Made by a program: the position numbers and the translations under genes | NCBI RefSeq assembly: GCF_026571515.1 | Contig: NW_026855927.1 | Location: forward strand, 1-64,000 | DNA: 64,000 nt | Direction of reading: 5' to 3' | Origin: Ruditapes philippinarum | Lineage: Eukaryota | Part shown: in pieces, positions 1 to 64,000 of the stretch | Numbering within the stretch: position 1 is the first letter of the stretch | Layout: each line of letters opens with the position of its first letter | Notes under the pieces: generated by a model | The model's input: only the letters and a program-made list of their open reading frames with translations | Database searches by the model: none | Told to the model about the DNA's origin: nothing

Positions 1-584
1 GGGTTAATTTCAAAACAAAAAATGTAAACATTGTGATATGGATAAGTGTAAAACTGTGTTTTATTTCTTATAATGTACATGTATTTATTTCATCGCATTT
101 TGTTTCTGCTTCATTTTTACATGTAATTATTCTTATGTTCAAATGACATAAACTACACAAATTCAAATCCAAATGGCACAGAGTGTCTTTGTAGTTACGC
201 CAAGACTTAGTAATGTAAGTCAATCTTTCAAATAAAAATTGACAATATCAGTCGTTTGTTATAATCAATAATACAGACATGGAAAATGTATAATTAATCG
301 ATACAAGTACATAATAGTTATTATGCATACACTCTGAGATCTCTTAAAAAGACGCTTGATTGTAAAAAAGACATAATTATGTTAGTATATCATAACGTAT
401 AACGGGGAATGGACAGTGAAACACAAAATTTTTAAACATTCTTCATTAAAATATTGAGTCTACCAATAACATATTACCTAGAACAGTAGAAAAATAACAG
501 AAAAGTGATTGGCAAACAGCTCTGTCATACAAATGCAAAAGTAAGCAGACAGTATATAAATCGTCCGATTACACAGAATGGATT

Positions 585-2122
585 TTAGCTTTCTTGTCTT
601 CTAGAACGTCGACGAATCAGTGTTTCGTAAAGGCTTAAATCTTTATTTTCACCAGTTCTCCTCCGTCGATTAAACTCTTCTAAACTTCCGACTCCAATTC
701 CGTTAGCGACACCCGCAGATAAGCCCCCATCCCGACACATAGGACTGCCGCCACAAAATCCACCCATGTAGGGAAATCCACGAGTCCCACCTCTGGCTCC
801 TATATAACCTTCACGAATACCGCCACGATCACGTTGACCTTGACGATCTAATCCTTCCTGCTGTGCTTCCGGTCTCTGGCGTCTTGGCCTTTGTACTCTT
901 TCTCGCGGACTTCCAGCTGTCCTTGGCTGACCAAATCTGTTATCAGACATTCTTGGTTGAAATGATGTATCCACGATGGTGTTTTCGTAATTCTGTGGAG
1001 GGTTGACATCATATGACTGAGTACCAGTATCATATATCGGGTCGTAAGTCTGAGCTCCGTTTGGATTTATTTGATCTACCGGCATACCACCTCGAGGTTC
1101 TCGTGAAGCATCGTTACCAGAAATGCCATACCCTATAATGACAGCATTGATTAGGTGTTTGTTTGCTTTACAATATATACCTCTTTAAAAAGTACCTAAC
1201 TTTTGTAACGACAATTTTCATTGGATAGGCATGATGTTTATATAGTCTATATTCACGGCAGCAGTAAATTTAGGAAGTAAATTAAATATTCTTTCCTCAA
1301 ATAAAGCAAATCTGCAGTATAAATTCGTTATAAATATTTATGCCCATTAATGACATTATGCCCATCCAAGGATATATAGTGAATAAACAGGTGGAAACAA
1401 ATGTTGGTCAATAACCCTTTTAACAGTCAATCTTTTGAAATAATAGTCATTTCAGCTCAACTTAACAATGACAAAATAAGCACAATGTCACTTAAATGAA
1501 CTTCAAGTTCGCCTTTTCGAATTAAGTTAAATTTCTCTTTTTTTTAAAAAAAATATGGATGGTTACACAGTTCTTTTCTAAATTGAATATTGTTGATTTT
1601 AATATGGTTAGACAACTGTCATTTTCTCACAATATAGCCGTGTAATTCTAAATGATTTCTTAAATATGTATTTTCTTTTTTTAGAAATAAAGGTATATAA
1701 AAGATTAGTTGTAAATGTAATTATTTTAGCTGTTATGTAATTCTCATATAATTACCTTGCTCTAAATAAGGTTGGCGAGTCATTCTCCTTCCGTGTACCG
1801 CTTGTGTAGGGTATCCATGTTCCGGAGAGATAGCACCCTGAACGTTTTGATATAATCTATGGCTTGAGGGCATCATTCTAGGATCATAATTATTATATTC
1901 ATAGTTTGGAAACATGAATTCTGCTTGACCATGACCGTATCCAGTATGCAAAGGTCTGAAACCATTGTCTTGGCTATAGACCAGGTGGCTGGGGTGACTG
2001 AGTAAATAATCCGGTACATGGCTCCTATGTCCATGTAGTATTCCAGGTAGGGGTGGTAAATGGTAGTCGTGTCCTTTACTGGTTTGTACAAGTACAAGAA
2101 GAATTCCCAAGAAGCGAGTCAT
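585..2122 (-). CDS. Secreted low-complexity His/Tyr/Pro/Gly/Arg-rich protein (gene A), two coding exons join(1756..2122, 585..1132), 304 aa
   Basis: ORF 1733..2122 begins with a signal-peptide-like MTRFLGILLVLVQTSKG. The donor CAAG|GTAAT at 1756/1755 is phase 1. The acceptor TCATTATAG|GG at 1133/1132 restores the frame (GYGISGNDASREPRGG) into ORF 585..1085, and 367+548=915 nt. An acceptor TTTCTAG| at 2129 precedes the ATG. The upstream exon was not located. Confidence 0.85.
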
Positions 2123-5100
2123 CCAGATCTAGAAATAGATATAATTATATGATGTTATTATTTCAAGAATTACCGTGATATAATAAAGGCCCATTATGGT
2201 ATCGAATTGATATCGTTTACTGTTCTAAAAATATACTCATTTGCCACATTGATGATTTATGTTTGTTTCTGTTTGCTTTGTTGGCAGTTGGTATAGTTCA
2301 AGTGAATCAGTATTTTGTATGGAAGTCATTGAAATACTATTTTGTTTACATGTTTGCTACCTTTATCACACATGTTCTGCGCTTCTTTTATTAAGTTGTA
2401 AAGCATCTAACATATATTATGTTTTTTGTTTTCTTTTTGTTTATTTTTTTTTCACTTATATTATTGGAGAGGTCATCAGACCTCTCCACGGTGTTCAGAC
2501 TGATTGCTGGCGGCATCCATTTTTGCGTATCTGATTGTAGTGAATGCATCTCATTTACAGCTTAAAACCATTAGGAGCAGTCTACAAAATTTGTTTTGCG
2601 CATGCTCCGTTTCAAAATACGACTTAACTTAAACGAAAAATTAACATCGGAGTGAACAAATCGGTACATAGAAAATCGGAAAATATCATTTACGTTACTT
2701 AGCGCTACGTGGATGTTTCATTTCGTTCTAATGTTTTAAACTGTATAAATCGATTACAGTATTGTTTTCTGAATAGCATTTTACTATTTCATATTCCGAT
2801 AAATAGTGACAGTGACGATAAATAGTAACAGTGAACATTATAGCTACACTATTATATGACCGAGTGAACCATGTACCGAAATTTTGCTGCAAACGGTATG
2901 ACTAAGTAACGCAACGGGGATTTTTTGGCGCAAATGACACAAGTTTGATTTTTATTAAAATATTGTGGTTGAAGGCATGCAGCTTAATATTCTGTTTATT
3001 CCAATCAAATGAAATAAAACATTTTTATGTAAATCCTGGACTTAAAATTGTCTGATAAACATGCTTTATGCCCGTTTTGGAAAATGTCGAGGAAATGTTT
3101 CCATATTCTTACCAAAACATTAACCGAAAATTTGCTTATTGAATTTTACAAGAAAATTTGATACTACTTTTGATATGCATATCATTTATTCTAATTTAAT
3201 TCCCTTTGTAGAAAAAATATCCCTAATGCGCCAAGAAAAAGTCCATTTCTCCGGCATATAATCTTTCAAAACATTAAAAAATGAAGTGTAAAACAAACTT
3301 TCATTATGATACTATATATTCAATTTATATAATAAATTCTATTTTGTTAAATAATAATAATTATTGTAATTTATAACCATTCATTGTGTCTTTTTTTCCC
3401 CAAATATTTTCGAATTAAACAAATCTCCTACAGCAGCAAAAAGACGCATGCTTCTTTTTAAAGAAGCAAACTTGTAAAGAATATTGACCCCAAAAAAGGG
3501 CTGCCACTTTTGGTAAGGGAGGTAAATATTGTAACAATCAGGAACTATATCTATAACCTCTGCATAGTTGTCTTCTGTCGAGTATTAACATCTAATCTTA
3601 ACAACAACAATATTAGTTTTTTGAAGTAAGAATTCAAGCAATGAATTTAACATCTCTATTAAAAAAAAAAGGAAAAAAGGCAGAATCCCTAAAGAACGCC
3701 CAAAACTGCAAAATTAAGTATGTTGCAGTAACCCCTGTTTAACAACTAAAAAGGTTGTTTTCTAAAAGGTGTTACGAACTTGTACTATATAAACGCACTA
3801 ATATGTACCAACCTTCATTTATTAACCAACGATGATGAAAAAAGATCCCTCTTTATGACGATGTGTATCTTTTTTTATTATTAAATTGTGAGAATAATCA
3901 TAGTTCCACTGAAATGATGTTTAAAACTAAATGCATCTAGTGATGTTTAGCTTATTAAATATGATTAGACCGTGCTGTACTCAATTGATACATTATATAT
4001 AGTAACATGGGTTAAGTCGAACGACGCATAACTGGAATTACTCTGAAGAAAAAACCCGGAAAAGAATGTAGATTGTTAACGACATCATATTCATAAATTG
4101 AAGTATGGAAAACCATCAACATAATAATTAACATTTTGATATAAGGATATCAATGTCTTCCGTAGCTTTAGAACCAATGATTAATTATTAATTAAAATTT
4201 GAAATTCCTGTAAGTATGAAGTAATGTCCTTGGTTCACCAGCGTGAAAAAGTACTACAATGCACTTATTGTAAGGAAAGAGTGGACAGAGGCAGTTTTAT
4301 CCATATCATATCTCAAATTGTATATTCCTAGCTCAAAACGAATATATTTTATAAATTATAGCCTATGGTCTACTTATGATATTCACAAGGCCTGCCACAG
4401 GGTGCAGTTTTTTGACAGTCAATATTTAAACAATTTGTCAGAATACAATGACTGATTTGTATTTGACTGTAAGGACATACTATCAAAGGCTACTGTTGAT
4501 TGAATGAGTTTATACTTTAATTGAATAATAAAGTTCGAATATACCGACGATATGAGAATTTACAATGGTTCTTTAACTTTTCTTATAGAGAATATGTGTT
4601 GCGCAAAGCGGGAGAGTAAATATATAAAATTCTCTCATTTTGAAATTAATTTAAAACGGAACATATATTTTTATCTTGCTCGCCAGGCTTATTAAAATGG
4701 CGCCATTTAATGATTTTGACGTTATCGCAATGTAATAAAAATCTTTTCTTTAGGCGTTCTACCATACCCTATTTTTCAAACTATAAGCTAAAGCAAAAAT
4801 TCTATATTCACCCAAGTCTCAGTGTGATATATTAACTGGTATACACCTAATTGATGTATATATTTTAGTATATCGTTGAAAACAATAAGATAATGCTGTT
4901 TATTTATTGGTTGTGGTGTTAAATTTTACGAATACATCATCTTTCTCGTGGTTGAAAAAATAAACGCTTCAAGCCAAAATTTTGATACTTTCTAAATTTG
5001 ATTTTCTTTTAAATTATCACATATATAAAGAATTTAGATTTTTTGGTATGCATTTGTATCATAAATTATAATAACTTAAAAACCGACAGCTAAAAATAAT

Positions 5101-6060
5101 CATGAAATGTTACATAAAAAAAATAATCTAAAATTACACGTGTGAAATATTGTTTACGTAAAGCACATTTTGTTGATTATTTTCGGCTGTAGGTTTTTAG
5201 GTAATTAAACATTTTTTAAAAAATCTAAATTTCTTTGAATATCAATACAAAAATTACTTAACCAAATATCACGACGTTTCATAAATACATAATTATAATA
5301 TAATTATTGTGAAATATGTACATTTTGTTGGTAAGGTTTTCGGCCATTAACGTTTAGTGTACATTAAATCGTTACCTAATTAATACCTGTTTGAAAGGTA
5401 ATCATTTATGGTATGAACAAAGTTATTTCACGTCTACAACCATTAAAGCAATAACCATGACAGCTATCTTACCACTTTAACAATATGATGAATGGAGATT
5501 TAATGGAGATTTTAACAGTCGTCAGTTGTTATTCTGTGTATATGATAAGAGTTCTTTCACCTGAACATACTCCATTATTTTCAATCGCATCTTTTCGGCC
5601 CTTTCCGTCAAACTTCGGATAAGAACCCCCAACACAATAGTAAAAAAATAAGTAGAACGGATCCGAGGTTTGTGTTATTACAATAGCCGAGCTGTTCCGA
5701 TTGCATTATTATATGATTCTGCACATTTTTCACATAAATTTTCAGTAGATAGTCGTGTGGTTCATATATAGAGCTGCTGAGAATTTATTATTATTATTAT
5801 TAGCTTTACAATAAAAGGACACAATCGTGCAGACTAGATATTTGTTTTGACAAGTTATATGGCTGTGTTAATAGAACCGATTATACTGAGCCATATATCA
5901 TATCCAAAACCTTCACAAATTTTAATACACAGGGGTTCTTCCGGTTACAAAATAGAGCTACTAATATTATATTTTTTTTACATTTTTTTCCAGACTTAAT
6001 GATTCCATGCAAATCACAAAACGTGTAATAGCCTCACAATTAGCTTAAATAATCAATAAT

Positions 6061-6297
6061 TGAGCCGCGTCACGACAAAACCAACATAGTGGGTTTGCGA
6101 CCAGCATGGATTCAGACCAGCCTGCGCATCCGCGCAGTCTGATCAGGACCCTTGCTGTTCGCTATCAGTCTCACTACTTGTAATAGAGTTGGTAAGCGAA
6201 CAGCATGGATCCTGATCAGACTACGCGGATGCGCAGGCTGGTCTGGATCAATGCTGGTCGCAAACCCTCTATGTTTGTTTTGTCGTGACGCGGCTTA
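6061..6297. mobile_element. Foldback MITE, about 237 bp, almost fully palindromic
   Basis: Arms TGAGCCGCGTCACGACAAAACCAACAT...GCTGTTCGCT and AGCGAACAGC...TTGTCGTGACGCGGCT are reverse complements over about 100 bp. A second copy lies at 16393. Confidence 0.9.
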
Positions 6298-8468
6298 ATT
6301 AAATAATCAGACTGGAAACCAAACAAAAATTGTCCATTGTTTTACTATTAACATCCTTAATTTGCTAAATGGGTTTTAGTTTGGAAAATTCCATTCAAAT
6401 TCAAAAAAATTAAAAAGAGAGTTCAGCATCAAAATTTTAAACTATGCTTCCAACAAGAGAATCTTATCAGATTGCACGAATCTTCAGTCTGGCCTGTTTT
6501 AATGGTTAACCACTTTTAGTCCATGTAAAGAAATTGTTTAAAAGCAGTATCTGCCCACTCGTATCTTTATTTTTCGAGGGAACTTGGCTTTTTTGAATTA
6601 CATAAATTTGAAATGCGAACAGTTCTTGAAAAATTTGAGGCGCAGCTTTTTATTGAAATCAATGAAACTTGTAGCCTTCATAGTGAGAATTTGATGGAAA
6701 TCACGTTGACGTCGAAATGATGACGTCATGACTTCCACTTTCTGCATCTCTATATTGTGCAGCCATGTAAAACCATGGCATGTCACAATATTCAAAGGGG
6801 AGTAACCATAATAGATTACAACCAGCAGTTCAACATAATATGTCTCCTTGTTTACACTATTTAGTCCTAAATTTATATTTTCACAACTATTTTGTAAATA
6901 ATAATGTATTGCGGAAACTCATACGTGCAACTTACTCCACGAGAGCGCTGGTAAATTGTTTTGGAGCCAATCGAAAAAAGGTTATTCCATTTCAGAAGAA
7001 AATGTCTGGTCTTTTCTGTGCAAGGTGAAAGCACCAGTACGAGGGATCTCGGGTTTTTTTAAAGTCTCTTCCAAAAACGTGTTATTAGTAATTAAAGTGG
7101 GAGTAGCTGTGGATCGAAGATGTTGCCATTGGATTATTTTTCGAGAATGTTATCTCTTGGTTGTTCTTTTTATGATTTTACAATTGACAGGTCCAAGTTG
7201 TTAACAGAGCTAAAATTCATAACATAATGAGGCAGTATAGAAGCTAAATAATGGCTAATCATTTTTGTCCTTATCCTTTAACCTGCTTAATTCCTGAAAT
7301 TGACTAGTCCTGCTTCTAGTATTTGAAAATCATTAAAAAAAATTAAGATATAACTTATTAACACCAATATATTGTCAATTTTAGAGACCGAGATCAAGTT
7401 GTGTGACATAAATGGACTAGAATTGTTTTCGGGAATTTTATACCTGGTGTTGTCTGTGAACACGGTTTTCAAAATACCTCTCTATCTATGGTAATAGATG
7501 TTTAAGTGTGCCTGTTTTTTGAAACTTGATTAACGTTGCCAACAATCCTCAGCTGCTCAATGATAACAACAACAACAGATCCTCAAAAAATAGGGATTAA
7601 TGGAGAAAGGTTAAGAAAAGTCTTTACTATTGAAATTTACCATTCATAATGAAATTTTTGAACGTACAGTGTACGTGGTATAAACGTACAGTGTACGTGG
7701 TGTATTGAGCACAATGGTTATAAGGAAATGCACGGTATATCTTTATGATTCACTGACGTTGATCGATCATTAGCTATAACCATAAAAAATGCATTACGTC
7801 ACATTAAATCACAAGGGGAAATTTTTTCTTCGTCTGACAATGTATTCACTACTGTATTTATTCATGCAATAAATGTGCACATATGACTGTAAGCCTCGTG
7901 TAAGAACATAAATAAAGTTTATAAATACACGTACACGTATTAGTCTTTCTAGAAATTCCAAAAAAAAAAATAACATTGTAATAATATCCCATTATCTTAA
8001 ATGTTGTTTCATGGTTTACTAGCTTTTTTTGTATAAACTTTCAAAGGTACGCGATTTACATCATTGACAGTTTAAGACAAATCATCACTTAGAATTTAAT
8101 GTTATTTATTTCAATTAAAGCAAATAAATATTAAACAAAAATGCATTATCAGCAAAAATTTAACCAAGGGAGGCAAATGTCAGACAGGCTGTTTACGTTA
8201 TAATGGAGTTAATTATCCTTATTCATGAAGGTCTTGTCCGTCTAAAACACTCTCCAGCATGTACTAGTATCGTTGAGTTATCACAAGTAATTCTGCTATA
8301 TGGACGCAAATGCAATGAATTTAAATATCTTATTACACAAATTGTATTATGTCTTTTCTTTTTTTCACGAAATCATATTTTCATTAAAGGTTATAAAAAG
8401 CTAGTTCGTTATAAACACCATATACGTTCCATCATATAAGTAAAATAGTCAAGCTTCTTCCAAGATAT

Positions 8469-8771
8469 TTAGTGGTTTGGGAATGGGTACCATCCTCTTC
8501 CGTTTCTATCTATGCCGTCAGCATGCCTTTCTCCAATTCCAGCCCCTCCCCATACTGGCAGCCCATTTCTTCCACCTGTGCCGCCAAAGAAATCTTGACT
8601 ACCTATGCTCCCTCCGCGGCTTCTGCCAAAACCGCTGCCAGAAAATCCTCTTTGGAATTGCATCGGGTACTGGAATCCTCCCGGGTAAATGGTTTGAAAT
8701 GGATATTGTGCTTTTGTCACGGTGATACACACTGTCAGCAAACAGCAACATATTGTTATTGGGAACTTCAT
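8469..8771 (-). CDS. Secreted Gly/aromatic-rich peptide (gene B), 100 aa
   Basis: The acceptor TTTTTATTTTTCAG|A directly precedes the ATG at 8771. Signal peptide MKFPITICCCLLTVCITVTKA, mature QYPF...WGGAGIGERHADGID...PNH. GC-rich island, with AATAAA downstream at 8105-8110 (minus strand). Confidence 0.88.
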   Translation of the reverse strand: MKFPITICCCLLTVCITVTKAQYPFQTIYPGGFQYPMQFQRGFSGSGFGRSRGGSIGSQDFFGGTGGRNGLPVWGGAGIGERHADGIDRNGRGWYPFPNH

Positions 8772-8924
8772 TCTGAAAAATAAAAATGTAAGTACATTTT
8801 TTTGCAGCCATTTGAACACTTAATATAAAAGAGACTCAACTGGTGGAGAAATGAACGGAAATTGTGCACACAATTTATGGTTCTCAAACCTGTTGATATC
8901 ATTTAAAGTCAGGGAAGTGCAGAG

Positions 8925-10705
8925 TCAGCACGGCCTGCAAATGTCACATATTGGTTGAAGCTTGTAAATGTCATATAAAGTCATGCCAGTCAACACATGT
9001 CCTTAAGAGTAAGGCTGGCATGCAGTTATCATAAAATTAGACAAGTCTGCAGTTGTCATGCCTGCAGATATTATATAGAGTCAGACAGCTTGTAGATGTC
9101 AAATAGAGTCATGCCAGCCTGAAGATTTTATATTGTATCATTCCAGCTTGCAAAATTTATATTGAATCAAGTCAGCTTGCAGAACTTATATAGAGTCAGG
9201 CTCGCCTGCAGATGTGATATAGTGTCAGGTCAGCTTGCAGAACTTATATAGAAATAGGCTGGTCTGTAGATGTGATATAGAGTCAGGTTAGCCTGAAGAT
9301 GTGATATAAAGTCAGGCTAGCCTGCAGATGTGATATAGTCAGGCCAGCCTGCAGATGTAATATAGAGTCAAGCCAGCTTGCAGATGTGATATTGTCAAAC
9401 TAGCATGCAGATGTGATAAAGTCAGGCCAGCCTGCAGATGTGATATAGAGTCAGGCCAGCCTGAAGATGTCATATAGAGTCAGGCAAGCCAGCATAACTT
9501 AGATAGAGTCAGGCTAGCCTGCAGATGTGAAATAGAGTCAGGCTAGCCTGCAGATGTGATATAGAGTCATGTTAGCCTGCATATGTGATATAGAGTCAGG
9601 CCAGCCTGCATATGTGATATAGAGTCAGGCCAGCCTGCAGATGTGATGAAGAATCAGGCTAGCCTGCAGATGTGATATAGAGCCAGGCCAGCCTGCATAT
9701 GTGATATAGTCAGGCCAGCCTGCAGATGTGATATTGAGTCAGGGTAGCCTGCAGATGTGATATAGAGTCAGGGTAGCATGCAGATGGGATATTGAGTCAG
9801 GGTAGCCTGCAGATGTGATATTGAGTCAGGGTAGCCTGCAGATGTCATATAGAGTCAGGGTAGCCTGCAGATGTCATATAGAGTCAGGCTAGCCTGCAGA
9901 TGTGATATTGAGTCAGGGTAGCCTGCAGATGTCATATAGAGCCAGGGTAGCCTGCAGATGTGATATTGAGTCAGGGTAGCCTGCAGATGTCATATAGAGT
10001 AAGGGTAGCCTGCAGATGTGATATTGAGTCAGGGTAGCCTGCAGATGTCATATAGAGCCAGGGTAGCCTGCAGATGTGATATTGAGTCAGGGTAGCCTGC
10101 AGATGTCATATAGAGCCAAGGTAGCCTGCAGATGTCATATAGAGCCAGGGTAGCCTGCAGATGTCATATAGAGTCAGGCTAGCCTGCAGATGTCATATAG
10201 AGTCAGGCTAGCCTGCAGATGTCATATAGAGCCGGGGTAGCCTGCAGATGTCATATAGAGTCAGGCTAGCATGCAGATGTCATATAGAGTCAGACTAGCC
10301 TGCAGATGTGATATAGAGTCAGGCTAGCATGCAGATGTCATATAGAGCCAGACTAGCCTGCAGATGTGATATAGAGCCAGACTAGCCTGCAGATGTGATA
10401 TAGTCAGGCCAGCCTGAAAATGTGATATAGAGTCAGGCTAGCTTGCAGAACTTAGATAGAGTCAGACTAGCCTGCAGATGTTATATAGAGTCAGGCAGCT
10501 TGCAGATCTTATAAAGAGTCCGGCCAGCCTGCAGATGTGATTTAGAGTCAGGCCAGCCTGCAGATGTGATATAGAGTCAGGCTAGCCTCCGGGTGTCATA
10601 TAGAATCAGGCAAGTCTGCAGATGTGATATAGAATCTGGTCAGCTTGCAGAACTTATATAGAGTCAGGCTGGCCTGCATATTTCATATAGACTCAGGTCA
10701 GCTTA
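8925..10705. repeat. 29-bp minisatellite array (about 60 units) in the presumed intron of gene B
   Basis: Unit GCCTGCAGATGTGATATAGAGTCAGGCTA, homogeneous in the centre and degenerate at the edges. Confidence 0.97.
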
Positions 10706-11493
10706 GGCCAGACTTAATTCTGTTGACAATTTTGTTTTAACAAATTGATATCAAAATCCAACAGTGAATATATCTAAATTCAAAACTTGGATATTTAATT
10801 AATATACAAGTTTAGATGTGTTTAGATCAGAACACAGTTAATTTAATCACACATGCATGTATATAGAGATAAAAAGAAACACGTTGAATTGTAAGGGGAG
10901 ATAATTCGCATTCCAAAATGTTTTTTTTGTTGATACAGATTCATTTCCCTCTCCAATGTAAGAGAAGTTTTCTTTCATAAACTACACTATAAAGAAATAG
11001 CTTGAAAAAGGTAGAATTCATATTTAGAACAGAGGATGGTCATAACGAATATGTTTGCAAAACATTGTTGCTGTTTTTTTCCGGACACTTGGGGTTACAA
11101 GTTGTCCTTCAAGCTTTACCTTTGGGGATACTTCAGGTGCTTCTAAGAGAAAGACCTCAGGTGTTCTTTGGTATATTATTTTAGACAAAAGCGTACTAAT
11201 GCTGACTTTCCTTTTAACATGAGATAATCAAAACCCTGGCGGTATTTGAACCCATGGCAGTTAGAAACAATTCTAATCGGAATACAGTTTAATCTTAATG
11301 CATGTTTTCCGATGATATATATAATATATTCTAGTTTTTTATAAACAATTAATTTCATTTATTTCATTAACCGGAAACCGATGTTAGTTTTAACTTTTGA
11401 ACCAAAATCTGATGGAAATTTAAACAATATTTTTGTATTTGTTTCTTATTGACATTTTCTATTTAAACGTACTATTTTCGATTGCATGCTTAT

Positions 11494-11646
11494 NNNNNNN
11501 NNNNNNNNNNNNNNNNNNNNNNNNNNNNNNNNNNNNNNNNNNNNNNNNNNNNNNNNNNNNNNNNNNNNNNNNNNNNNNNNNNNNNNNNNNNNNNNNNNNN
11601 NNNNNNNNNNNNNNNNNNNNNNNNNNNNNNNNNNNNNNNNNNNNNN
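11494..11646. other. Assembly gap
   Basis: N run. Confidence 1.
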
Positions 11647-12049
11647 TGTTATCGTTGTTGAGTACAGCAAAATACAACAACAGATTAGGTAGATTATAAA
11701 TGTAAAAGAAATAATAATCGAAGAATAAACTTTACCGCATCGCTCTTCAAATTGTTTAATTTTCTGTTGTATATCTTCATAATATTGTTACTATTCTTAT
11801 GTGAGTATTTTTTATTTTAAGTTTGCAATATTAGTTTCACAAATATAATTTCACACAGATATTATTAGATTTTAACTATTTTCTCAATCTCGAAAAAAAA
11901 TGAAGAAATTATTTCGATACAAAATTGGCAATAAAATTATAAGAAATATTTAGAAATTAAAGAATGCTTATTTTTTTTAGTATTTCTTATTAAAAAAATG
12001 ACCAAGACTTTCCTTTGTCTATATTCTTATTAGCATAAAGAAATCTTAC

Positions 12050-12150
12050 CTGTATAAAGTGTTATAACCTCCGTTGTAAACCGCCGACTAAGTTCTAGTT
12101 ATTCTGCAAGGACAATAACTTATGTATTACTTACTATGACCATGGTCATA
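12050..12150 (-). other. Candidate non-coding first exon and promoter of gene B
   Basis: Strong donor ACAG|GTAAGA at 12050/12049. The adjacent plus-strand TGTATAAAG resembles TGTATTAAG and TGTATTGAAG next to the donors of genes C and D. The 5' limit is uncertain. Confidence 0.45.
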
Positions 12151-14754
12151 AAACTGAAATAAACCTTTCATTTATGACATTTTGTTACGAATGATCAGTG
12201 GGCGAAACTCATTACAAGTTTTCATTAGGCCTGTCATTGGGCCTTATAAGAATACGCTTTCAATTAACAACCATTACGCATGTCCATATGTTTACATTTG
12301 ACAATATACATGTCTGTAATTAAAACTTGTAATATATGGCGGATGTAATTAATGTTTATTTCTGTTATACAAACGCCAGAGAAAGAGCAAGCAGACGATA
12401 ATGACGAGTGTCAAAATATCACATATTACCCATAAATCATTGCAGGTGTTATGTTAATAGTAGACAATGACCAAATGAACTGATGACTTTACTTATGGTC
12501 ATTATACATGCTGACAGGACATTCCTTTAGGTAGTTTGACCTCTGTCCTTGATCCAGGATTGTCTTAATTATGTTCCTGATTTAGGAGAGATTATGGTTT
12601 ACTTTTCCAATATCATTGGAGAAGCTACGACATGTTATATGTAAGACAATCTTTAATTTATCCGACTATAACATATAACATTGTGTATCATCTTCAAAAT
12701 CATTTCGTTTTAAATAGTAATACATTTTATTTCAGATTAAAGCGTTGGACGTCATTCCCCCCTTTGAAAAGATTATACGGCTTTAGTTTTGTCCAGGGTA
12801 TGTGTGGCAACATGATAAAACATAATAAGTATATAAATAATGTAGTTATTATTCCTTAATGTATACATTAACTTAATGTAAAGAGATGTTCACAATATTT
12901 AATAGGAAAAAAACTAAGTCATCGAAACACTATTTGGTTTGCAGCGTAGGTCAAACCTTGACATCGTATACTGGTGTCTCATATTTCCGTGGTACTTAAC
13001 TGTTTAACACAGACAACAAAAGTTAGGAAAATAAAACTTTGGAAAATATGTTGAATATTGTAGGAAAGACATGTCAATTACATCATAGTTTATACCATTT
13101 AATTGTTACGTATAAGCAATTATGTACACAACATTGCAACTAACACCCATCTGCTGCCTAGTTAGTAAAGTTGTGTTCTTGTATTTCTAAGGCAATTACA
13201 TTTTAAGAGTTTCAAAAGCAAAACCTATAGTTATCTTTATTTTTTAGTATATCTATACCTAGCCTCGTCTGAAAGTGGGGATTTTCTATAAGGCATTTAT
13301 CAAATATCTTAATGGTTGTTTAACAAAGACAATATACGAAAAGTAAAATTAAAATTGTGAAATAATTAACTTTGCTCTTAATCTGAATAAAATAATATGT
13401 TTTCTCAGTCCTATATGTAACATTTTGATAAAATAAATAAAAAAAAGAAAAAGTTAAACTCCTGACAGGTGCATGGCGTCTAGGAGGCATTTGAGGCTGT
13501 TTATGCCTAATACCTTGGAATTATTAGTACCTCGGAAATATGAGGCACCAGTATACCCATTTTGTGTATTCATACTTTTGTGTTTGAGATCAATATCAGA
13601 AGTTTGAAGGAAATGGCCTAGAAGTTGCGATTGAGGACCTCAAACTAATAAACAGACCGAATACGGTATAATATAGTAAAAAGTACCACCACTAGACAAC
13701 TGCATCCAAGCAAGTTTTCACGACCGTGTGGTCTAACTAGTTTATATACTGTTGGTTACTCAATTTTAACCCTTACGACGCTAAATGTATTAAATGTATT
13801 TGTCCATTTATTTTTTAAATATACAAAACCATTCAACAGTTTTTGGGATTTTTTTTGCTTACAGTGTAGACCATGTTCAGTCAAAACGAATGCAGTTTCA
13901 TTTATTATCATATACCAGCAATAAGACAGTAACGTTTCTAAAGAAATTTCACATGAAGAAACACATATACGTTTACCAAGATCAGTTTTCCTTGTTCAAC
14001 ACCAATTATATTGCTCGTGGTGTGACGTCATGAATGTACTGAATGTACATTTATGTAATATGTAAAATAATTCTTTTGGTTTTGTTCACATTTCCATAAG
14101 TCAATCTACAGACGGTACAGTAACAAGAAACAACATCACTTGTTACGTTGGTTACGCGAAGTTGTATTCGCAAGCGGTGTGTGAACAAATAGAAATGGGA
14201 GCAAAACCTATCTATTACCAGCAGTACTTGGCTCGTTCTATTAAAACTTAGGCGTTTATTTCTATAAAATGATGTACTTTTTTAGACCATTTTCATGACT
14301 AAATAAGACATTAACTTCTGGTATGATTATAATGGGAAATAGAAAAATGATAGAGAAAATTGTACAGTTAAAAGCTATTTTAGCAGTAAGCACGACATAA
14401 TACATGTATGATATAATAAACACACAAAAATACATCACAAAACGAGATTGTCAACAGATGATGAATTCTAATTAATATTGTCCATTCATCTGAAATATAA
14501 AGAAATAAAAGATGAATGAGTATAATAAAACAGTATGATAATTGTAATTATATAAATAATAATGCCACTTGTTTTGGACTTTTTTTAAACAACTCTCATT
14601 CTTATCTTACAGAATAAATAAATAAATGAACCATTCTTAAAAAAAGGCAAACATGATATTTAAAACGTTTAAATAATTGTTTAAGATGCTTAAAACCTAA
14701 AGAAAGTAGCGCTGAATGTGAGATTATTTGTAATTAAAGTAGCGACATTTAAAC

Positions 14755-15262
14755 AATGTAGTATTTTGACTTCCATTCAAAATACTAAATCACGAGATTT
14801 TCATAACTACCGAAATGCAACTAGAGCAAAAGGTAGTTCAGGTAATTGGCAAATAAAAACCGTTTTGGAAACTTTATCACGACACAAAAAAAGAAAAAAG
14901 CTTTTGAGAACTGTAAGTAAAAGCTTTTCTACGGTTTCATGGACCTTTAATCTAAACAATATTAATATTATTTATTTCATGCTTTCCAGTGTTTTACTGT
15001 AATTTATCAGATGATTATATTCTGATTAACCACTAGTGAAATTTATAAAATATACAAAGTAATATTTTGACTTCCATACAAAATACTTAATCACTATGAC
15101 TATACTTATTGGTAAAACGTGACATACGCATAAATGGTTCAGGAAATTGGCCATTGAGTAATTTTCTGACATTATAACAGATAAAAAACAAACAAACAAA
15201 AACAAAAAAACAACATGAGAAATTAAAAATAAAAGGAATTCTTAGGCATAATGGGCCTTTAA
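14755..15262. repeat. Old diverged tandem duplication, about 300-bp period
   Basis: TATTTTGACTTCCAT.CAAAATACT.AATCAC, GTTCAGG.AATTGGC and GG.CCTTTAA each recur about 300 bp apart. Confidence 0.7.
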
Positions 15263-15685
15263 AGTTAATTATAATTGTTAGTCAAAAGGTGGGGGTTTTA
15301 TGAAAAGAAGCATTCTCTCACACTCAAACATACAACATTCTCTTCCATAAGAAAACCTTCTTACACGTAAATTCTGCATAAATAGATTTGTTATATGATC
15401 ATTATGAGTATTTTACGACTTCATGTAAGCAGACGACAAACCATTTGACATGTTTATTTCCTTTACGCAGAAGGCAAATAAAAATTAATAACATACATTT
15501 ATGATTATCCCCACAATGTAATAAATACCAAAAATAAAAGTACGGTATAGGTTAAATATAACCACCGCTATAGATATTACAAAAAAAAAACTTTATAATC
15601 AGTCATACAAAAAAGAGCCGAAATAACATTCGATAACCTATTTATTTCTAAATCATATGAATCTACTTTTGCTAAAACTTGCACC

Positions 15686-16034
15686 TTAAAGGGACTTCAC
15701 TGAAGACTTTTGACATAAAGATACTGTAAATCTTTTTTCGAGATTAATGTTCTATTTGTTGAAGATCTAGACCATTAACTTGTGTGCAAAATTTAGACCA
15801 TTTGCTCTCTCAGTTTTTCCATAATAATTGTTCTTTATTGTGAAAAAATGGCACAAAATCCACCCAAATCGTGCTAAGAAGAAGAGCTTAATACGATTTT
15901 CAAGCTATTAATTAGTATTGTACTACATTGACTACATTAATTATCTTTCTGTTTTAAGTGGCCCAGCTGATCTTTGTCAAAGTTCATTTTTAGGTTCCTT
16001 TTTAGGGTCTTGGACCTCAGGGGAGTTCCTTTAG
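15686..16034. mobile_element. Possible decayed TTAA-type MITE
   Basis: Left end TTAAAGGGACTTCACTGA versus the reverse complement of the right end CTAAAGGAACTCCCCTGA. Confidence 0.45.
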
Positions 16035-16392
16035 TGAATATTAATATGTAGCATAATATAGCATGATCCTGGTCAATTTTTAAAGTCGTTTTGCATTTTA
16101 ATTAAATAATATAATAAAATTTGTGCATTAAAAACTTAAATATGCGTCTGTCAAATACGGTATGTCACAAACAAACTATTTATGAACAATCTATGTAATG
16201 TACAATACCTATCTGATGCAAAAAAAATACTAATATTCAAAACCCCTTTCACCTTTGCTAAGTTTTTAAACCGTTTTCCATCACATTTCAATCGGCAAAA
16301 ACTCTTTTCTGATTTGCAGTATTTGAGGAGAAAAAAAAATGTGTTTTAAAGTAATGCTAATTTACTCATCATTGTGTCATATAAAAATGAAT

Positions 16393-16629
16393 TGAGCCGC
16401 GTCACGACAAAACCAACATAATGGGTTTGCGACCAGCATGGATCCAGACCAGCCTGCGCATCCGCGCAGTCTGATCAGGATCCATGCTGTTCGCTATCAG
16501 TTTCTCTACTTGTTATAGGGTTTGTAAGCGAACAGCATGGATAATGATCAGACTGCGAGGATGCGCAGGCTGGTCTGGATCCATGCTGGTCGCAAACCCA
16601 TTATGTTGGTTTTGTCGTAACGCGACCCA
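16393..16629. mobile_element. Foldback MITE, second copy of the 6061 family
   Basis: Near-identical to 6061-6297, with long inverted arms. Confidence 0.9.
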
Positions 16630-16942
16630 ATTGTTATTTATACACAATAAAACAGTATTACTGATGTTGTAATCCTGTAACAACGCGGTGAGAGCGTTCA
16701 ATTCCTCTTTTAGAACTTGGAGGTACATTCATATATAGTGATCTGTTTGGCATTAGAACTGCTAGTGTAGAATTTTGTTCTTTTTATTCTAACCTTTTCA
16801 AAAAGATAAGAACAACAAATGTACATGTAAGTATTTACAAATTACAAAAAAAAAATACAAAAAAACAAGACAACTAAAATGATTACTTTTATGATATACA
16901 GAAAGACGACTTACATTTTTATTGTATCCCCTGAGGAAATGA

Positions 16943-17128
16943 CTAGTGTCTTATACCATCGGCGTACATCTCTCCTGCCCCTGCGCCACCATAAGTACCA
17001 ACCCAACTTCCCATATACCCTTGGTCTCCTCCGATAAAGTCCAAAGGTGGTGGACCATCAAAGAAATACGGCGGCTGGGCAGACACCATACATATCATTA
17101 GGACGCACAAAACAAACACCAACTTCAT
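16943..17128 (-). CDS. Secreted acidic Gly-rich peptide (gene C), 61 aa
   Basis: Acceptor TTTTCATGTTAACAG|TTATG at 17131. Signal MKLVFVLCVLMICMVSA, mature QPPYFFDGPPPLDFIGGDQGYMGSWVGTYGGAGAGEMYADGIRH. Clear paralogue of gene D, with AATAAA downstream. Confidence 0.9.
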   Translation of the reverse strand: MKLVFVLCVLMICMVSAQPPYFFDGPPPLDFIGGDQGYMGSWVGTYGGAGAGEMYADGIRH

Positions 17129-18469
17129 AACTGTTAACATGAAAATAGAAAATCATGTCAGTTTGTGGTTAAGGGACACTGGCAAAGTTTCATGCTTTAG
17201 ATTCTACACTTCCCCTTACTTTGTGTCGGAATGATACACAGAACAGGCAGGCAGATGAATGCATGGATAATTTTTTGAATCTGATATCTTGCACAAAGAT
17301 GTTCTTAGTAAGAAAAAAAGGAAAATTGTGATTATTTTATTTTTTATTTCAAGCAAGTAGAAACGATATATACAGGTTCCTTTCCTTTTATTGTTGAAAA
17401 AAGGAATCCCAAAAATAATAAAATGTAGACTGGAATAAAACAAAATCATTGCCATAGTCTTTGGTTTACCAAGTGAACTTTTTTATGAAAATAGAAGAAA
17501 CTTATCTTGTTCATCTTCTTGCCATCAATATTTAAAAAGTGTTTTTATACTTAACAAAATAGAACGAAACAAAAGCAATATCATAAAAGAAAAAATACGC
17601 TTGCATGTACATGTCAATATACATGTTTTGTGCGACGAATCAACATATAAATGGTCTTATGCGTGTCTGTTTGTCCATGTTTAGTTTCTAGTGACACAAT
17701 TAATTTATCTTTTAAGTTTATGTTTGTTGTAGAAAATGTGCGTAAAACCATTTCCTTATTTCATTTATATGAGATACATCAAAGTAAAACTTTTTTGTAA
17801 GACACAGGTTTGTTTTGCCCAGTTTAAACAAGTAAACCTGTGCTTGTACTCTTGACCAAATGTGACACAAAAATCTCTTACAAAAGAACGAATTTAAAAA
17901 TGTGCTTAATCAGCAATATTTTTGATACAAAAATGAAATTTTGTTTAAGATTACAAAAATAAATTACGATTTCTATTTTTTCAATGATATTAAAAAGAAA
18001 ATGGTCAATGTTTAAAAATCTTTGTGAGCCTAAAAATGTGCGGATTTCAGTTAATATTCTCTCTCAATATTTTTGTTTAAGCGAAACGTTACTAAGATCA
18101 GACGAGATTGTACTTTATTGCATATTCTATTAGTGGCATCGTATTTATTGCATTATTTATAGCTTATTAAATTTTCAAAATCTTATACTTTTGTTAATGA
18201 AGATAACACAAAATTAATTACAACGTGTCTTTGTAAAGTTATAGATTAGTTTGTTTCAAGTTTGGCCTTGAAAACGAAAGTCTTTTTCTATAAAATTCTT
18301 ACAGATATCTTTTCAAAGCGAAATGATTGCATGACCTGTAAAAAATACCGACGCACAGCCATCAATATCGCTTTGAAATTTAAAAAAAATAGTGTTCATG
18401 TAATTCACTTCCTGTGATAATTAAATCATACCTTTACATCCTGAAAAATTTGATATAAATTTTACATAC

Positions 18470-18620
18470 CTTTTCTTGTATTAAGATGCTGCCGAAAAAC
18501 ACCCAGCCGCAAAGAACACGCGAATATTCTGAAGTAAAGCCCGTGATTACAAAAGAAGCCGTAGATCTTGGTGCATCGTCCGTGCTAAATTAATCATCGG
18601 CTTTTAACGCATCACGTAAT
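18470..18620 (-). promoter_or_regulatory. Non-coding first exon and core promoter of gene C
   Basis: Donor AAAG|GTATGT at 18470/18469. TATA-like GTTAAAAGCC at 18599-18608 is preceded by ATTACGTGAT. Alignable with 21204-21347. Confidence 0.65.
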
Positions 18621-19852
18621 ATGTGTTCAACATAAACCGCGTATGTAAGTCTCTCCCCTTACATAATATTCTCCTAATTTATTGAGTCCAACTGCAAAAC
18701 CTGAACTTATATCAAATGATAGAGAAAATTAGGAACAATGTTTTGAAAACCTTTTATATAACTACAAAATAAATATACATGGTTTTAAAATCTGGAAAAA
18801 GGGTGATCCCTCACAGCAAAATAACATGAAAATTGCAGACTTGGTGTGGTTGAGTCTATGAAAAAGTGCAAAATCCCTCATACTGGTTTGAGCGGTACTC
18901 AATTTCAGGTTTTGAAGTGCTGGAATCAATTATCCTGAAAGACCTTGACTGGAATAATGTAATGGTTATATTTCGCAACCACTTTTTTCTGAATTGAAGA
19001 CGCCTTTATAGTTATTTGGGTGTAACCTGATTTACTTGTATATCAATTCAGTTAAAATCTCAATATTTTCCAAAGCTTCACATAAATTAATGTTCCGTGT
19101 ATCGGCTGCTTGATATAGTCGAAATGAGTTCGGAACGTTTTTTTTATAACTAAAACTTTAAATTGTTTTTTCTTCTTTAATTTTGGATTTAATATATACA
19201 TTATGACATTTAGCTCATATTGAGCAAATGCCGATTACTTTTTAATTAATATATACTTAGATATCGATATTGAATTGAAAACAAGTTGTCACCTTTCACA
19301 GTTTTATTAAAACATATACATGACAATACACGTGCTGGTTGTCATAACACATCCGTGGAAGCAAAACGGCGTCTGTAAATATTAATTTTATTTATATATT
19401 CATTTCTAGGCAGACAACAATTAGATCTAGATCATGTTTTAAAATACAATTATTTTCAGAGTCCCTTTCAAATATTTGTAATCGTTTACTAGGTTAAATA
19501 ACGCCTCATACAAACGCGCGCACGCACGCACACACGAAAAAACGTACCATCATGTTATCATTTTATTGTTATCTTTACATTCCACTTTGAAATATATGTT
19601 TACCAATATTTTACATACGAACACATGATCTTAATGTTGATCATTTTACCATAGTTTCAATACAAGTTGAAATACTTATTTCTTTTAAAATGTTTTGAAA
19701 ATAATATGTTTTGTAACCTCTACTTTACAGGACTTCTATCAATACAATACATGCTGTTAAAAAACACTTTTATTAACATAATTTTTAGTATTCATACTTT
19801 TACTGCAAAATTTAGCAAACCAAAACTTACATTGTGAAGATGTTCGATGAGC

Positions 19853-20086
19853 TTAATGTGGATGAAAATGTCCATGAGATGCATGGTACTCTCTAGTCCC
19901 CGGCGGTCCTTCTCCGTCAGCAAACATTGGTCCGGCTCCCGCCCCTCCGTATCGCCCTACCCAACGACCCATGTAACCTGGGTACCCTCCTAATAGATAT
20001 AAACGAGGGGGTCGACGATACATGTAAGGTCGTTGGGCAAACGCCACAACTAACATCAGAGCGCCGAGCAGAAATAGCAGCTTCAT
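19853..20086 (-). CDS. Secreted basic Gly/Tyr/Arg-rich peptide with His-rich tail (gene D), 77 aa
   Basis: Acceptor TTATTTTGTAG|AAACTATG at 20092. Signal MKLLFLLGALMLVVAFA, mature QRPYMYRR...YGGAGAGPMFADG...HASHGHFHPH. AATAAA near 19769. Confidence 0.92.
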   Translation of the reverse strand: MKLLFLLGALMLVVAFAQRPYMYRRPPRLYLLGGYPGYMGRWVGRYGGAGAGPMFADGEGPPGTREYHASHGHFHPH

Positions 20087-20580
20087 AGTTTCTACAAAAT
20101 AATCATGGATTCATCAAACATACAATGTTATAGATTGTTCTGCAATGTCATAGATTGTTCTGAGCAAAAAGCACATTCATAGTTTCTAGAATGTAATTTA
20201 TTATGAGTTAAACAATCATAAAATATAATCGACTGTTCGGGACAAAAATAGCAGCTTCATAGTTTCTACAAAAAAATCATGGATTCGATAATCATACAAT
20301 AAAATCGTTTGTTCTGAACAAAAAGCAGATTCATAGTTTCTACAAAGTAATAATGGATTCATCATACAAAATTATCGATTGTTCGGATCAAAAATAGCAG
20401 ATTCATAGTTTCTAGAAAGTAATTAATTATGGATTTCTCAATCATACAATATTATTGATTGTTTTGAGCAAAAATTACAATCATAGTTTCTAGAAAATAA
20501 TTAATTATAGATTTATCAATCATACAATATTATCTATTGTTCGAAGCAAAAACAGCAGTTTGATAGTTTCTATAAAATCA
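20066..20580 (-). repeat. Tandem repeat of about 75 bp (about 7 copies) built from the gene D splice acceptor and start codon
   Basis: The unit core AAAT/AAGCAG.TTCATAGTTTCTA[CG]AA recurs near 20071, 20166, 20246, 20320, 20392, 20471 and 20549. Confidence 0.9.
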
Positions 20581-21203
20581 ATACAAGTATAATCAATTTT
20601 TTGGAGAAAATATATGTGGAATATGCATAGATGGAGACAAGAAAATGCTAAGTACTCTAATTCATATATATAAATTAAATTATTTTAAATGTATATTAAT
20701 GATAAATTATACTGAACATGATATATTCATTGAAAAACTAAGACATACTGCATATTTTCCATTACTGATAATGATAATGTAAAATAAATGAAGTTTGGCT
20801 AAATTATCTTGCTGATGGCAAAATGTTTAGGATAAGGTGCATTAAAACACGACACATTTTAATTTCACGGTCTTGTACATAGTTTGAACCTATACGTTGC
20901 TAACAACATCAAAATTAAATAAATAAAACTGTGATACATAATACAAAATGCGAAACGTAAACGCCGCTTAAAAAAGTGACAAACTGGTCCGGTGTTTAGA
21001 GCACGTATAGTCAGTGTAATAAATTTAATAAGATTGATAGCCCCCTATCTCACAGACGTAGAAAAAACGTACATTACAACTGACATGCAATTTATTGTGC
21101 AACTGAAAAAATAAAAAAAGATGCAAAATAAATCAAAATTTTAAGCATGTTACATGAGTAGCAATATTTTTATGCATTAGAACATGTACCAACAATAACT
21201 TAC

Positions 21204-21347
21204 GTTTTCTGTATTGAAGGCCACCAGTTACCGCGGAGCTCCAACACGCACGGACGACGTCTGAGCAAAATCTGACTTACACAGCTGTACCATGTATACT
21301 GTACATCTCATTTTGATTATTAAAGGCTTTTAACTGATCACGAAAAT
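21204..21347 (-). promoter_or_regulatory. Non-coding first exon and core promoter of gene D
   Basis: Donor AAAC|GTAAGT at 21204/21203. GTTAAAAGCC at 21325-21334 is preceded by ATTTTCGTGAT. Shares blocks with the gene C first exon. Confidence 0.65.
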
Positions 21348-21749
21348 CATGTTAACACGACAAAAATGCTTGTAAATCAGTTCGTTTGAAATATACATTT
21401 ATTGTGATTTATTTGGGAAGGGTTAGAAAATTGGCTGAGGTCCCGATATGTTAATGGTGTATTTTTGTCTGTAACATGTGCGCTAATGTATCATGCATTT
21501 TATATATACATTAGGATTTCTCGCAAAAATACATTTATGATCTCAAAATATCTTAAAAATTAGAAGAATTTAAAATCTGAAAATGATGCTGGTAATGTAC
21601 ATCGTTTGTTTTGTTTATTTTATTTTTTTTTTTTGGTCTTGAAATATTTTTAAAAAATACATGGTTTAATACATTTACAAGTTATAGGCAAACAGAAATA
21701 AACTTTTTAAAGCCAAAAAGCAACGAGTTGCATTAGGCAATTATATGTT

Positions 21750-22542
21750 TTTAGAAAAACTTTATATAAAACTTTCAAGTCTGAGTATAAAAGCGAACAG
21801 TACTGTAAAATGATATTGCCGTCTTCTCATCGGTCAGCATTTTGTAAATTTAGATTAGGAGTTGCACCGATTCGTATGGAGACCGGCCGTTATGAGGGTC
21901 TGAGCATAGAAGATAGAATTTGTCCTTTTTGTAACGATAATCAGTTGAAAATGAATAACATGTTTTGTTTAATTGTAAGGTTTATGATGATTTAAGAGTA
22001 GATTTATATTCTAGAGCAATAGGGCATGATAGTTTGTTCTCTGAAATGCAAGATTCTGATAAATATACTTACTTGTTTTCCAAATAAGAGCCAAAAATGA
22101 TAAGATATTGTGCCAAAACCTGTAAAAATATTTTAGATAGACGTCGTTTTAAACTCTGTAAATAAAATATTGCACTAGATGTCGAATGTTTCACACATTT
22201 GTTTATTACCTTATTTTTTATTATATGTCAGAAACCTCTTAAATGCAGTGTTTCGATGTTGATATTCATCTTGATATTCGTGCTTTTTTATTTTATGTTG
22301 ATATATGTTTTACTATAAATAATTGTTTAATGTCTTTCTTGTATAGTATTTTAACTCCATGCTTAGTTTAGATAAACTGTTCGATTTTAATGTAATTTCT
22401 GACGACTTTCTCTTTTAATTCCATAAGGAATGGCATTGCATTTATTTATTTTGTTTTAAAATATATATGTATGTTTTTATCATGTATATGCAATGATGAG
22501 ATATAAATAATGATGAGATATAAATAAAGATAAAATAAAGAT
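21750..22542 (+). mobile_element. 5'-truncated LINE 3' fragment
   Basis: RSAFCKFRLGVAPIRMETGRY...RICPFC matches the LINE ORF2 C-terminal motif also seen at 35874..36104. It is followed by a T-rich UTR and an AATAAAGATA repeat tail. Confidence 0.85.
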
Positions 22543-22593
22543 ACTGCTACTGCTACTACTGCTACTACTGCTACTACTACTACTACTACTACT
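22542..22593. repeat. (ACT/GCT)n microsatellite
   Basis: Direct reading of the sequence. Confidence 0.95.
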
Positions 22594-25500
22594 CCGCGTC
22601 CCGAGATATTGATGGGGTCTTTACGACTACTTAAGTCGTTCTCAACCTGACCCTACGGCGTCCATCGCGACCTAGGAACACAGTTATGTCGCAAGTCCGG
22701 TGTGACGGGCATATAACGAAAATTATTTGAAGAATGTCTCCGCTTAGGACGATGAGCTTTCTTGAATGCGTTGCTGGAAGATTAAATCGACGTTTTCTCC
22801 ACGGGACTACAAACATCATGAAACAAATTTTAACCATTAATTTACTACAATAGAACGGGTTTAACCTTTGCTACCAGTTAAAAACCAGGCTGACTAGCAC
22901 ATTTGTACAGTCTGACCAGACTCTGTACTGCTTTTAGCTTATTTTTTTTCTATTTTGATATTGATACCCTTTAAACTTTAAATGGACTATTCAAAATTCA
23001 AAGCAAGGTTAATCCATTACACAAATCCAGCTAGTCAAAGGTTTCCTCCTTTCACTGTCAATGTGTCGTCTATCAGTTTTGGTTCGGGGTCTTGTGGGTG
23101 CCTTACTAGTGTGGCTGGATTGTGTTGGGGTTACATTCTGTGAACGTCGCCTTGCCTTGTTTATCTTTGTTCTCAAATTCTAACTGGCATGGTAACAATT
23201 ATTAAATAACTATTAAAATGCAGCGAAGATACGAAGTTACAGCGGAGTGACACATTAATCGGATTATTGACTTATTAAAAACATACATTTGTCAGTTTTT
23301 ATGTAATATAAATCCACTTGTTGGATGTGGTTGCCATTTAGAGTTTAGACATCAGAATTGCAGTTACCGTTTATCCCTTCGTGATTTTAAGAGGCGACTA
23401 AATGGGTTCGATTACTGGAGACTATGCATTTTTTAGCTCCTGCAGTTGAGGTAGTAATGACCCCTGGTGTTGCTTCAAATAAGTAACACCAGAGATTTCA
23501 ACTTTCCTGTTTCTTCGCAGTATGACCTAAATTGTTTTCATATGTCAAACCGAACAATGTAATATAAAGTCAATAATAATAATAAAGAGAGAGAAAAATG
23601 ATTTATATAGTTGCTATACAGTATTAAAAAGAACACTCCTCCGAAATCAATCTTTTTATATTAATGGACAGCATAATACAATGACATTGCACTTTATGGC
23701 TATTATACAGGCTACGAAACAAAAGCAATGAATTAATAATAATTAATAAATTGATTAATTAACAATGTGACAACAATAAAAGGAAAGTAAAGGTTAATAA
23801 ACTTTCATCAATCTTTGCCGAATCAACCATAAATGTTTTTGGGTGAGAGACAAATATGTTACATTTGTTTGCAATATATCATAATGTTAATATGTTATTT
23901 CATCAAAAACGATTTATATTAAATCGTTACTGAAAGTCTTCAGCTCTCTGTGACTTACTAAATGGGATGATTTCGTTGCGAAACTGATGTCCTCTTCTCC
24001 CTGCGTCTTTTCTCCGTTACATATTCACATAAATTTTTATACATTCGTACTTTCGTCCTCATCGTAACCCCTATATTTCTCAGCGCCTTACCATGGACTC
24101 GGTTGACGATTTCGTTGAACAAAGGCTCGTAATAAAACCTGGACCAATTTTCATCTCTCCATATCAAAACTGACGGATTTGAATAATTCAAATTGATCAA
24201 TAAAAGGCAATTCTGATGGCTTCAGACGGATAGTTCTATTTTTGTGTTTGTATTCATTAAGTATAAACTGTTGTTAATTTAATGTACTATACTGAAAATA
24301 TACATGTTCATCATTATGGTTAACTGCCATGTTATCTTATCGGTTGGATTTATGCTAGAATCGATAAGTCGGATATTATGATACTCTCTTTCAATACTTT
24401 TTTTTCTTTTTAAAGGTTTAGTCAGATGTATCTTTTTTTAATTATGCAAATATGTATTAAGTTCATATAAGAGAAATGTTTTCTCAAAACCAGTCTAAAT
24501 AAGAATGATTGTAATATTCACATTTTATCGTTAATTTACAACTGCATTTAAACTTCATTTCTGATGTATGATTAAGCCATTTTGTTTTTAAATGTCATTT
24601 GAACATTACATTAGTTACGTAATTTGATTTACTGATTTTATTAATGACTTAAGTTTATGGTTCATTTTCGGCATGAAATGGGACAATGATTGAAATACGT
24701 GTACTTACAGTGAAATAAATATGGTATAAGTACCTAATTTGCCTTTTTCATCGTTATGATAATATGCAATTTGTAAAACATTATAAAACTTTACACTCTA
24801 TCATGAAACAATCTCCAGAAAAGACAAGATAGTATCTAGTCCGATATCTTATCAGGTTTTCTTACATTTTTTTTCTTTTTCAATTGTTGATACATTTATT
24901 TTTGCTTGTGACATATAGTGACAAGATAAGTCAATAAACCTAAATGATAAATTATGTAGTTATTTTTGTTTCTTTTCTAATAAAAGAAAAGAAAGACACC
25001 AGCTGTGTTGAACATAAAAAGATAAATGTAGACATCTGCGTCTAAATCAAAAAGCTACAGTGTACAATATCAATTCATTTTATTTTCGTATCTAAAAAAT
25101 AAGTTTATAGCTATGCCATTATCTTTATTTTTCAGAAATATCCTATTTTCCAATATAAATTGTATAAAATTAAATAAACTATAAGACAGACCATGTGTAT
25201 ATATTGTATTTGATCAGCCCTTCGACTTTTTCGAAATGTTGTGTCGAATATTAATGTTGAAAAGGATGTTGTGGTAACATTCAATTACAACAAAAGAATC
25301 AATTACAATTTTTTTTCATAGAAAAGTGTACACTGTTTGAAAATGATTTCAAAGCATCTTTCTTTTTTCAAAACATTAAAGTTCAAATGACAGACTGAAG
25401 CTATAATGAAGATCACTCAATGTATACCGATAGGCTTTAAAAGCATTGGTCACGTCACACATACTGTTTATAGAAGGCGAAACAGACCAAGGCTGAAACG

Positions 25501-28493
25501 TCTAGGAGGTGAAACGTCCATTTCGCGCCAAGCTTACACGGCTCATGTTATGTTATATAGAATAAAAATATGTAAAAGTTTCAACTAAAGGCACTTAATA
25601 GCACATGCTTTCAAAAGGGAGCTCTTTTTTGGATTGGCATTTCATGACGTTCGTTCTTAAAACCAAAAAGCGTTCTTAAATTGTAACATTATTAGGTTTT
25701 TTTCCTTTGTTTTTGTTGGGAGGGGGTTATGCAATATAGATTCACATCGTGACATATTTTGTAAAGATTACACGAACAAGGTGCAATATAAATATTATGT
25801 TTTATTCAATTATTTACAAATTGAAACACGTAGTTTTTTGCTTTCCTTTAGACAATAATGAATCAGCACCTTAGATGTCGAACATTTAAACATATCCTTC
25901 GTCTCTATGAAACGGCTTAAAGCATTTTGTCTTTCTTCTAGATTGTTGATAAATTATATTGTATAGAATACATGTAGCTTATAAATTAATAATTTATCCT
26001 GAGAAACTGATATAACCCAATTCCTTCAGGAGTAACAAAATCCTTTTTATAACTTAATGCAGTCGAGAAAACATCCCCTTTACTTTAAACATACTTTATG
26101 ACCACACACATTACATACTCACTGTAAGTTAAGTATACATGTTATCATCATCTCCAATCATATGCCAAATAATACCAATCTGTTTCCTATTTTATAGCTT
26201 TACATTATTTTGATTAACTTAACGAGCTTGTAGAGTAGTGAATAAATATCCGAGTCATGTCAAAGGAAATGTCAAATTGTTGATTCAGTCAAGAATTTTG
26301 ATATTTATGTAAAGAAATGATTGGGGGCAAAGTTTTCGGAATCATGCAAACCTACTTAAGGAGACAAATACCATTGAATGTTATTGTAAATTTAAGTTTA
26401 TCTCTAGATTATATCGCAATATCACCATCGATCTTATTTTGAAGTGCTCCCTTTCTTAACTATTAAATAAATACTATCTTGAATATACATGTATGTCTTT
26501 TATTCATTTTCTTTGATTTACTGTAAGAGTCAAAAAGAGTGAATATGCTTATTAATGACGGTTATATCTGCGACCTTAAATATAATCCAGTGCTCCTTCG
26601 AAATGAGCATTTACATTTGAACTAACTAATTGATTTAAGGTTTGAAACGTAAAACAACCTAGTCTAAAAATGTTCACAACTATCGTTTATTTATCTGATC
26701 AGATTGATTTCCCTGATACACATTCTAAAAATAAAAACATATTAAAATTAAAAGATGATTGACGCATCTAAATGATAACACGGCTAACAAAATGGTCGAA
26801 AATAAAAAGTGGACACGCATTCTAAGCATTGTTAAATAAAAATTTAAAATGTGAATATACAATATCATTTAGGTCCATTTATTGTACTCTCTCTCATGTG
26901 AGCCATTTGATAACGTTCAAGATTGCTTTTTTACCAATTATTTTAGTCCTTTTGTCCTTTAGAAATCTTCAACACCTTTCACGCACAAATCATGATCGGA
27001 AATTATCATTGCTCAATTAAGGTTATTGCCTCTAGTATCGAGGTTGTCAATAATTTACACACATCTTCACAGACTTTAAAACGCCTTGAGATCTCTTATT
27101 TCCTCTTTTCTTCCGAAAGTTAATTAACTACATTGCATATCAATGCCTGTAAAAAAATCTTCAGTAAAAACTGACTACAGTTAAACACGGTATCGCCATT
27201 TTCCTGTTATAACAGTTCTATATACAAGTTGTGTTATGACAATTAATAAGTAAGAATTTGAAAGTCTAGAAACGTTGTTCATTGTTTAAAGATACATACC
27301 CCCAGATGAACCAAAATATTTCAAGAAAATCAAACTTGAAAAAAAAAATGTTTAAAATTTTTAAGAAAAGTAAAGAGATTGAAGATTCAATTAATGATTC
27401 ACATGTGGTGTGGGATTTATGACTGATTTTGCATTAAGAATCACTAAAATTCTACTGCGTTACTAACTAAGGGCTAATTTGACAACATTTTTGGTAATTT
27501 AGGTGGATGGTAAGTGCTGTTTATAATGTGTAAATTATTTCCTTTGTTCACTTCCCAATATTTTACTTTTAAATACATTTTTAAAATTTTCATGAAAATT
27601 AGCAAGAATCTTGTGGCATGCTGCTTTAAGATGCAAGAGATATCAGAAACGTCATTAACCCCTTTTTCTTTATCTTTGCGATCCGAGTATTGATAATCAG
27701 TTGTCTTTGATATAAAATAGGTTTGATATCGTTTATGGATCGACAATGTCTATAAATCATTTTCTTAAAAGAAACACATATTGTCTGGTCAGGGGAACAG
27801 ACGAGTTTGTAATGAAAACATAACTATTCGATACGTGGATATTGCTTCGTTTCAAATTCATATCACTTGCAGAAATTGGAAATTATTAGTTGTTTATCCT
27901 AAAAGCCGGTAAAATGGACCGGCCAAAGAGAAATGACCAAATAATGTGTAAAAGTCAGCGTGAAACAAAACAAAAACAAGAAAAATGTAGACAAATCAAA
28001 GATTAAACACAACGTTCACGTAATGTAACTCTGACAAGAAGTAATAAGGAGAGGCCACAGGGTAGGCACCCAAGGGGAACATTATATCTTTGTTATTCAT
28101 GAATAAATAGTTTTCTCTAAGTCTAGTCCGTCCAAATTAATGACGAATGTTCGTCTTGTTTTAACTGCACCTTATTAATTTTGCAAACGTTCCATTAGCT
28201 ATCTAAAGTACTGACAATAAAGTATCGAAATTATCTCTCAATGAACTTTATCTTGAAGGTCAAACCTTTTAAGTCTATTTATGTTAGCAAAAGACATTGC
28301 ATCAAAAACATATACATATATAGAACTCATTTGAAAAATTACAGCAAATTTAATAGTACCGAACGAACCTTCTTAATAAATGAGGATTCTACTTAACTTT
28401 TACTACACAACGTTATCAATGATTTGCAAACTACATGACATGACATCATTTTCATTCAGTAAGTATTGGAAAATATCTAGTTTATAAAGCATA

Positions 28494-28703
28494 AGTGGTC
28501 GAGGGTTGAGAGTCGATGACTTCTAATCCAGTTACCTCTCTGGCGTGGGTTCGATCCCCGGGAGATGCTTTGGTAGCTTAGCGCGGAAGAAGGTAGTCTA
28601 GTACTGGTGTGACTCTCGAGGAACGATGATTAGGAAACTACCCTCCTATATGACTGAAATACTGTTGTGAAAAGGCGTAAAAATGAAACAAACAAACAAA
28701 CAA
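28494..28703 (+). mobile_element. tRNA-derived SINE with 10-bp TSD
   Basis: A-box-like GTGGTCGAGGG, B-box GGTTCGATCCC and (AAAC)n tail. TSD ATAAAGCATA at 28484-28493 and 28704-28713. The paralogous site near 43430 is empty. Confidence 0.85.
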
Positions 28704-31700
28704 ATAAAGCATACCGTTTAAAGCCGCTTTTTAAGGAAGGGAATTGCACTTATATGTCACATTTAATATTCCATGATAACTGTCATTTGAATATATCTGC
28801 GGATGTTTATTTTTTCCCCGTTTCACCATAACATGTTAAAAGTTGAATCTTACTGAATCCCGTATTAGGGGGAGTTGACGGTTAGTTGCACTCAGCAGTG
28901 CCTCAATCAAACCGAGCCTGCAATAGTTTCAATTTTGCGTTTTTTGTTGCTATCTGCTACAAGGAATTTGCAGCCTTTAACTGCTCCGAAGAATATAAGG
29001 CCACATTGTGATTGTATCCATTAGTTCTTTCTTATATCAATGAAATGAATGAATGAATTAATTTTGTTGATCTAATGATTTGGTCATAACGATCGAAATG
29101 GACAAAATCACGTCTTCAACTTCATATACTTGTTTCCTCTGGAAAGATCTGCAACTGTTAATTAAATGCATTTTAAATTTAACCTTAAGGGTAATGTTTG
29201 TTTAATTGTAAAATTCTCGTGTTCATTTTGTGATATAATGTATCATAAACAATTAATTTAACGAATGTTGAAATTGAAATGACGGATGTAAGATAAAACT
29301 ATTTAGAATAGAAATATTTGAAAGTCACACTTAAATGCTTTTAAAAGTGTATGTTTTTGAAAGGAAAAACTGTTTTATGATTAGCATTATATCACATTTA
29401 TTCTGGTATTTCATCGGATGCGTTCAAATCCAAAAAGCCTTAAAATTATTTTGTATCTTCTTTTTTAATTAAGATTGAAAACGCTGTAAAGATTATAAGA
29501 ATAATGAATTATAAATTTTACATTTTATCAAATTATCAACAAATTAAAACACGTACTTATTTGTTTGGCTTTCGCCAATAATTATTTTACATCTAAGATG
29601 TCAAAATTGAAAACCATCTTTTGCTTCTACATGCATGAAACGGCTTGAAGCATTTTGTCTTCCTTCCAGAAAATTGATTTAATTACAATGTAAAGCATAG
29701 CTTGTGGAAATATTTCATCATTTAATCGAAATTTACTGACTTTAACTCAATTATGGTATCACTAAAATACACTTTTTGACAAACAAACTTAATCGGAAAA
29801 ACAAGGCCTTTTGTTTAAACATATTCTTTTTCAAACATATGCACAAATAAACACATATTATATACAATGATTAATTTACAATGATGAAAAAGGATCATAC
29901 AATTCTTGTTCTAGTATTTTCCGAGCATATAATTCATTACTGTAAATCAAGCGGATTCTTTCATAGATATATTCCTAGTTTCGAAAATAGAAAATTTTTA
30001 ATACATGTCCAAACGAAAAGCTCTTTACAATAGGTCGGAAAGGATAATGAGTTAATTTTAAACCATTTTCTTTGCTAAAAAGTACTTATTGATATAATGT
30101 GTTTTGCTGTTTTCAAATGGATAATGTTATGATCACACGTTATCAAAGCCTTTATTCATACAAATTAATGTCATCATCGTATCCAATCATATTCCAAATA
30201 ACATCAATCTATTTCCTATTTTTAGATTTACATTATTGTGATTAAGTTAATGAGCTTGTAGAATAGTGAATGAATATCCGAGTCATGTCATAGGAAATGT
30301 CAAAATATTGATTCAGTCAAGAAAAATCATATACAGTTACAAGAATGACTGGGGGAAAAGTGTTTAGAATTATGCAAACATACTTTAGTAGACATGGTTC
30401 AAAAGCTTTTGAATGTACTTGGTAATTAATTTTTTATCTGTAGATTACATTATCTTTCATTTTATTTTGAAGTTCCACAGTAAACCATATGATCAATACA
30501 TTGATCATTGACATTAGTCTTTTATTCATTATCTTGGAATAACCTGCGAGTGTAGTCAGTTTTTTTATTCACTTTTTACTAATTTAAAAGAGTGATTATG
30601 CTACTAAATGACAGCTACATCTGTCACCTGAAATTTAAGCCGACGTTTAATTCTGAATGAACAAGAAATCAGCTCCGTTCATAAAGCTTTGATCGCCTTT
30701 TTTATATTCTAACAGTCACATCAACACTTGCAATAAAGTACAGAATTCTAACGTTTTGTTCTTCTTAACGAGAAAAATGAGCCTAAGTTCGCGGTTTCTT
30801 TAAACATATACCTCGTTTAAGAATTTTATTGAACTAATTTTTGATAATCGTTTTTTAATAAATTGTTTTTTCAAAGTTATTATCGAATTTTGAAATATTA
30901 TTGTCATAAAACAAAACATTTACACCTGACAACTTGATTGCACTTTGTGATAGTAAATATATTTTAACATCACTGTTTAAAGTTACATGAGATTATATGA
31001 CATCAGGAAAAAATGCGTGAACTATCATCTGGTTTATTTGATATCTCTTGAACGTACCATGTTTTTTACTGAAATGTTAATAATGATTTATGAAACCTGG
31101 CAGATGTTTGTGCCGTCAAGAGGAAGATTATTATTATAACAAATGTATTTGTCTCATGTTTTTGTATCATATGTATGCAAACTGGGATATATATTGAATA
31201 AACTTAAAATTTGAAACTTGATTAAGTGCATGTACTTATACATTTTGTAAACGTTTCATGTTATCATTCTCGAATAACGAGAATCATGAGTATATTTGAA
31301 GTCTATTGCTGATTTGATAGCGCATTTTATGACTCAACAAAAGAATTTATTGATTCTAGATTTGAAACATAGATGCTTTAAAGTGTTCATAAATTACGTA
31401 ATCTTTATCCTCCGAGATAACATAAATACCACGTCACTGATACACGTTCTAATAATAAATACAAATAAGATTTGGAAGATAAGATAAGATTTGTTATACA
31501 TATCACTAGTACATGTACTATCTTATATATGTCGGAATGTTTCCATGGTCTTTTCGATATACAAATTGGTTAGCACCTGCTCTTATTATTATAAAAATCA
31601 AGAAAAAAAGAGAAGAGTTGAAACTGAAAAAAGTTTGTTTTGCTATATTTGGTATATTGCTATAAGACCATGTGGAAATGGGTGAGCGGATCGTTAAAAC

Positions 31701-34700
31701 AAAATCATAAATTATTTTGTCGCAAAACATCTGTGTAACAGAATACGTATACACATTTAAGCACGCTAAATTATTATAAGATTTCTAATTATACATGTAT
31801 CAGACAATTACACATCATTTCTGATAAAATCATTGCCAAAAACAAATGATTTAGTCATAAAATGTACATAAAAGATGAATCTTAACGAAGTGATAAATTA
31901 AGCTTCCCTTTCTTTAAAAGATTAGCAACGGCTGCGAAGAAAAGAATCCCGATCGGAAATTATCGTTGCTCAATTAAGTTTATTGCCTCTAGCATCGAGT
32001 TTGTCAAACATTAAAACACACCTTTTTAGAATATAAAACGCCTTGAGATTTCTTATCGTGTCTTCTCTTTCGAAAGTAAATTAACTGCATAGCAATGCTT
32101 GTGAAAATTCTTCATTAATTGTATCAGTTTTCTTGTTATAACAGCTTCACAAATTTGTTTAGTTTGAACATTAAAATTGTATGAGTATTATTATGACACT
32201 CGATTCTTTTAGACTTAAATAAAGATATGTGAGTATTAGGGTCTTGACAATTTTTGAAGGGAAAAAATCGAAAATTTGCCATTAAAATTTCAGTAAGATG
32301 TGAAATAATTGAAGAGATTAAAATCAAAAGCCTTTGAACCTTAACACGCTTAATATTTGTAATTTAAATCTTGACAATATCATTCATTATTTTAGGGCAA
32401 ATTTCAAAAGGAGTACGTTTGGTATTAAAAACAGTGTAGTCCATCATCAGACGGGCAGGAATCTGCCGTTCGATCTTCGTTTGCACTGGCTGCATAACAT
32501 TTACATCTTCTGTTTAGCAGTTAAATAATGGAATAATCGGAAAAATGCGTTTATTTAACGAGACATATCAGAAAGGACAGACAAATTGTTAAATCTTTTC
32601 AGATAATAAAATGCGTTATTGTTCCATAATATGCAATTACACATATTCAAGTATCGACTTCTTCTTATGGTCAGTTGTCTGACACGGTTGTTTCAGAAAT
32701 CATGTTAGGTAAGTAGTCCATCTCTTGCGGAGAAATTACTGGCTAGATTAGTTATCAAGTTAAGCCGGTTGTTGGTCCGACCGCCGAGACATGACCAAAC
32801 ATGTGTTAAAATCAGTGTAAATAAACCTTGTAAGAAATGTACAAAAAGGTCTAAAGATCAACGAAGAAAAACATCAGCGTTGACAAGTAGCAATCGCTAA
32901 GGACCACAGGGAAAGCACCAAGGCGGGAAATTGTATCTTTTTTATTCATGAACATTATTCTTTAAGTCTAGTCCGAACAAATTATTGACGTATGCGTCTA
33001 ATTTGGCGGCACCTTATTAATTTTGCAAAGGGTCCATTAGCTATCTAAAGTAAATTAAAAGGTCGATTAAACAACAATCATGTGAATACGTTCATTTTAC
33101 CACAGACAAAAGCAGCTATGTCTTATTTAGACAAAGTATGTGGTGGAGGTGGTTAAGAATCGTATCTTTCTTATTTTTCCTTAGTACGAATCATATTCAT
33201 TTCTTGTTGTAAACGCAGAGATCAATATTCTGATTCAAGTATAACGGTTTATTCATGTAAAAATCATATCAAAAGAACATATTAACTACCTGTGACATTT
33301 TCTTGAACTCCAGCGAAACTCATCAATAACAGTTTATATTTCATGATTTTAGCATGGCTTACATGGAGAAACACATTTCCGACCTATTTAGTCTGTAAAT
33401 GTCATGTAAGTGGAAGTAAATGGAAATAAACATAGGGAATTAAAGAACCTAATATATTTCTGAAAACAAGCCGAAAGCAACTAATAATTTCTTTTTTTCT
33501 GGAATTTTCTGTGTGACAAATAATAACAAACTCTTTAATTAATTAATTAATTAATTTATTTATTTATTCATTATTATTAAAATAATAATAAGACTTATTA
33601 TAATAATCATTACATTTAATTTTACAATCATTTGCGCAAACAAAGTGATCCCTCGGAAGCATTAATCACAACAAAATTACAAGAGAATTGCAGACTCGGT
33701 TTAATTGAGTCTGTTCATGAGGGATAATGAATACGTGCAACATCCCTCAGTCTATTTAGAACATGATTTTACTTTGAGCTGTGCTTGTCGTAATAAGCTT
33801 TTATCAATTTAATAGATAATAAAGTATTTTGAAGTAGATTGTATTTGATGTATCATATATTTAAAACATTTGTTTCATTAAGAGAACATTTGATGGAATT
33901 AATTCATTTTTATAACCCTTTAGAAATATTGACGCATAATTGTATATAGCTCTTTAGAAACAGAATAATAAGTTCATCTAAAATATTCACTCTGTATTGA
34001 TTTCAAATGTCTACCAATTTAAATGTGAAACTCAAACCGCTATGATTGTTTCAAAGTTTAATTTCTTTATTGCAGATCTGTTTGTCTATATTCATTCATC
34101 AAAAACATTTAAAGTCTAAATCAGAATAACTTAAATTAGAAGGTTATATTTAAACATAAAGTGATTCACTTTAACTACTACACACTGTTCCTTGCTATTT
34201 ACGGGACTAAAACATTAATTCCAATAACAAAAAGCCATGTCAAATAACGAAAAGCCACGTCATCATTCATCTACTTCTAACATGGTCTGACCCAGAAACC
34301 ATTAACAGCTGGCTATTTAATTAAGACATCACGTATTTTAGAGCCTGTGTATATTCTACAGTATTTAAAAGTTTATTTTCGATTAACTGTACATAAACAA
34401 GCAAAAAACATATCTGACAAAAAAAGAAAGAAAACTGGATTAGAAATCAAGTAAGAATAATTTTATTAGGATGAATATTTAACAAATTGATATTCAAAAT
34501 GTGTCCTATTTTCATCTCTTTAGTTGAATGTACTGTAAAAGTTTTTTTTATATAAATTTATAACTATAGTTTAACAAATTAAACATTTAAATATCAATAC
34601 TGGGAAGTGGACTTCTTGCTTTATTTAAGAATTCAAAATAGGTTCATGAACATAGGAGATTTCTTGAGTAGTGAAAGGAAAAACTCATTTTAATTGATTC

Positions 34701-35489
34701 TTGATTTCACTTGTTTTTGTGACATATACGTGCCTAACCATATTTTAGCGAACATTGTCCATTGATATTAGGGTAATTTTACAATAATTTCCAATAATAG
34801 CGATCTGTGTTACATTACACTATTTATACTAGTTTAGCTTTGTAATTTGCAACACAAAAGATTCCATATTCAAATTACATTTGACATATTCCCTATTGTC
34901 CCATTACCACTTCTTCAGTTTTAATTTTAAGCAGTTAAGCTTTATACGGGTTAGACTTTCAATTGTTTTTGCATACGAGTATTGAAAAATATCTCGTAAT
35001 GAGTAGAAACAAATATAGTGTGATATTTTCTCATTGAATAGTTATCGCTAGGTATTTCTGTTAACCAATATCCATCTAAAACAGAAAGAAGTCTTGTATC
35101 AGTATAGAAAAGAAATCGAAAGCAATTTGATAATGAAAACGGGGCTGCAGTCTGAAACTTAAACTTTTATAGTGCATTTTTTATACAAAAAAACATACAC
35201 TCATAAACCATAGCTTTGTCAAGGATGATTTTTGTTCATCATGAGCTTAAATAAAGCAAAGTAGTTCTGCCGTCTAAAGTATTTGCATCTATTAAATTAA
35301 ATTCTATTCTATTATCTAATTAATTTTTCAAGTTCCAAATAACTTTCATGAATTGTTTTCTTAAACAAAAACACATCTTCTGACCTTTATAATTATCACT
35401 TAGTTTAATACAAAACGATCAATTATAGTAGATTATAACGAATTAAATAAGACTGTCCTGTTTCTTTAATACAAAGAGACCTAATATGA

Positions 35490-38400
35490 TAAGAAATTGG
35501 TTTATTATAGTCACATTGTACATTTACAAGTTATTTTCAACAATTTATACATACAATTTATAGGTACCCGGCCCAGTGGGCCTATAAGTGACTTTAACAT
35601 TAATTCAAAATATATAAGACATTGGTTAATTGATACATATATATAACGAGAAAGAAAAGTGGAATAATGTATACTACATTTTGCAACAACAAATTAGAGG
35701 ATTGATGTATACAGTTCAATCAGTAAGTTATGAGTGGCAGCTGGCAACATGATAATGATAATGATTTACCAATACATTTAAAAATGTCTCAAGAATAAAG
35801 AATACCTCTTCTGCGGAGGTATGCTTGTAGAATAAATTTTGAACATTTTCTAGCGTGGTCATTAATAATGACGTTAAGTTTTTTGCTCATCAGATAGTAC
35901 GTTATAGGCATCAGGTGTGATTATGTCAGTTAAAAGAGTTTGTCTGATGTCATCATACAAATTGCAATATAATATGAAATGCCTCTCATCTTCAACAACA
36001 TTGGTTTGACACAATTTACATATCCTTTGTTCAACTGGTTCACCTATATAACGTCCCGTTTCAACTCTAAGAGGGAGAATGCCAGTTCTTAGTTGGGATA
36101 ACATCGACCGTTCGAATTTCTTTCAGGTTTAGGTTTAAATAATCTTCACACCCAAAGTTAAATTTTAACTGTCTGTATGTCCGTAGCTTTGATATATTTT
36201 GGATTTCATTTTGCCACTTTGTACTGTACATATTTACCGTCAATTCTGTCACAACTTTTAAATCGATTGCACGTTTTGATTCAAAATTATCTCTTAGACC
36301 TAACTGATTACATATATGTTCTACGTCGCTTGACCAGTTGTTATTCTTTAGGTTGAAGTCATGAATAAACACTTTTTTTGTTAACCTGGAATCACTCATA
36401 CTGATAAGTCTATTCCAGTAACGGATTATACATATCCACCGGTGATAACTGGTTGGTAGCCACCCAGTATCGCCGTATAGGGCGAGTATCGGTGTGAAGC
36501 GGTGAACTCCTAGAAAGTACCCTAGCGCACGGTTTTGCACATTATCAATAGCCTGGTATTGTTTTGCGCCCCAAACGGATGCACCGTATTCCAAAATTGG
36601 GACGACACAAGAAGTGTACAATTTTTCAAATGTTCTGAAACGAAGGTCTTTAAGATTATGAATTTTACTTATTAATCCACCAAGAGCTCTACCTGCACCT
36701 TTCGCTAATGCTTCACTATTTTGCCGGTAATCATTCTTATCATTGAATATTACACCCAAGTATTTGTATGAGTCAACAAGTTCAAGTATATTGTCACCAA
36801 TTTTGAATTCAAAGTTTGTTTTCTGTGCCCTACCCCTTCTGAAATGCATACATTTTGATTTCGAGGTATTAATTAAAACCCTCCAGCGTTTACACCAATT
36901 GTGTAATGTGTTTAGCATGGTCTGAAGCTTCTCCTCGGAGTCCGCAAGCAACACAATATCATCTGCGTACATCAAAATGGAAACATATGTGTCACCTACT
37001 TTAATGCCTATATTCAGATCGTTTATTTCTTTTACTAAGTCATTAGCAAAAATTGCAAATAATGTAGGCGAGAGTGGACAGCCTTGTTTTACACCTGTTT
37101 CACATTGAAACCAGTCGGTAAGTTTATTATTGATCCGAATGCATGATAATGAGTTTGCATATATATTCCGTATTGAGTTATACACCTTTCCGTCAATTTT
37201 GTGCAGCAATAGTTTGTAAAGTAGCATTTCTCGGTCAATAAAGTCAAAGCATTTTTTTAGATCAATGAAGGAGGAAAACACCTTTGGGTTATTTTGTATT
37301 ATACTATGTAACGTAAAAATGTGGTCTTCACAGGAACGGTTTGACCGAAAGCCATTCTGTTCGTCTGCAAGCAATTGGTTATCGTCTAAATACTTAGTCA
37401 CTCTTTTATTAACAAACGAGGTGTATAGCTTACTAATACATTTTCGCTTGCACAACTATATTTGAAATTTCAGTCATTGTAATATTTCCGTTTAGCTGGT
37501 TATTGCTTTCATATAATGGGTCGTGCATGTTCATTTCAAGTCATTGTTTATGTAATTTTGCTCGGTCATAATGCACGTCATCAAAATCACTATTTTCACA
37601 TCGGTTATACAGGTTTTTGAAGTCTATTCGCCATTTTTCTAAAACCCGCCTCTCTTCACTTATAACACTGTCATTTTCAATAATTTCAACTGGTATTGTT
37701 TTATTGGTTCTGGGCCCAAGGCTTTTGATTTTACGCCAGAATTCTGTTGAGTTCGATATTGATATCTCCTCCAACTCAACTGCTTGCAGCTGTCGATATA
37801 CCCTTTCCGTTTGCCGCAATAGTTTATCAAACTTATTTCGCGCTTCGATGTAAAGACTGCGTAAATAACGTTTTTGTTGATTATTGCCGAAATATTTCAA
37901 AAACTGTCTCTCTTTGGCGCGCATTTCGTTCCAACAGTTTTGCAAATCATCGTTCTAGTATGGTTTATCTTGCTTTCGGCGTTTTCGTGTTTTATTTGTA
38001 CTATTGTACATTGGGACAACCCTAATCATTTCGTCCATGATTGTGTCACACAATTTATCATATACAGTGTCAATGTCGCTTTGATTTTCCCGTGAAAATT
38101 CAATTTCTGATATTAAATTATCGATAGCTGTTCTAGCCCGGTCATTATCCATAAAATCTGAGGGTATTTTGCGTAATTTAAAACGCCTTTCGTGGGCATT
38201 TGTGCTTAAAGGGTCTGATAGGCTAGCATGCACGTAACCGTGACAGTCAAATTCCATAAAAATGGCCGAATGGTCAGGTAGCCTAGAGCGTTCGCCAAGT
38301 AACCTATATAGTAGATTTTGATCGCAGATCTCTTGCATTGTTGTAACGCGAAAATTGGTACATTTTGTAAGAATGTCTTGCGGTACAAACCAGTAATCTA

Positions 38401-39307
38401 CAACTGCGCGGCCTTTACTACTAATTGAAGTATAATTGTCCAGATTTATAGAATTAAACCGCCCATTTAAAACCACAAATTTCGAGTCAATGAGAAAGTC
38501 AATGAAATCACGACCGTGCTGATTAACATTGAGATCTAACGGTTCACGAGGTGATATGAGATCACAGAAGTCAATGTTGTCCGATAGATTCCCTATTCGA
38601 GCGTTTAAATCTGCCCGACAAAGATATAGTCACTTTCATAATTACTGTAAATCTGGGTCAGTAGGTGAGAAAAGAACGATTGGGCGTCCCTTCCCCTGGC
38701 GGAATTTTCAGGTGGCAAATAACAGGAATATACTATGAAGTTCATTTCGGTCGATTTATTGACGAATTTCAGTCCTAATATTCCATCGAATGATTTGTCT
38801 ATGATTTCAATATTAAATGCATCAACAATACACTGTTTTATTAATAATCCGACTCCTCCAGAGGCTTTAGGAGCATTTCGATGGATTTCACGTCTATTAA
38901 ATCCATACCATACAAAACCTGGCATTTCGATCACTGCATCGTTTGCGAGATGTGTTTCACAAAGAGAGATTATATCCGCATTGAGACTTTCAACAATAGA
39001 GATACGCAAATTAGAGTTTTCTGTAGTCCATCCACATACGTTCAAATGTACAAAACGGATTTTGTCACTAGGTCGGGAAATACCCTAGTCAATATGTTGT
39101 TCCATTGGTTCCGAGTTTACGTCACGTGCACGTCGAGGGACGATTCGTCCGTTACCATCTACACGGAAGTTTTCCCCGCCGTCGGGCAGTTGTCGTAGTA
39201 CGGCGCGTGCATTTTGAACAATAACTCGCTCAGCGCGACTCCTGCAACTTCTGTATAATCCCTGGAATTTTTCAGCGACCATTTACTGCGCAAAACAAGC
39301 ACTTTTT
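35490..39307 (-). mobile_element. Decayed non-LTR retrotransposon (LINE) with ORF1 tail, APE endonuclease and RT; frameshifted and internally deleted
   Basis: APE motifs NVCG, ISLCETHL, GGVG, YLPP, VVDY and PDH (37955..39045). RT motifs EQNGFR, FIDLKKCFD, GVKQGCPLSP and YADD (36067..37455). C-terminal ETGRY/CxxC/HFILYC (35874..36104). TSD TAATATGA at 35482-35489 and 39308-39315. Confidence 0.95.
36067..37455 (-). pseudogene. LINE reverse transcriptase domain fragment
   Basis: 462-aa ORF with canonical RT motifs. It lacks the RT N-terminal part and is frameshifted at the C-terminus. Confidence 0.93.
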
Positions 39308-39639
39308 TAATATGAATGTTGTAACCAATTGAGAGAGAAAAAATAAATGCTGCTCACCACTGTCTTTTTCAAATTGTCAAAATCTGATTGCCTCCAAATA
39401 TCAACTCACCTTCCAGTAATGTTTTTAATCTTTAGGGTTAGGCCTGCATAATTGCTTTACACGAATATTTTTGCAGTGACTGCTAATGAACTAATTACTT
39501 TTATTGATTTTGTATTAGAAGCGGGAGAAATGACATTTTGTTTCAGATATGTTTTTATGGAAATTAGGTATCTTTTCCTGGATTATGACTGTTATTTTAC
39601 GTGTCCTTATGCTTTTCGCACATTCGAATACTAAAACTG

Positions 39640-40174
39640 AGAAGGTATCTGTTCAGCTACAGACATTGAAGATGCAGATCGTTTTATTCTCATATGTGAA
39701 AAATACAATGTTTTAACGAAAAGATATATAGACAGTTATTTTTATGAAAGGCCTAACATTCACAAACTAATACAGCTACTGTCAACTCAAAACAGCCTAA
39801 CTTTAAATAATTTAGCATGTTTTATTAACTGAGCGATAAAGATAAGACTTAATCTGTTATAAAATAATTAAAGCTAAAGACTACACATTTAAATCAACTC
39901 TTATTGCACGAATTGTTATCAACTTTATATCATAAATAAAGTTCTTCATTAAACATAACACTTAACTAGATCACTCTCTGATATAACTTGTAACTTTGTG
40001 ATATATGTGTAATATATAATTATGTTGTGTATCTTTATTGTGTTTCTCTACATTTAATTGTACACGTAAGACCTGATTACTTTGCGTTTTGATTATGTAT
40101 TGTAATCTTTATTGTTGTGAACAAGGAGCTATGCTTTATTCTATTATGTTCTGTTTGTTGATAGGAGATAGTTA
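39640..40174 (+). mobile_element. LINE 3' terminal fragment
   Basis: Manual translation from 39662 gives DIEDADRFILICEKYNVLTKRYIDSYFYERPNIHKLIQLLSTQNSLTLNNLACFIN*, which resembles LINE ORF2 C-termini (EDExHFILxC). Confidence 0.7.
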
Positions 40175-40381
40175 NNNNNNNNNNNNNNNNNNNNNNNNNN
40201 NNNNNNNNNNNNNNNNNNNNNNNNNNNNNNNNNNNNNNNNNNNNNNNNNNNNNNNNNNNNNNNNNNNNNNNNNNNNNNNNNNNNNNNNNNNNNNNNNNNN
40301 NNNNNNNNNNNNNNNNNNNNNNNNNNNNNNNNNNNNNNNNNNNNNNNNNNNNNNNNNNNNNNNNNNNNNNNNNNNNNNNNN
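40175..40381. other. Assembly gap
   Basis: N run. Confidence 1.
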
Positions 40382-43300
40382 GAATTGTTATATACAAATA
40401 ATACAAAAATAAAAAGATGCACAATTAGGGTTATACTTAATTAATATGTTTACATCAGTCTTGACCCGTTTCTTCAGACGTACTTTCACGCTTTGTCACC
40501 CCTTGAGGTCTCAAATAGTAAAATAAGACACTATTTAGTCCCCAAACACTTGTTTTCGTTTGAGAAATGCTGTTAAAAAGTAACCACTTTTTCTGCGCCT
40601 TCCCCTATCAAATTGATACATCAGGTGGGTGCATGAGGGGTGTTTGATTGGGGCCAGCAGACACCCTCATCTCCAAGAAAATTTTAGACTTGTGAGGGGC
40701 TAAAAATGGCCTCAGTTCGGCTTAGGTTAACGTGTAACCGACTCTGATAAGTCTTTGACTGTATCTCAATTAATTGAGAAGTTTCAGCACTTTGGAATCA
40801 GTTATGATGGAAAAATCAACGCAAAATAGTGTTTTTTTTTGCAATTTTGAGATGTCCCCTCGTTGCCTTGGTAACCGTAATTTTAAGATTGAGTATTCCG
40901 TTACAAAGGCTATGACTCAGTCAACATTTGTGCCAAGTTTGAACAGTATTGAAGCTTTTTAATAGTTTCATAGCAAGTTGAACTTGTACCAAGAGGCTTT
41001 TCAATGGAAACAGCCTTTTTTCACAAAATGCTCATGCAGTAATGGGTTAATAATCATATAGGAAATTGTTATAAAAGACTAGTCAGGTATGAAAAAGACA
41101 ACAGAATATAACGGTATGAGCATACATTGTAATTTTAAAACACAGAGTAGTGAGGTGTTTTGGCCTTCACTGTATGCATCTTTCTATTCTACATACATGG
41201 TAACATTTCATTTTGTTTACTATATATTGTTGACACTATTAATTCATATGTGTATATACTAAATGTGACTATGAGCCAAAATGGCTTTGTCAATTGTATA
41301 TTGCGCTATTTGTGAAAGAACAAAGCTTCTTCTTCTAAGTTATTAAAGCAAACTTTATATACAATACATACTTTTGGAATTGCTAATGTTTTTATCATCA
41401 TTTTATTATGAAAACATAGACAACTTGTACAGGTATTAGTAAAATCTACACGTTACAGCTACCATCTCTTAGTGTTATATTGCCTATGAATAAATAAATA
41501 TTATTTTCTTTATAAAAATTGGTTTTGATGTTTATATAAAAAATATCGATTTCTTTAATGTTACGCATTAAGAAAAGTTGTTTACTATCAGTTGTTGGGC
41601 AATTACAGTCAATGCTCGTATAGTGTATATAAACTGTTTTTTATATTGATCCGACATAAAGTTCATACTTAAATTTATGTTAACTTTACGTTTTAATGGA
41701 TGACATTATCTCTTTCACAACAATCAGACGACATTAATTCTAACTATCTGTAAAGCTACACAATTATGTATAGCGCCGATTACAGCGATTAAAGATACTG
41801 TATTGATACTTTCTTACCTATATGGTATTTATACTTTAAAACTTATTTCCTGACTGTACAATCACTTGCAATAGTTTAGAACTATTTAAACTAAACATAG
41901 ACACACTGTAAAATAGTTTGAAAGGTAAACGAAATCATGATTGGACATTATCATTGCTCAATTAAGGTTATTGCCTCTAGTATCGAGGTTGTCAATAATT
42001 TACACGCACCTTCACAGACTATAAAACGCCTTGAGATCTCTTATTTCCTCTTTCTTCCGAAAGTTAATTAACTACATTGCATATCAATGCTTGTAAAAAA
42101 TCTTCAGTAAAACTGACTACAATAAAACACGGTATCGCCATTTTCCTGTTATAACAGTTCTATATACATTGATTTTGTCTTATGACATTTAATAAGGAAA
42201 AATTTGAAAGTGTTCATAATTTAAAACTGCATACCTATAGATGAGCCGAAATATTTCGAGAAAATCAAACTTGAGAAAAATGTTTAAAGATTTTAAGAAA
42301 AGTAAAGAGATTGAAGATTCAATTAATGATTCACATGTTGTGAGAGATTTACGACTGATTTTGCATTAAAAATCACCATAATTATACTGCGTTACTAACG
42401 CAGTAAGGGATAATTTGAATATTTTGACATCTTTTTGGTAATTTGAGCGGATGGTAAGTGCCGTTTATAATGTGTAAATTATTTCCTTTGTTCACTACCC
42501 AATATTTTACTTTTAAATACATTTATAAAATTTAATGAAAATTAGCAAGAATCTTGAGACATGCTGCTTTAAGATACAAGATATGTCAAAACGCCATTAA
42601 ACCCTTTTTCCTTCATGCGATCCGAGTTTTGATCATGAATTGTCTTTTGAATAGGTTTGATATCGTTGTTGCATCGACAATGTCTGTGAATCATTTTCTT
42701 AAAAGAAACACATATTGTCTGGTCAGGGGAACAGAAGAGTTTGTTAAGAGAACATAACCATCCGATACATGGGTATTGCTTCATTTCAAATTCATATCAC
42801 TTGCAGAAATTGGAAATTATTAGTTGTTTATCCTAAAAGCCGGTAAAATGGACCGACTAAAGAGAAATGACCAAATAATGTGTAAAATTCAGCGTGAAAC
42901 AAAACAAAAACAAGAAAAATGTAGACAAATCAAAGATAAAACACAACGTTTTCGAAATGCAACTCTGACAAGAAGTAATAGGGATGGGCCACAGGGTAGG
43001 CACCAAAGGGGAACATTGTACCCTTGTTATTCATGAATAAATAGTTTTCTGTAAGTCTAGTCCGTCCAAATTAATGACGAATGTTCGTCTTGTTTTAACT
43101 GCACCTTATTAATTTTGCAAAGGTTCCATTAGCTATCTAAAGTACAGACAATAAAGTATCGGAATTATCTCTCAATGAACTTTATCTTGAAGGTCAAACC
43201 TTTTAAGAAATAGAAAAAAAATTATGTTAGCAAAAGACATTGCATCAAAAACATATACGTATATAGAACTCATTTGAATTTAATTCCAGCAAATCCAATT

Positions 43301-44029
43301 GTACTGAACGAACCTTCTTTATAAATGAGGATTCAACTCAACTTCTACTACACAAACGTTTTCAATTATTTGCAAACTAAATGACATGGCATCATTTTGA
43401 TTCAGTAAGTATTGGAAAATATCTAGTTTATAAAGCATACCTATTTTTTTTGGCGACTATAAGCCTCTTTTTTAAGAAACTGCACTTATGTGTCATATTA
43501 AATATTCCATTATAACTGCCATTCCAATATATCTGCTGATGTTCCTTTATTCACCGTTTTACAATAACATCTAACTGAATCCCCTATAAGGGGGCGTTGA
43601 CAGTAAGTTGCTCATAGCAGTGCCTCAATCAAACCGAGCCTGCAACATTTTAAATTTTGCAGGGTTTTTTTTTGCTATCTGTTACAGGGAATGTGCAGCC
43701 TTTAACTGCTCCGAAGAATATATGGCCACATTGTTAGTGTATCCATAAGTTCTTTATTATATCAATGAAATGAATGTATGAATTGATCTTGTTGATCTAA
43801 TGGTTTGGTCATAACGTCGAAATGGAAAACCAAAATCACGCCTTATACCCGTTTTCTCTAGAAAGATCTGCAACTGTAAATTAAATGCATTGTAAATTTA
43901 ACCTTAAGAATAATGTTTGTTTAATTGTAAAATTCTTGAATTCATTTCCTGATATAATGTATCATAAACAAGTGAAATGACGAAGGTTTGTAATTTAATT
44001 TCTTAAACATCTATCTAACACGGTATATT

Positions 44030-45200
44030 CAAAACAGAATCCCTAGAGAAAGCCCAACACGGCAAAATTGAAAATGTTGCAGGCTCGGTTTGATTGAGCC
44101 TGTTCATGGACGGTACTGGAAAGTGCAAATTACCGTGTACGCCCCATAGCACCGTCACAATATGTAAACCCCAGCAAAAATAAGCCAATCAATAGGCATG
44201 CTCCTGAGTGCGGGTAACTAATACCCGCACTCCAGTTAACGCACTGTGAATGTATATGTATACGAATTAACCCTGGCACATTTTCAACAGAAAGGTCTTC
44301 AAACTATGATACAAAGTGCAAGTTACCGTCCACGCCCCCTAGCACCGGCTTTAGCAGAATTCAACATTTAACACGGACTGGTACAATTTGGAATTTTGAA
44401 ACATCCGCAGATGTGTTCATATGACGGTTATCATGGAACCTTCAATGTGACACGTAAGTGCCATTCCATGAAAAGCGGCATATGGTCCCCAAGTAAAAAA
44501 ATGCGTGTGCCCTAAACGAGAAAACAATGGGCGGAACTAAATAAAATGGAATTTTGAAAGGGGATCTGAGGTTATGAAGCCTGCATATCACAGATAAGAC
44601 GTCAAAAGACAATTAAAAAAGCAGGCAACATATCCTTAGGGTGATTAGACAGTATTCAAGTAGGAATACTGGAACCACCCAAGTTGAAAAAGGCCAAAAA
44701 GAAGAAACTTAAAATACCACATAACATGTATACACAACAATTATGTCGTGCTGAACGATCTTCAAGGATCGAAAATATAACATCTTTAATTAAATGTACG
44801 GGGAGACTTTTTACGGCCGCCACACGGCACAATTAACACTGATGTGACCATAAAATAGAGAAAAACAGAGTCCCTAAAGAAAGCCCAACACGGCAAAATT
44901 GAAAATGTCGCAGGCTCGGTTTGATTGAGCCTGTTCATGGACGGTACTGGAAAGTGCAAGTTACCGTCCACGCCCCCTAGCACCGGCTTTAGCAGAATTC
45001 AACATTTAACACGGACTGGTACAATTTGGAATTTTGAAACATCTGCAGATGTGTTCATATGACGGTTATCATGGAACCTTCAAAGTGACACGTAAGTGCC
45101 ATTCCATGAAAAGCGGCATATGGTCCCCAAGTAAAAAAAAAGCGTGTGCCCTAAACGAGAAAACAATGGGCGGAACTAAATAAAATGGAATTTTGAAACC
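44030..45200 (+). repeat. Dispersed repeat family with internal direct duplication (core GGCTCGGTTTGATTGAGCCTGTTCATGGACGGTACTGGAAAGTGCAA)
   Basis: 44033-44152 matches 44864-44984 and 44314-44558 matches 44951-45198. Inverted copies lie at 50970-51650. Confidence 0.85.
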
Positions 45201-48098
45201 TTCTGCATATGAATGTTTACTTTCACATGTTTACAATCATGGACTCATACATGTATTATTTAATGTACTGACAATGACAATCGGAACAAAAGATAACAAA
45301 CATATTACTCAATCAATGCAGCAGTGTCCTGACTTGATTGATTGAGTTGGCATGTTGCTTTGTTATTGCACAGATTATTTGTTTTACAAATCTTAAAGTC
45401 AATAATGTATCATCCAACAAAAAATTGTTTAATGCTGCATCTCTATTGTCTTCATACTGGGCTGATTGAATGCCATACTGTAAAATCAATGCATTTATTT
45501 TACAATTAAAAAAGCACAATAAAACACATCTAAACCAATACGACAGACAACAACGAATATCAATTTAGATTTCAGCTTAAACCTTTTAGTGGCGGGATAT
45601 TCAATTGTATCCATAAGAATTGAAATAAATTAAATTATCTTATTGAAAGCGATCTTTATAGTTTCGCCTGTTTCATCTTTGTATATGGATGGGTGTTGTC
45701 AGGTGCAGTTTTCTTTGAACGGCGTCCTGCCTTATTGATCTTTATATTCATAGTTTACGCTGAAAGAATACGAAAATATTAATATTATATTTAGCTGGTG
45801 CTGTGTTTTACACTTATACCATGATAAAGATATAATATACATAACTATATACTAGATACTTCTACATGTATATGACTACATTGTCTCACAATTGTTCTTG
45901 GCAAGTACAGTCGGTAATGAACTGTTTGAATGTGGCATTATCTGATGATGTGGCATGTTGTTTAATAAGTTTATTACAGTGTCATAAAGGCCGTCCGTAT
46001 ATTTGCAAGATAAGTTTGTATTAGTTATTTAAAAATATTTTGTGAAAATCCATCTTACTGTATTTATTGTGTACAATTAAAAATCTTTTTACTTTTTTAT
46101 AAATGAAATAAGCAAATTCAGTGTATAGTGTAAAGCTTGAAAACCGTCGGATTACCTTTACGGTGTTGATGTGACTTACACAGACACCCCTTTTAATTAA
46201 AAAAGAAAAGAAAAGGAATCGTGTTATTCTAAAAACAGTTTCGTAATTTGATCAACTTTCAACTACTTTAAATAAATGTGTTCATGGTTTATTTCGGTAC
46301 TAAAGGACATACAAATGCAATAGTTCCAATATAATAAGATTTGAAAGAACAAAAAACAGATCAACAAAGAAGGGTGGCATTGAACGAACGCTTCCCCAAT
46401 ACAACTAAAATGACACCAACACTGCACGCAGAATTATTCCATGATGATGACATTTAACAACATTGATTGGCCAATGTACTATTTTTTTTTATGACACAAT
46501 ATATGTTTGAGTATGTAACTTGTAGAAAATGATTAAACTTTTCATTGTATCAAGAAATAAACTAAAAAGCTTATATCTAGGCCGATATTGCGTTATATGA
46601 TCAAGTAAATACCAAGTTGCCTTAGATGCTTAAATTTTGATGATTTTGAATTTTGATGCATTCATTTTTCCTCTATGATTGTTATCAGGATAAGGCAAAA
46701 AAAAGAAACATTGCAAGTTTTTATTGTTACGACTTTTGTTTATTTACCAAGAAAAACCGTTATGTTCAACACAAAAATACTAAAGATGCAGTGTACAATA
46801 TTAATTCATGTTCATCTTTCTTAAAAAATTACTTCACAAAAAAAGTTCAACTTTCATTACTTTTATGACTTTCTTTTTGACACCATTAACCATTAATGTT
46901 GCAATGACGGATAAATAGACATATTTAAAAAGAAAAGAAACACACACACACAAAAAAAACTTAGTTATTTGTTTAACTTTCGTCAATAATTATTCTACAT
47001 CTTAATATCGGAAATAGAAAAGCATCTTTTGTTCATACATGCATGAAACGGCTTGAAGCATTTTGTCTTCCTTCCAGAAAATTGATTAAATTACACTGTA
47101 AAGCATAGCTTGTGGAAATATTTCATCATTTAATCGAAATTAACTGACTTTAACTCAATTACAGCAACACTCGTCTTTCATCATATAAAATACACTTTTT
47201 GATTAACAAACTTAATTGGAAAACATGGCATTTTGTTTAAACATACTCTTTTTCAAACATATGCACAAATAAACACATATTATATACAATTATTAATTTA
47301 CAATGATGAAAAAGGATCAGATCCGAAAGCATACAATGCTTATTCAAGTCTTTTCCAAACATGTAATTCATTACTGTAAATCAAGCAGAATTTTTCAAAG
47401 ATATATTCCTTGTATCAAAAATAGAGAATTTCTAAAACATGTCCAAACGAAACGCTCTTTACAATAGGTCGGAAAAGATAATGAGTTAATTTCAAACCAT
47501 TATTTGCTAAAAAGTACATATTGATATAATGTCTTATACTGTTTTAAAATGGATAATGTTATGATCGAAGCCTTTATACATACAAATTAATGTTATCATC
47601 GTATCCAATCATATTCCAAATAACACCAATCTTTTTTTATTTTATAGATTTACATTAAAGTGATTAACTTAACGAGCTAATGAATATCCGAGTCATGTCA
47701 TAGGAAATGTCTACGTATTGATTCAGTCAAGAAAATATATATATTTACACGAATGATTGAGAGAAAAAAGTATTTCGAATCATGCAAACATACTTTAGGA
47801 GGCTATTGCATGTACTTGGTAATTTAAGTTTATCTCTAGATTATTACAAATCTCGTTCTCCCATTTTAAACGATATGATCAATACTATCATTGACATCAG
47901 TCTTTTATTCATATTCTTTGAATAACTGCAAGTGTACAATCAGTTCTTTTGATTCACTTTTACTAATTTATTAGAGTGAGTATGCTACTCAATGACAGTT
48001 ACATCTGCGACAGTGTTTAAGAAATCAGCTCCGTTCATGAATCTTTGACCGCCTTTTTAATATTCTAACAGTCACAAATAACACTTGCAATAAAGTAC

Positions 48099-48853
48099 CT
48101 GGACCCGGTTGTTCAAAACATGGTTAGTGATAACCAACGGATAAAATCATTATCCACCGGGGAAAATTTGTCTATTTGATAAATTCTGTTATTCAAAAGT
48201 TATCCAACGGATATAATGCATTATCCAGTGGTTAACTTTAACCAGTCCTAATGCCCTTAAACAGTTGTTAGTCCTCACCATTTAAACAGTAAACACCATT
48301 TATACTTGTCTGAAACTAAACTTTTTAACAAGTATATGTTTATTTTTTCTTAACTAGAACATTTCATATGAAATGTATAGGATTAAATTGAAACATTTCT
48401 GAAAAAGTGTTTTCAGAACCCTTTTTCAAACTCAATTTGTTGTTGTTGTAGTTCAGAAAATTCAGTTTGACAGTCATAACTTTCTAATTCTTTTATAAAA
48501 CATACAAGTGTCAGTACTCATCTAATGGAAGTAATTCAAAATTTGAAAAAAAAGTTGTTTTTGAATTTTTTTACTTATGTGTGTCTAAAGGAAAAATGGA
48601 TCTATCGATACTTTAAGGCCTTTGATATACTTTTTGTTTAATTCCAAAAACATGAAAGCACAAAACATGAAAATTTAATTCTTTGGTAGCTTCCTGGTTC
48701 TTAGAAATATGTTATTCATCAATAAATCGACCATTTTGTTTACAGAATCACTAACCGGCCCTGTTGCATTGTGGTACTTAACCAGTGGATAAATACATAA
48801 TCCACCGGTTAGATAGCCAGGGTACTATCCAACTGTCGAACAACCCAGTCCAG
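48099..48853. mobile_element. MITE with TIRs, possibly PIF/Harbinger-like (CWG flanks)
   Basis: Ends CTGGACCCGGTTGTTC and GAACAACCCAGTCCAG, with subterminal ATCCACCGG/GGATA motifs. The paralogous site near 30740 reads TACAGAA without the insert. Confidence 0.8.
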
Positions 48854-50969
48854 AATCTAACGTTTTGTTCTCCTTAACAATAAAAATGACTTTAGGGTTG
48901 AGCCTAAGTTCTCAGTTTCTTTAAACACGTACCTCGTAAAAGATTTGTTTTTAACTAATTCCGTTGATAATTTTTGTTTGAATATTTTTTTTCAAAGTTA
49001 TTGTCGAATTTTGAAATATTATTGTCATAAAACAAGATAAAATACACCTGACAACTTGATTGCACTAAATGTGGTAGTAAATCTATTTTAACGTCACTGT
49101 TTTAAGTTATATGAGATTATATGACATCGGGGAAAAAGCGTCATCTGGTTTATTTGATATCTCTTTGAACTTACCATGTTTTTCACTGAAATGTTAATAA
49201 TTATACTTGATTTATTAACACTGGCAGATGTTTGTGCTTAATAAACCGTCAAGAGGAGGAGGATTATTATTATAACAAATTTGTATTTGTCTCATGTTTT
49301 TGTATTATATGTATGCAAACTGGGATATATAACGAATAAACTTAAAATTTGAAACTTGATTAAGTGCATGTACCTATAAATTGTGCAACCGTTTCATGTT
49401 ATCATTCTCGAATTACGAGAATCATGAGTATATTTTAAGTCTATTGCTGATTTGATAGCACATTTTATAATTCCACAAAGGAATTTACTGATTCTAGGTT
49501 TGAAACATAGATGTTTTAAATTACGTAATCTTTATCCTCCGAGATAACGTAACTACCATGTCACTGATACACGTTCTAATAATAATTACAAATAACATTT
49601 AGAAGATAATTGGCATACATGTCATTAGTACATGTACTACCTTATATATGTCGAAATGTTTCCATGGTCTTGTCGATATAGAAATTGGTTCAAAGATGGT
49701 CTAAGATGCTAAAAAAGGCAAACTAAAAGTCAGCATTCTTTAATTGAAACTTGAGAACAATTTTAGCTGGACAGTTTCAGAAATAATAATTACATGTATA
49801 AATAAATAATGACAGAAATACACTTTTCTTGAGAATTTCAGCGAAAAAATGAAGAATATTAGATATGTTTCAGTTCAATTATCATGTTTATTTCGTGCGC
49901 GATATTTGATAACGCTCAAGATACTAAAAATATTCAAACAAATTATCTAGAATTGAAGGACCCGGGGAATATGACATTACTGATATTATGTACGAACAAA
50001 CTTTTATTTTGGCTGCCACACATCAGTTGACACTCCCCTACCTGGATATCAATGAAAATAAAGCAAAAGGTCGACAATTTAAGACTTGGTTTAATTCAGT
50101 CGGTACATGAGAGGAAAAGGAAATGTTTTACTCTCATGTAATAAGCCCTAATTTAAGAGGTATTCAATCAGCAACACTAAAAGTATGCGAAGTGATGATC
50201 CCGAGAGACCCGAAAAAACAACAACACTAAGATGGTGTACGGGACATATTCTTTTCCAGCTGCCACACAGCACTTAACATCTGCTGTTATTAATATAAAA
50301 ATCTAGAAAAAAGAAGAGTTGAAACTAAAAAAATATTTTGCTATATTTGATATATTGCTATATGAACATGTGGAAATGGGTGAGCGTTAAAAAAATCATA
50401 AACTATTTTGTCGTTAATCAACTGTGTAAGAGAATACGTGTACAGCATTTAAACACGCTTAATTATAATTTAATCATAAGTTTTCTAATTATAAATGTAT
50501 CAGATAATTACACATCTTTTCTGATATAATGATTGCCAAAAATAGATGATTAGTCATAATACGAGGCTGTATGTACAAGTACATAACCAGAATCAAAGAT
50601 GAATCTAAACAAAATGATAAATTAAGCAAGCTTTCTTTCATAGAGTAGCAACGGCTGCGAAGAATCACGATCGGATATTATCGTTGCTCAATTAAGTTTA
50701 TTGCCTCTAGCATCGAGTTTGCCAAGCACTAATACACACTTTCTAAGACTATAAAACGCCTTAAGATTTCTTATCGTGTCTTCCCTTTCGAACGTTAATT
50801 AACTGTAGTGAAAAGCAATGCTTGTGAAAATTCTTCATTAATTGTATCACTATTTTCCTGTTATAACAGCTTCATAAATTTGTTTAGTTTGAACATTAAG
50901 ATTGTATGAGTAATATTATGACACTCTATTGATTTAGACGCGAATAAAGATATGTGAGAAACGGGTCTT

Positions 50970-51650
50970 GAGGACCATACCTGGGGACCATGCGCCGCTT
51001 TTAATGGAATGGCACGAAAGTGTCACATTGAAGGTTCCCTGATAACCGCCGTATGAATATATCTGCGGATGTTTCTAAATTCAAATTTTACCATTATTAT
51101 GATTAAATGTTGAATTCTGCTTAAGTCGGTGTAGGAGACGAGGACGGTAATTTGCACTTTCCATTACCGTCCATGAACAGGCTCAATCAAACCGAGTCTG
51201 CAATATTTTCAGTTTTGTCTTGTTGGGTTTTCTTTAGGGATTCTTTATTTCTCTCTATTTTATCGCCACATCAGCGTTGTTTGTGCCGTGTGGAGGCTGT
51301 AAAAAGTCGCCCGTACATTCAATCAGGGATGTTATATTTTCGATCCTTAAAGATCGTTCAGCACGACATTTTTGTTGTGTTTGTGGTACTTTTCATGGAA
51401 TGGCACGAAAGTGTCACATTGAAGGTTCCATGATAACCGCCGTATGAATACATCTGCGGATGTTTCGTAATTCAAAATTTCACCATTACAATGATTAAGT
51501 GTTGAATACTGCTTATGCCGGTGCTAGGGAGCGAGGACGGTAATTTGCATTTTCCATTGCCGTCCATGAACAGGCTCAGTCAAACCGAGCCTGCAACATT
51601 TTCAGTTTTGTCTTGTTGGCTTTAGGGATTCTTTATTTCTCTCTATTTTG
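50970..51650 (-). repeat. Two tandem inverted copies of the 44-45 kb repeat family
   Basis: Reverse complement of 44740-45130. Absent from the paralogous position near 32247. Confidence 0.85.
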
Positions 51651-53081
51651 ACACATTTTTACGGGAAATAATCGAAAATTTGCCATTAAAATTTCAATAA
51701 GATGTGAAATGGTTGAAGAGATTAAAATAAAGCCCGCTAAATATATTATAATTCAAATATTGACGGTATTATTCATTATTACACGGAAAATTGCAAAATG
51801 AGTACTATTTGTATCAAGAACAGTGTTGTCCATCATAAGACGGCATGAATGTTCTGGGAAGGAATCTGTCGTTCGATATTTGTTTGCACTGGCTGCATGA
51901 CATTTTCATCCTCCGTTTAGCAGTGAAATAATGGAATTATTGGAAAAATGCGTTACATTTAACGGGACATATCAGAGAGGACAGACAAATTGTTAAAAAA
52001 GTTAGATAATAAAATGCACTATGGTTCCATAATATACAATTACACATATTCAAGTATTGAATTCTTCTGATGGTCAGTTGTCTGATAAAGTTGTTTCAGA
52101 AATCATGTTAGATAAGTAGTCCGTCTCTTGCGGAGTAATTACTGGCTTGATTAGTTATCCAGTAAAGCCAGTTGTTGGTCCGGCCGCCGAGATATGACTA
52201 AACATGTAAGTCTACAAATCAACGAGGAAGGACAGCAGCGCTGACAAGCAACAATCACAAAGGGCCAAGGAGAAACATTATCTATAATTCATGAAGTATG
52301 TTCTTTTAGTCTAGTCCGTCCAAATTATTGACGTATTAGATTGGCCGCAGCTTATTAATTTTGCAAAGGATCCATTAGCTCTCTAAAGTACTAACAATAA
52401 AGTACTGGCAATAAAGCATCGGAATGGCTTTATTGAACTTCGTCTTGAAGGTCAAACTTTTAGAGTAGACATAGAATTACTAGAATTACTCGTTTAGCTT
52501 TGGGGACTCTGCAAAAATGATATCTCAGTTAAACCTATTTATGACTGTCTTTAATTGCAAATAAAGAAACATATTACAATCAAATTAAAAAGAAAATCAA
52601 ATAATCCTTTTGATTGTTAATTGTTAGTTAAGATCTAGTTTTTAGAGCACATGAATTCTTCGCTTAGGGACCATATGCAGCTTTTCATGAAATGGCACTA
52701 ACGTGTCACACTGAAAATTCCATGATATTTAACCGCTGTTTGAACATATCATCGTTTTTTTTCTGAATTAAAATGTTATCATTTCAAGCTAAATGTTCAA
52801 TTTTACTTAAGCCAATGCTCGTCAGCCTTGACGGTAACTTGCATTACCGATCCCAATTAAAATTTCTGCTGCAATATTACTATGTAATGTCCATGATTAA
52901 TTTATTTCTTCGAATATTTTTACAATAAATGGATATAGAAAGGTTTAAAATATCATTGCAGCAAATATTTAATGCAATATGAACAGTTCGATTTGAAGAT
53001 TTAATAAAAACGAAATAAGCCTAGAAGCTGATTTTTCTGACCATTATTTTGAGGTGACGTATATTATGAATGAAAATGTGC

Positions 53082-53153
53082 AGCCTGACCAGGGCTCGAA
53101 CCCGGAACCCTCGGATTAACGTTTCGTGGCTCTACCGACTGAGCTTTCCGGCC
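53082..53153 (-). pseudogene. Degenerate tRNA-like sequence (SINE head or pseudo-tRNA, GTT in the loop)
   Basis: Minus strand GGCCGGAAAGCTCAGTCGGTAGAGC...GGGTTCGAGCCCTGGTCAGGCT has A and B boxes, but the acceptor and anticodon stems are mismatched. Confidence 0.7.
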
Positions 53154-54645
53154 GTTTACACATCTTCTCCCCTAAATAGTGGACAGTTCTGAACCGTGAC
53201 ATCCGTGATTTGAAGAACATTTTTCTTTCTACATCACAGTAAATAAGATTGAAATTTAATAAAATTTTAAACGCAAAGGTCTTAAATTAAAAGGGTGATT
53301 ACATAATCATGTGAATAAGTACAGTTTACCCCACTCAGATAAAAGCAGCTTTGTTTCATTTAGACAAAATATGTGGTGGTTGAATAAGAATTGTATCCGT
53401 CTTATTTTCTCAAGTACGAATCCGATTCATTTTTAAACACAGTGATCAATTTTCTGATACAAGTACATTTTTTGTATACCGGGTATTCCATGAACAAAAC
53501 TATCAAATGGACATGTTTATTAACTGTGGCATTTCCGACTCCTATACAGTTTATATTTCTTGTCTTTAGCCTTTTCGCATTGAGAAACCATTTCCAAACT
53601 AGTACAGATGAAGATGTCATCTAAGTGGAAGTAAGTGAAACTAAGCGGAGGATATTAAGGACCCTAATGTAATTCAGTCTGCAAACTAGCCGGAAGCAAC
53701 TAATAATTCTTTTTTCATAAATTTTATGTGTGACAATTACAAACTTTTTTTTATTATTGTGAATGTTACGTTCAAATGTACCAAAATGACAGTTTGTGCA
53801 ATGAAAAGCAAGTTAAGTTAGTTTTACAAGATTCATAGTTGTTTTAGTATTCAGTGTTAGAAATGAAATTCATGATAACTATCATCAGATTAAGTGTTTA
53901 AAAATTCAGTTTGTAACTGTTTTTAGAACATAAATTCTATTTTAGCCGTACTTGTTATAATAAGGTTTTATCAATTTAACTTAATAAAGTATTTGCAAGT
54001 AGTGTGTATTTGGTGTATAACACTTTATCATATATTTAAAACATTTGTTTATGATTGTTTAACAGTTACAATTTCATTTTGTGAAGTCTGTTTATCTAAA
54101 TTCACTCATCAAAGAATTTAAAGAATCCAAATCAGAATAATTAAATTAGAACAGAACAGTTCTGTTAATATTAGAAGGCTATATATAAACATAAAATGAT
54201 TAACTATTAATCAACAAACATTGTTCTTTTCTATTACGGGACTAAAACATTAATTCCTATAACAAAAAGCCACGTCATCAATCATCTGCTACTTCCATTA
54301 TCTGACCCAGAAACTATACATAGCTGGCTATTTATTTAAGGCGTCAGTTATTTTAGATATTTTAGATTCGATGTGCTTTAATATGTGACACATTCGATGT
54401 GACATATTAACCAGTATTTAAAACCTTATTTTCGATAAACTGTACATAAACAAGCAAAGAAACATATCTTAAAAAGCTGCATTAAAAAGCAATTTTACTT
54501 AGGGTGAATTTTCAACAAATTGATATACAAAGAGTGTCATTTTGTCACATATTGGAGAACATTTTAAGCTGGATTGATTTGATGAGTGCACTGTTTAAGC
54601 ATCTTATATATTAATAACTATAGTTTAACAAGTTTAACATTTAAA

Positions 54646-54780
54646 NNNNNNNNNNNNNNNNNNNNNNNNNNNNNNNNNNNNNNNNNNNNNNNNNNNNNNN
54701 NNNNNNNNNNNNNNNNNNNNNNNNNNNNNNNNNNNNNNNNNNNNNNNNNNNNNNNNNNNNNNNNNNNNNNNNNNNNNNNN
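54646..54780. other. Assembly gap
   Basis: N run. Confidence 1.
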
Positions 54781-57700
54781 AATTTTTTGGGGTTTTGGAT
54801 TTGATGAGTGCATGTTAAAACAAATAATTTAAAATATATTTTTAAATTAACATTTAAAATCAATTTGGTAGGTGGACTGCCTTTTTTAAGAATTAAAAAA
54901 AAAAGTTCATGAAAAGGGGAGATTTCTTGAGCAGTGAAAAAGCAAAACCTAATGGAAAGAAGTTAAAAACTCATTTTAATTGAGTCATGTTCTCACTTCT
55001 TTACTGTGACATAAACGTGCTGTTCCGTAATTTAGCGAACATTGTCCATTGTTATTAGGGCATTTTTACATTAATTTCCAATATCAACTTGGAAACATTA
55101 GCGATCTTCTAAAGCGCCCGTGTTACATTGCACTATTTACACTAGTTTAGCTTTGTAATTTGCAACACAAATGATTCCAGCTGCAAATTACCTTTGACAT
55201 ATTCGCCATTGTCACATTACCACCTCTTCAGTTTTAATTTTAAACAGGGGTTTGACATTCAATTGTTTTCGCATACGAGTATTGAAAAATATCTTGTAAT
55301 GAGTAGAAAAAAATTAGTTGGCTGCTGTATTTTCTATTTTAGGCGATTTATATAATTTAGGATCATTTTTCGTTTGTCAGTCATTCAATGATTCTTACAT
55401 AGATCAGCATCATACATTTTTATTGTCTCGTGCTCTACTTATTTGGCATACGCTTAATGCTTAGCAGTATTTTAAACCGATTATTTGATTTTATTAGTTG
55501 AAAAAAGATCTAAATGACTATTTCGTTTTTCTAACCTTGTCTTTTTAAATAAACGCTTGAGTGGATAATTCCTTCCAATTTATTTCGCAGAAATGATATT
55601 TTTGATTATGCCTCTTTTTGCGATAAACATACATCACATTTATTTATTAAATAAAGCAACCATGATGTTTGAAGATGTCAATATTTCTTAAGTTTTTCCG
55701 CCATTCTCACATTTTACACCCTTTTAATTTATAATAGATTATGGGAACAATACACTTATAAGCTCTTGACAAAGCGAACACATTTTATTATACTGTGAAA
55801 TGACATCAGTTCTTTGGCAAAGCTAAATAAAATGTAATATTGTTATCGTGGGGTGTTTCTGTTTTCCTATACCCATTTAAACCAGAAAAAACTTTTGTAT
55901 CAGTATAGAAAATAGGTCGAAAGCAATTTAAGTCAGAAAATGATACCTTTATACTACCTTTTTCAATAAACATACAACTATAAACAATAGATTTGTCAAG
56001 GATGACTTTAATTTATCATGAGCTGAAGACTATGCAAAGCAAAGTTCTACCGTCTAAAGTATTTGCATCTATTTTACCAAATTAAATTCTGTTATCTTAT
56101 TTATTTTACATGTTCCAAATGGCATTTATGTATTGTTTTATCGTAAGAAAGCACATCTTTTGACCTTGATAATGATTAGTTAGTTTAATAACTAAACAGT
56201 CAAACTTTATTAAGATCAATATATGCTGAATTAGATAAGACAAACATGTCTTTAATTCACATAAACTATAAATTATTTTTTTGTAATCAATTGAGCGATA
56301 AGAAATAATAAATGCTGCTAAACATTGTTTTTTCAGATTCTATTGTCAAAATATGAATGCCTGCAAATATCAGATCACCTTCCAGTATCTTTTTAAACTT
56401 AAAGGATAGGCCTCTGTAATTGCTTTACAGGAATATTTTTGCAGTATTTGCTAATGAACTTAATTAATTCAATTTATTTTGTATTAGAAACGGCAGAATT
56501 GACATTTTGTTTCAGATATGCTATTATGGAAATTATGAATCTTAACCTTGATAATGACTGTTATTGTATATAATTTATAATATTTTACGTGTCCTTATGC
56601 TTACCTCATATTCAGATACTTTGGAGGTATCTACTCTTATAAATTGAGTAGTGTAACTGAGGAGACATTTAAACTGCAATAAATATTAAATCAAACTTAA
56701 TGCAATTAGTATATTTTGTCCCGATGAAAACTATTTTATGTGATCACATACAGATTCATTCATAAATTAATATTATTTCGTCATTTAACGATAAATAAAT
56801 CGGACGAGTAATAGAGAGACATAGAATCCCAAATTTTGCAGGTACATGTACGGTTTGATTAAGCCTGTTTATGGACGGTACTTGAAACTAACAAACTACA
56901 TGATAAGAATACTTGATAATTCTCAATATTACCATAACCATTCATTATTGTAATTTTTTTATTTGTTTGTTTGGATAAAGACTTAATAATCTTCCACGAT
57001 AAAATGAATTAATCATAGGTACCTTTCCCACATGAGAGAAAATATAACTGAAATTTCATTCAGCTTACCAAAAATTCAAATGCATTTTTTATATTAGAAA
57101 ATCAGTTTAACTATTTCATCCTACATTAATTAACAACACAGGATTATTTAGAATTCAAAAGCATCTCAAATAGTTTCAAATGTTCTTTATTTCAGACGTT
57201 AATGACACATTAATGATACTTTATTATTGCCTCATTAATGTTTATTATCTACTAAGGCACCCTGAAATATATTGCACTTTCTTACCACTTTCCTATTCAT
57301 TATCTTGGATTTCACATTTTATGATAACAATCTTTTAAACATTTATTGCTGTTTAAATGTCTCCAGGGTTATTTGCTGACATTTGACTAAAGTTAAATGT
57401 GGAAATATTTTCTCAGTTTTTTTTGCGTTTAAACGGTTTAAGACACTTGAAATATTATATATAGATTATATTATAAAGTTTCTAACTTTCAAATTTGTTT
57501 CCTTTAATTATTTATCTTTGTAATCACTGCAATAGTTTAAATATCTTTATGCAAAACAGTTGCAAAGTCTTATCCCTTAAGGTCAAGTATTACTATTTCT
57601 GAAAGGTTATTTGATGTTACATGGCTTTTTGCAAAATGATAAACAATGCTTGGAGGCTTTATTCTCATTTGACCATACAATTCACATTAGGTCTGCATTC

Positions 57701-57987
57701 GTTTGGTTTGTTTAATATCAATTGTTTGACCAAAAAATGTTTCGCATTAAAGCTGATTGATCATTACCAAGGTGATAAGAAGTTTATTTCCGCCTGAAGC
57801 TTGGATGTTATTGAATTAATAATACACACTTGATTTAGCCTGTTTATGGACGGTACTGGAAACTAACAATCTATATTATAAGAATGCTTGATAATATCGA
57901 TTTCAATATAACCATTGATTATTGTTATGTTTGGATTAAGTCTAATAATCTTCCACGACAAGATGATCTTATTTTATGTACCTTAAA

Positions 57988-58350
57988 ACAGTGAAATTAT
58001 CAATTTGATAATTTCACTGTTTTGAATTTAAGCCCATTACGTTGTTTCAGTGAAATACCAGCGTACACAGAACTGGAAACCAACTTAATAACGTGACGTC
58101 GTAAATGACGTCACGTTGTATAATTATTTGGCGCGCTATTCATTTAGTATTGGGTAAAAATGTTCTTTTTAACGTTTGATTGCTAAAAAGAAAATTTGTT
58201 TAGTTTAGTGTAAGATCGAAATATATTTCACCTCGTGAACACCAAAAGTTCACATTGCACTCGTGGCTGCGCCACTCGTGAAATATACCTTTTGGTGCTC
58301 ACTCGGTGAAATATATTCCGATCTTACACTGAACTTAACAAATATCCTCA
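57988..58350. mobile_element. Hairpin-rich non-autonomous element
   Basis: Palindrome AACAGTGAAATTATCAA-T-TTGATAATTTCACTGTT and a long hairpin from AGTGTAAGATCG to CGATCTTACACT (58207-58330). Absent from the first tandem copy. Confidence 0.75.
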
Positions 58351-58859
58351 ATATATTCATTTGTTCAGACAGACGATTATGATTCATTGTGAATGCCTGA
58401 TTTATGTTTATCATGTACTAAGGCACCCTGAAATGTATTGCACCATAACATCAACATTATCTTGGATTTAACATTTTATGATAACAGTCTTCTAACATTT
58501 ATTGCTGTTAAAATGTCTTCAGGGTTATCTGCTGACATTTGCCTAAAATTATATTAGGAAATGTCTTCTCAGCTTTTGCATTTAAAAAACACTTGAACTA
58601 TAATATAATATATAGAATATATTAATTAGCTTTCTAAATTTAAAATTCGTTTCTTAAGTAATTATATTGCAATCACTGCAATAGTTTAAAACTTTATGCA
58701 AAGAAGTTGTAAATGGCTTTCCCTAACTTTCGTTACTAGAACTGCAAGATTATTTGATTCGCATGGCTATTTAAACTCTAAAGTTAATAATATTTTGAAT
58801 GATAAAAATGACAGGAGGCATTTATCTCATTTAGTTATACAATTCATATTAGATTCATG

Positions 58860-59188
58860 TCTGTATTGTTACTTGTTTTTAAATGTTTACATGTTTTGTG
58901 ATGTCTGTCTTGTTGGATTGTCGTTTACGGTAGGTATTTTCTCACCACCCCCTTCCATTTTTACCCCATCCCCTTTTCACCCTTGCAGCCCTTGTCCCTT
59001 TGGTTCCCATATGGGCCCGTTTTAGTTTATATTATTTCACACATACCATGTCCCTCTCCATTCGCCGCCCTTATGTCAACTCCAGGTCTTTGTTGGGTGT
59101 CTTCTGGGTGCCCTACTTGGGTGTGTCAGGGGCTGCATCCTGTGAACGTTGCCTTTACCTTGTTGATCTTTATTCTTGTTTTTTTAAC
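58860..59188 (+). mobile_element. Dispersed repeat 3' end (related fragments near 23060-23180 and 45690-45750)
   Basis: Shared TGTGAACGT.GCCTT..CTTGTT.ATCTTT.TTCT terminus. It interrupts the tandem duplicate. Confidence 0.6.
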
Positions 59189-59978
59189 ATTCGTTTGGTT
59201 GGTTTAATATCAATTGTCTGACCGAAAAATGTGTCTCATTAAAGCTGAAGTGAAAAGTCAGTCTGAACAAGCGCGAAATAGCAACAAGTTTTAAACTCTT
59301 CTACTGTAAAAGCTGATCTCCATTCTAATAGTTTTAGTAAAAATATATATCCACATTTATACATTTCATAATTTCAAATTTTATATATCTGCATATGAGA
59401 TCAAACAAAAAATAATAAACCATTATATTTGGTTCACAGTAATACTCCAACACTTAAATATACTAACAAATATTGTTTAATACTTGCAAAATTGCTAGCT
59501 TTGATGGCTATTGACACATAAAACAAAGATAAATCATGGAGCTAGTATATTGTGATATTGTTCATAGATGATTTACGAGGTTTATTACTAAGTTTACAAA
59601 ATAATTTGGTTATGTTACGAGCTTGCTCTTTTGCATTTTTCATTTGAGGTCGGTTTTTAAGAAAGTTTGCAGCTTACCAGGACTGCTATCATATGAAGAA
59701 ACACGGTTGTGACCTTGTGGGGCTCAAAACGTATACATCATTGGTTGAGAAGCAGATACCATATCCAACAATCTCAACACAGTTATCTCCCTTTCGTTTA
59801 TCTGCTGTACTCTTCAATGGAAGTAACTGCTGCAAGAAGTTTGCATATGCACTATGCCACCTTTCCTCTCTCTCGTTACGTGGAACATTAATGACCATTT
59901 AAGGATTACGGAACCTAATGGTCACCGATAAGAATCACTTTTCATAACTTTTTTCTTACCTAGATAGTCTAAGACATT

Positions 59979-61143
59979 TATTAACCAGGTTTTCAACGAA
60001 AACCGGGTGATTGTAATGCCGAAGTCGGCTGGCTGGCGGGCTGGTGTCAACTTTGGTTTCCGCTCCGCTCAATAACTTGTGTTTGCTTTGGCCTATTGAC
60101 ACTTAATTTGGTGTATAGATAGCCTATATCAAGAGGCAGCTTTGGATTGCTATCCAGGTACTGTGACTAGGGTCAAGGTCACTGTTACTTAAAATATAAA
60201 TTCTGTTACCGCTCAAAAATCTGAGTTTGATTTGGCTTATTGACACCAAACTTGGTGTATGGATAGCTTATATCAAGAGGCAGCTTGGGATTGCTACCCA
60301 GGTGTCTGTGATCAAGGTCAAGGTCACTGTTACTAAAAATAGAAATTCAGTTTCCGCTCAATAACTTGAGTTTGCTTTGGCCTATTGACACCAAACTTGG
60401 TGTATATATAGCTTATATTAAGAGGCAGCTTGGGATTGCTACCCAGGTGTCTGTGATCAAGGTCAAGGTCACTGTTACTAAAAATAGAAATTCAGTTTCC
60501 GCTCAATAACTTGAGTTTGCTTTGGCCTATTGACACCAAACTTGGTGTATGGATAGCTTATATCAAGAGGCAGCTTGGGATTGCTATCCAGGTCTCTGTG
60601 ATCAAGGTCAAGGTCACTGTTACTAAAAATAGAAATTCAGTTTCCACACAATAACTTGAGTTTGCTTTGTCCTATTGACACCTAACTTTGTGTATGGATA
60701 GCTTATATCAAGAGGCAGCTTGGGACTGCTACCCAGGTGTCTGTTATCAAGGTCAAGGTCTCTGTTTATTACTAAAAATAGAAATTCCGTTTCTGCGCAA
60801 TAACTTGAGTTTGCTTTCGCCTATTGACACCAAACTTGATGAATGGGTAGCTTATATCAAAAGGCAGCTTGGAATTGCTATCCAGGTGTCTCTGATCAAG
60901 ATTAATGTATTTAGTTTTCATGTTATAACTTGAGTTTGCTTTGACCTTTTGACACCAAACTTGCTGAGTGGCACCTTTGGATTGCCACTTAGATATCTGG
61001 AAGCAAGTTCAAGGTCATTTGCTTACAATAGAATTTTCAGCTTCTACTCAATTACTTCAGTGCACTTTGATCTATTGATTGCTGTTACATCAAAACTTGG
61101 TCGTTGAAAACCTGGTTTTCGTCGCATTGCGGCGCTTCTTGTT
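59979..61143 (+). mobile_element. Helentron/HINE-like non-autonomous element carrying a 145-bp tandem array (about 6.5 units)
   Basis: Subterminal IRs AACCAGGTTTTCAACGA (59983) and TCGTTGAAAACCTGGTT (61101), a short (GGCT)n tract, 145-bp repeats (60361 to 60506 to 60651), a 3' hairpin GTCGCATTGCGGC and a CTTGTT end in T-rich flanks. Confidence 0.85.
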
Positions 61144-62511
61144 ATTTTTCAAATTGAGAAAATTTCACCATACCATTTTTTTTAATATTATTCTTTAAGT
61201 GTCATACCCCATCGTTGATTTTTTGCTTAAATTTCAATCACCCTGGTATATTTAGAGGATTTATTTTGCATATAAAACATGCATTTTGTAGGAATTATCT
61301 ATGCCTTTGTTTTCGTTTTAGACCTATACATTGTACAAAGTGACTGTAAGCAACAAGTATTTATTGTGTTTTAAATTTTCTTCATCTTAGATAAATGCAT
61401 GCGCGTAAAATAAACTCCCCTTTTCCAAAAACTAAAACCAGTGTTCATATGTAAGAAATCTAATAAAACTTAAATCAAAAATATCTTCAAATATATATAA
61501 ACAAGTTTTTTTTAAATATGAATACTTTACCATCTAGATTTTTTTGCCATAACAGTTTAAGTTTGATACGTATGGACTTTTGCTTGGCCAGAGTTTCTAA
61601 CTTGTATTATATTGATATCATTTATGTTCATTTTTTGTGACAGCCATACTTTATCTTTGCATATCATGGAAAATTCCTTCAGAAAAAAATGTTAAAATCA
61701 CTTAAAAGACACTTTAAAAAATAAAAAAAATATATTGAGTTGCCTTGACTGGGATTTGTACCCTAGAACGAGCGTGTTACCCCTGGACATCAGGCTTACA
61801 GTTACAGTTGAACACAATAGTGCCTCACATTACACAGCCGAAATAAACAGACTAGTGTAAATAGTGAATTTGTTGCAAGAAAACGATAGTTGATCGTTTT
61901 TAATATTTAGTTGATGTCAAATATCCCTTAACATTAAATAACGTCCCCAAAATAATGATACAACACTAAGTTTAACTAGAACCCGAAATAAACAAAAAAA
62001 ACTAATGTACATTTTCAAATTGAGTGTATAATTTAAACAAATGTTACTATGCCATTAGACTCAAGAAAAACCTTCTTATTATTAATACTTCTGAAAAGCT
62101 TTTTATTTTTAGTGTTCTGTTATAGTTTCAAAAATGTTACTCGTTGGCTAATATAAATACCTGAATCATCTTTTGCCATACGTATTGCTAAATAGTATAT
62201 ATATGTACATTAAGTATTTTGTACGAAACTCGAAGTACTATATTGTGTACATTTTGCTACCTATATGACTGATAATTTCACGTTCAAAACATTCTTCAGG
62301 TGATACACATGCATCATACTCGAAATCATTATAAAATGTTATAGAAGAATTTATTCTTTTCTAGGGCATAATGTACCTTAAGTTAATAAATGTTATAAAC
62401 AAAAATATAGTAAAACGGTTCAGTGGAGCCAATACTGCTTCAGAATCACTCTCAAGGAGTGTAAACCTAACACTTGTGAATATGTCGGATGTATTTGTAA
62501 TTGTTGTCTGT

Positions 62512-63621
62512 TATTTAATTACCAGCTATCAATAGTATCTGGGTCAGATGGAGGCGATAGATGATCACTGATGTTGCCTATTTGTTATATTTGTTATCGG
62601 AATTAGTTCCAAAGTCCTTAATACTTATAGACAATGTTTGTACAATTACGATGCAACACTTTATGTCTATGTACATTTCTCTCTTATTTAGGTAATTCAA
62701 TTAGATTCTTCACACATATTTGTTTTGTGATTTCAGAAAAAGCAAACTTACAAAAAACAAATTGTAATTTTTAAAGGAGCTCCAATTAGCAGCATAAACA
62801 ATAATATAGTTTACATGATGAACTGGGAATGAAAGAATAAATAATAGACAATAAAAACAATATTTAAAATCAAATTTGAAAACCAAACCGAATATATAGT
62901 GCGAGTGATTGATCCGAATTTCATTAAGGCATTTCCGATACTTTATTGCAAGCATTTCAGATAGCTTGCAAAATTAACGAGGTGCCGACAAAACTAGAGA
63001 AACAAGTTAATAATTTGGACGGACTAGACTTAAATGAAATAGTACATAATTAATAAAACTAAATGTCCCTTTGGTGCAATAATAGATCACATGAGTTCTT
63101 TGTTGCTAAATCATGTCGGGGTTGTAATTCATGAACGTCGCCGGCATATACCTTGTTAGTCGTTATTCTTAATCTTTATCTAAAAAACATATACATTTAA
63201 TGCATTTAATTAAAATTTTCTTCAAGGCACCTTCTAACAGGTCATTCTTAAAATTTAAAAATATAACGACGTATGGTTTTTGGTATAGACCTACATCAAA
63301 TGTTACAAAACCTCCATTCAGTTGAGTCCCTTTCAACAATGTTTAAAGACAACTTTAAAGAAAATAATTTTATGATACTTCTGTATAATGTGTAACATTT
63401 ACAGATAAAGATGTTCATATCATATTCATACTATGTATGAGTGCAGTCATTATACTTCAAGTACTGAAGAGTTTTCACAAGCATTGATATGCACTGTAGT
63501 TAATTAACCTTCGAAAGAGAAGACCAAGACAACAGGCCTTAGTCTCATAACATGTGTGAAAATCATTGACAAGCTCGTGCCAGAGGTTAAAAACTTAATT
63601 GAGCAATGATAATTTCCGATC
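62512..63621 (-). promoter_or_regulatory. Inverted, compacted fifth copy of the conserved non-coding cassette (blocks B, C, D)
   Basis: Reverse complements: 63462-63621 matches 26995-27170, 62915-63077 matches 43000-43185, and 62512-62623 matches 34195-34330. Regulatory function is inferred. Confidence 0.65.
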
Positions 63622-64000
63622 TTGATTTTCCCCAGACGATTCTTCTTGATTAAAGACAAAGACGTCTCCTTTATCATATGGAAAGGTATTTGCTTCAAGA
63701 TGACACTGATAATGTTACTTGGTTATATAACTATTCTTTCTAATATTTGCAATAATTGTCAATCAGAAAGATTATATCAGCATTCTATACTATTATATTG
63801 CCCAATTAAATTACTCTTGGGTGATCCTTGTCAACAAAAAATAGTTCATAATTTTGTTATAACGATCAACTTATCTTTTTTTATTTTGTCCGATATAAAT
63901 ATATTGTAAACTATTTTGATCACTATAGATCAAAGTAAAAACATATTAAAATTTTTTTTAGAATTTGTAAATGTAATTAAATTATTTGGTATCTCTCAAA

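Follow-up and report, generated by a model that had tools for sequence, protein, structure and literature searches.

A 64-kb stretch of clam DNA (the window) raised the question of whether four short genes, A, B, C, and D, form a real protein family and, if so, what the encoded proteins might do. The original prediction described a tandem cluster of secreted, Gly-rich proteins sharing a GGAG[AI]Gxxx-ADG motif. All four genes were located on the minus strand, co-oriented and in tandem. The view of them as paralogous molluscan genes of a secreted type was supported by their ORFs, leaders, and relatives, with the strand corrected to minus.

Layout and transcription of the cluster

A six-frame motif scan of the 64 kb returned exactly three matches, all on the minus strand, in B, C, and D. 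The ORFs of these genes read as originally quoted. Specifically, each coding sequence was a single exon, and its product had a predicted signal peptide, Gln right after the predicted cleavage site, and His as the last residue. The signal peptides were assigned by eye, using the rule of a hydrophobic N-terminal leader with small residues at -3/-1 and then Gln. The features of this part of the window were as follows.

8469 to 8771, minus strand: predicted coding sequence of gene B (ORF, 100 aa plus stop)
8514 to 8549, minus strand: motif in B (six-frame scan)
11494 to 11646, unstranded: assembly gap between B and C, intergenic
16943 to 17128, minus strand: coding sequence of gene C (ORF, 61 aa plus stop)
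16955 to 16990, minus strand: motif in C (six-frame scan)
19853 to 20086, minus strand: coding sequence of gene D (ORF, 77 aa plus stop; wholly within exon 2 of a spliced RNA contig)
19913 to 19948, minus strand: motif in D (six-frame scan)

The computed mature proteins were 79 aa and basic for B (net +3, pI about 10), 44 aa and acidic for C (net -4), and 60 aa and basic for D (net +4, pI 9.9), with a His-rich tail in D. The assembly gap was 2.7 kb upstream of the B ATG and 5.3 kb downstream of the C stop; no family ORF or coding sequence touched it, and a search for mutual overlap between its flanks found none.

Gene D is made as a three-exon spliced mRNA and is strongly expressed. The transcript features were as follows.

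21204 to 21282, minus strand: gene D exon 1 (5'UTR, minimum extent), from an RNA contig (X1 record 7) joining 21204 to 20091
20093 to 20578, minus strand: 3' end of D intron 1 with decoy copies (TRF and pattern scan)
19831 to 20091, minus strand: gene D exon 2, acceptor 5 nt upstream of the ATG, donor 22 nt downstream of the stop (RNA contig)
19320 to 19372, minus strand: gene D exon 3 (3'UTR, first 53 nt seen), from the RNA joint 19372/19831

The two introns skipped in the RNA (1,112 nt for intron 1 and 458 nt for intron 2, between 19831 and 19372) were both GT..AG on the minus strand, and the spliced contig had a depth of 232 in one RNA run. Hence, the spliced transcripts proposed as a check on the cluster were found for D. 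In addition, 14 runs from seven studies contained 0.39 of the sampled words of positions 19700 to 20300; this fraction is the size of D exon 2 alone, so these runs contain exon 2 alone. At the 3' end of intron 1, the acceptor, ATG, and first codons recurred as at least four decoy copies, with a unit length of about 78 nt, and the D RNA used the proximal acceptor only. A DNA contig from another individual was also compared to the window. Among the differences listed, which are a partial count, one was within the D coding sequence (position 20045, synonymous), versus at least 18 in intron 1.

In the case of gene C, a contig from the same RNA run spanned 16924 to 17153 at a depth of about 4, with a depth of 0 in the flanking noncoding DNA. 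Transcription of C was thus about 50-fold below that of D in the only RNA run with a signal, and the proposed co-regulation of the cluster was not borne out. Neither C nor D expression was detected in two large 2026 RNA runs. A pyrimidine-tract AG was read from the sequence 1 to 6 nt 5' of the ATG in B, C, D, and A exon 1, as the original prediction of an acceptor just before each ATG had it. This acceptor was proven by RNA for D and became doubtful for C because the C contig extended 22 nt beyond it. The possibility that the genes were chance ORFs was rejected because of the splicing, the conservation, and how rarely the pattern of acceptor, ATG, and leader occurs in the window.

A bivalve family defined by a conserved module

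B, C, D, and their relatives are a real bivalve gene family in which a module is kept while the rest of the proteins drifts. The module is Cys-free and about 30 residues long, and it reads D-[YF]-F-G-G-x-G-G, then G-L-P-x-W, then G-G-A-G-[IA]-G-E-x-H-A-[DN]-G. When 1.84 billion proteins were searched with a profile, 14 small relatives were obtained, with E-values down to 1e-30. The named relatives were from Mactra antiquata and Dreissena polymorpha, each labeled "hypothetical," and the others were on further bivalve contigs. Conservation of the motif was therefore upheld across bivalve families, and the family has so far been seen in heterodont (Imparidentia) bivalves only. In M. antiquata, the B-type and D-type orthologues were adjacent, with consecutive locus tags, and the D orthologue was 63% identical, with a near-identical stretch of 22 C-terminal residues.

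Gene B contained all of the B-type core elements: a leader, Gln at +1, a variable spacer rich in aromatic residues and Pro, and a C-terminal module that extends from DYFGG via GLP-x-WGGAG[IA]GE to GRG-x-YP. The family's defining segment in B was placed by alignments as follows.

8472 to 8597, minus strand: conserved C-terminal module of B, residues 59 to 100

The relatives of B included P0003 (99%), P0004 (71%), and Mactra KAL4236669.1. One residue of the B module differed from the 71%-identical relative, and the N-terminal half was variable with indels. B matched the family profile end to end (E 3.8e-27, own-genome search), and alignment A5 had 22 invariant columns. C was 77% identical to its relative P0006 and 57% identical to D. 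Across the family, the C-terminal 22 to 41 residues were almost identical between genera while the remainder drifted, and the predicted N-terminal Gln was kept in nearly all aligned members. Net charge varied from -6 to +6, with C and several relatives being acidic (-2 to -6). The terminal His noted originally was present in B, C, and D and was not a family feature, as most relatives ended in Asn or other residues.

Pairwise significance was assessed using Smith-Waterman scores versus 2,000 composition-preserving shuffles. The C-D pair gave z=19.9, and none of the 2,000 shuffles reached the observed score for B-C (z=6.9), Dreissena P0014-C (z=7.9), or P0011-P0013 (z=7.2); the C/D subtype module match was thus above composition-matched shuffles in C versus B, C versus P0014, and C-D. 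The B-D pair alone was weak (z=2.0), and D joined the family through C. It is very improbable that B, C, and D are unrelated Gly-rich genes with a chance or convergent low-complexity match of 12 residues: this idea draws on the B-D score, on a B-type-only profile that did not separate C (12.3 bits) or D (2.0 bits) from their own shuffles (controls up to 15.3), and on the lack of similarity among the paralogues compared as DNA, but it is opposed by the three shuffle tests that none of the 2,000 controls matched, a common layout (leader, Gln, aromatic residue, and C-terminal module), the adjacency of B-type and D-type genes in two genera, and a DNA scan that placed GGAG[AITV]GE in family context at just two loci in 1.4 Gb. 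The remaining eight matches in that scan were at control level and were rejected as chance.

The description of the family as undescribed also held, as no family name was found in the databases or papers searched (Pfam, PDB, ESM Atlas, and full text). Pfam-A searches with B, C, D, both A exons, and five related ORFs on contigs C964 and C3298 gave nothing above the cut-off (best scores, 14.2 and 9.6 bits; cut-off, 25). A PDB hmmsearch with family alignment A3 gave no matches at E<=10, and alignment A6 gave only two chance-level matches (E 0.07 and 0.33). Nothing usable was found in the ESM Atlas with B and the conserved domain of A (best score, 0.78), and AF2 models yielded no confident fold (pLDDT of 53 for B and 46 for the A domain). 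The proteins of the cluster are small, of a secreted type, and rich in Gly, Pro, and aromatic residues, and they are probably unstructured. A word-based homologue search with C gave no candidate, and a related-locus search with alignment A5 gave only two short metagenome contigs without neighboring genes. Full-text literature searches with the motif strings and Dreissena accession numbers returned nothing or primer artifacts only, and four papers, on the Dreissena genome, the quagga foot, the Tridacna shellome, and Pinctada Met-rich proteins, did not contain the motif strings in their supplements. In the protein collection searched, none of the annotated NCBI proteins was identical to B, C, or D; these genes illustrate what standard annotation may miss. 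We consider the B/C/D family a solid, not startling, addition to the bivalve orphan families.

Gene A and the module in large repeat proteins

Gene A was modeled with two coding exons (2122 to 1756 plus 1132 to 585) that encode a predicted 304-aa protein; the splice was inferred, and the frame was obtained by arithmetic.

1756 to 2122, minus strand: gene A predicted coding exon 1, with the signal peptide and a His/Tyr/Pro-rich region (donor CAAG|GTAAT, phase 1)
585 to 1132, minus strand: gene A predicted coding exon 2 (acceptor TTATAG|GG, in frame with exon 1)
588 to 830, minus strand: A-type conserved domain of about 70 aa with one Cys pair (sequence comparison)

The two exons were used as separate queries in database searches. 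Exon 1 had no paralogue in the genome. The A-type domain was 54% identical (E 4e-20) to the C terminus of a 1,347-aa secreted protein on contig C3298, and it was present in four copies in the genome; besides gene A, three genes of this type were on that contig. In a profile-profile alignment (hhalign), the A domain scored 36.8 against the family profile, versus 12.8 +/- 3.4 (maximum, 25.8) for column shuffles; the probability was 47 to 88% and the E-value was 1e-5 to 2e-4, over just 23 to 29 aligned columns. Gene A was not picked up by a genome-wide HMM search with the family profile. These comparisons suggest that gene A belongs to a sister family that is distantly related to B/C/D, with the Cys-loop segment as the putative counterpart of the motif. 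The stretch originally assigned as the motif of gene A, DGGLSAGVANGI, was rejected, as it is the Cys-loop segment that aligns to the motif instead.

Only two other motif-bearing genes were found in the genome, on contig C964, and one of them continued into GGGMHGGH and PKKP repeats. The three A-type genes on contig C3298 were flanked by Gly/Met or Arg-rich repeats. Hence, at two other loci, large secreted repeat proteins rich in Gly, Met, and His contained the module of about 30 residues or its Cys-loop variant. The modules behind this association are short, and their genome-wide E-values were weak (0.02 to 1.1).

Possible roles of B, C, and D

The location of the module in large repeat proteins at two other loci favors a role in extracellular material over a role as defense peptides or hormone precursors. 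We assign a probability of about 0.4 to the idea that B, C, and D are exported extracellular-material proteins with the module as a docking or assembly element. The data favor, rather than prove, a material role; the function as an assembly or enzyme-recognition site that was originally proposed for the motif is a candidate one. After removal of the signal peptide, the N-terminal Gln would probably be cyclized, and the mature proteins would be exported into an extracellular material, for instance the organic matrix of the shell, the ligament, or the periostracum. The module would then act as a docking or assembly element that is also embedded in the large Gly/Met/His-rich repeat proteins, and the invariant His-rich tail of D would add metal or pH-dependent binding. 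It is also possible, though doubtful, that the module is a common docking tag through which the mini-proteins B, C, and D cap giant Gly/Met/His-rich repeat proteins, cross-link them, or regulate their assembly in a clam biomaterial such as the hinge ligament or shell framework; if true, this would be a small-protein/large-protein assembly code new for molluscan materials.

Mollusc genomes contain many lineage-restricted secreted low-complexity proteins, and to our knowledge, very few of them have a conserved nonrepetitive handle that can be traced across genera. The module is such a handle; it connects three genes for mini-proteins with the large repeat proteins of two other loci, and it provides a testable entry point into the assembly of clam extracellular materials or, alternatively, into defense peptides. 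Proteins of the mfp-3/mfp-5 type, shematrins, and KRMPs are small or modular secreted products of multigene families and are rich in Gly, Tyr/Trp, Arg/Asn, and Pro; as far as we know, they are pteriomorph proteins that lack this fixed nonrepetitive module. The clam family is set apart from them by these descriptions, and the quagga foot supplement did not contain the motif. Abductin and the Pinctada proteins LMP and NU-5 (PMC7591529) are, like the clam family, secreted, Gly-rich, and of low complexity. In Pinctada, regions rich in Met are a mark of insoluble proteins of the shell and ligament (PMC7591529). The module-bearing genes on C3298 and C964, with their Gly/Met(/His) repeats, are of the same compositional type. 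In contrast to abductin, LMP, and NU-5, the mature B, C, and D proteins are 44 to 79 aa, repeat-free, and modest in Met content; the lack of repeats and the modest Met content count against a material role. The likeness observed is one of composition, and the Met-rich protein sequences of Pinctada in the supplement of PMC7591529 did not contain the motif strings. The silence of C and D in the two 2026 RNA runs, the absence of the motif from the four supplements, and the weak E-values behind the link to repeat proteins also count against a material role.

We consider it unlikely that the cluster encodes host-defense peptides, that is, a multigene set of linear, Cys-free, Gly-rich peptides of an antimicrobial type, in which D would have a cationic head rich in Pro, Arg, and Tyr, followed by a Gly-rich middle and a His-rich tail. 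The cationic character of D and B, the tandem arrangement with fast-diverging N-terminal halves, and expression that ranged from strong to absent among the runs are all consistent with defense. However, C and several relatives are acidic, the constraint is on the near-neutral Gly-rich module rather than on the cationic part, the module is common to very large repeat proteins, and no similarity to any known antimicrobial peptide family was found in Pfam. Peptides of the NLP/CNC YGGWG type, acanthoscurrin, and the diptericin G-domain of nematodes and arthropods are also secreted, Cys-free, and rich in Gly and aromatic residues, often with an N-terminal Gln; they consist of short tandem repeats, whereas the clam family has one fixed, nonrepeated module, and no Pfam relationship was found. 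The exon layout also fits defense, as it is the one reported for the genes of the mussel myticalins (Mytilus), which, like D, have three exons with a UTR-only exon 1 and an intron 1 that ends right before the ATG (PMC5577615). Myticalins, which are linear cationic antimicrobial peptides, are also Cys-free and multigene, and like D they contain a stretch rich in Pro, Arg, and Tyr; they carry a dibasic site and, at the C terminus, an anionic propeptide whose coding sequence spans intron 2 (PMC5577615). In contrast, the D coding sequence is whole on exon 2, the aligned clam-family members have no dibasic site or propeptide, and the conserved part is the Gly-rich module; no sequence similarity between myticalins and the clam family was found.

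That the genes encode precursors of peptide hormones or neuropeptide-like ligands, with the invariant C-terminal segments as the bioactive parts, is improbable. The retained Gln (a potential pyroGlu), the near-identity of the C-terminal residues between genera, and the poly-Arg sites and Cys loop of gene A would fit such precursors, but in the alignments of the B, C, and D types no mono- or dibasic site is conserved ahead of the conserved segment, and B, C, and D do not end in a Gly that could be amidated. Moreover, the bulk-RNA depth of D and its presence in runs from seven studies are unusual for a neuropeptide, and the module occurs inside repeat proteins of >300 aa.

Genes B, C, and D and transcription of C and D

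The B/C/D family was found to be real, conserved, expressed, and previously undescribed. Six-frame translation of the window, which was AT-rich (GC, about 31%) and eukaryotic, yielded three matches to GGAG[AI]Gxxx-ADG. All three were on the minus strand and corresponded exactly to the motif claimed for B, C, and D, which together with A were predicted to encode secreted proteins. The relevant features were as follows.

8469-8771, minus strand, ORF of gene B (100 aa)
11494-11646, N run (assembly gap) between B and C
16943-17128, minus strand, ORF of gene C (61 aa)
19853-20086, minus strand, ORF of gene D (77 aa)

Each of the three ORFs began with a hydrophobic leader ending in a small-x-small pattern, which was followed by Gln, and the C-terminal residue was His, as had been claimed for the predicted cleavage site and the protein end. 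A pyrimidine tract and an AG were located 1 to 6 nt upstream of every ATG (A exon 1, B, C, and D). When all 64 kb were scanned for an acceptor, an ATG, a hydrophobic leader, and an ORF of at least 40 aa, only A exon 1, B, D, and one LINE-internal ORF were recovered; C narrowly failed the strict acceptor-ATG-leader pattern that was used. The small number of matches indicated that this pattern was not background noise.

Reads and contigs were placed on positions 16400-22399. In the case of D, a 393-nt contig from RNA run X1 (depth, 232) joined 21282-21204 to 20091-19831 and then to 19372 and below, skipping stretches of 1112 and 458 nt that both had GT..AG ends on the minus strand. Thus, D produced a three-exon mRNA, a spliced transcript of the kind whose absence would have refuted the original prediction. 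Exon 1 contained only 5' UTR, intron 1 ended 5 nt upstream of the ATG, exon 2 held the entire coding sequence, and the second intron started 22 nt past the stop codon. The X1 depth was zero over introns and intergenic DNA, which indicated that the signal came from RNA. A 0.39 share of the words sampled from 19700-20300 was present in 14 runs from 7 studies, as expected for runs containing exon 2 alone.

C was also transcribed, as X1 yielded a single contig (16924-17153; depth, about 4), and the ends of this contig did not match the predicted acceptor. Hence, the proposed acceptor just before the ATG was confirmed by RNA for D and appeared doubtful for C. Essentially no reads were located on C or D in two large 2026 raw-read RNA runs, which indicated that their expression was restricted by tissue, stage, or condition. 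In a DNA contig from another individual (run X15), the differences listed over D numbered at least 18 in intron 1 and at least 1 in the coding sequence. The one listed in the coding sequence (20045) fell in the third position of Val14 and was synonymous.

Intron 1 of D also carried at least four extra units of about 78 nt (20093-20578, minus strand), which copied the acceptor, ATG, and first few codons of D. These units were located at about 20187, 20267, 20341, and 20413, and each reached a stop codon within 8 to 20 codons. Splicing in the RNA contig was at the copy closest to the true exon and at no other.

A conserved module and its relatives

For D, a word-based search identified a "hypothetical protein" of Mactra antiquata that was 63% identical, with the last 22 residues nearly unchanged; for B, relatives were found at 99%, at 71%, and in Mactra. 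The last 35 to 41 residues of the B relatives were nearly invariant, and their N-terminal half varied by substitutions and indels. A profile search of 1.84 billion representatives returned 14 genuine small relatives (50-111 aa), two of which were Dreissena polymorpha "hypothetical proteins"; two other matches were dismissed as spurious. Two additional B-type genes were found on marine and JGI metagenome contigs. The motif was conserved in relatives, including those from Mactra antiquata and Dreissena polymorpha, and the claim of an undescribed family held: none of the relatives was named, matched a Pfam domain, or was related to a protein of solved structure.

That C and D are paralogues was clear from their alignment (57% identity; z=19.9). 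B and C aligned over 30 residues, from DFFGG through an aromatic residue ahead of GGAG to ADGI (z=6.9; 0 of 2,000 shuffles scored as high), and the Dreissena protein P0014 matched C with z=7.9. The direct comparison of B and D was weak (z=2.0), and with a profile built from B-type proteins only, neither C nor D outscored shuffled versions of itself. Overall, the link between B and C/D was real although confined to a short stretch, with D joining the family via C.

The two predicted exons of A were used as separate search queries. The frame at 585-1184 had no start codon of its own; upstream, an acceptor was followed by an ATG at 2122 that opened a leader. A donor at 1756/1755 (CAAG/GTAAT, phase 1) was in frame with an acceptor at 1133/1132 (TTATAG/GG). 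Thus, A was a predicted two-exon gene (304-aa model), for which we inferred the splice and checked the frame by arithmetic. Its counterpart of the motif had been proposed to be DGGLSAGVANGI. However, the B segment GG-x-x-G-L-P-x-W-GG-A-G-I-G-E aligned with the A Cys-loop segment GG-x-x-G-F-P-x-x-GG-F-C-G-G in a profile-profile comparison (score, 36.8; 40 column shuffles, 12.8 +/- 3.4, maximum 25.8), and DGGLSAGVANGI was downstream of that segment. A appeared to be related to B, C, and D through the Cys-loop segment, otherwise than had been proposed.

In the 1.4-Gb assembly, HMM and DNA-pattern searches recovered a GGAGIGE core in family context at a single further locus, which was on contig C964, and the A-type domain was found on contig C3298.

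C964, 215420-217826 and 223872-226676, two co-oriented genes with the GGAGIGE core followed by NGWDGNP
C3298, 2819-6871, 21334-21531, and 27615-27806, plus strand, three genes with an A-type Cys-loop domain

Upstream in the C964 genes were candidate exons for a signal peptide, with Gln at +1. Beyond the core, the first gene contained GGGMHGGH repeats as well as PKKP-type repeats (about 25). One C3298 gene encoded a 1347-aa, single-exon, predicted secreted protein rich in Arg, Pro, and Glu, whose C-terminus was 54% identical to the last 71 residues of A (E 4e-20). In the other two, the domain was flanked by Gly/Met-rich repeats (SYMGG or YMPGGH before it and GGMGGPPGMGG or GGHMGGGMPG after it). 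The composition of these repeats resembled that of hinge-ligament abductin, of which Gly/Met richness is a signature. Judged from these predicted proteins, the module or its Cys-loop variant occurred in two settings, namely, at the C-terminus of mini-proteins and inside large predicted secreted Gly/Met/His/Arg-rich repeat proteins.

Possible roles of the family

The predicted mature proteins (44-91 aa) contained 11-27% Gly, 12-20% aromatic residues, and 7-19% Pro, and Cys was absent in almost all of them. AF2 was confident on the signal helix only (pLDDT, 53 for B and 46 for the A domain); this was consistent with disorder, the underlying alignments being shallow.

We favored an extracellular-material role, with a probability of roughly 0.4. 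The proteins would be exported and become part of an extracellular material, in which the module would act as a docking element. This preference was based on export, the lack of a predicted fold, the single short conserved module and its presence in Gly/Met/His repeat proteins, the fast-drifting remainder, tandem duplication, and restricted but strong expression. The Gly/Met richness of abductin pointed in the same direction, as did the Met-rich regions that characterize the insoluble proteins of shell and ligament in Pinctada (PMC7591529).

A function as defense peptides seemed unlikely. D has a cationic Pro/Arg head, and its gene shares the layout of the myticalin genes (PMC5577615), but net charges in the family ranged from -6 to +6, C and D were opposite in charge (-4 versus +4), some members were acidic, and constraint fell on the near-neutral module. 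Hormone precursors were a far more remote prospect because B, C, and D had no cleavage sites. Orphan secreted Gly-rich proteins are common in molluscs, and the unusual aspect here was a traceable module.

Sequence around the genes

Whether A and B are physically linked to C and D depended on the assembly gap, which was 2.7 kb from the ATG of B and 5.3 kb from the stop codon of C; the coding-sequence claims were independent of it. No ORF crossed the gap except N-filled pseudo-ORFs, and its 1.5-kb flanks had no mutual similarity. The linkage was independently plausible because, in Mactra antiquata, the B-type and D-type orthologues are on a single contig of 58 Mb and their locus tags directly follow one another.

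The 99% B-type relative from a JGI contig of the same species (P0003) lacked one A of the A-run that precedes the B ATG (8772-8815), so that a prokaryote-style gene caller lengthened B by 13 residues. This N-terminal extension was rejected as a different B start and attributed to polymorphism of the homopolymer within the acceptor region. A 29-bp minisatellite (9060-10697), repeated about 57 times with 84% matches and with a locally higher GC content, started 290 nt upstream of the same ATG, where the 5' intron or promoter of B was expected.

A very high-copy repeat at 16400-16800, 150 nt downstream of C, showed a raw RNA read depth of about 1.8e4, a contig word depth of up to 6.7e6, and many internal joints and strand switches. 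Outside the A-D region, there were two further assembly gaps (40175-40381 and 54646-54780). A non-LTR retrotransposon unrelated to A-D, with endonuclease-like and reverse-transcriptase-like frames (462, 137, 224, and 159 aa), was located at 36070-39084 on the minus strand.

Follow-up and report, generated by a model that had tools for sequence, protein, structure and literature searches.

On the minus strand of the window, a 64,000-nucleotide stretch of Ruditapes philippinarum DNA that was analysed as a whole, two genes, here called C and D, encode short secreted peptides that are, on balance, probably old functional duplicates within a disordered secreted family, having diverged by charge and by expression rather than forming an obligate pair. 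Gene C (CDS 16943..17128, stop codon at 16943-16945) specifies 61 aa including the signal peptide and represents an acidic, tail-less subtype, and gene D (CDS 19853..20086, stop codon at 19853-19855) specifies the 77 aa of a basic, His-tailed subtype. The coding sequence of C is based on its open reading frame, on an X1 RNA contig of depth 477 that spans 16924-17132 and on the orthologue P0008, and that of D on its open reading frame, on an X2 RNA contig of depth 203 and on the orthologues P0002 (Mactra antiquata) and P0005. The window is part of contig C4414 and AT-rich (32% G+C), with runs of N at 11494-11646 and in two other places.

At the N-terminus of both proteins, a hydrophobic signal sequence runs up to a site of the A-x-A type, after which comes Gln. 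With cleavage assigned after VSA in C and after AFA in D (sites throughout the family were read by the -3/-1 rule), the mature peptides comprise 44 aa and 60 aa, respectively, both starting with Gln, both free of Cys and both of Gly/Pro/aromatic composition. The original prediction described them as paralogues of mirrored charge, and its reading of the residues holds: upon recounting, the mature parts align without gaps and share 26 of the first 41 residues, the claimed net charges of about -4 for C and about +4 for D, the latter with five His, were reproduced exactly, the six Arg that D carries within the alignment all lack a counterpart in C, and in D four of C's acidic residues are substituted. 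In full, mature C carries five D/E, one R and one H (net -4, pI 4.1), and mature D seven R, three D/E and five H (net +4, pI 9.9); the stretch RRPPR is found once in D and not in C. Nine of the 15 differing columns change the charge, and all nine do so toward a more positive D (p = 0.004, by sign test and by swap randomisation), with a direct D-to-R reversal at a single position.

C and D are real genes that are transcribed and spliced. Logan contigs from two RNA runs of different studies (X1 and X2) cover exactly both CDS exons, and parts of the window are present in 15 RNA-like runs from eight studies. The open reading frame of C can open at 17140, and since the RNA exon starts at about 17130-17132, we assign the start codon to the ATG at 17128. 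Exon 2 of C (16915..17130), delimited by the ends and loose ends of RNA contigs together with the splice-site contexts, holds the entire CDS between a CAG acceptor 2 bases before the ATG and a donor (AAT/GTAAGT) 28 nt past the stop codon; the contig itself starts at this acceptor, 2 to 4 bases ahead of the ATG. The loose 3' end of the X1 contig matches the window letters right after the polypyrimidine-CAG acceptor at 14489, and because the contig continues past this acceptor, we place the donor at 16915, followed by a 3'UTR intron of about 2.4 kb (14490..16914, containing a SINE-like repeat at 16388-16781) and by exon 3, which is 3'UTR (14240..14489, lower limit approximate, AATAAA near 14260), all on the minus strand. 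Compared with the window, the expressed C allele has 6 nt inserted immediately ahead of the donor, two synonymous changes and, in the mature peptide, the replacements D13A and D18E; in our reading, the insertion leaves the last 9 nt of exon 2 unaligned. A non-canonical junction at the contig break at 16924 was also considered and rejected, as the break is explained best by the insertion allele lying before the canonical donor. The 5'UTR exon of C was not placed in the window, the contig giving 7 letters of it before the adapter.

Gene D, likewise on the minus strand, is resolved at its 5' side. Contigs of both X1 and X2 join 20091 to 21204, beyond which they read 62 letters (X1) or 41 letters (X2) up to the adapter; hence, D has an exon 1 of 5'UTR only (21204..21265, 5' limit approximate, donor AAC/GTAAGT) and an acceptor, TAG, five bases before its ATG. 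The intervening intron 1 (20092..21203; 1112 nt, GT..AG) contains a degenerate tandem array at 20123-20578, as delimited by Tandem Repeats Finder. Exon 2 (19831..20091) includes the entire CDS and ends at a donor (AAT/GTAAGT) 22 nt past the stop codon; the X1 and X2 contigs span exactly this interval and stop at the donor. The 3' exon of D was not placed in the window, 5-9 letters of it being known from the contigs.

The likeness of C and D exceeds chance (tblastn E = 3e-20 within the window). Over 58 aligned codons, the proportion of differing synonymous sites (pS) is 0.83 overall and 0.97 in the mature part, dN is 0.27, and blastn between the two loci returns no similarity, the coding part included. 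Since the synonymous sites are saturated, dN is low and the blastn comparison is empty, we conclude that the duplication is old and that the Gly/Pro/aromatic scaffold has been under purifying selection. Origin by duplication, as had been proposed, is thus borne out, and C and D are true paralogues. The possibility that C is a decaying pseudogene is ruled out by its intact open reading frame, its abundant spliced RNA and its orthologue P0008, which has 34 of the 44 mature residues (about 77%) in common with it.

As judged by sequence, C and D belong, together with gene B, to a small, undescribed family of secreted peptides of heterodont bivalves. Gene B (8469..8771, minus strand, 100 aa, acceptor one base before the ATG) follows 8 kb downstream, in the same orientation as C and D, and represents the widely conserved B type, which includes P0004, P0006, P0007, P0011-P0014 and P0016. 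Word searches with single sequences gave one relative of D, a hypothetical protein of Mactra antiquata, and none when C alone was used, and a profile built from four sequences and applied in a word search and in a full HMMER scan of 1.8 billion representatives recovered proteins of the D, C and B types; those nearest to the window proteins are from Mactra antiquata and Dreissena polymorpha. The core GGAGxG, invariant in 18 sequences, is followed by an aromatic residue, A/S, D/N/E and G. The mature parts contain no cysteine, are 44-87 aa long and rich in Gly, Pro and aromatics, and, at the assigned cleavage sites, begin with Gln in 13 of the 14 members that have a signal sequence. A splice acceptor precedes the start codon by 1-8 nt in the sequence of B, C, D and a gene on contig C964 (described below), and for C and D this is also seen in RNA. 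In the tree, the B clade is separated from a C+D clade at 99/100, without a fixed order within the latter. Moreover, B-type and D-type genes of Mactra lie on one contig with consecutive locus tags, so that the synteny of the B/D cluster is kept. A profile search of the present 1.4-Gb genome gave B, C and D as its only full family members (E = 1.9e-15 for D and 4.4e-15 for C).

Pfam scans of C, D, B, gene A (see below), two Dreissena members and the C964 open reading frames revealed nothing above noise, a PDB sequence-profile search gave 0 matches at E up to 10, the ESM Atlas returned for B and for the C964 repeat protein sub-threshold compositional look-alikes only, and a full-text search of the literature for the core, the tail, the repeat motifs and the accessions found nothing relevant to the family. 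A likeness to the Rebers-Riddiford chitin-binding motif was dropped, the spacing being different and a Pfam match missing. AlphaFold2, supplied with the family alignment, gave a pLDDT below 60 for mature D and mature B, which are thus predicted to be disordered outside the signal peptide.

The charge split of C and D recurs in their orthologues. Net charge is +4, +4 and +5 in the D type of three species, and -4 (window), -3 (expressed allele) and -3 (P0008) in the C type. D-type proteins keep five basic positions and an almost invariant tail (ADGEGPPGTRxYHASHGHFHxH); among the acidic residues of C, D7 and D/E18 are conserved and specific to the C type, and E36 and D40 are ancestral to the entire family. 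From these subtype charges and conserved positions we conclude that the charge dichotomy is maintained within each subtype. The expectation that it would hold in orthologues stood for the D type, which is basic in 3 of 3 species, and for the close orthologues of the C type, acidic in 2 of 2, but not for P0009, a more distant, short-tailed relative with a net charge of +3. The mirror image of C and D is in part ancestral acidity, together with a gain of Arg in the D lineage. Across the whole family, net charge ranges from -6 to +6: the B type covers 0 to +6, and Dreissena possesses both P0007 (+2) and, within the B clade, P0016 (-6). Acidity arose at least twice in the family.

The two genes also differ in the abundance of their RNA. 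The depth is 477 for C and 11.7 for D in X1, and 4.3 for C (with an unspliced 5' end) and 203 for D in X2, so that each gene outweighs the other about 40-fold in one of the two data sets, for which the tissues are coded. Neither gene was found in two deep RNA-seq runs (X21 and X23), of which about 4-6% of the reads were sampled. Such reciprocal depth is not what a stoichiometric pair predicts, and, coming from two data sets with coded tissues, it is suggestive. The original prediction had proposed that C and D form a two-component coacervate or a cationic effector with its anionic neutraliser; this found no support, given the reciprocal abundance in X1 and X2 and a C peptide with five acidic residues and a single Ser among its 44, and we regard functional pairing of C and D as unsupported and mildly contradicted. 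Measured against the refuting condition given with that prediction, expression in different tissues, the reciprocal abundance in the two coded data sets counts against pairing. A complex prediction for mature D with mature C gave no answer (score 0.00), which speaks neither for nor against binding.

Co-assembly in a wider sense, in which C and D (or other basic carriers of the core) are co-secreted and condense by charge with the help of the shared core, would accommodate the opposite, directional and conserved charges of the two peptides, their common scaffold under purifying selection, the second, independent acidic/basic couple in Dreissena (P0016 and P0007) and the occurrence of the core in a strongly cationic repeat protein on contig C964, and there is a parallel in the cement of sabellariid worms, on which the original prediction drew and where oppositely charged proteins come from two cell types (PMC12621633). 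We nevertheless hold it to be decidedly unlikely, because C and D are reciprocally abundant, the charge density of C is far below that of polyphosphoserine cement proteins, the D13A replacement in one expressed C allele removes another acidic residue and charges of +/-4 would attract only weakly at seawater salt. In the cement, Pc/Sa-1 and -2 are basic and Pc/Sa-3 is a polyphosphoserine protein, the partners being made in one gland (PMC12621633). The resemblance to C and D consists in secreted, low-complexity, Gly/Tyr/His-rich basic proteins beside an acidic partner. However, the polyanion of the cement relies on massive Ser phosphorylation, whereas C, at -4 net, has a single Ser, and the cement partners are non-paralogous products of one gland, whereas C and D are paralogues and reciprocally abundant in the two runs. 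By composition, C and D do not qualify as a coacervate pair of the sabellariid type.

Since acidity is independent in Dreissena, where P0016 (-6) is found beside P0007 (+2), acid/base pairs could themselves have been selected. A more specific version, in which acid/base couples recur in the family under selection and the GGAGxG/aromatic core is a heterotypic docking motif for co-condensation, seems to us very doubtful; the couples would then be C with D or with the Lys-rich, core-bearing repeat protein, and P0016 with P0007 in Dreissena, an assignment that we consider just as doubtful. If true, it would describe a two-component biomaterial system that is born by duplication and recognises itself.

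Host defence provides another frame for a cationic peptide with an acidic paralogue. The arm of D (RRPPR, PRLY) and its pI of 9.9 are reminiscent of proline-rich antimicrobial peptides, and D is linear and Cys-free, as are the myticalins. Myticalins and modiocalins of the Mytilida (PMC5577615) are bivalve-restricted, linear and Cys-free as well, with cationic members rich in Pro, Arg and aromatics, and the three-exon layout of the myticalins, with an exon 1 of 5'UTR only, an intron immediately ahead of the ATG and an exon 2 that holds signal and mature peptide, is matched here (PMC5577615): gene D shows it in the joint from 20091 to 21204 next to the ATG at 20086, which is a likeness in layout only. 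Myticalins, however, possess a Lys-Arg processing site after the mature peptide and an anionic C-terminal extension of 35-75 residues that is partly encoded by exon 3 (PMC5577615), whereas neither KR nor any other conserved dibasic site was found in C, D or their orthologues; the His-rich tail of D (22 residues) is uncleaved, C has no tail, and in both genes the stop codon precedes the second intron, which in myticalins lies in phase 1 inside the CDS. Lacking both of these defining features, the Lys-Arg site and the anionic extension that is cleaved off, C and D do not belong to the myticalins. Their signal peptide is also unlike the myticalin consensus, and their host lineage is heterodont.

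A host-defence role for D, as a cationic peptide rich in Pro and Arg and ending in a His tail, with C acting in trans as the anionic partner that neutralises it or else serving as an inactive decoy, is in our view rather unlikely, and defence as the function of the family peptides in general appears unlikely. Besides the missing dibasic site and cleavable anionic extension, conservation within the D type is highest in the non-cationic core and the tail, not in the cationic arm; the core is kept from Dreissena to Mactra, whereas the mature region of myticalins is extremely variable (PMC5577615); and the reciprocal expression of C and D speaks against a neutraliser.

The family might instead comprise secreted signalling peptides, hormone- or pheromone-like, with C and D differing in receptor or tissue specificity. 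This would suit the conserved N-terminal Gln, the preservation of a short linear motif over a deep divergence without a predicted fold, and a family that is small and syntenic. Yet conserved convertase sites and an amidation signal are lacking, mature lengths of 44-87 aa rich in Gly, Pro and aromatics are not favourable to it either, and the core heads a repeat protein of the 390-aa class, which is not a ligand-like context. We therefore consider a signalling function unlikely.

The context just mentioned comes from the genome-wide profile search, which pointed to two further genes with the core, both on contig C964, at marginal significance (E 0.03) but with an exact motif. In one of them, the first coding exon specifies a signal peptide followed by Gln and a stretch rich in FGG and ends at a GTAAGG donor; the second exon opens with an exact B-type core, GGAGIGERHSNGL, which is followed by Gly/Met/His repeats, (GGGMHGGH)n, and then by long Pro/Lys-rich repeats of the PKKP type. 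The exons are described here each on its own. An adjacent open reading frame on C964 also carries the GGAGxG core. The small peptides would thus be the counterpart of a module that forms the N-terminus of one or more large secreted proteins of low complexity and structural appearance. In the window itself, gene A (1733-2122, minus strand) is a secreted, His/Tyr/Pro-rich open reading frame.

Because the repeat protein on C964 is headed by the core, and with gene A in addition, our guess moves toward a module of secreted material. Proteins rich in His and Gly build the flanks of byssal preCols, the Nereis jaw and the squid beak, and their His clusters are regarded as metal-binding sites or as drivers of pH-dependent condensation; nematode NLP/CNC peptides are rich in Gly and Tyr. 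Like these, C and D belong to the Gly/His/Tyr/Ala-rich, disordered secreted class, a likeness in composition only; the His/Gly-rich structural proteins are repeat proteins, but C and D each consist of a single short peptide built around one conserved core. Quite possibly, the peptides serve as small modules, for assembly or for matrix, in an extracellular material that is secreted. Against such a matrix role stands the deep conservation of the core, from Dreissena to Mactra, which is atypical of matrix and of defence peptides alike and would be in keeping with a ligand of a receptor.

We return to the preferred reading of C and D as duplicates with diverged functions. Family members share a layout of signal peptide, N-terminal Gln, which is probably converted to pyroglutamate, a Pro/aromatic arm that varies, the GGAGxG core, the motif aromatic-A/S-D/N-G and a subtype-specific tail. 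After duplication, two lineages would have split in charge, each retaining its own. The D type combines an Arg/Pro/Tyr arm of cationic character with a His-rich tail that hardly varies, resembles a metal-binding site and may act as one, and the C type would have lost the tail and the basic residues and gained two conserved acidic positions. Each gene has a 5'UTR exon to itself, and the available data indicate reciprocal regulation. From the charge split and the reciprocal regulation, we take as most likely that the functions diverged through charge and through where or when the genes are expressed, rather than that C and D form an obligate 1:1 pair. If the peptides are modules of a secreted material, charge and His tail would set the partners, surfaces or metals that each of them engages.

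As its sequences indicate, the family is new yet of a familiar sort, that of lineage-restricted, secreted, disordered peptides. Its short Gly-rich core has been frozen over a deep bivalve divergence while the flanking charge swung from -6 to +6, which makes the family a clean natural experiment on the charge tuning of a disordered secreted module, and it offers three or more readily synthesised peptides for work on metal binding, condensation and antimicrobial activity. If the core is an assembly motif that is common to large repeat proteins, it would be a new building block of molluscan biomaterials.

The acidic peptide gene C and its basic paralogue D rarely use the same codon for a residue that they share. 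When the coding stretches 16955-17077 (C) and 19913-20035 (D) were compared, the same codon was found at only 2 of the 23 residues that are identical in both peptides and can be encoded by more than one codon, while even usage would give 6.9 such matches. The synonymous-site difference between the two stretches exceeds the value predicted at saturation, and this excess may reflect differing codon preference of the two genes.

Upstream of the D coding region, a degenerate tandem array (window 20123-20578; 78-nt period, 2.8 copies, with an additional 20-nt doublet) lies entirely within intron 1 of D, and its units are similar to the region comprising the D acceptor and start codon. The acceptor at 20091 is the sole one used for D in the RNA contigs.

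The 3'UTR intron of C carries a SINE-like repeat (window 16388-16781), which showed a word depth above 100,000 and huge abundance in all four runs; its raw reads number tens of thousands on both strands, and include numerous variant letters as well as inverted or back-joined reads. The protein-search match P0017 is spurious and arises from translation of this element. Between C and D, a short stretch (window 18752-18948) is covered by reads on both strands in all runs, with numerous variant letters and a coverage that does not scale with the depth of C or D; it is probably another dispersed repeat.

Genes A, B, C and D, all four of which code for secreted low-complexity products, lie on the same strand in an interval of 20 kb. 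The first ORF of gene A (window 1733-2122, minus strand) starts with a signal peptide and is rich in His, Tyr, Pro and Gly thereafter; a Pfam search with it returned no match. Protein P0003, from a JGI/IMG metagenome contig of 3174 nt, is a copy of gene B that differs by one residue across the overlap; its database entry lists it as a hypothetical metagenome protein, which suggests host (bivalve) DNA within the metagenome assembly. Elsewhere in the same genome, two tandem genes (G000:C964:215364-218432, L008, and 224916-227975, L007) also carry the GGAGIGE core. The product of one of them is a large secreted protein in which (GGGMHGGH)n repeats occur together with a long Pro/Lys repeat region of the PKKP type, and neither Pfam nor literature searches gave a match to this protein.

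Finally, both RNA data sets contain a C allele that differs from the assembly at window positions 17024 and 17040, causing the replacements D18E and D13A, respectively, in the mature peptide. Hence, the net charge of C is polymorphic (-4 or -3).
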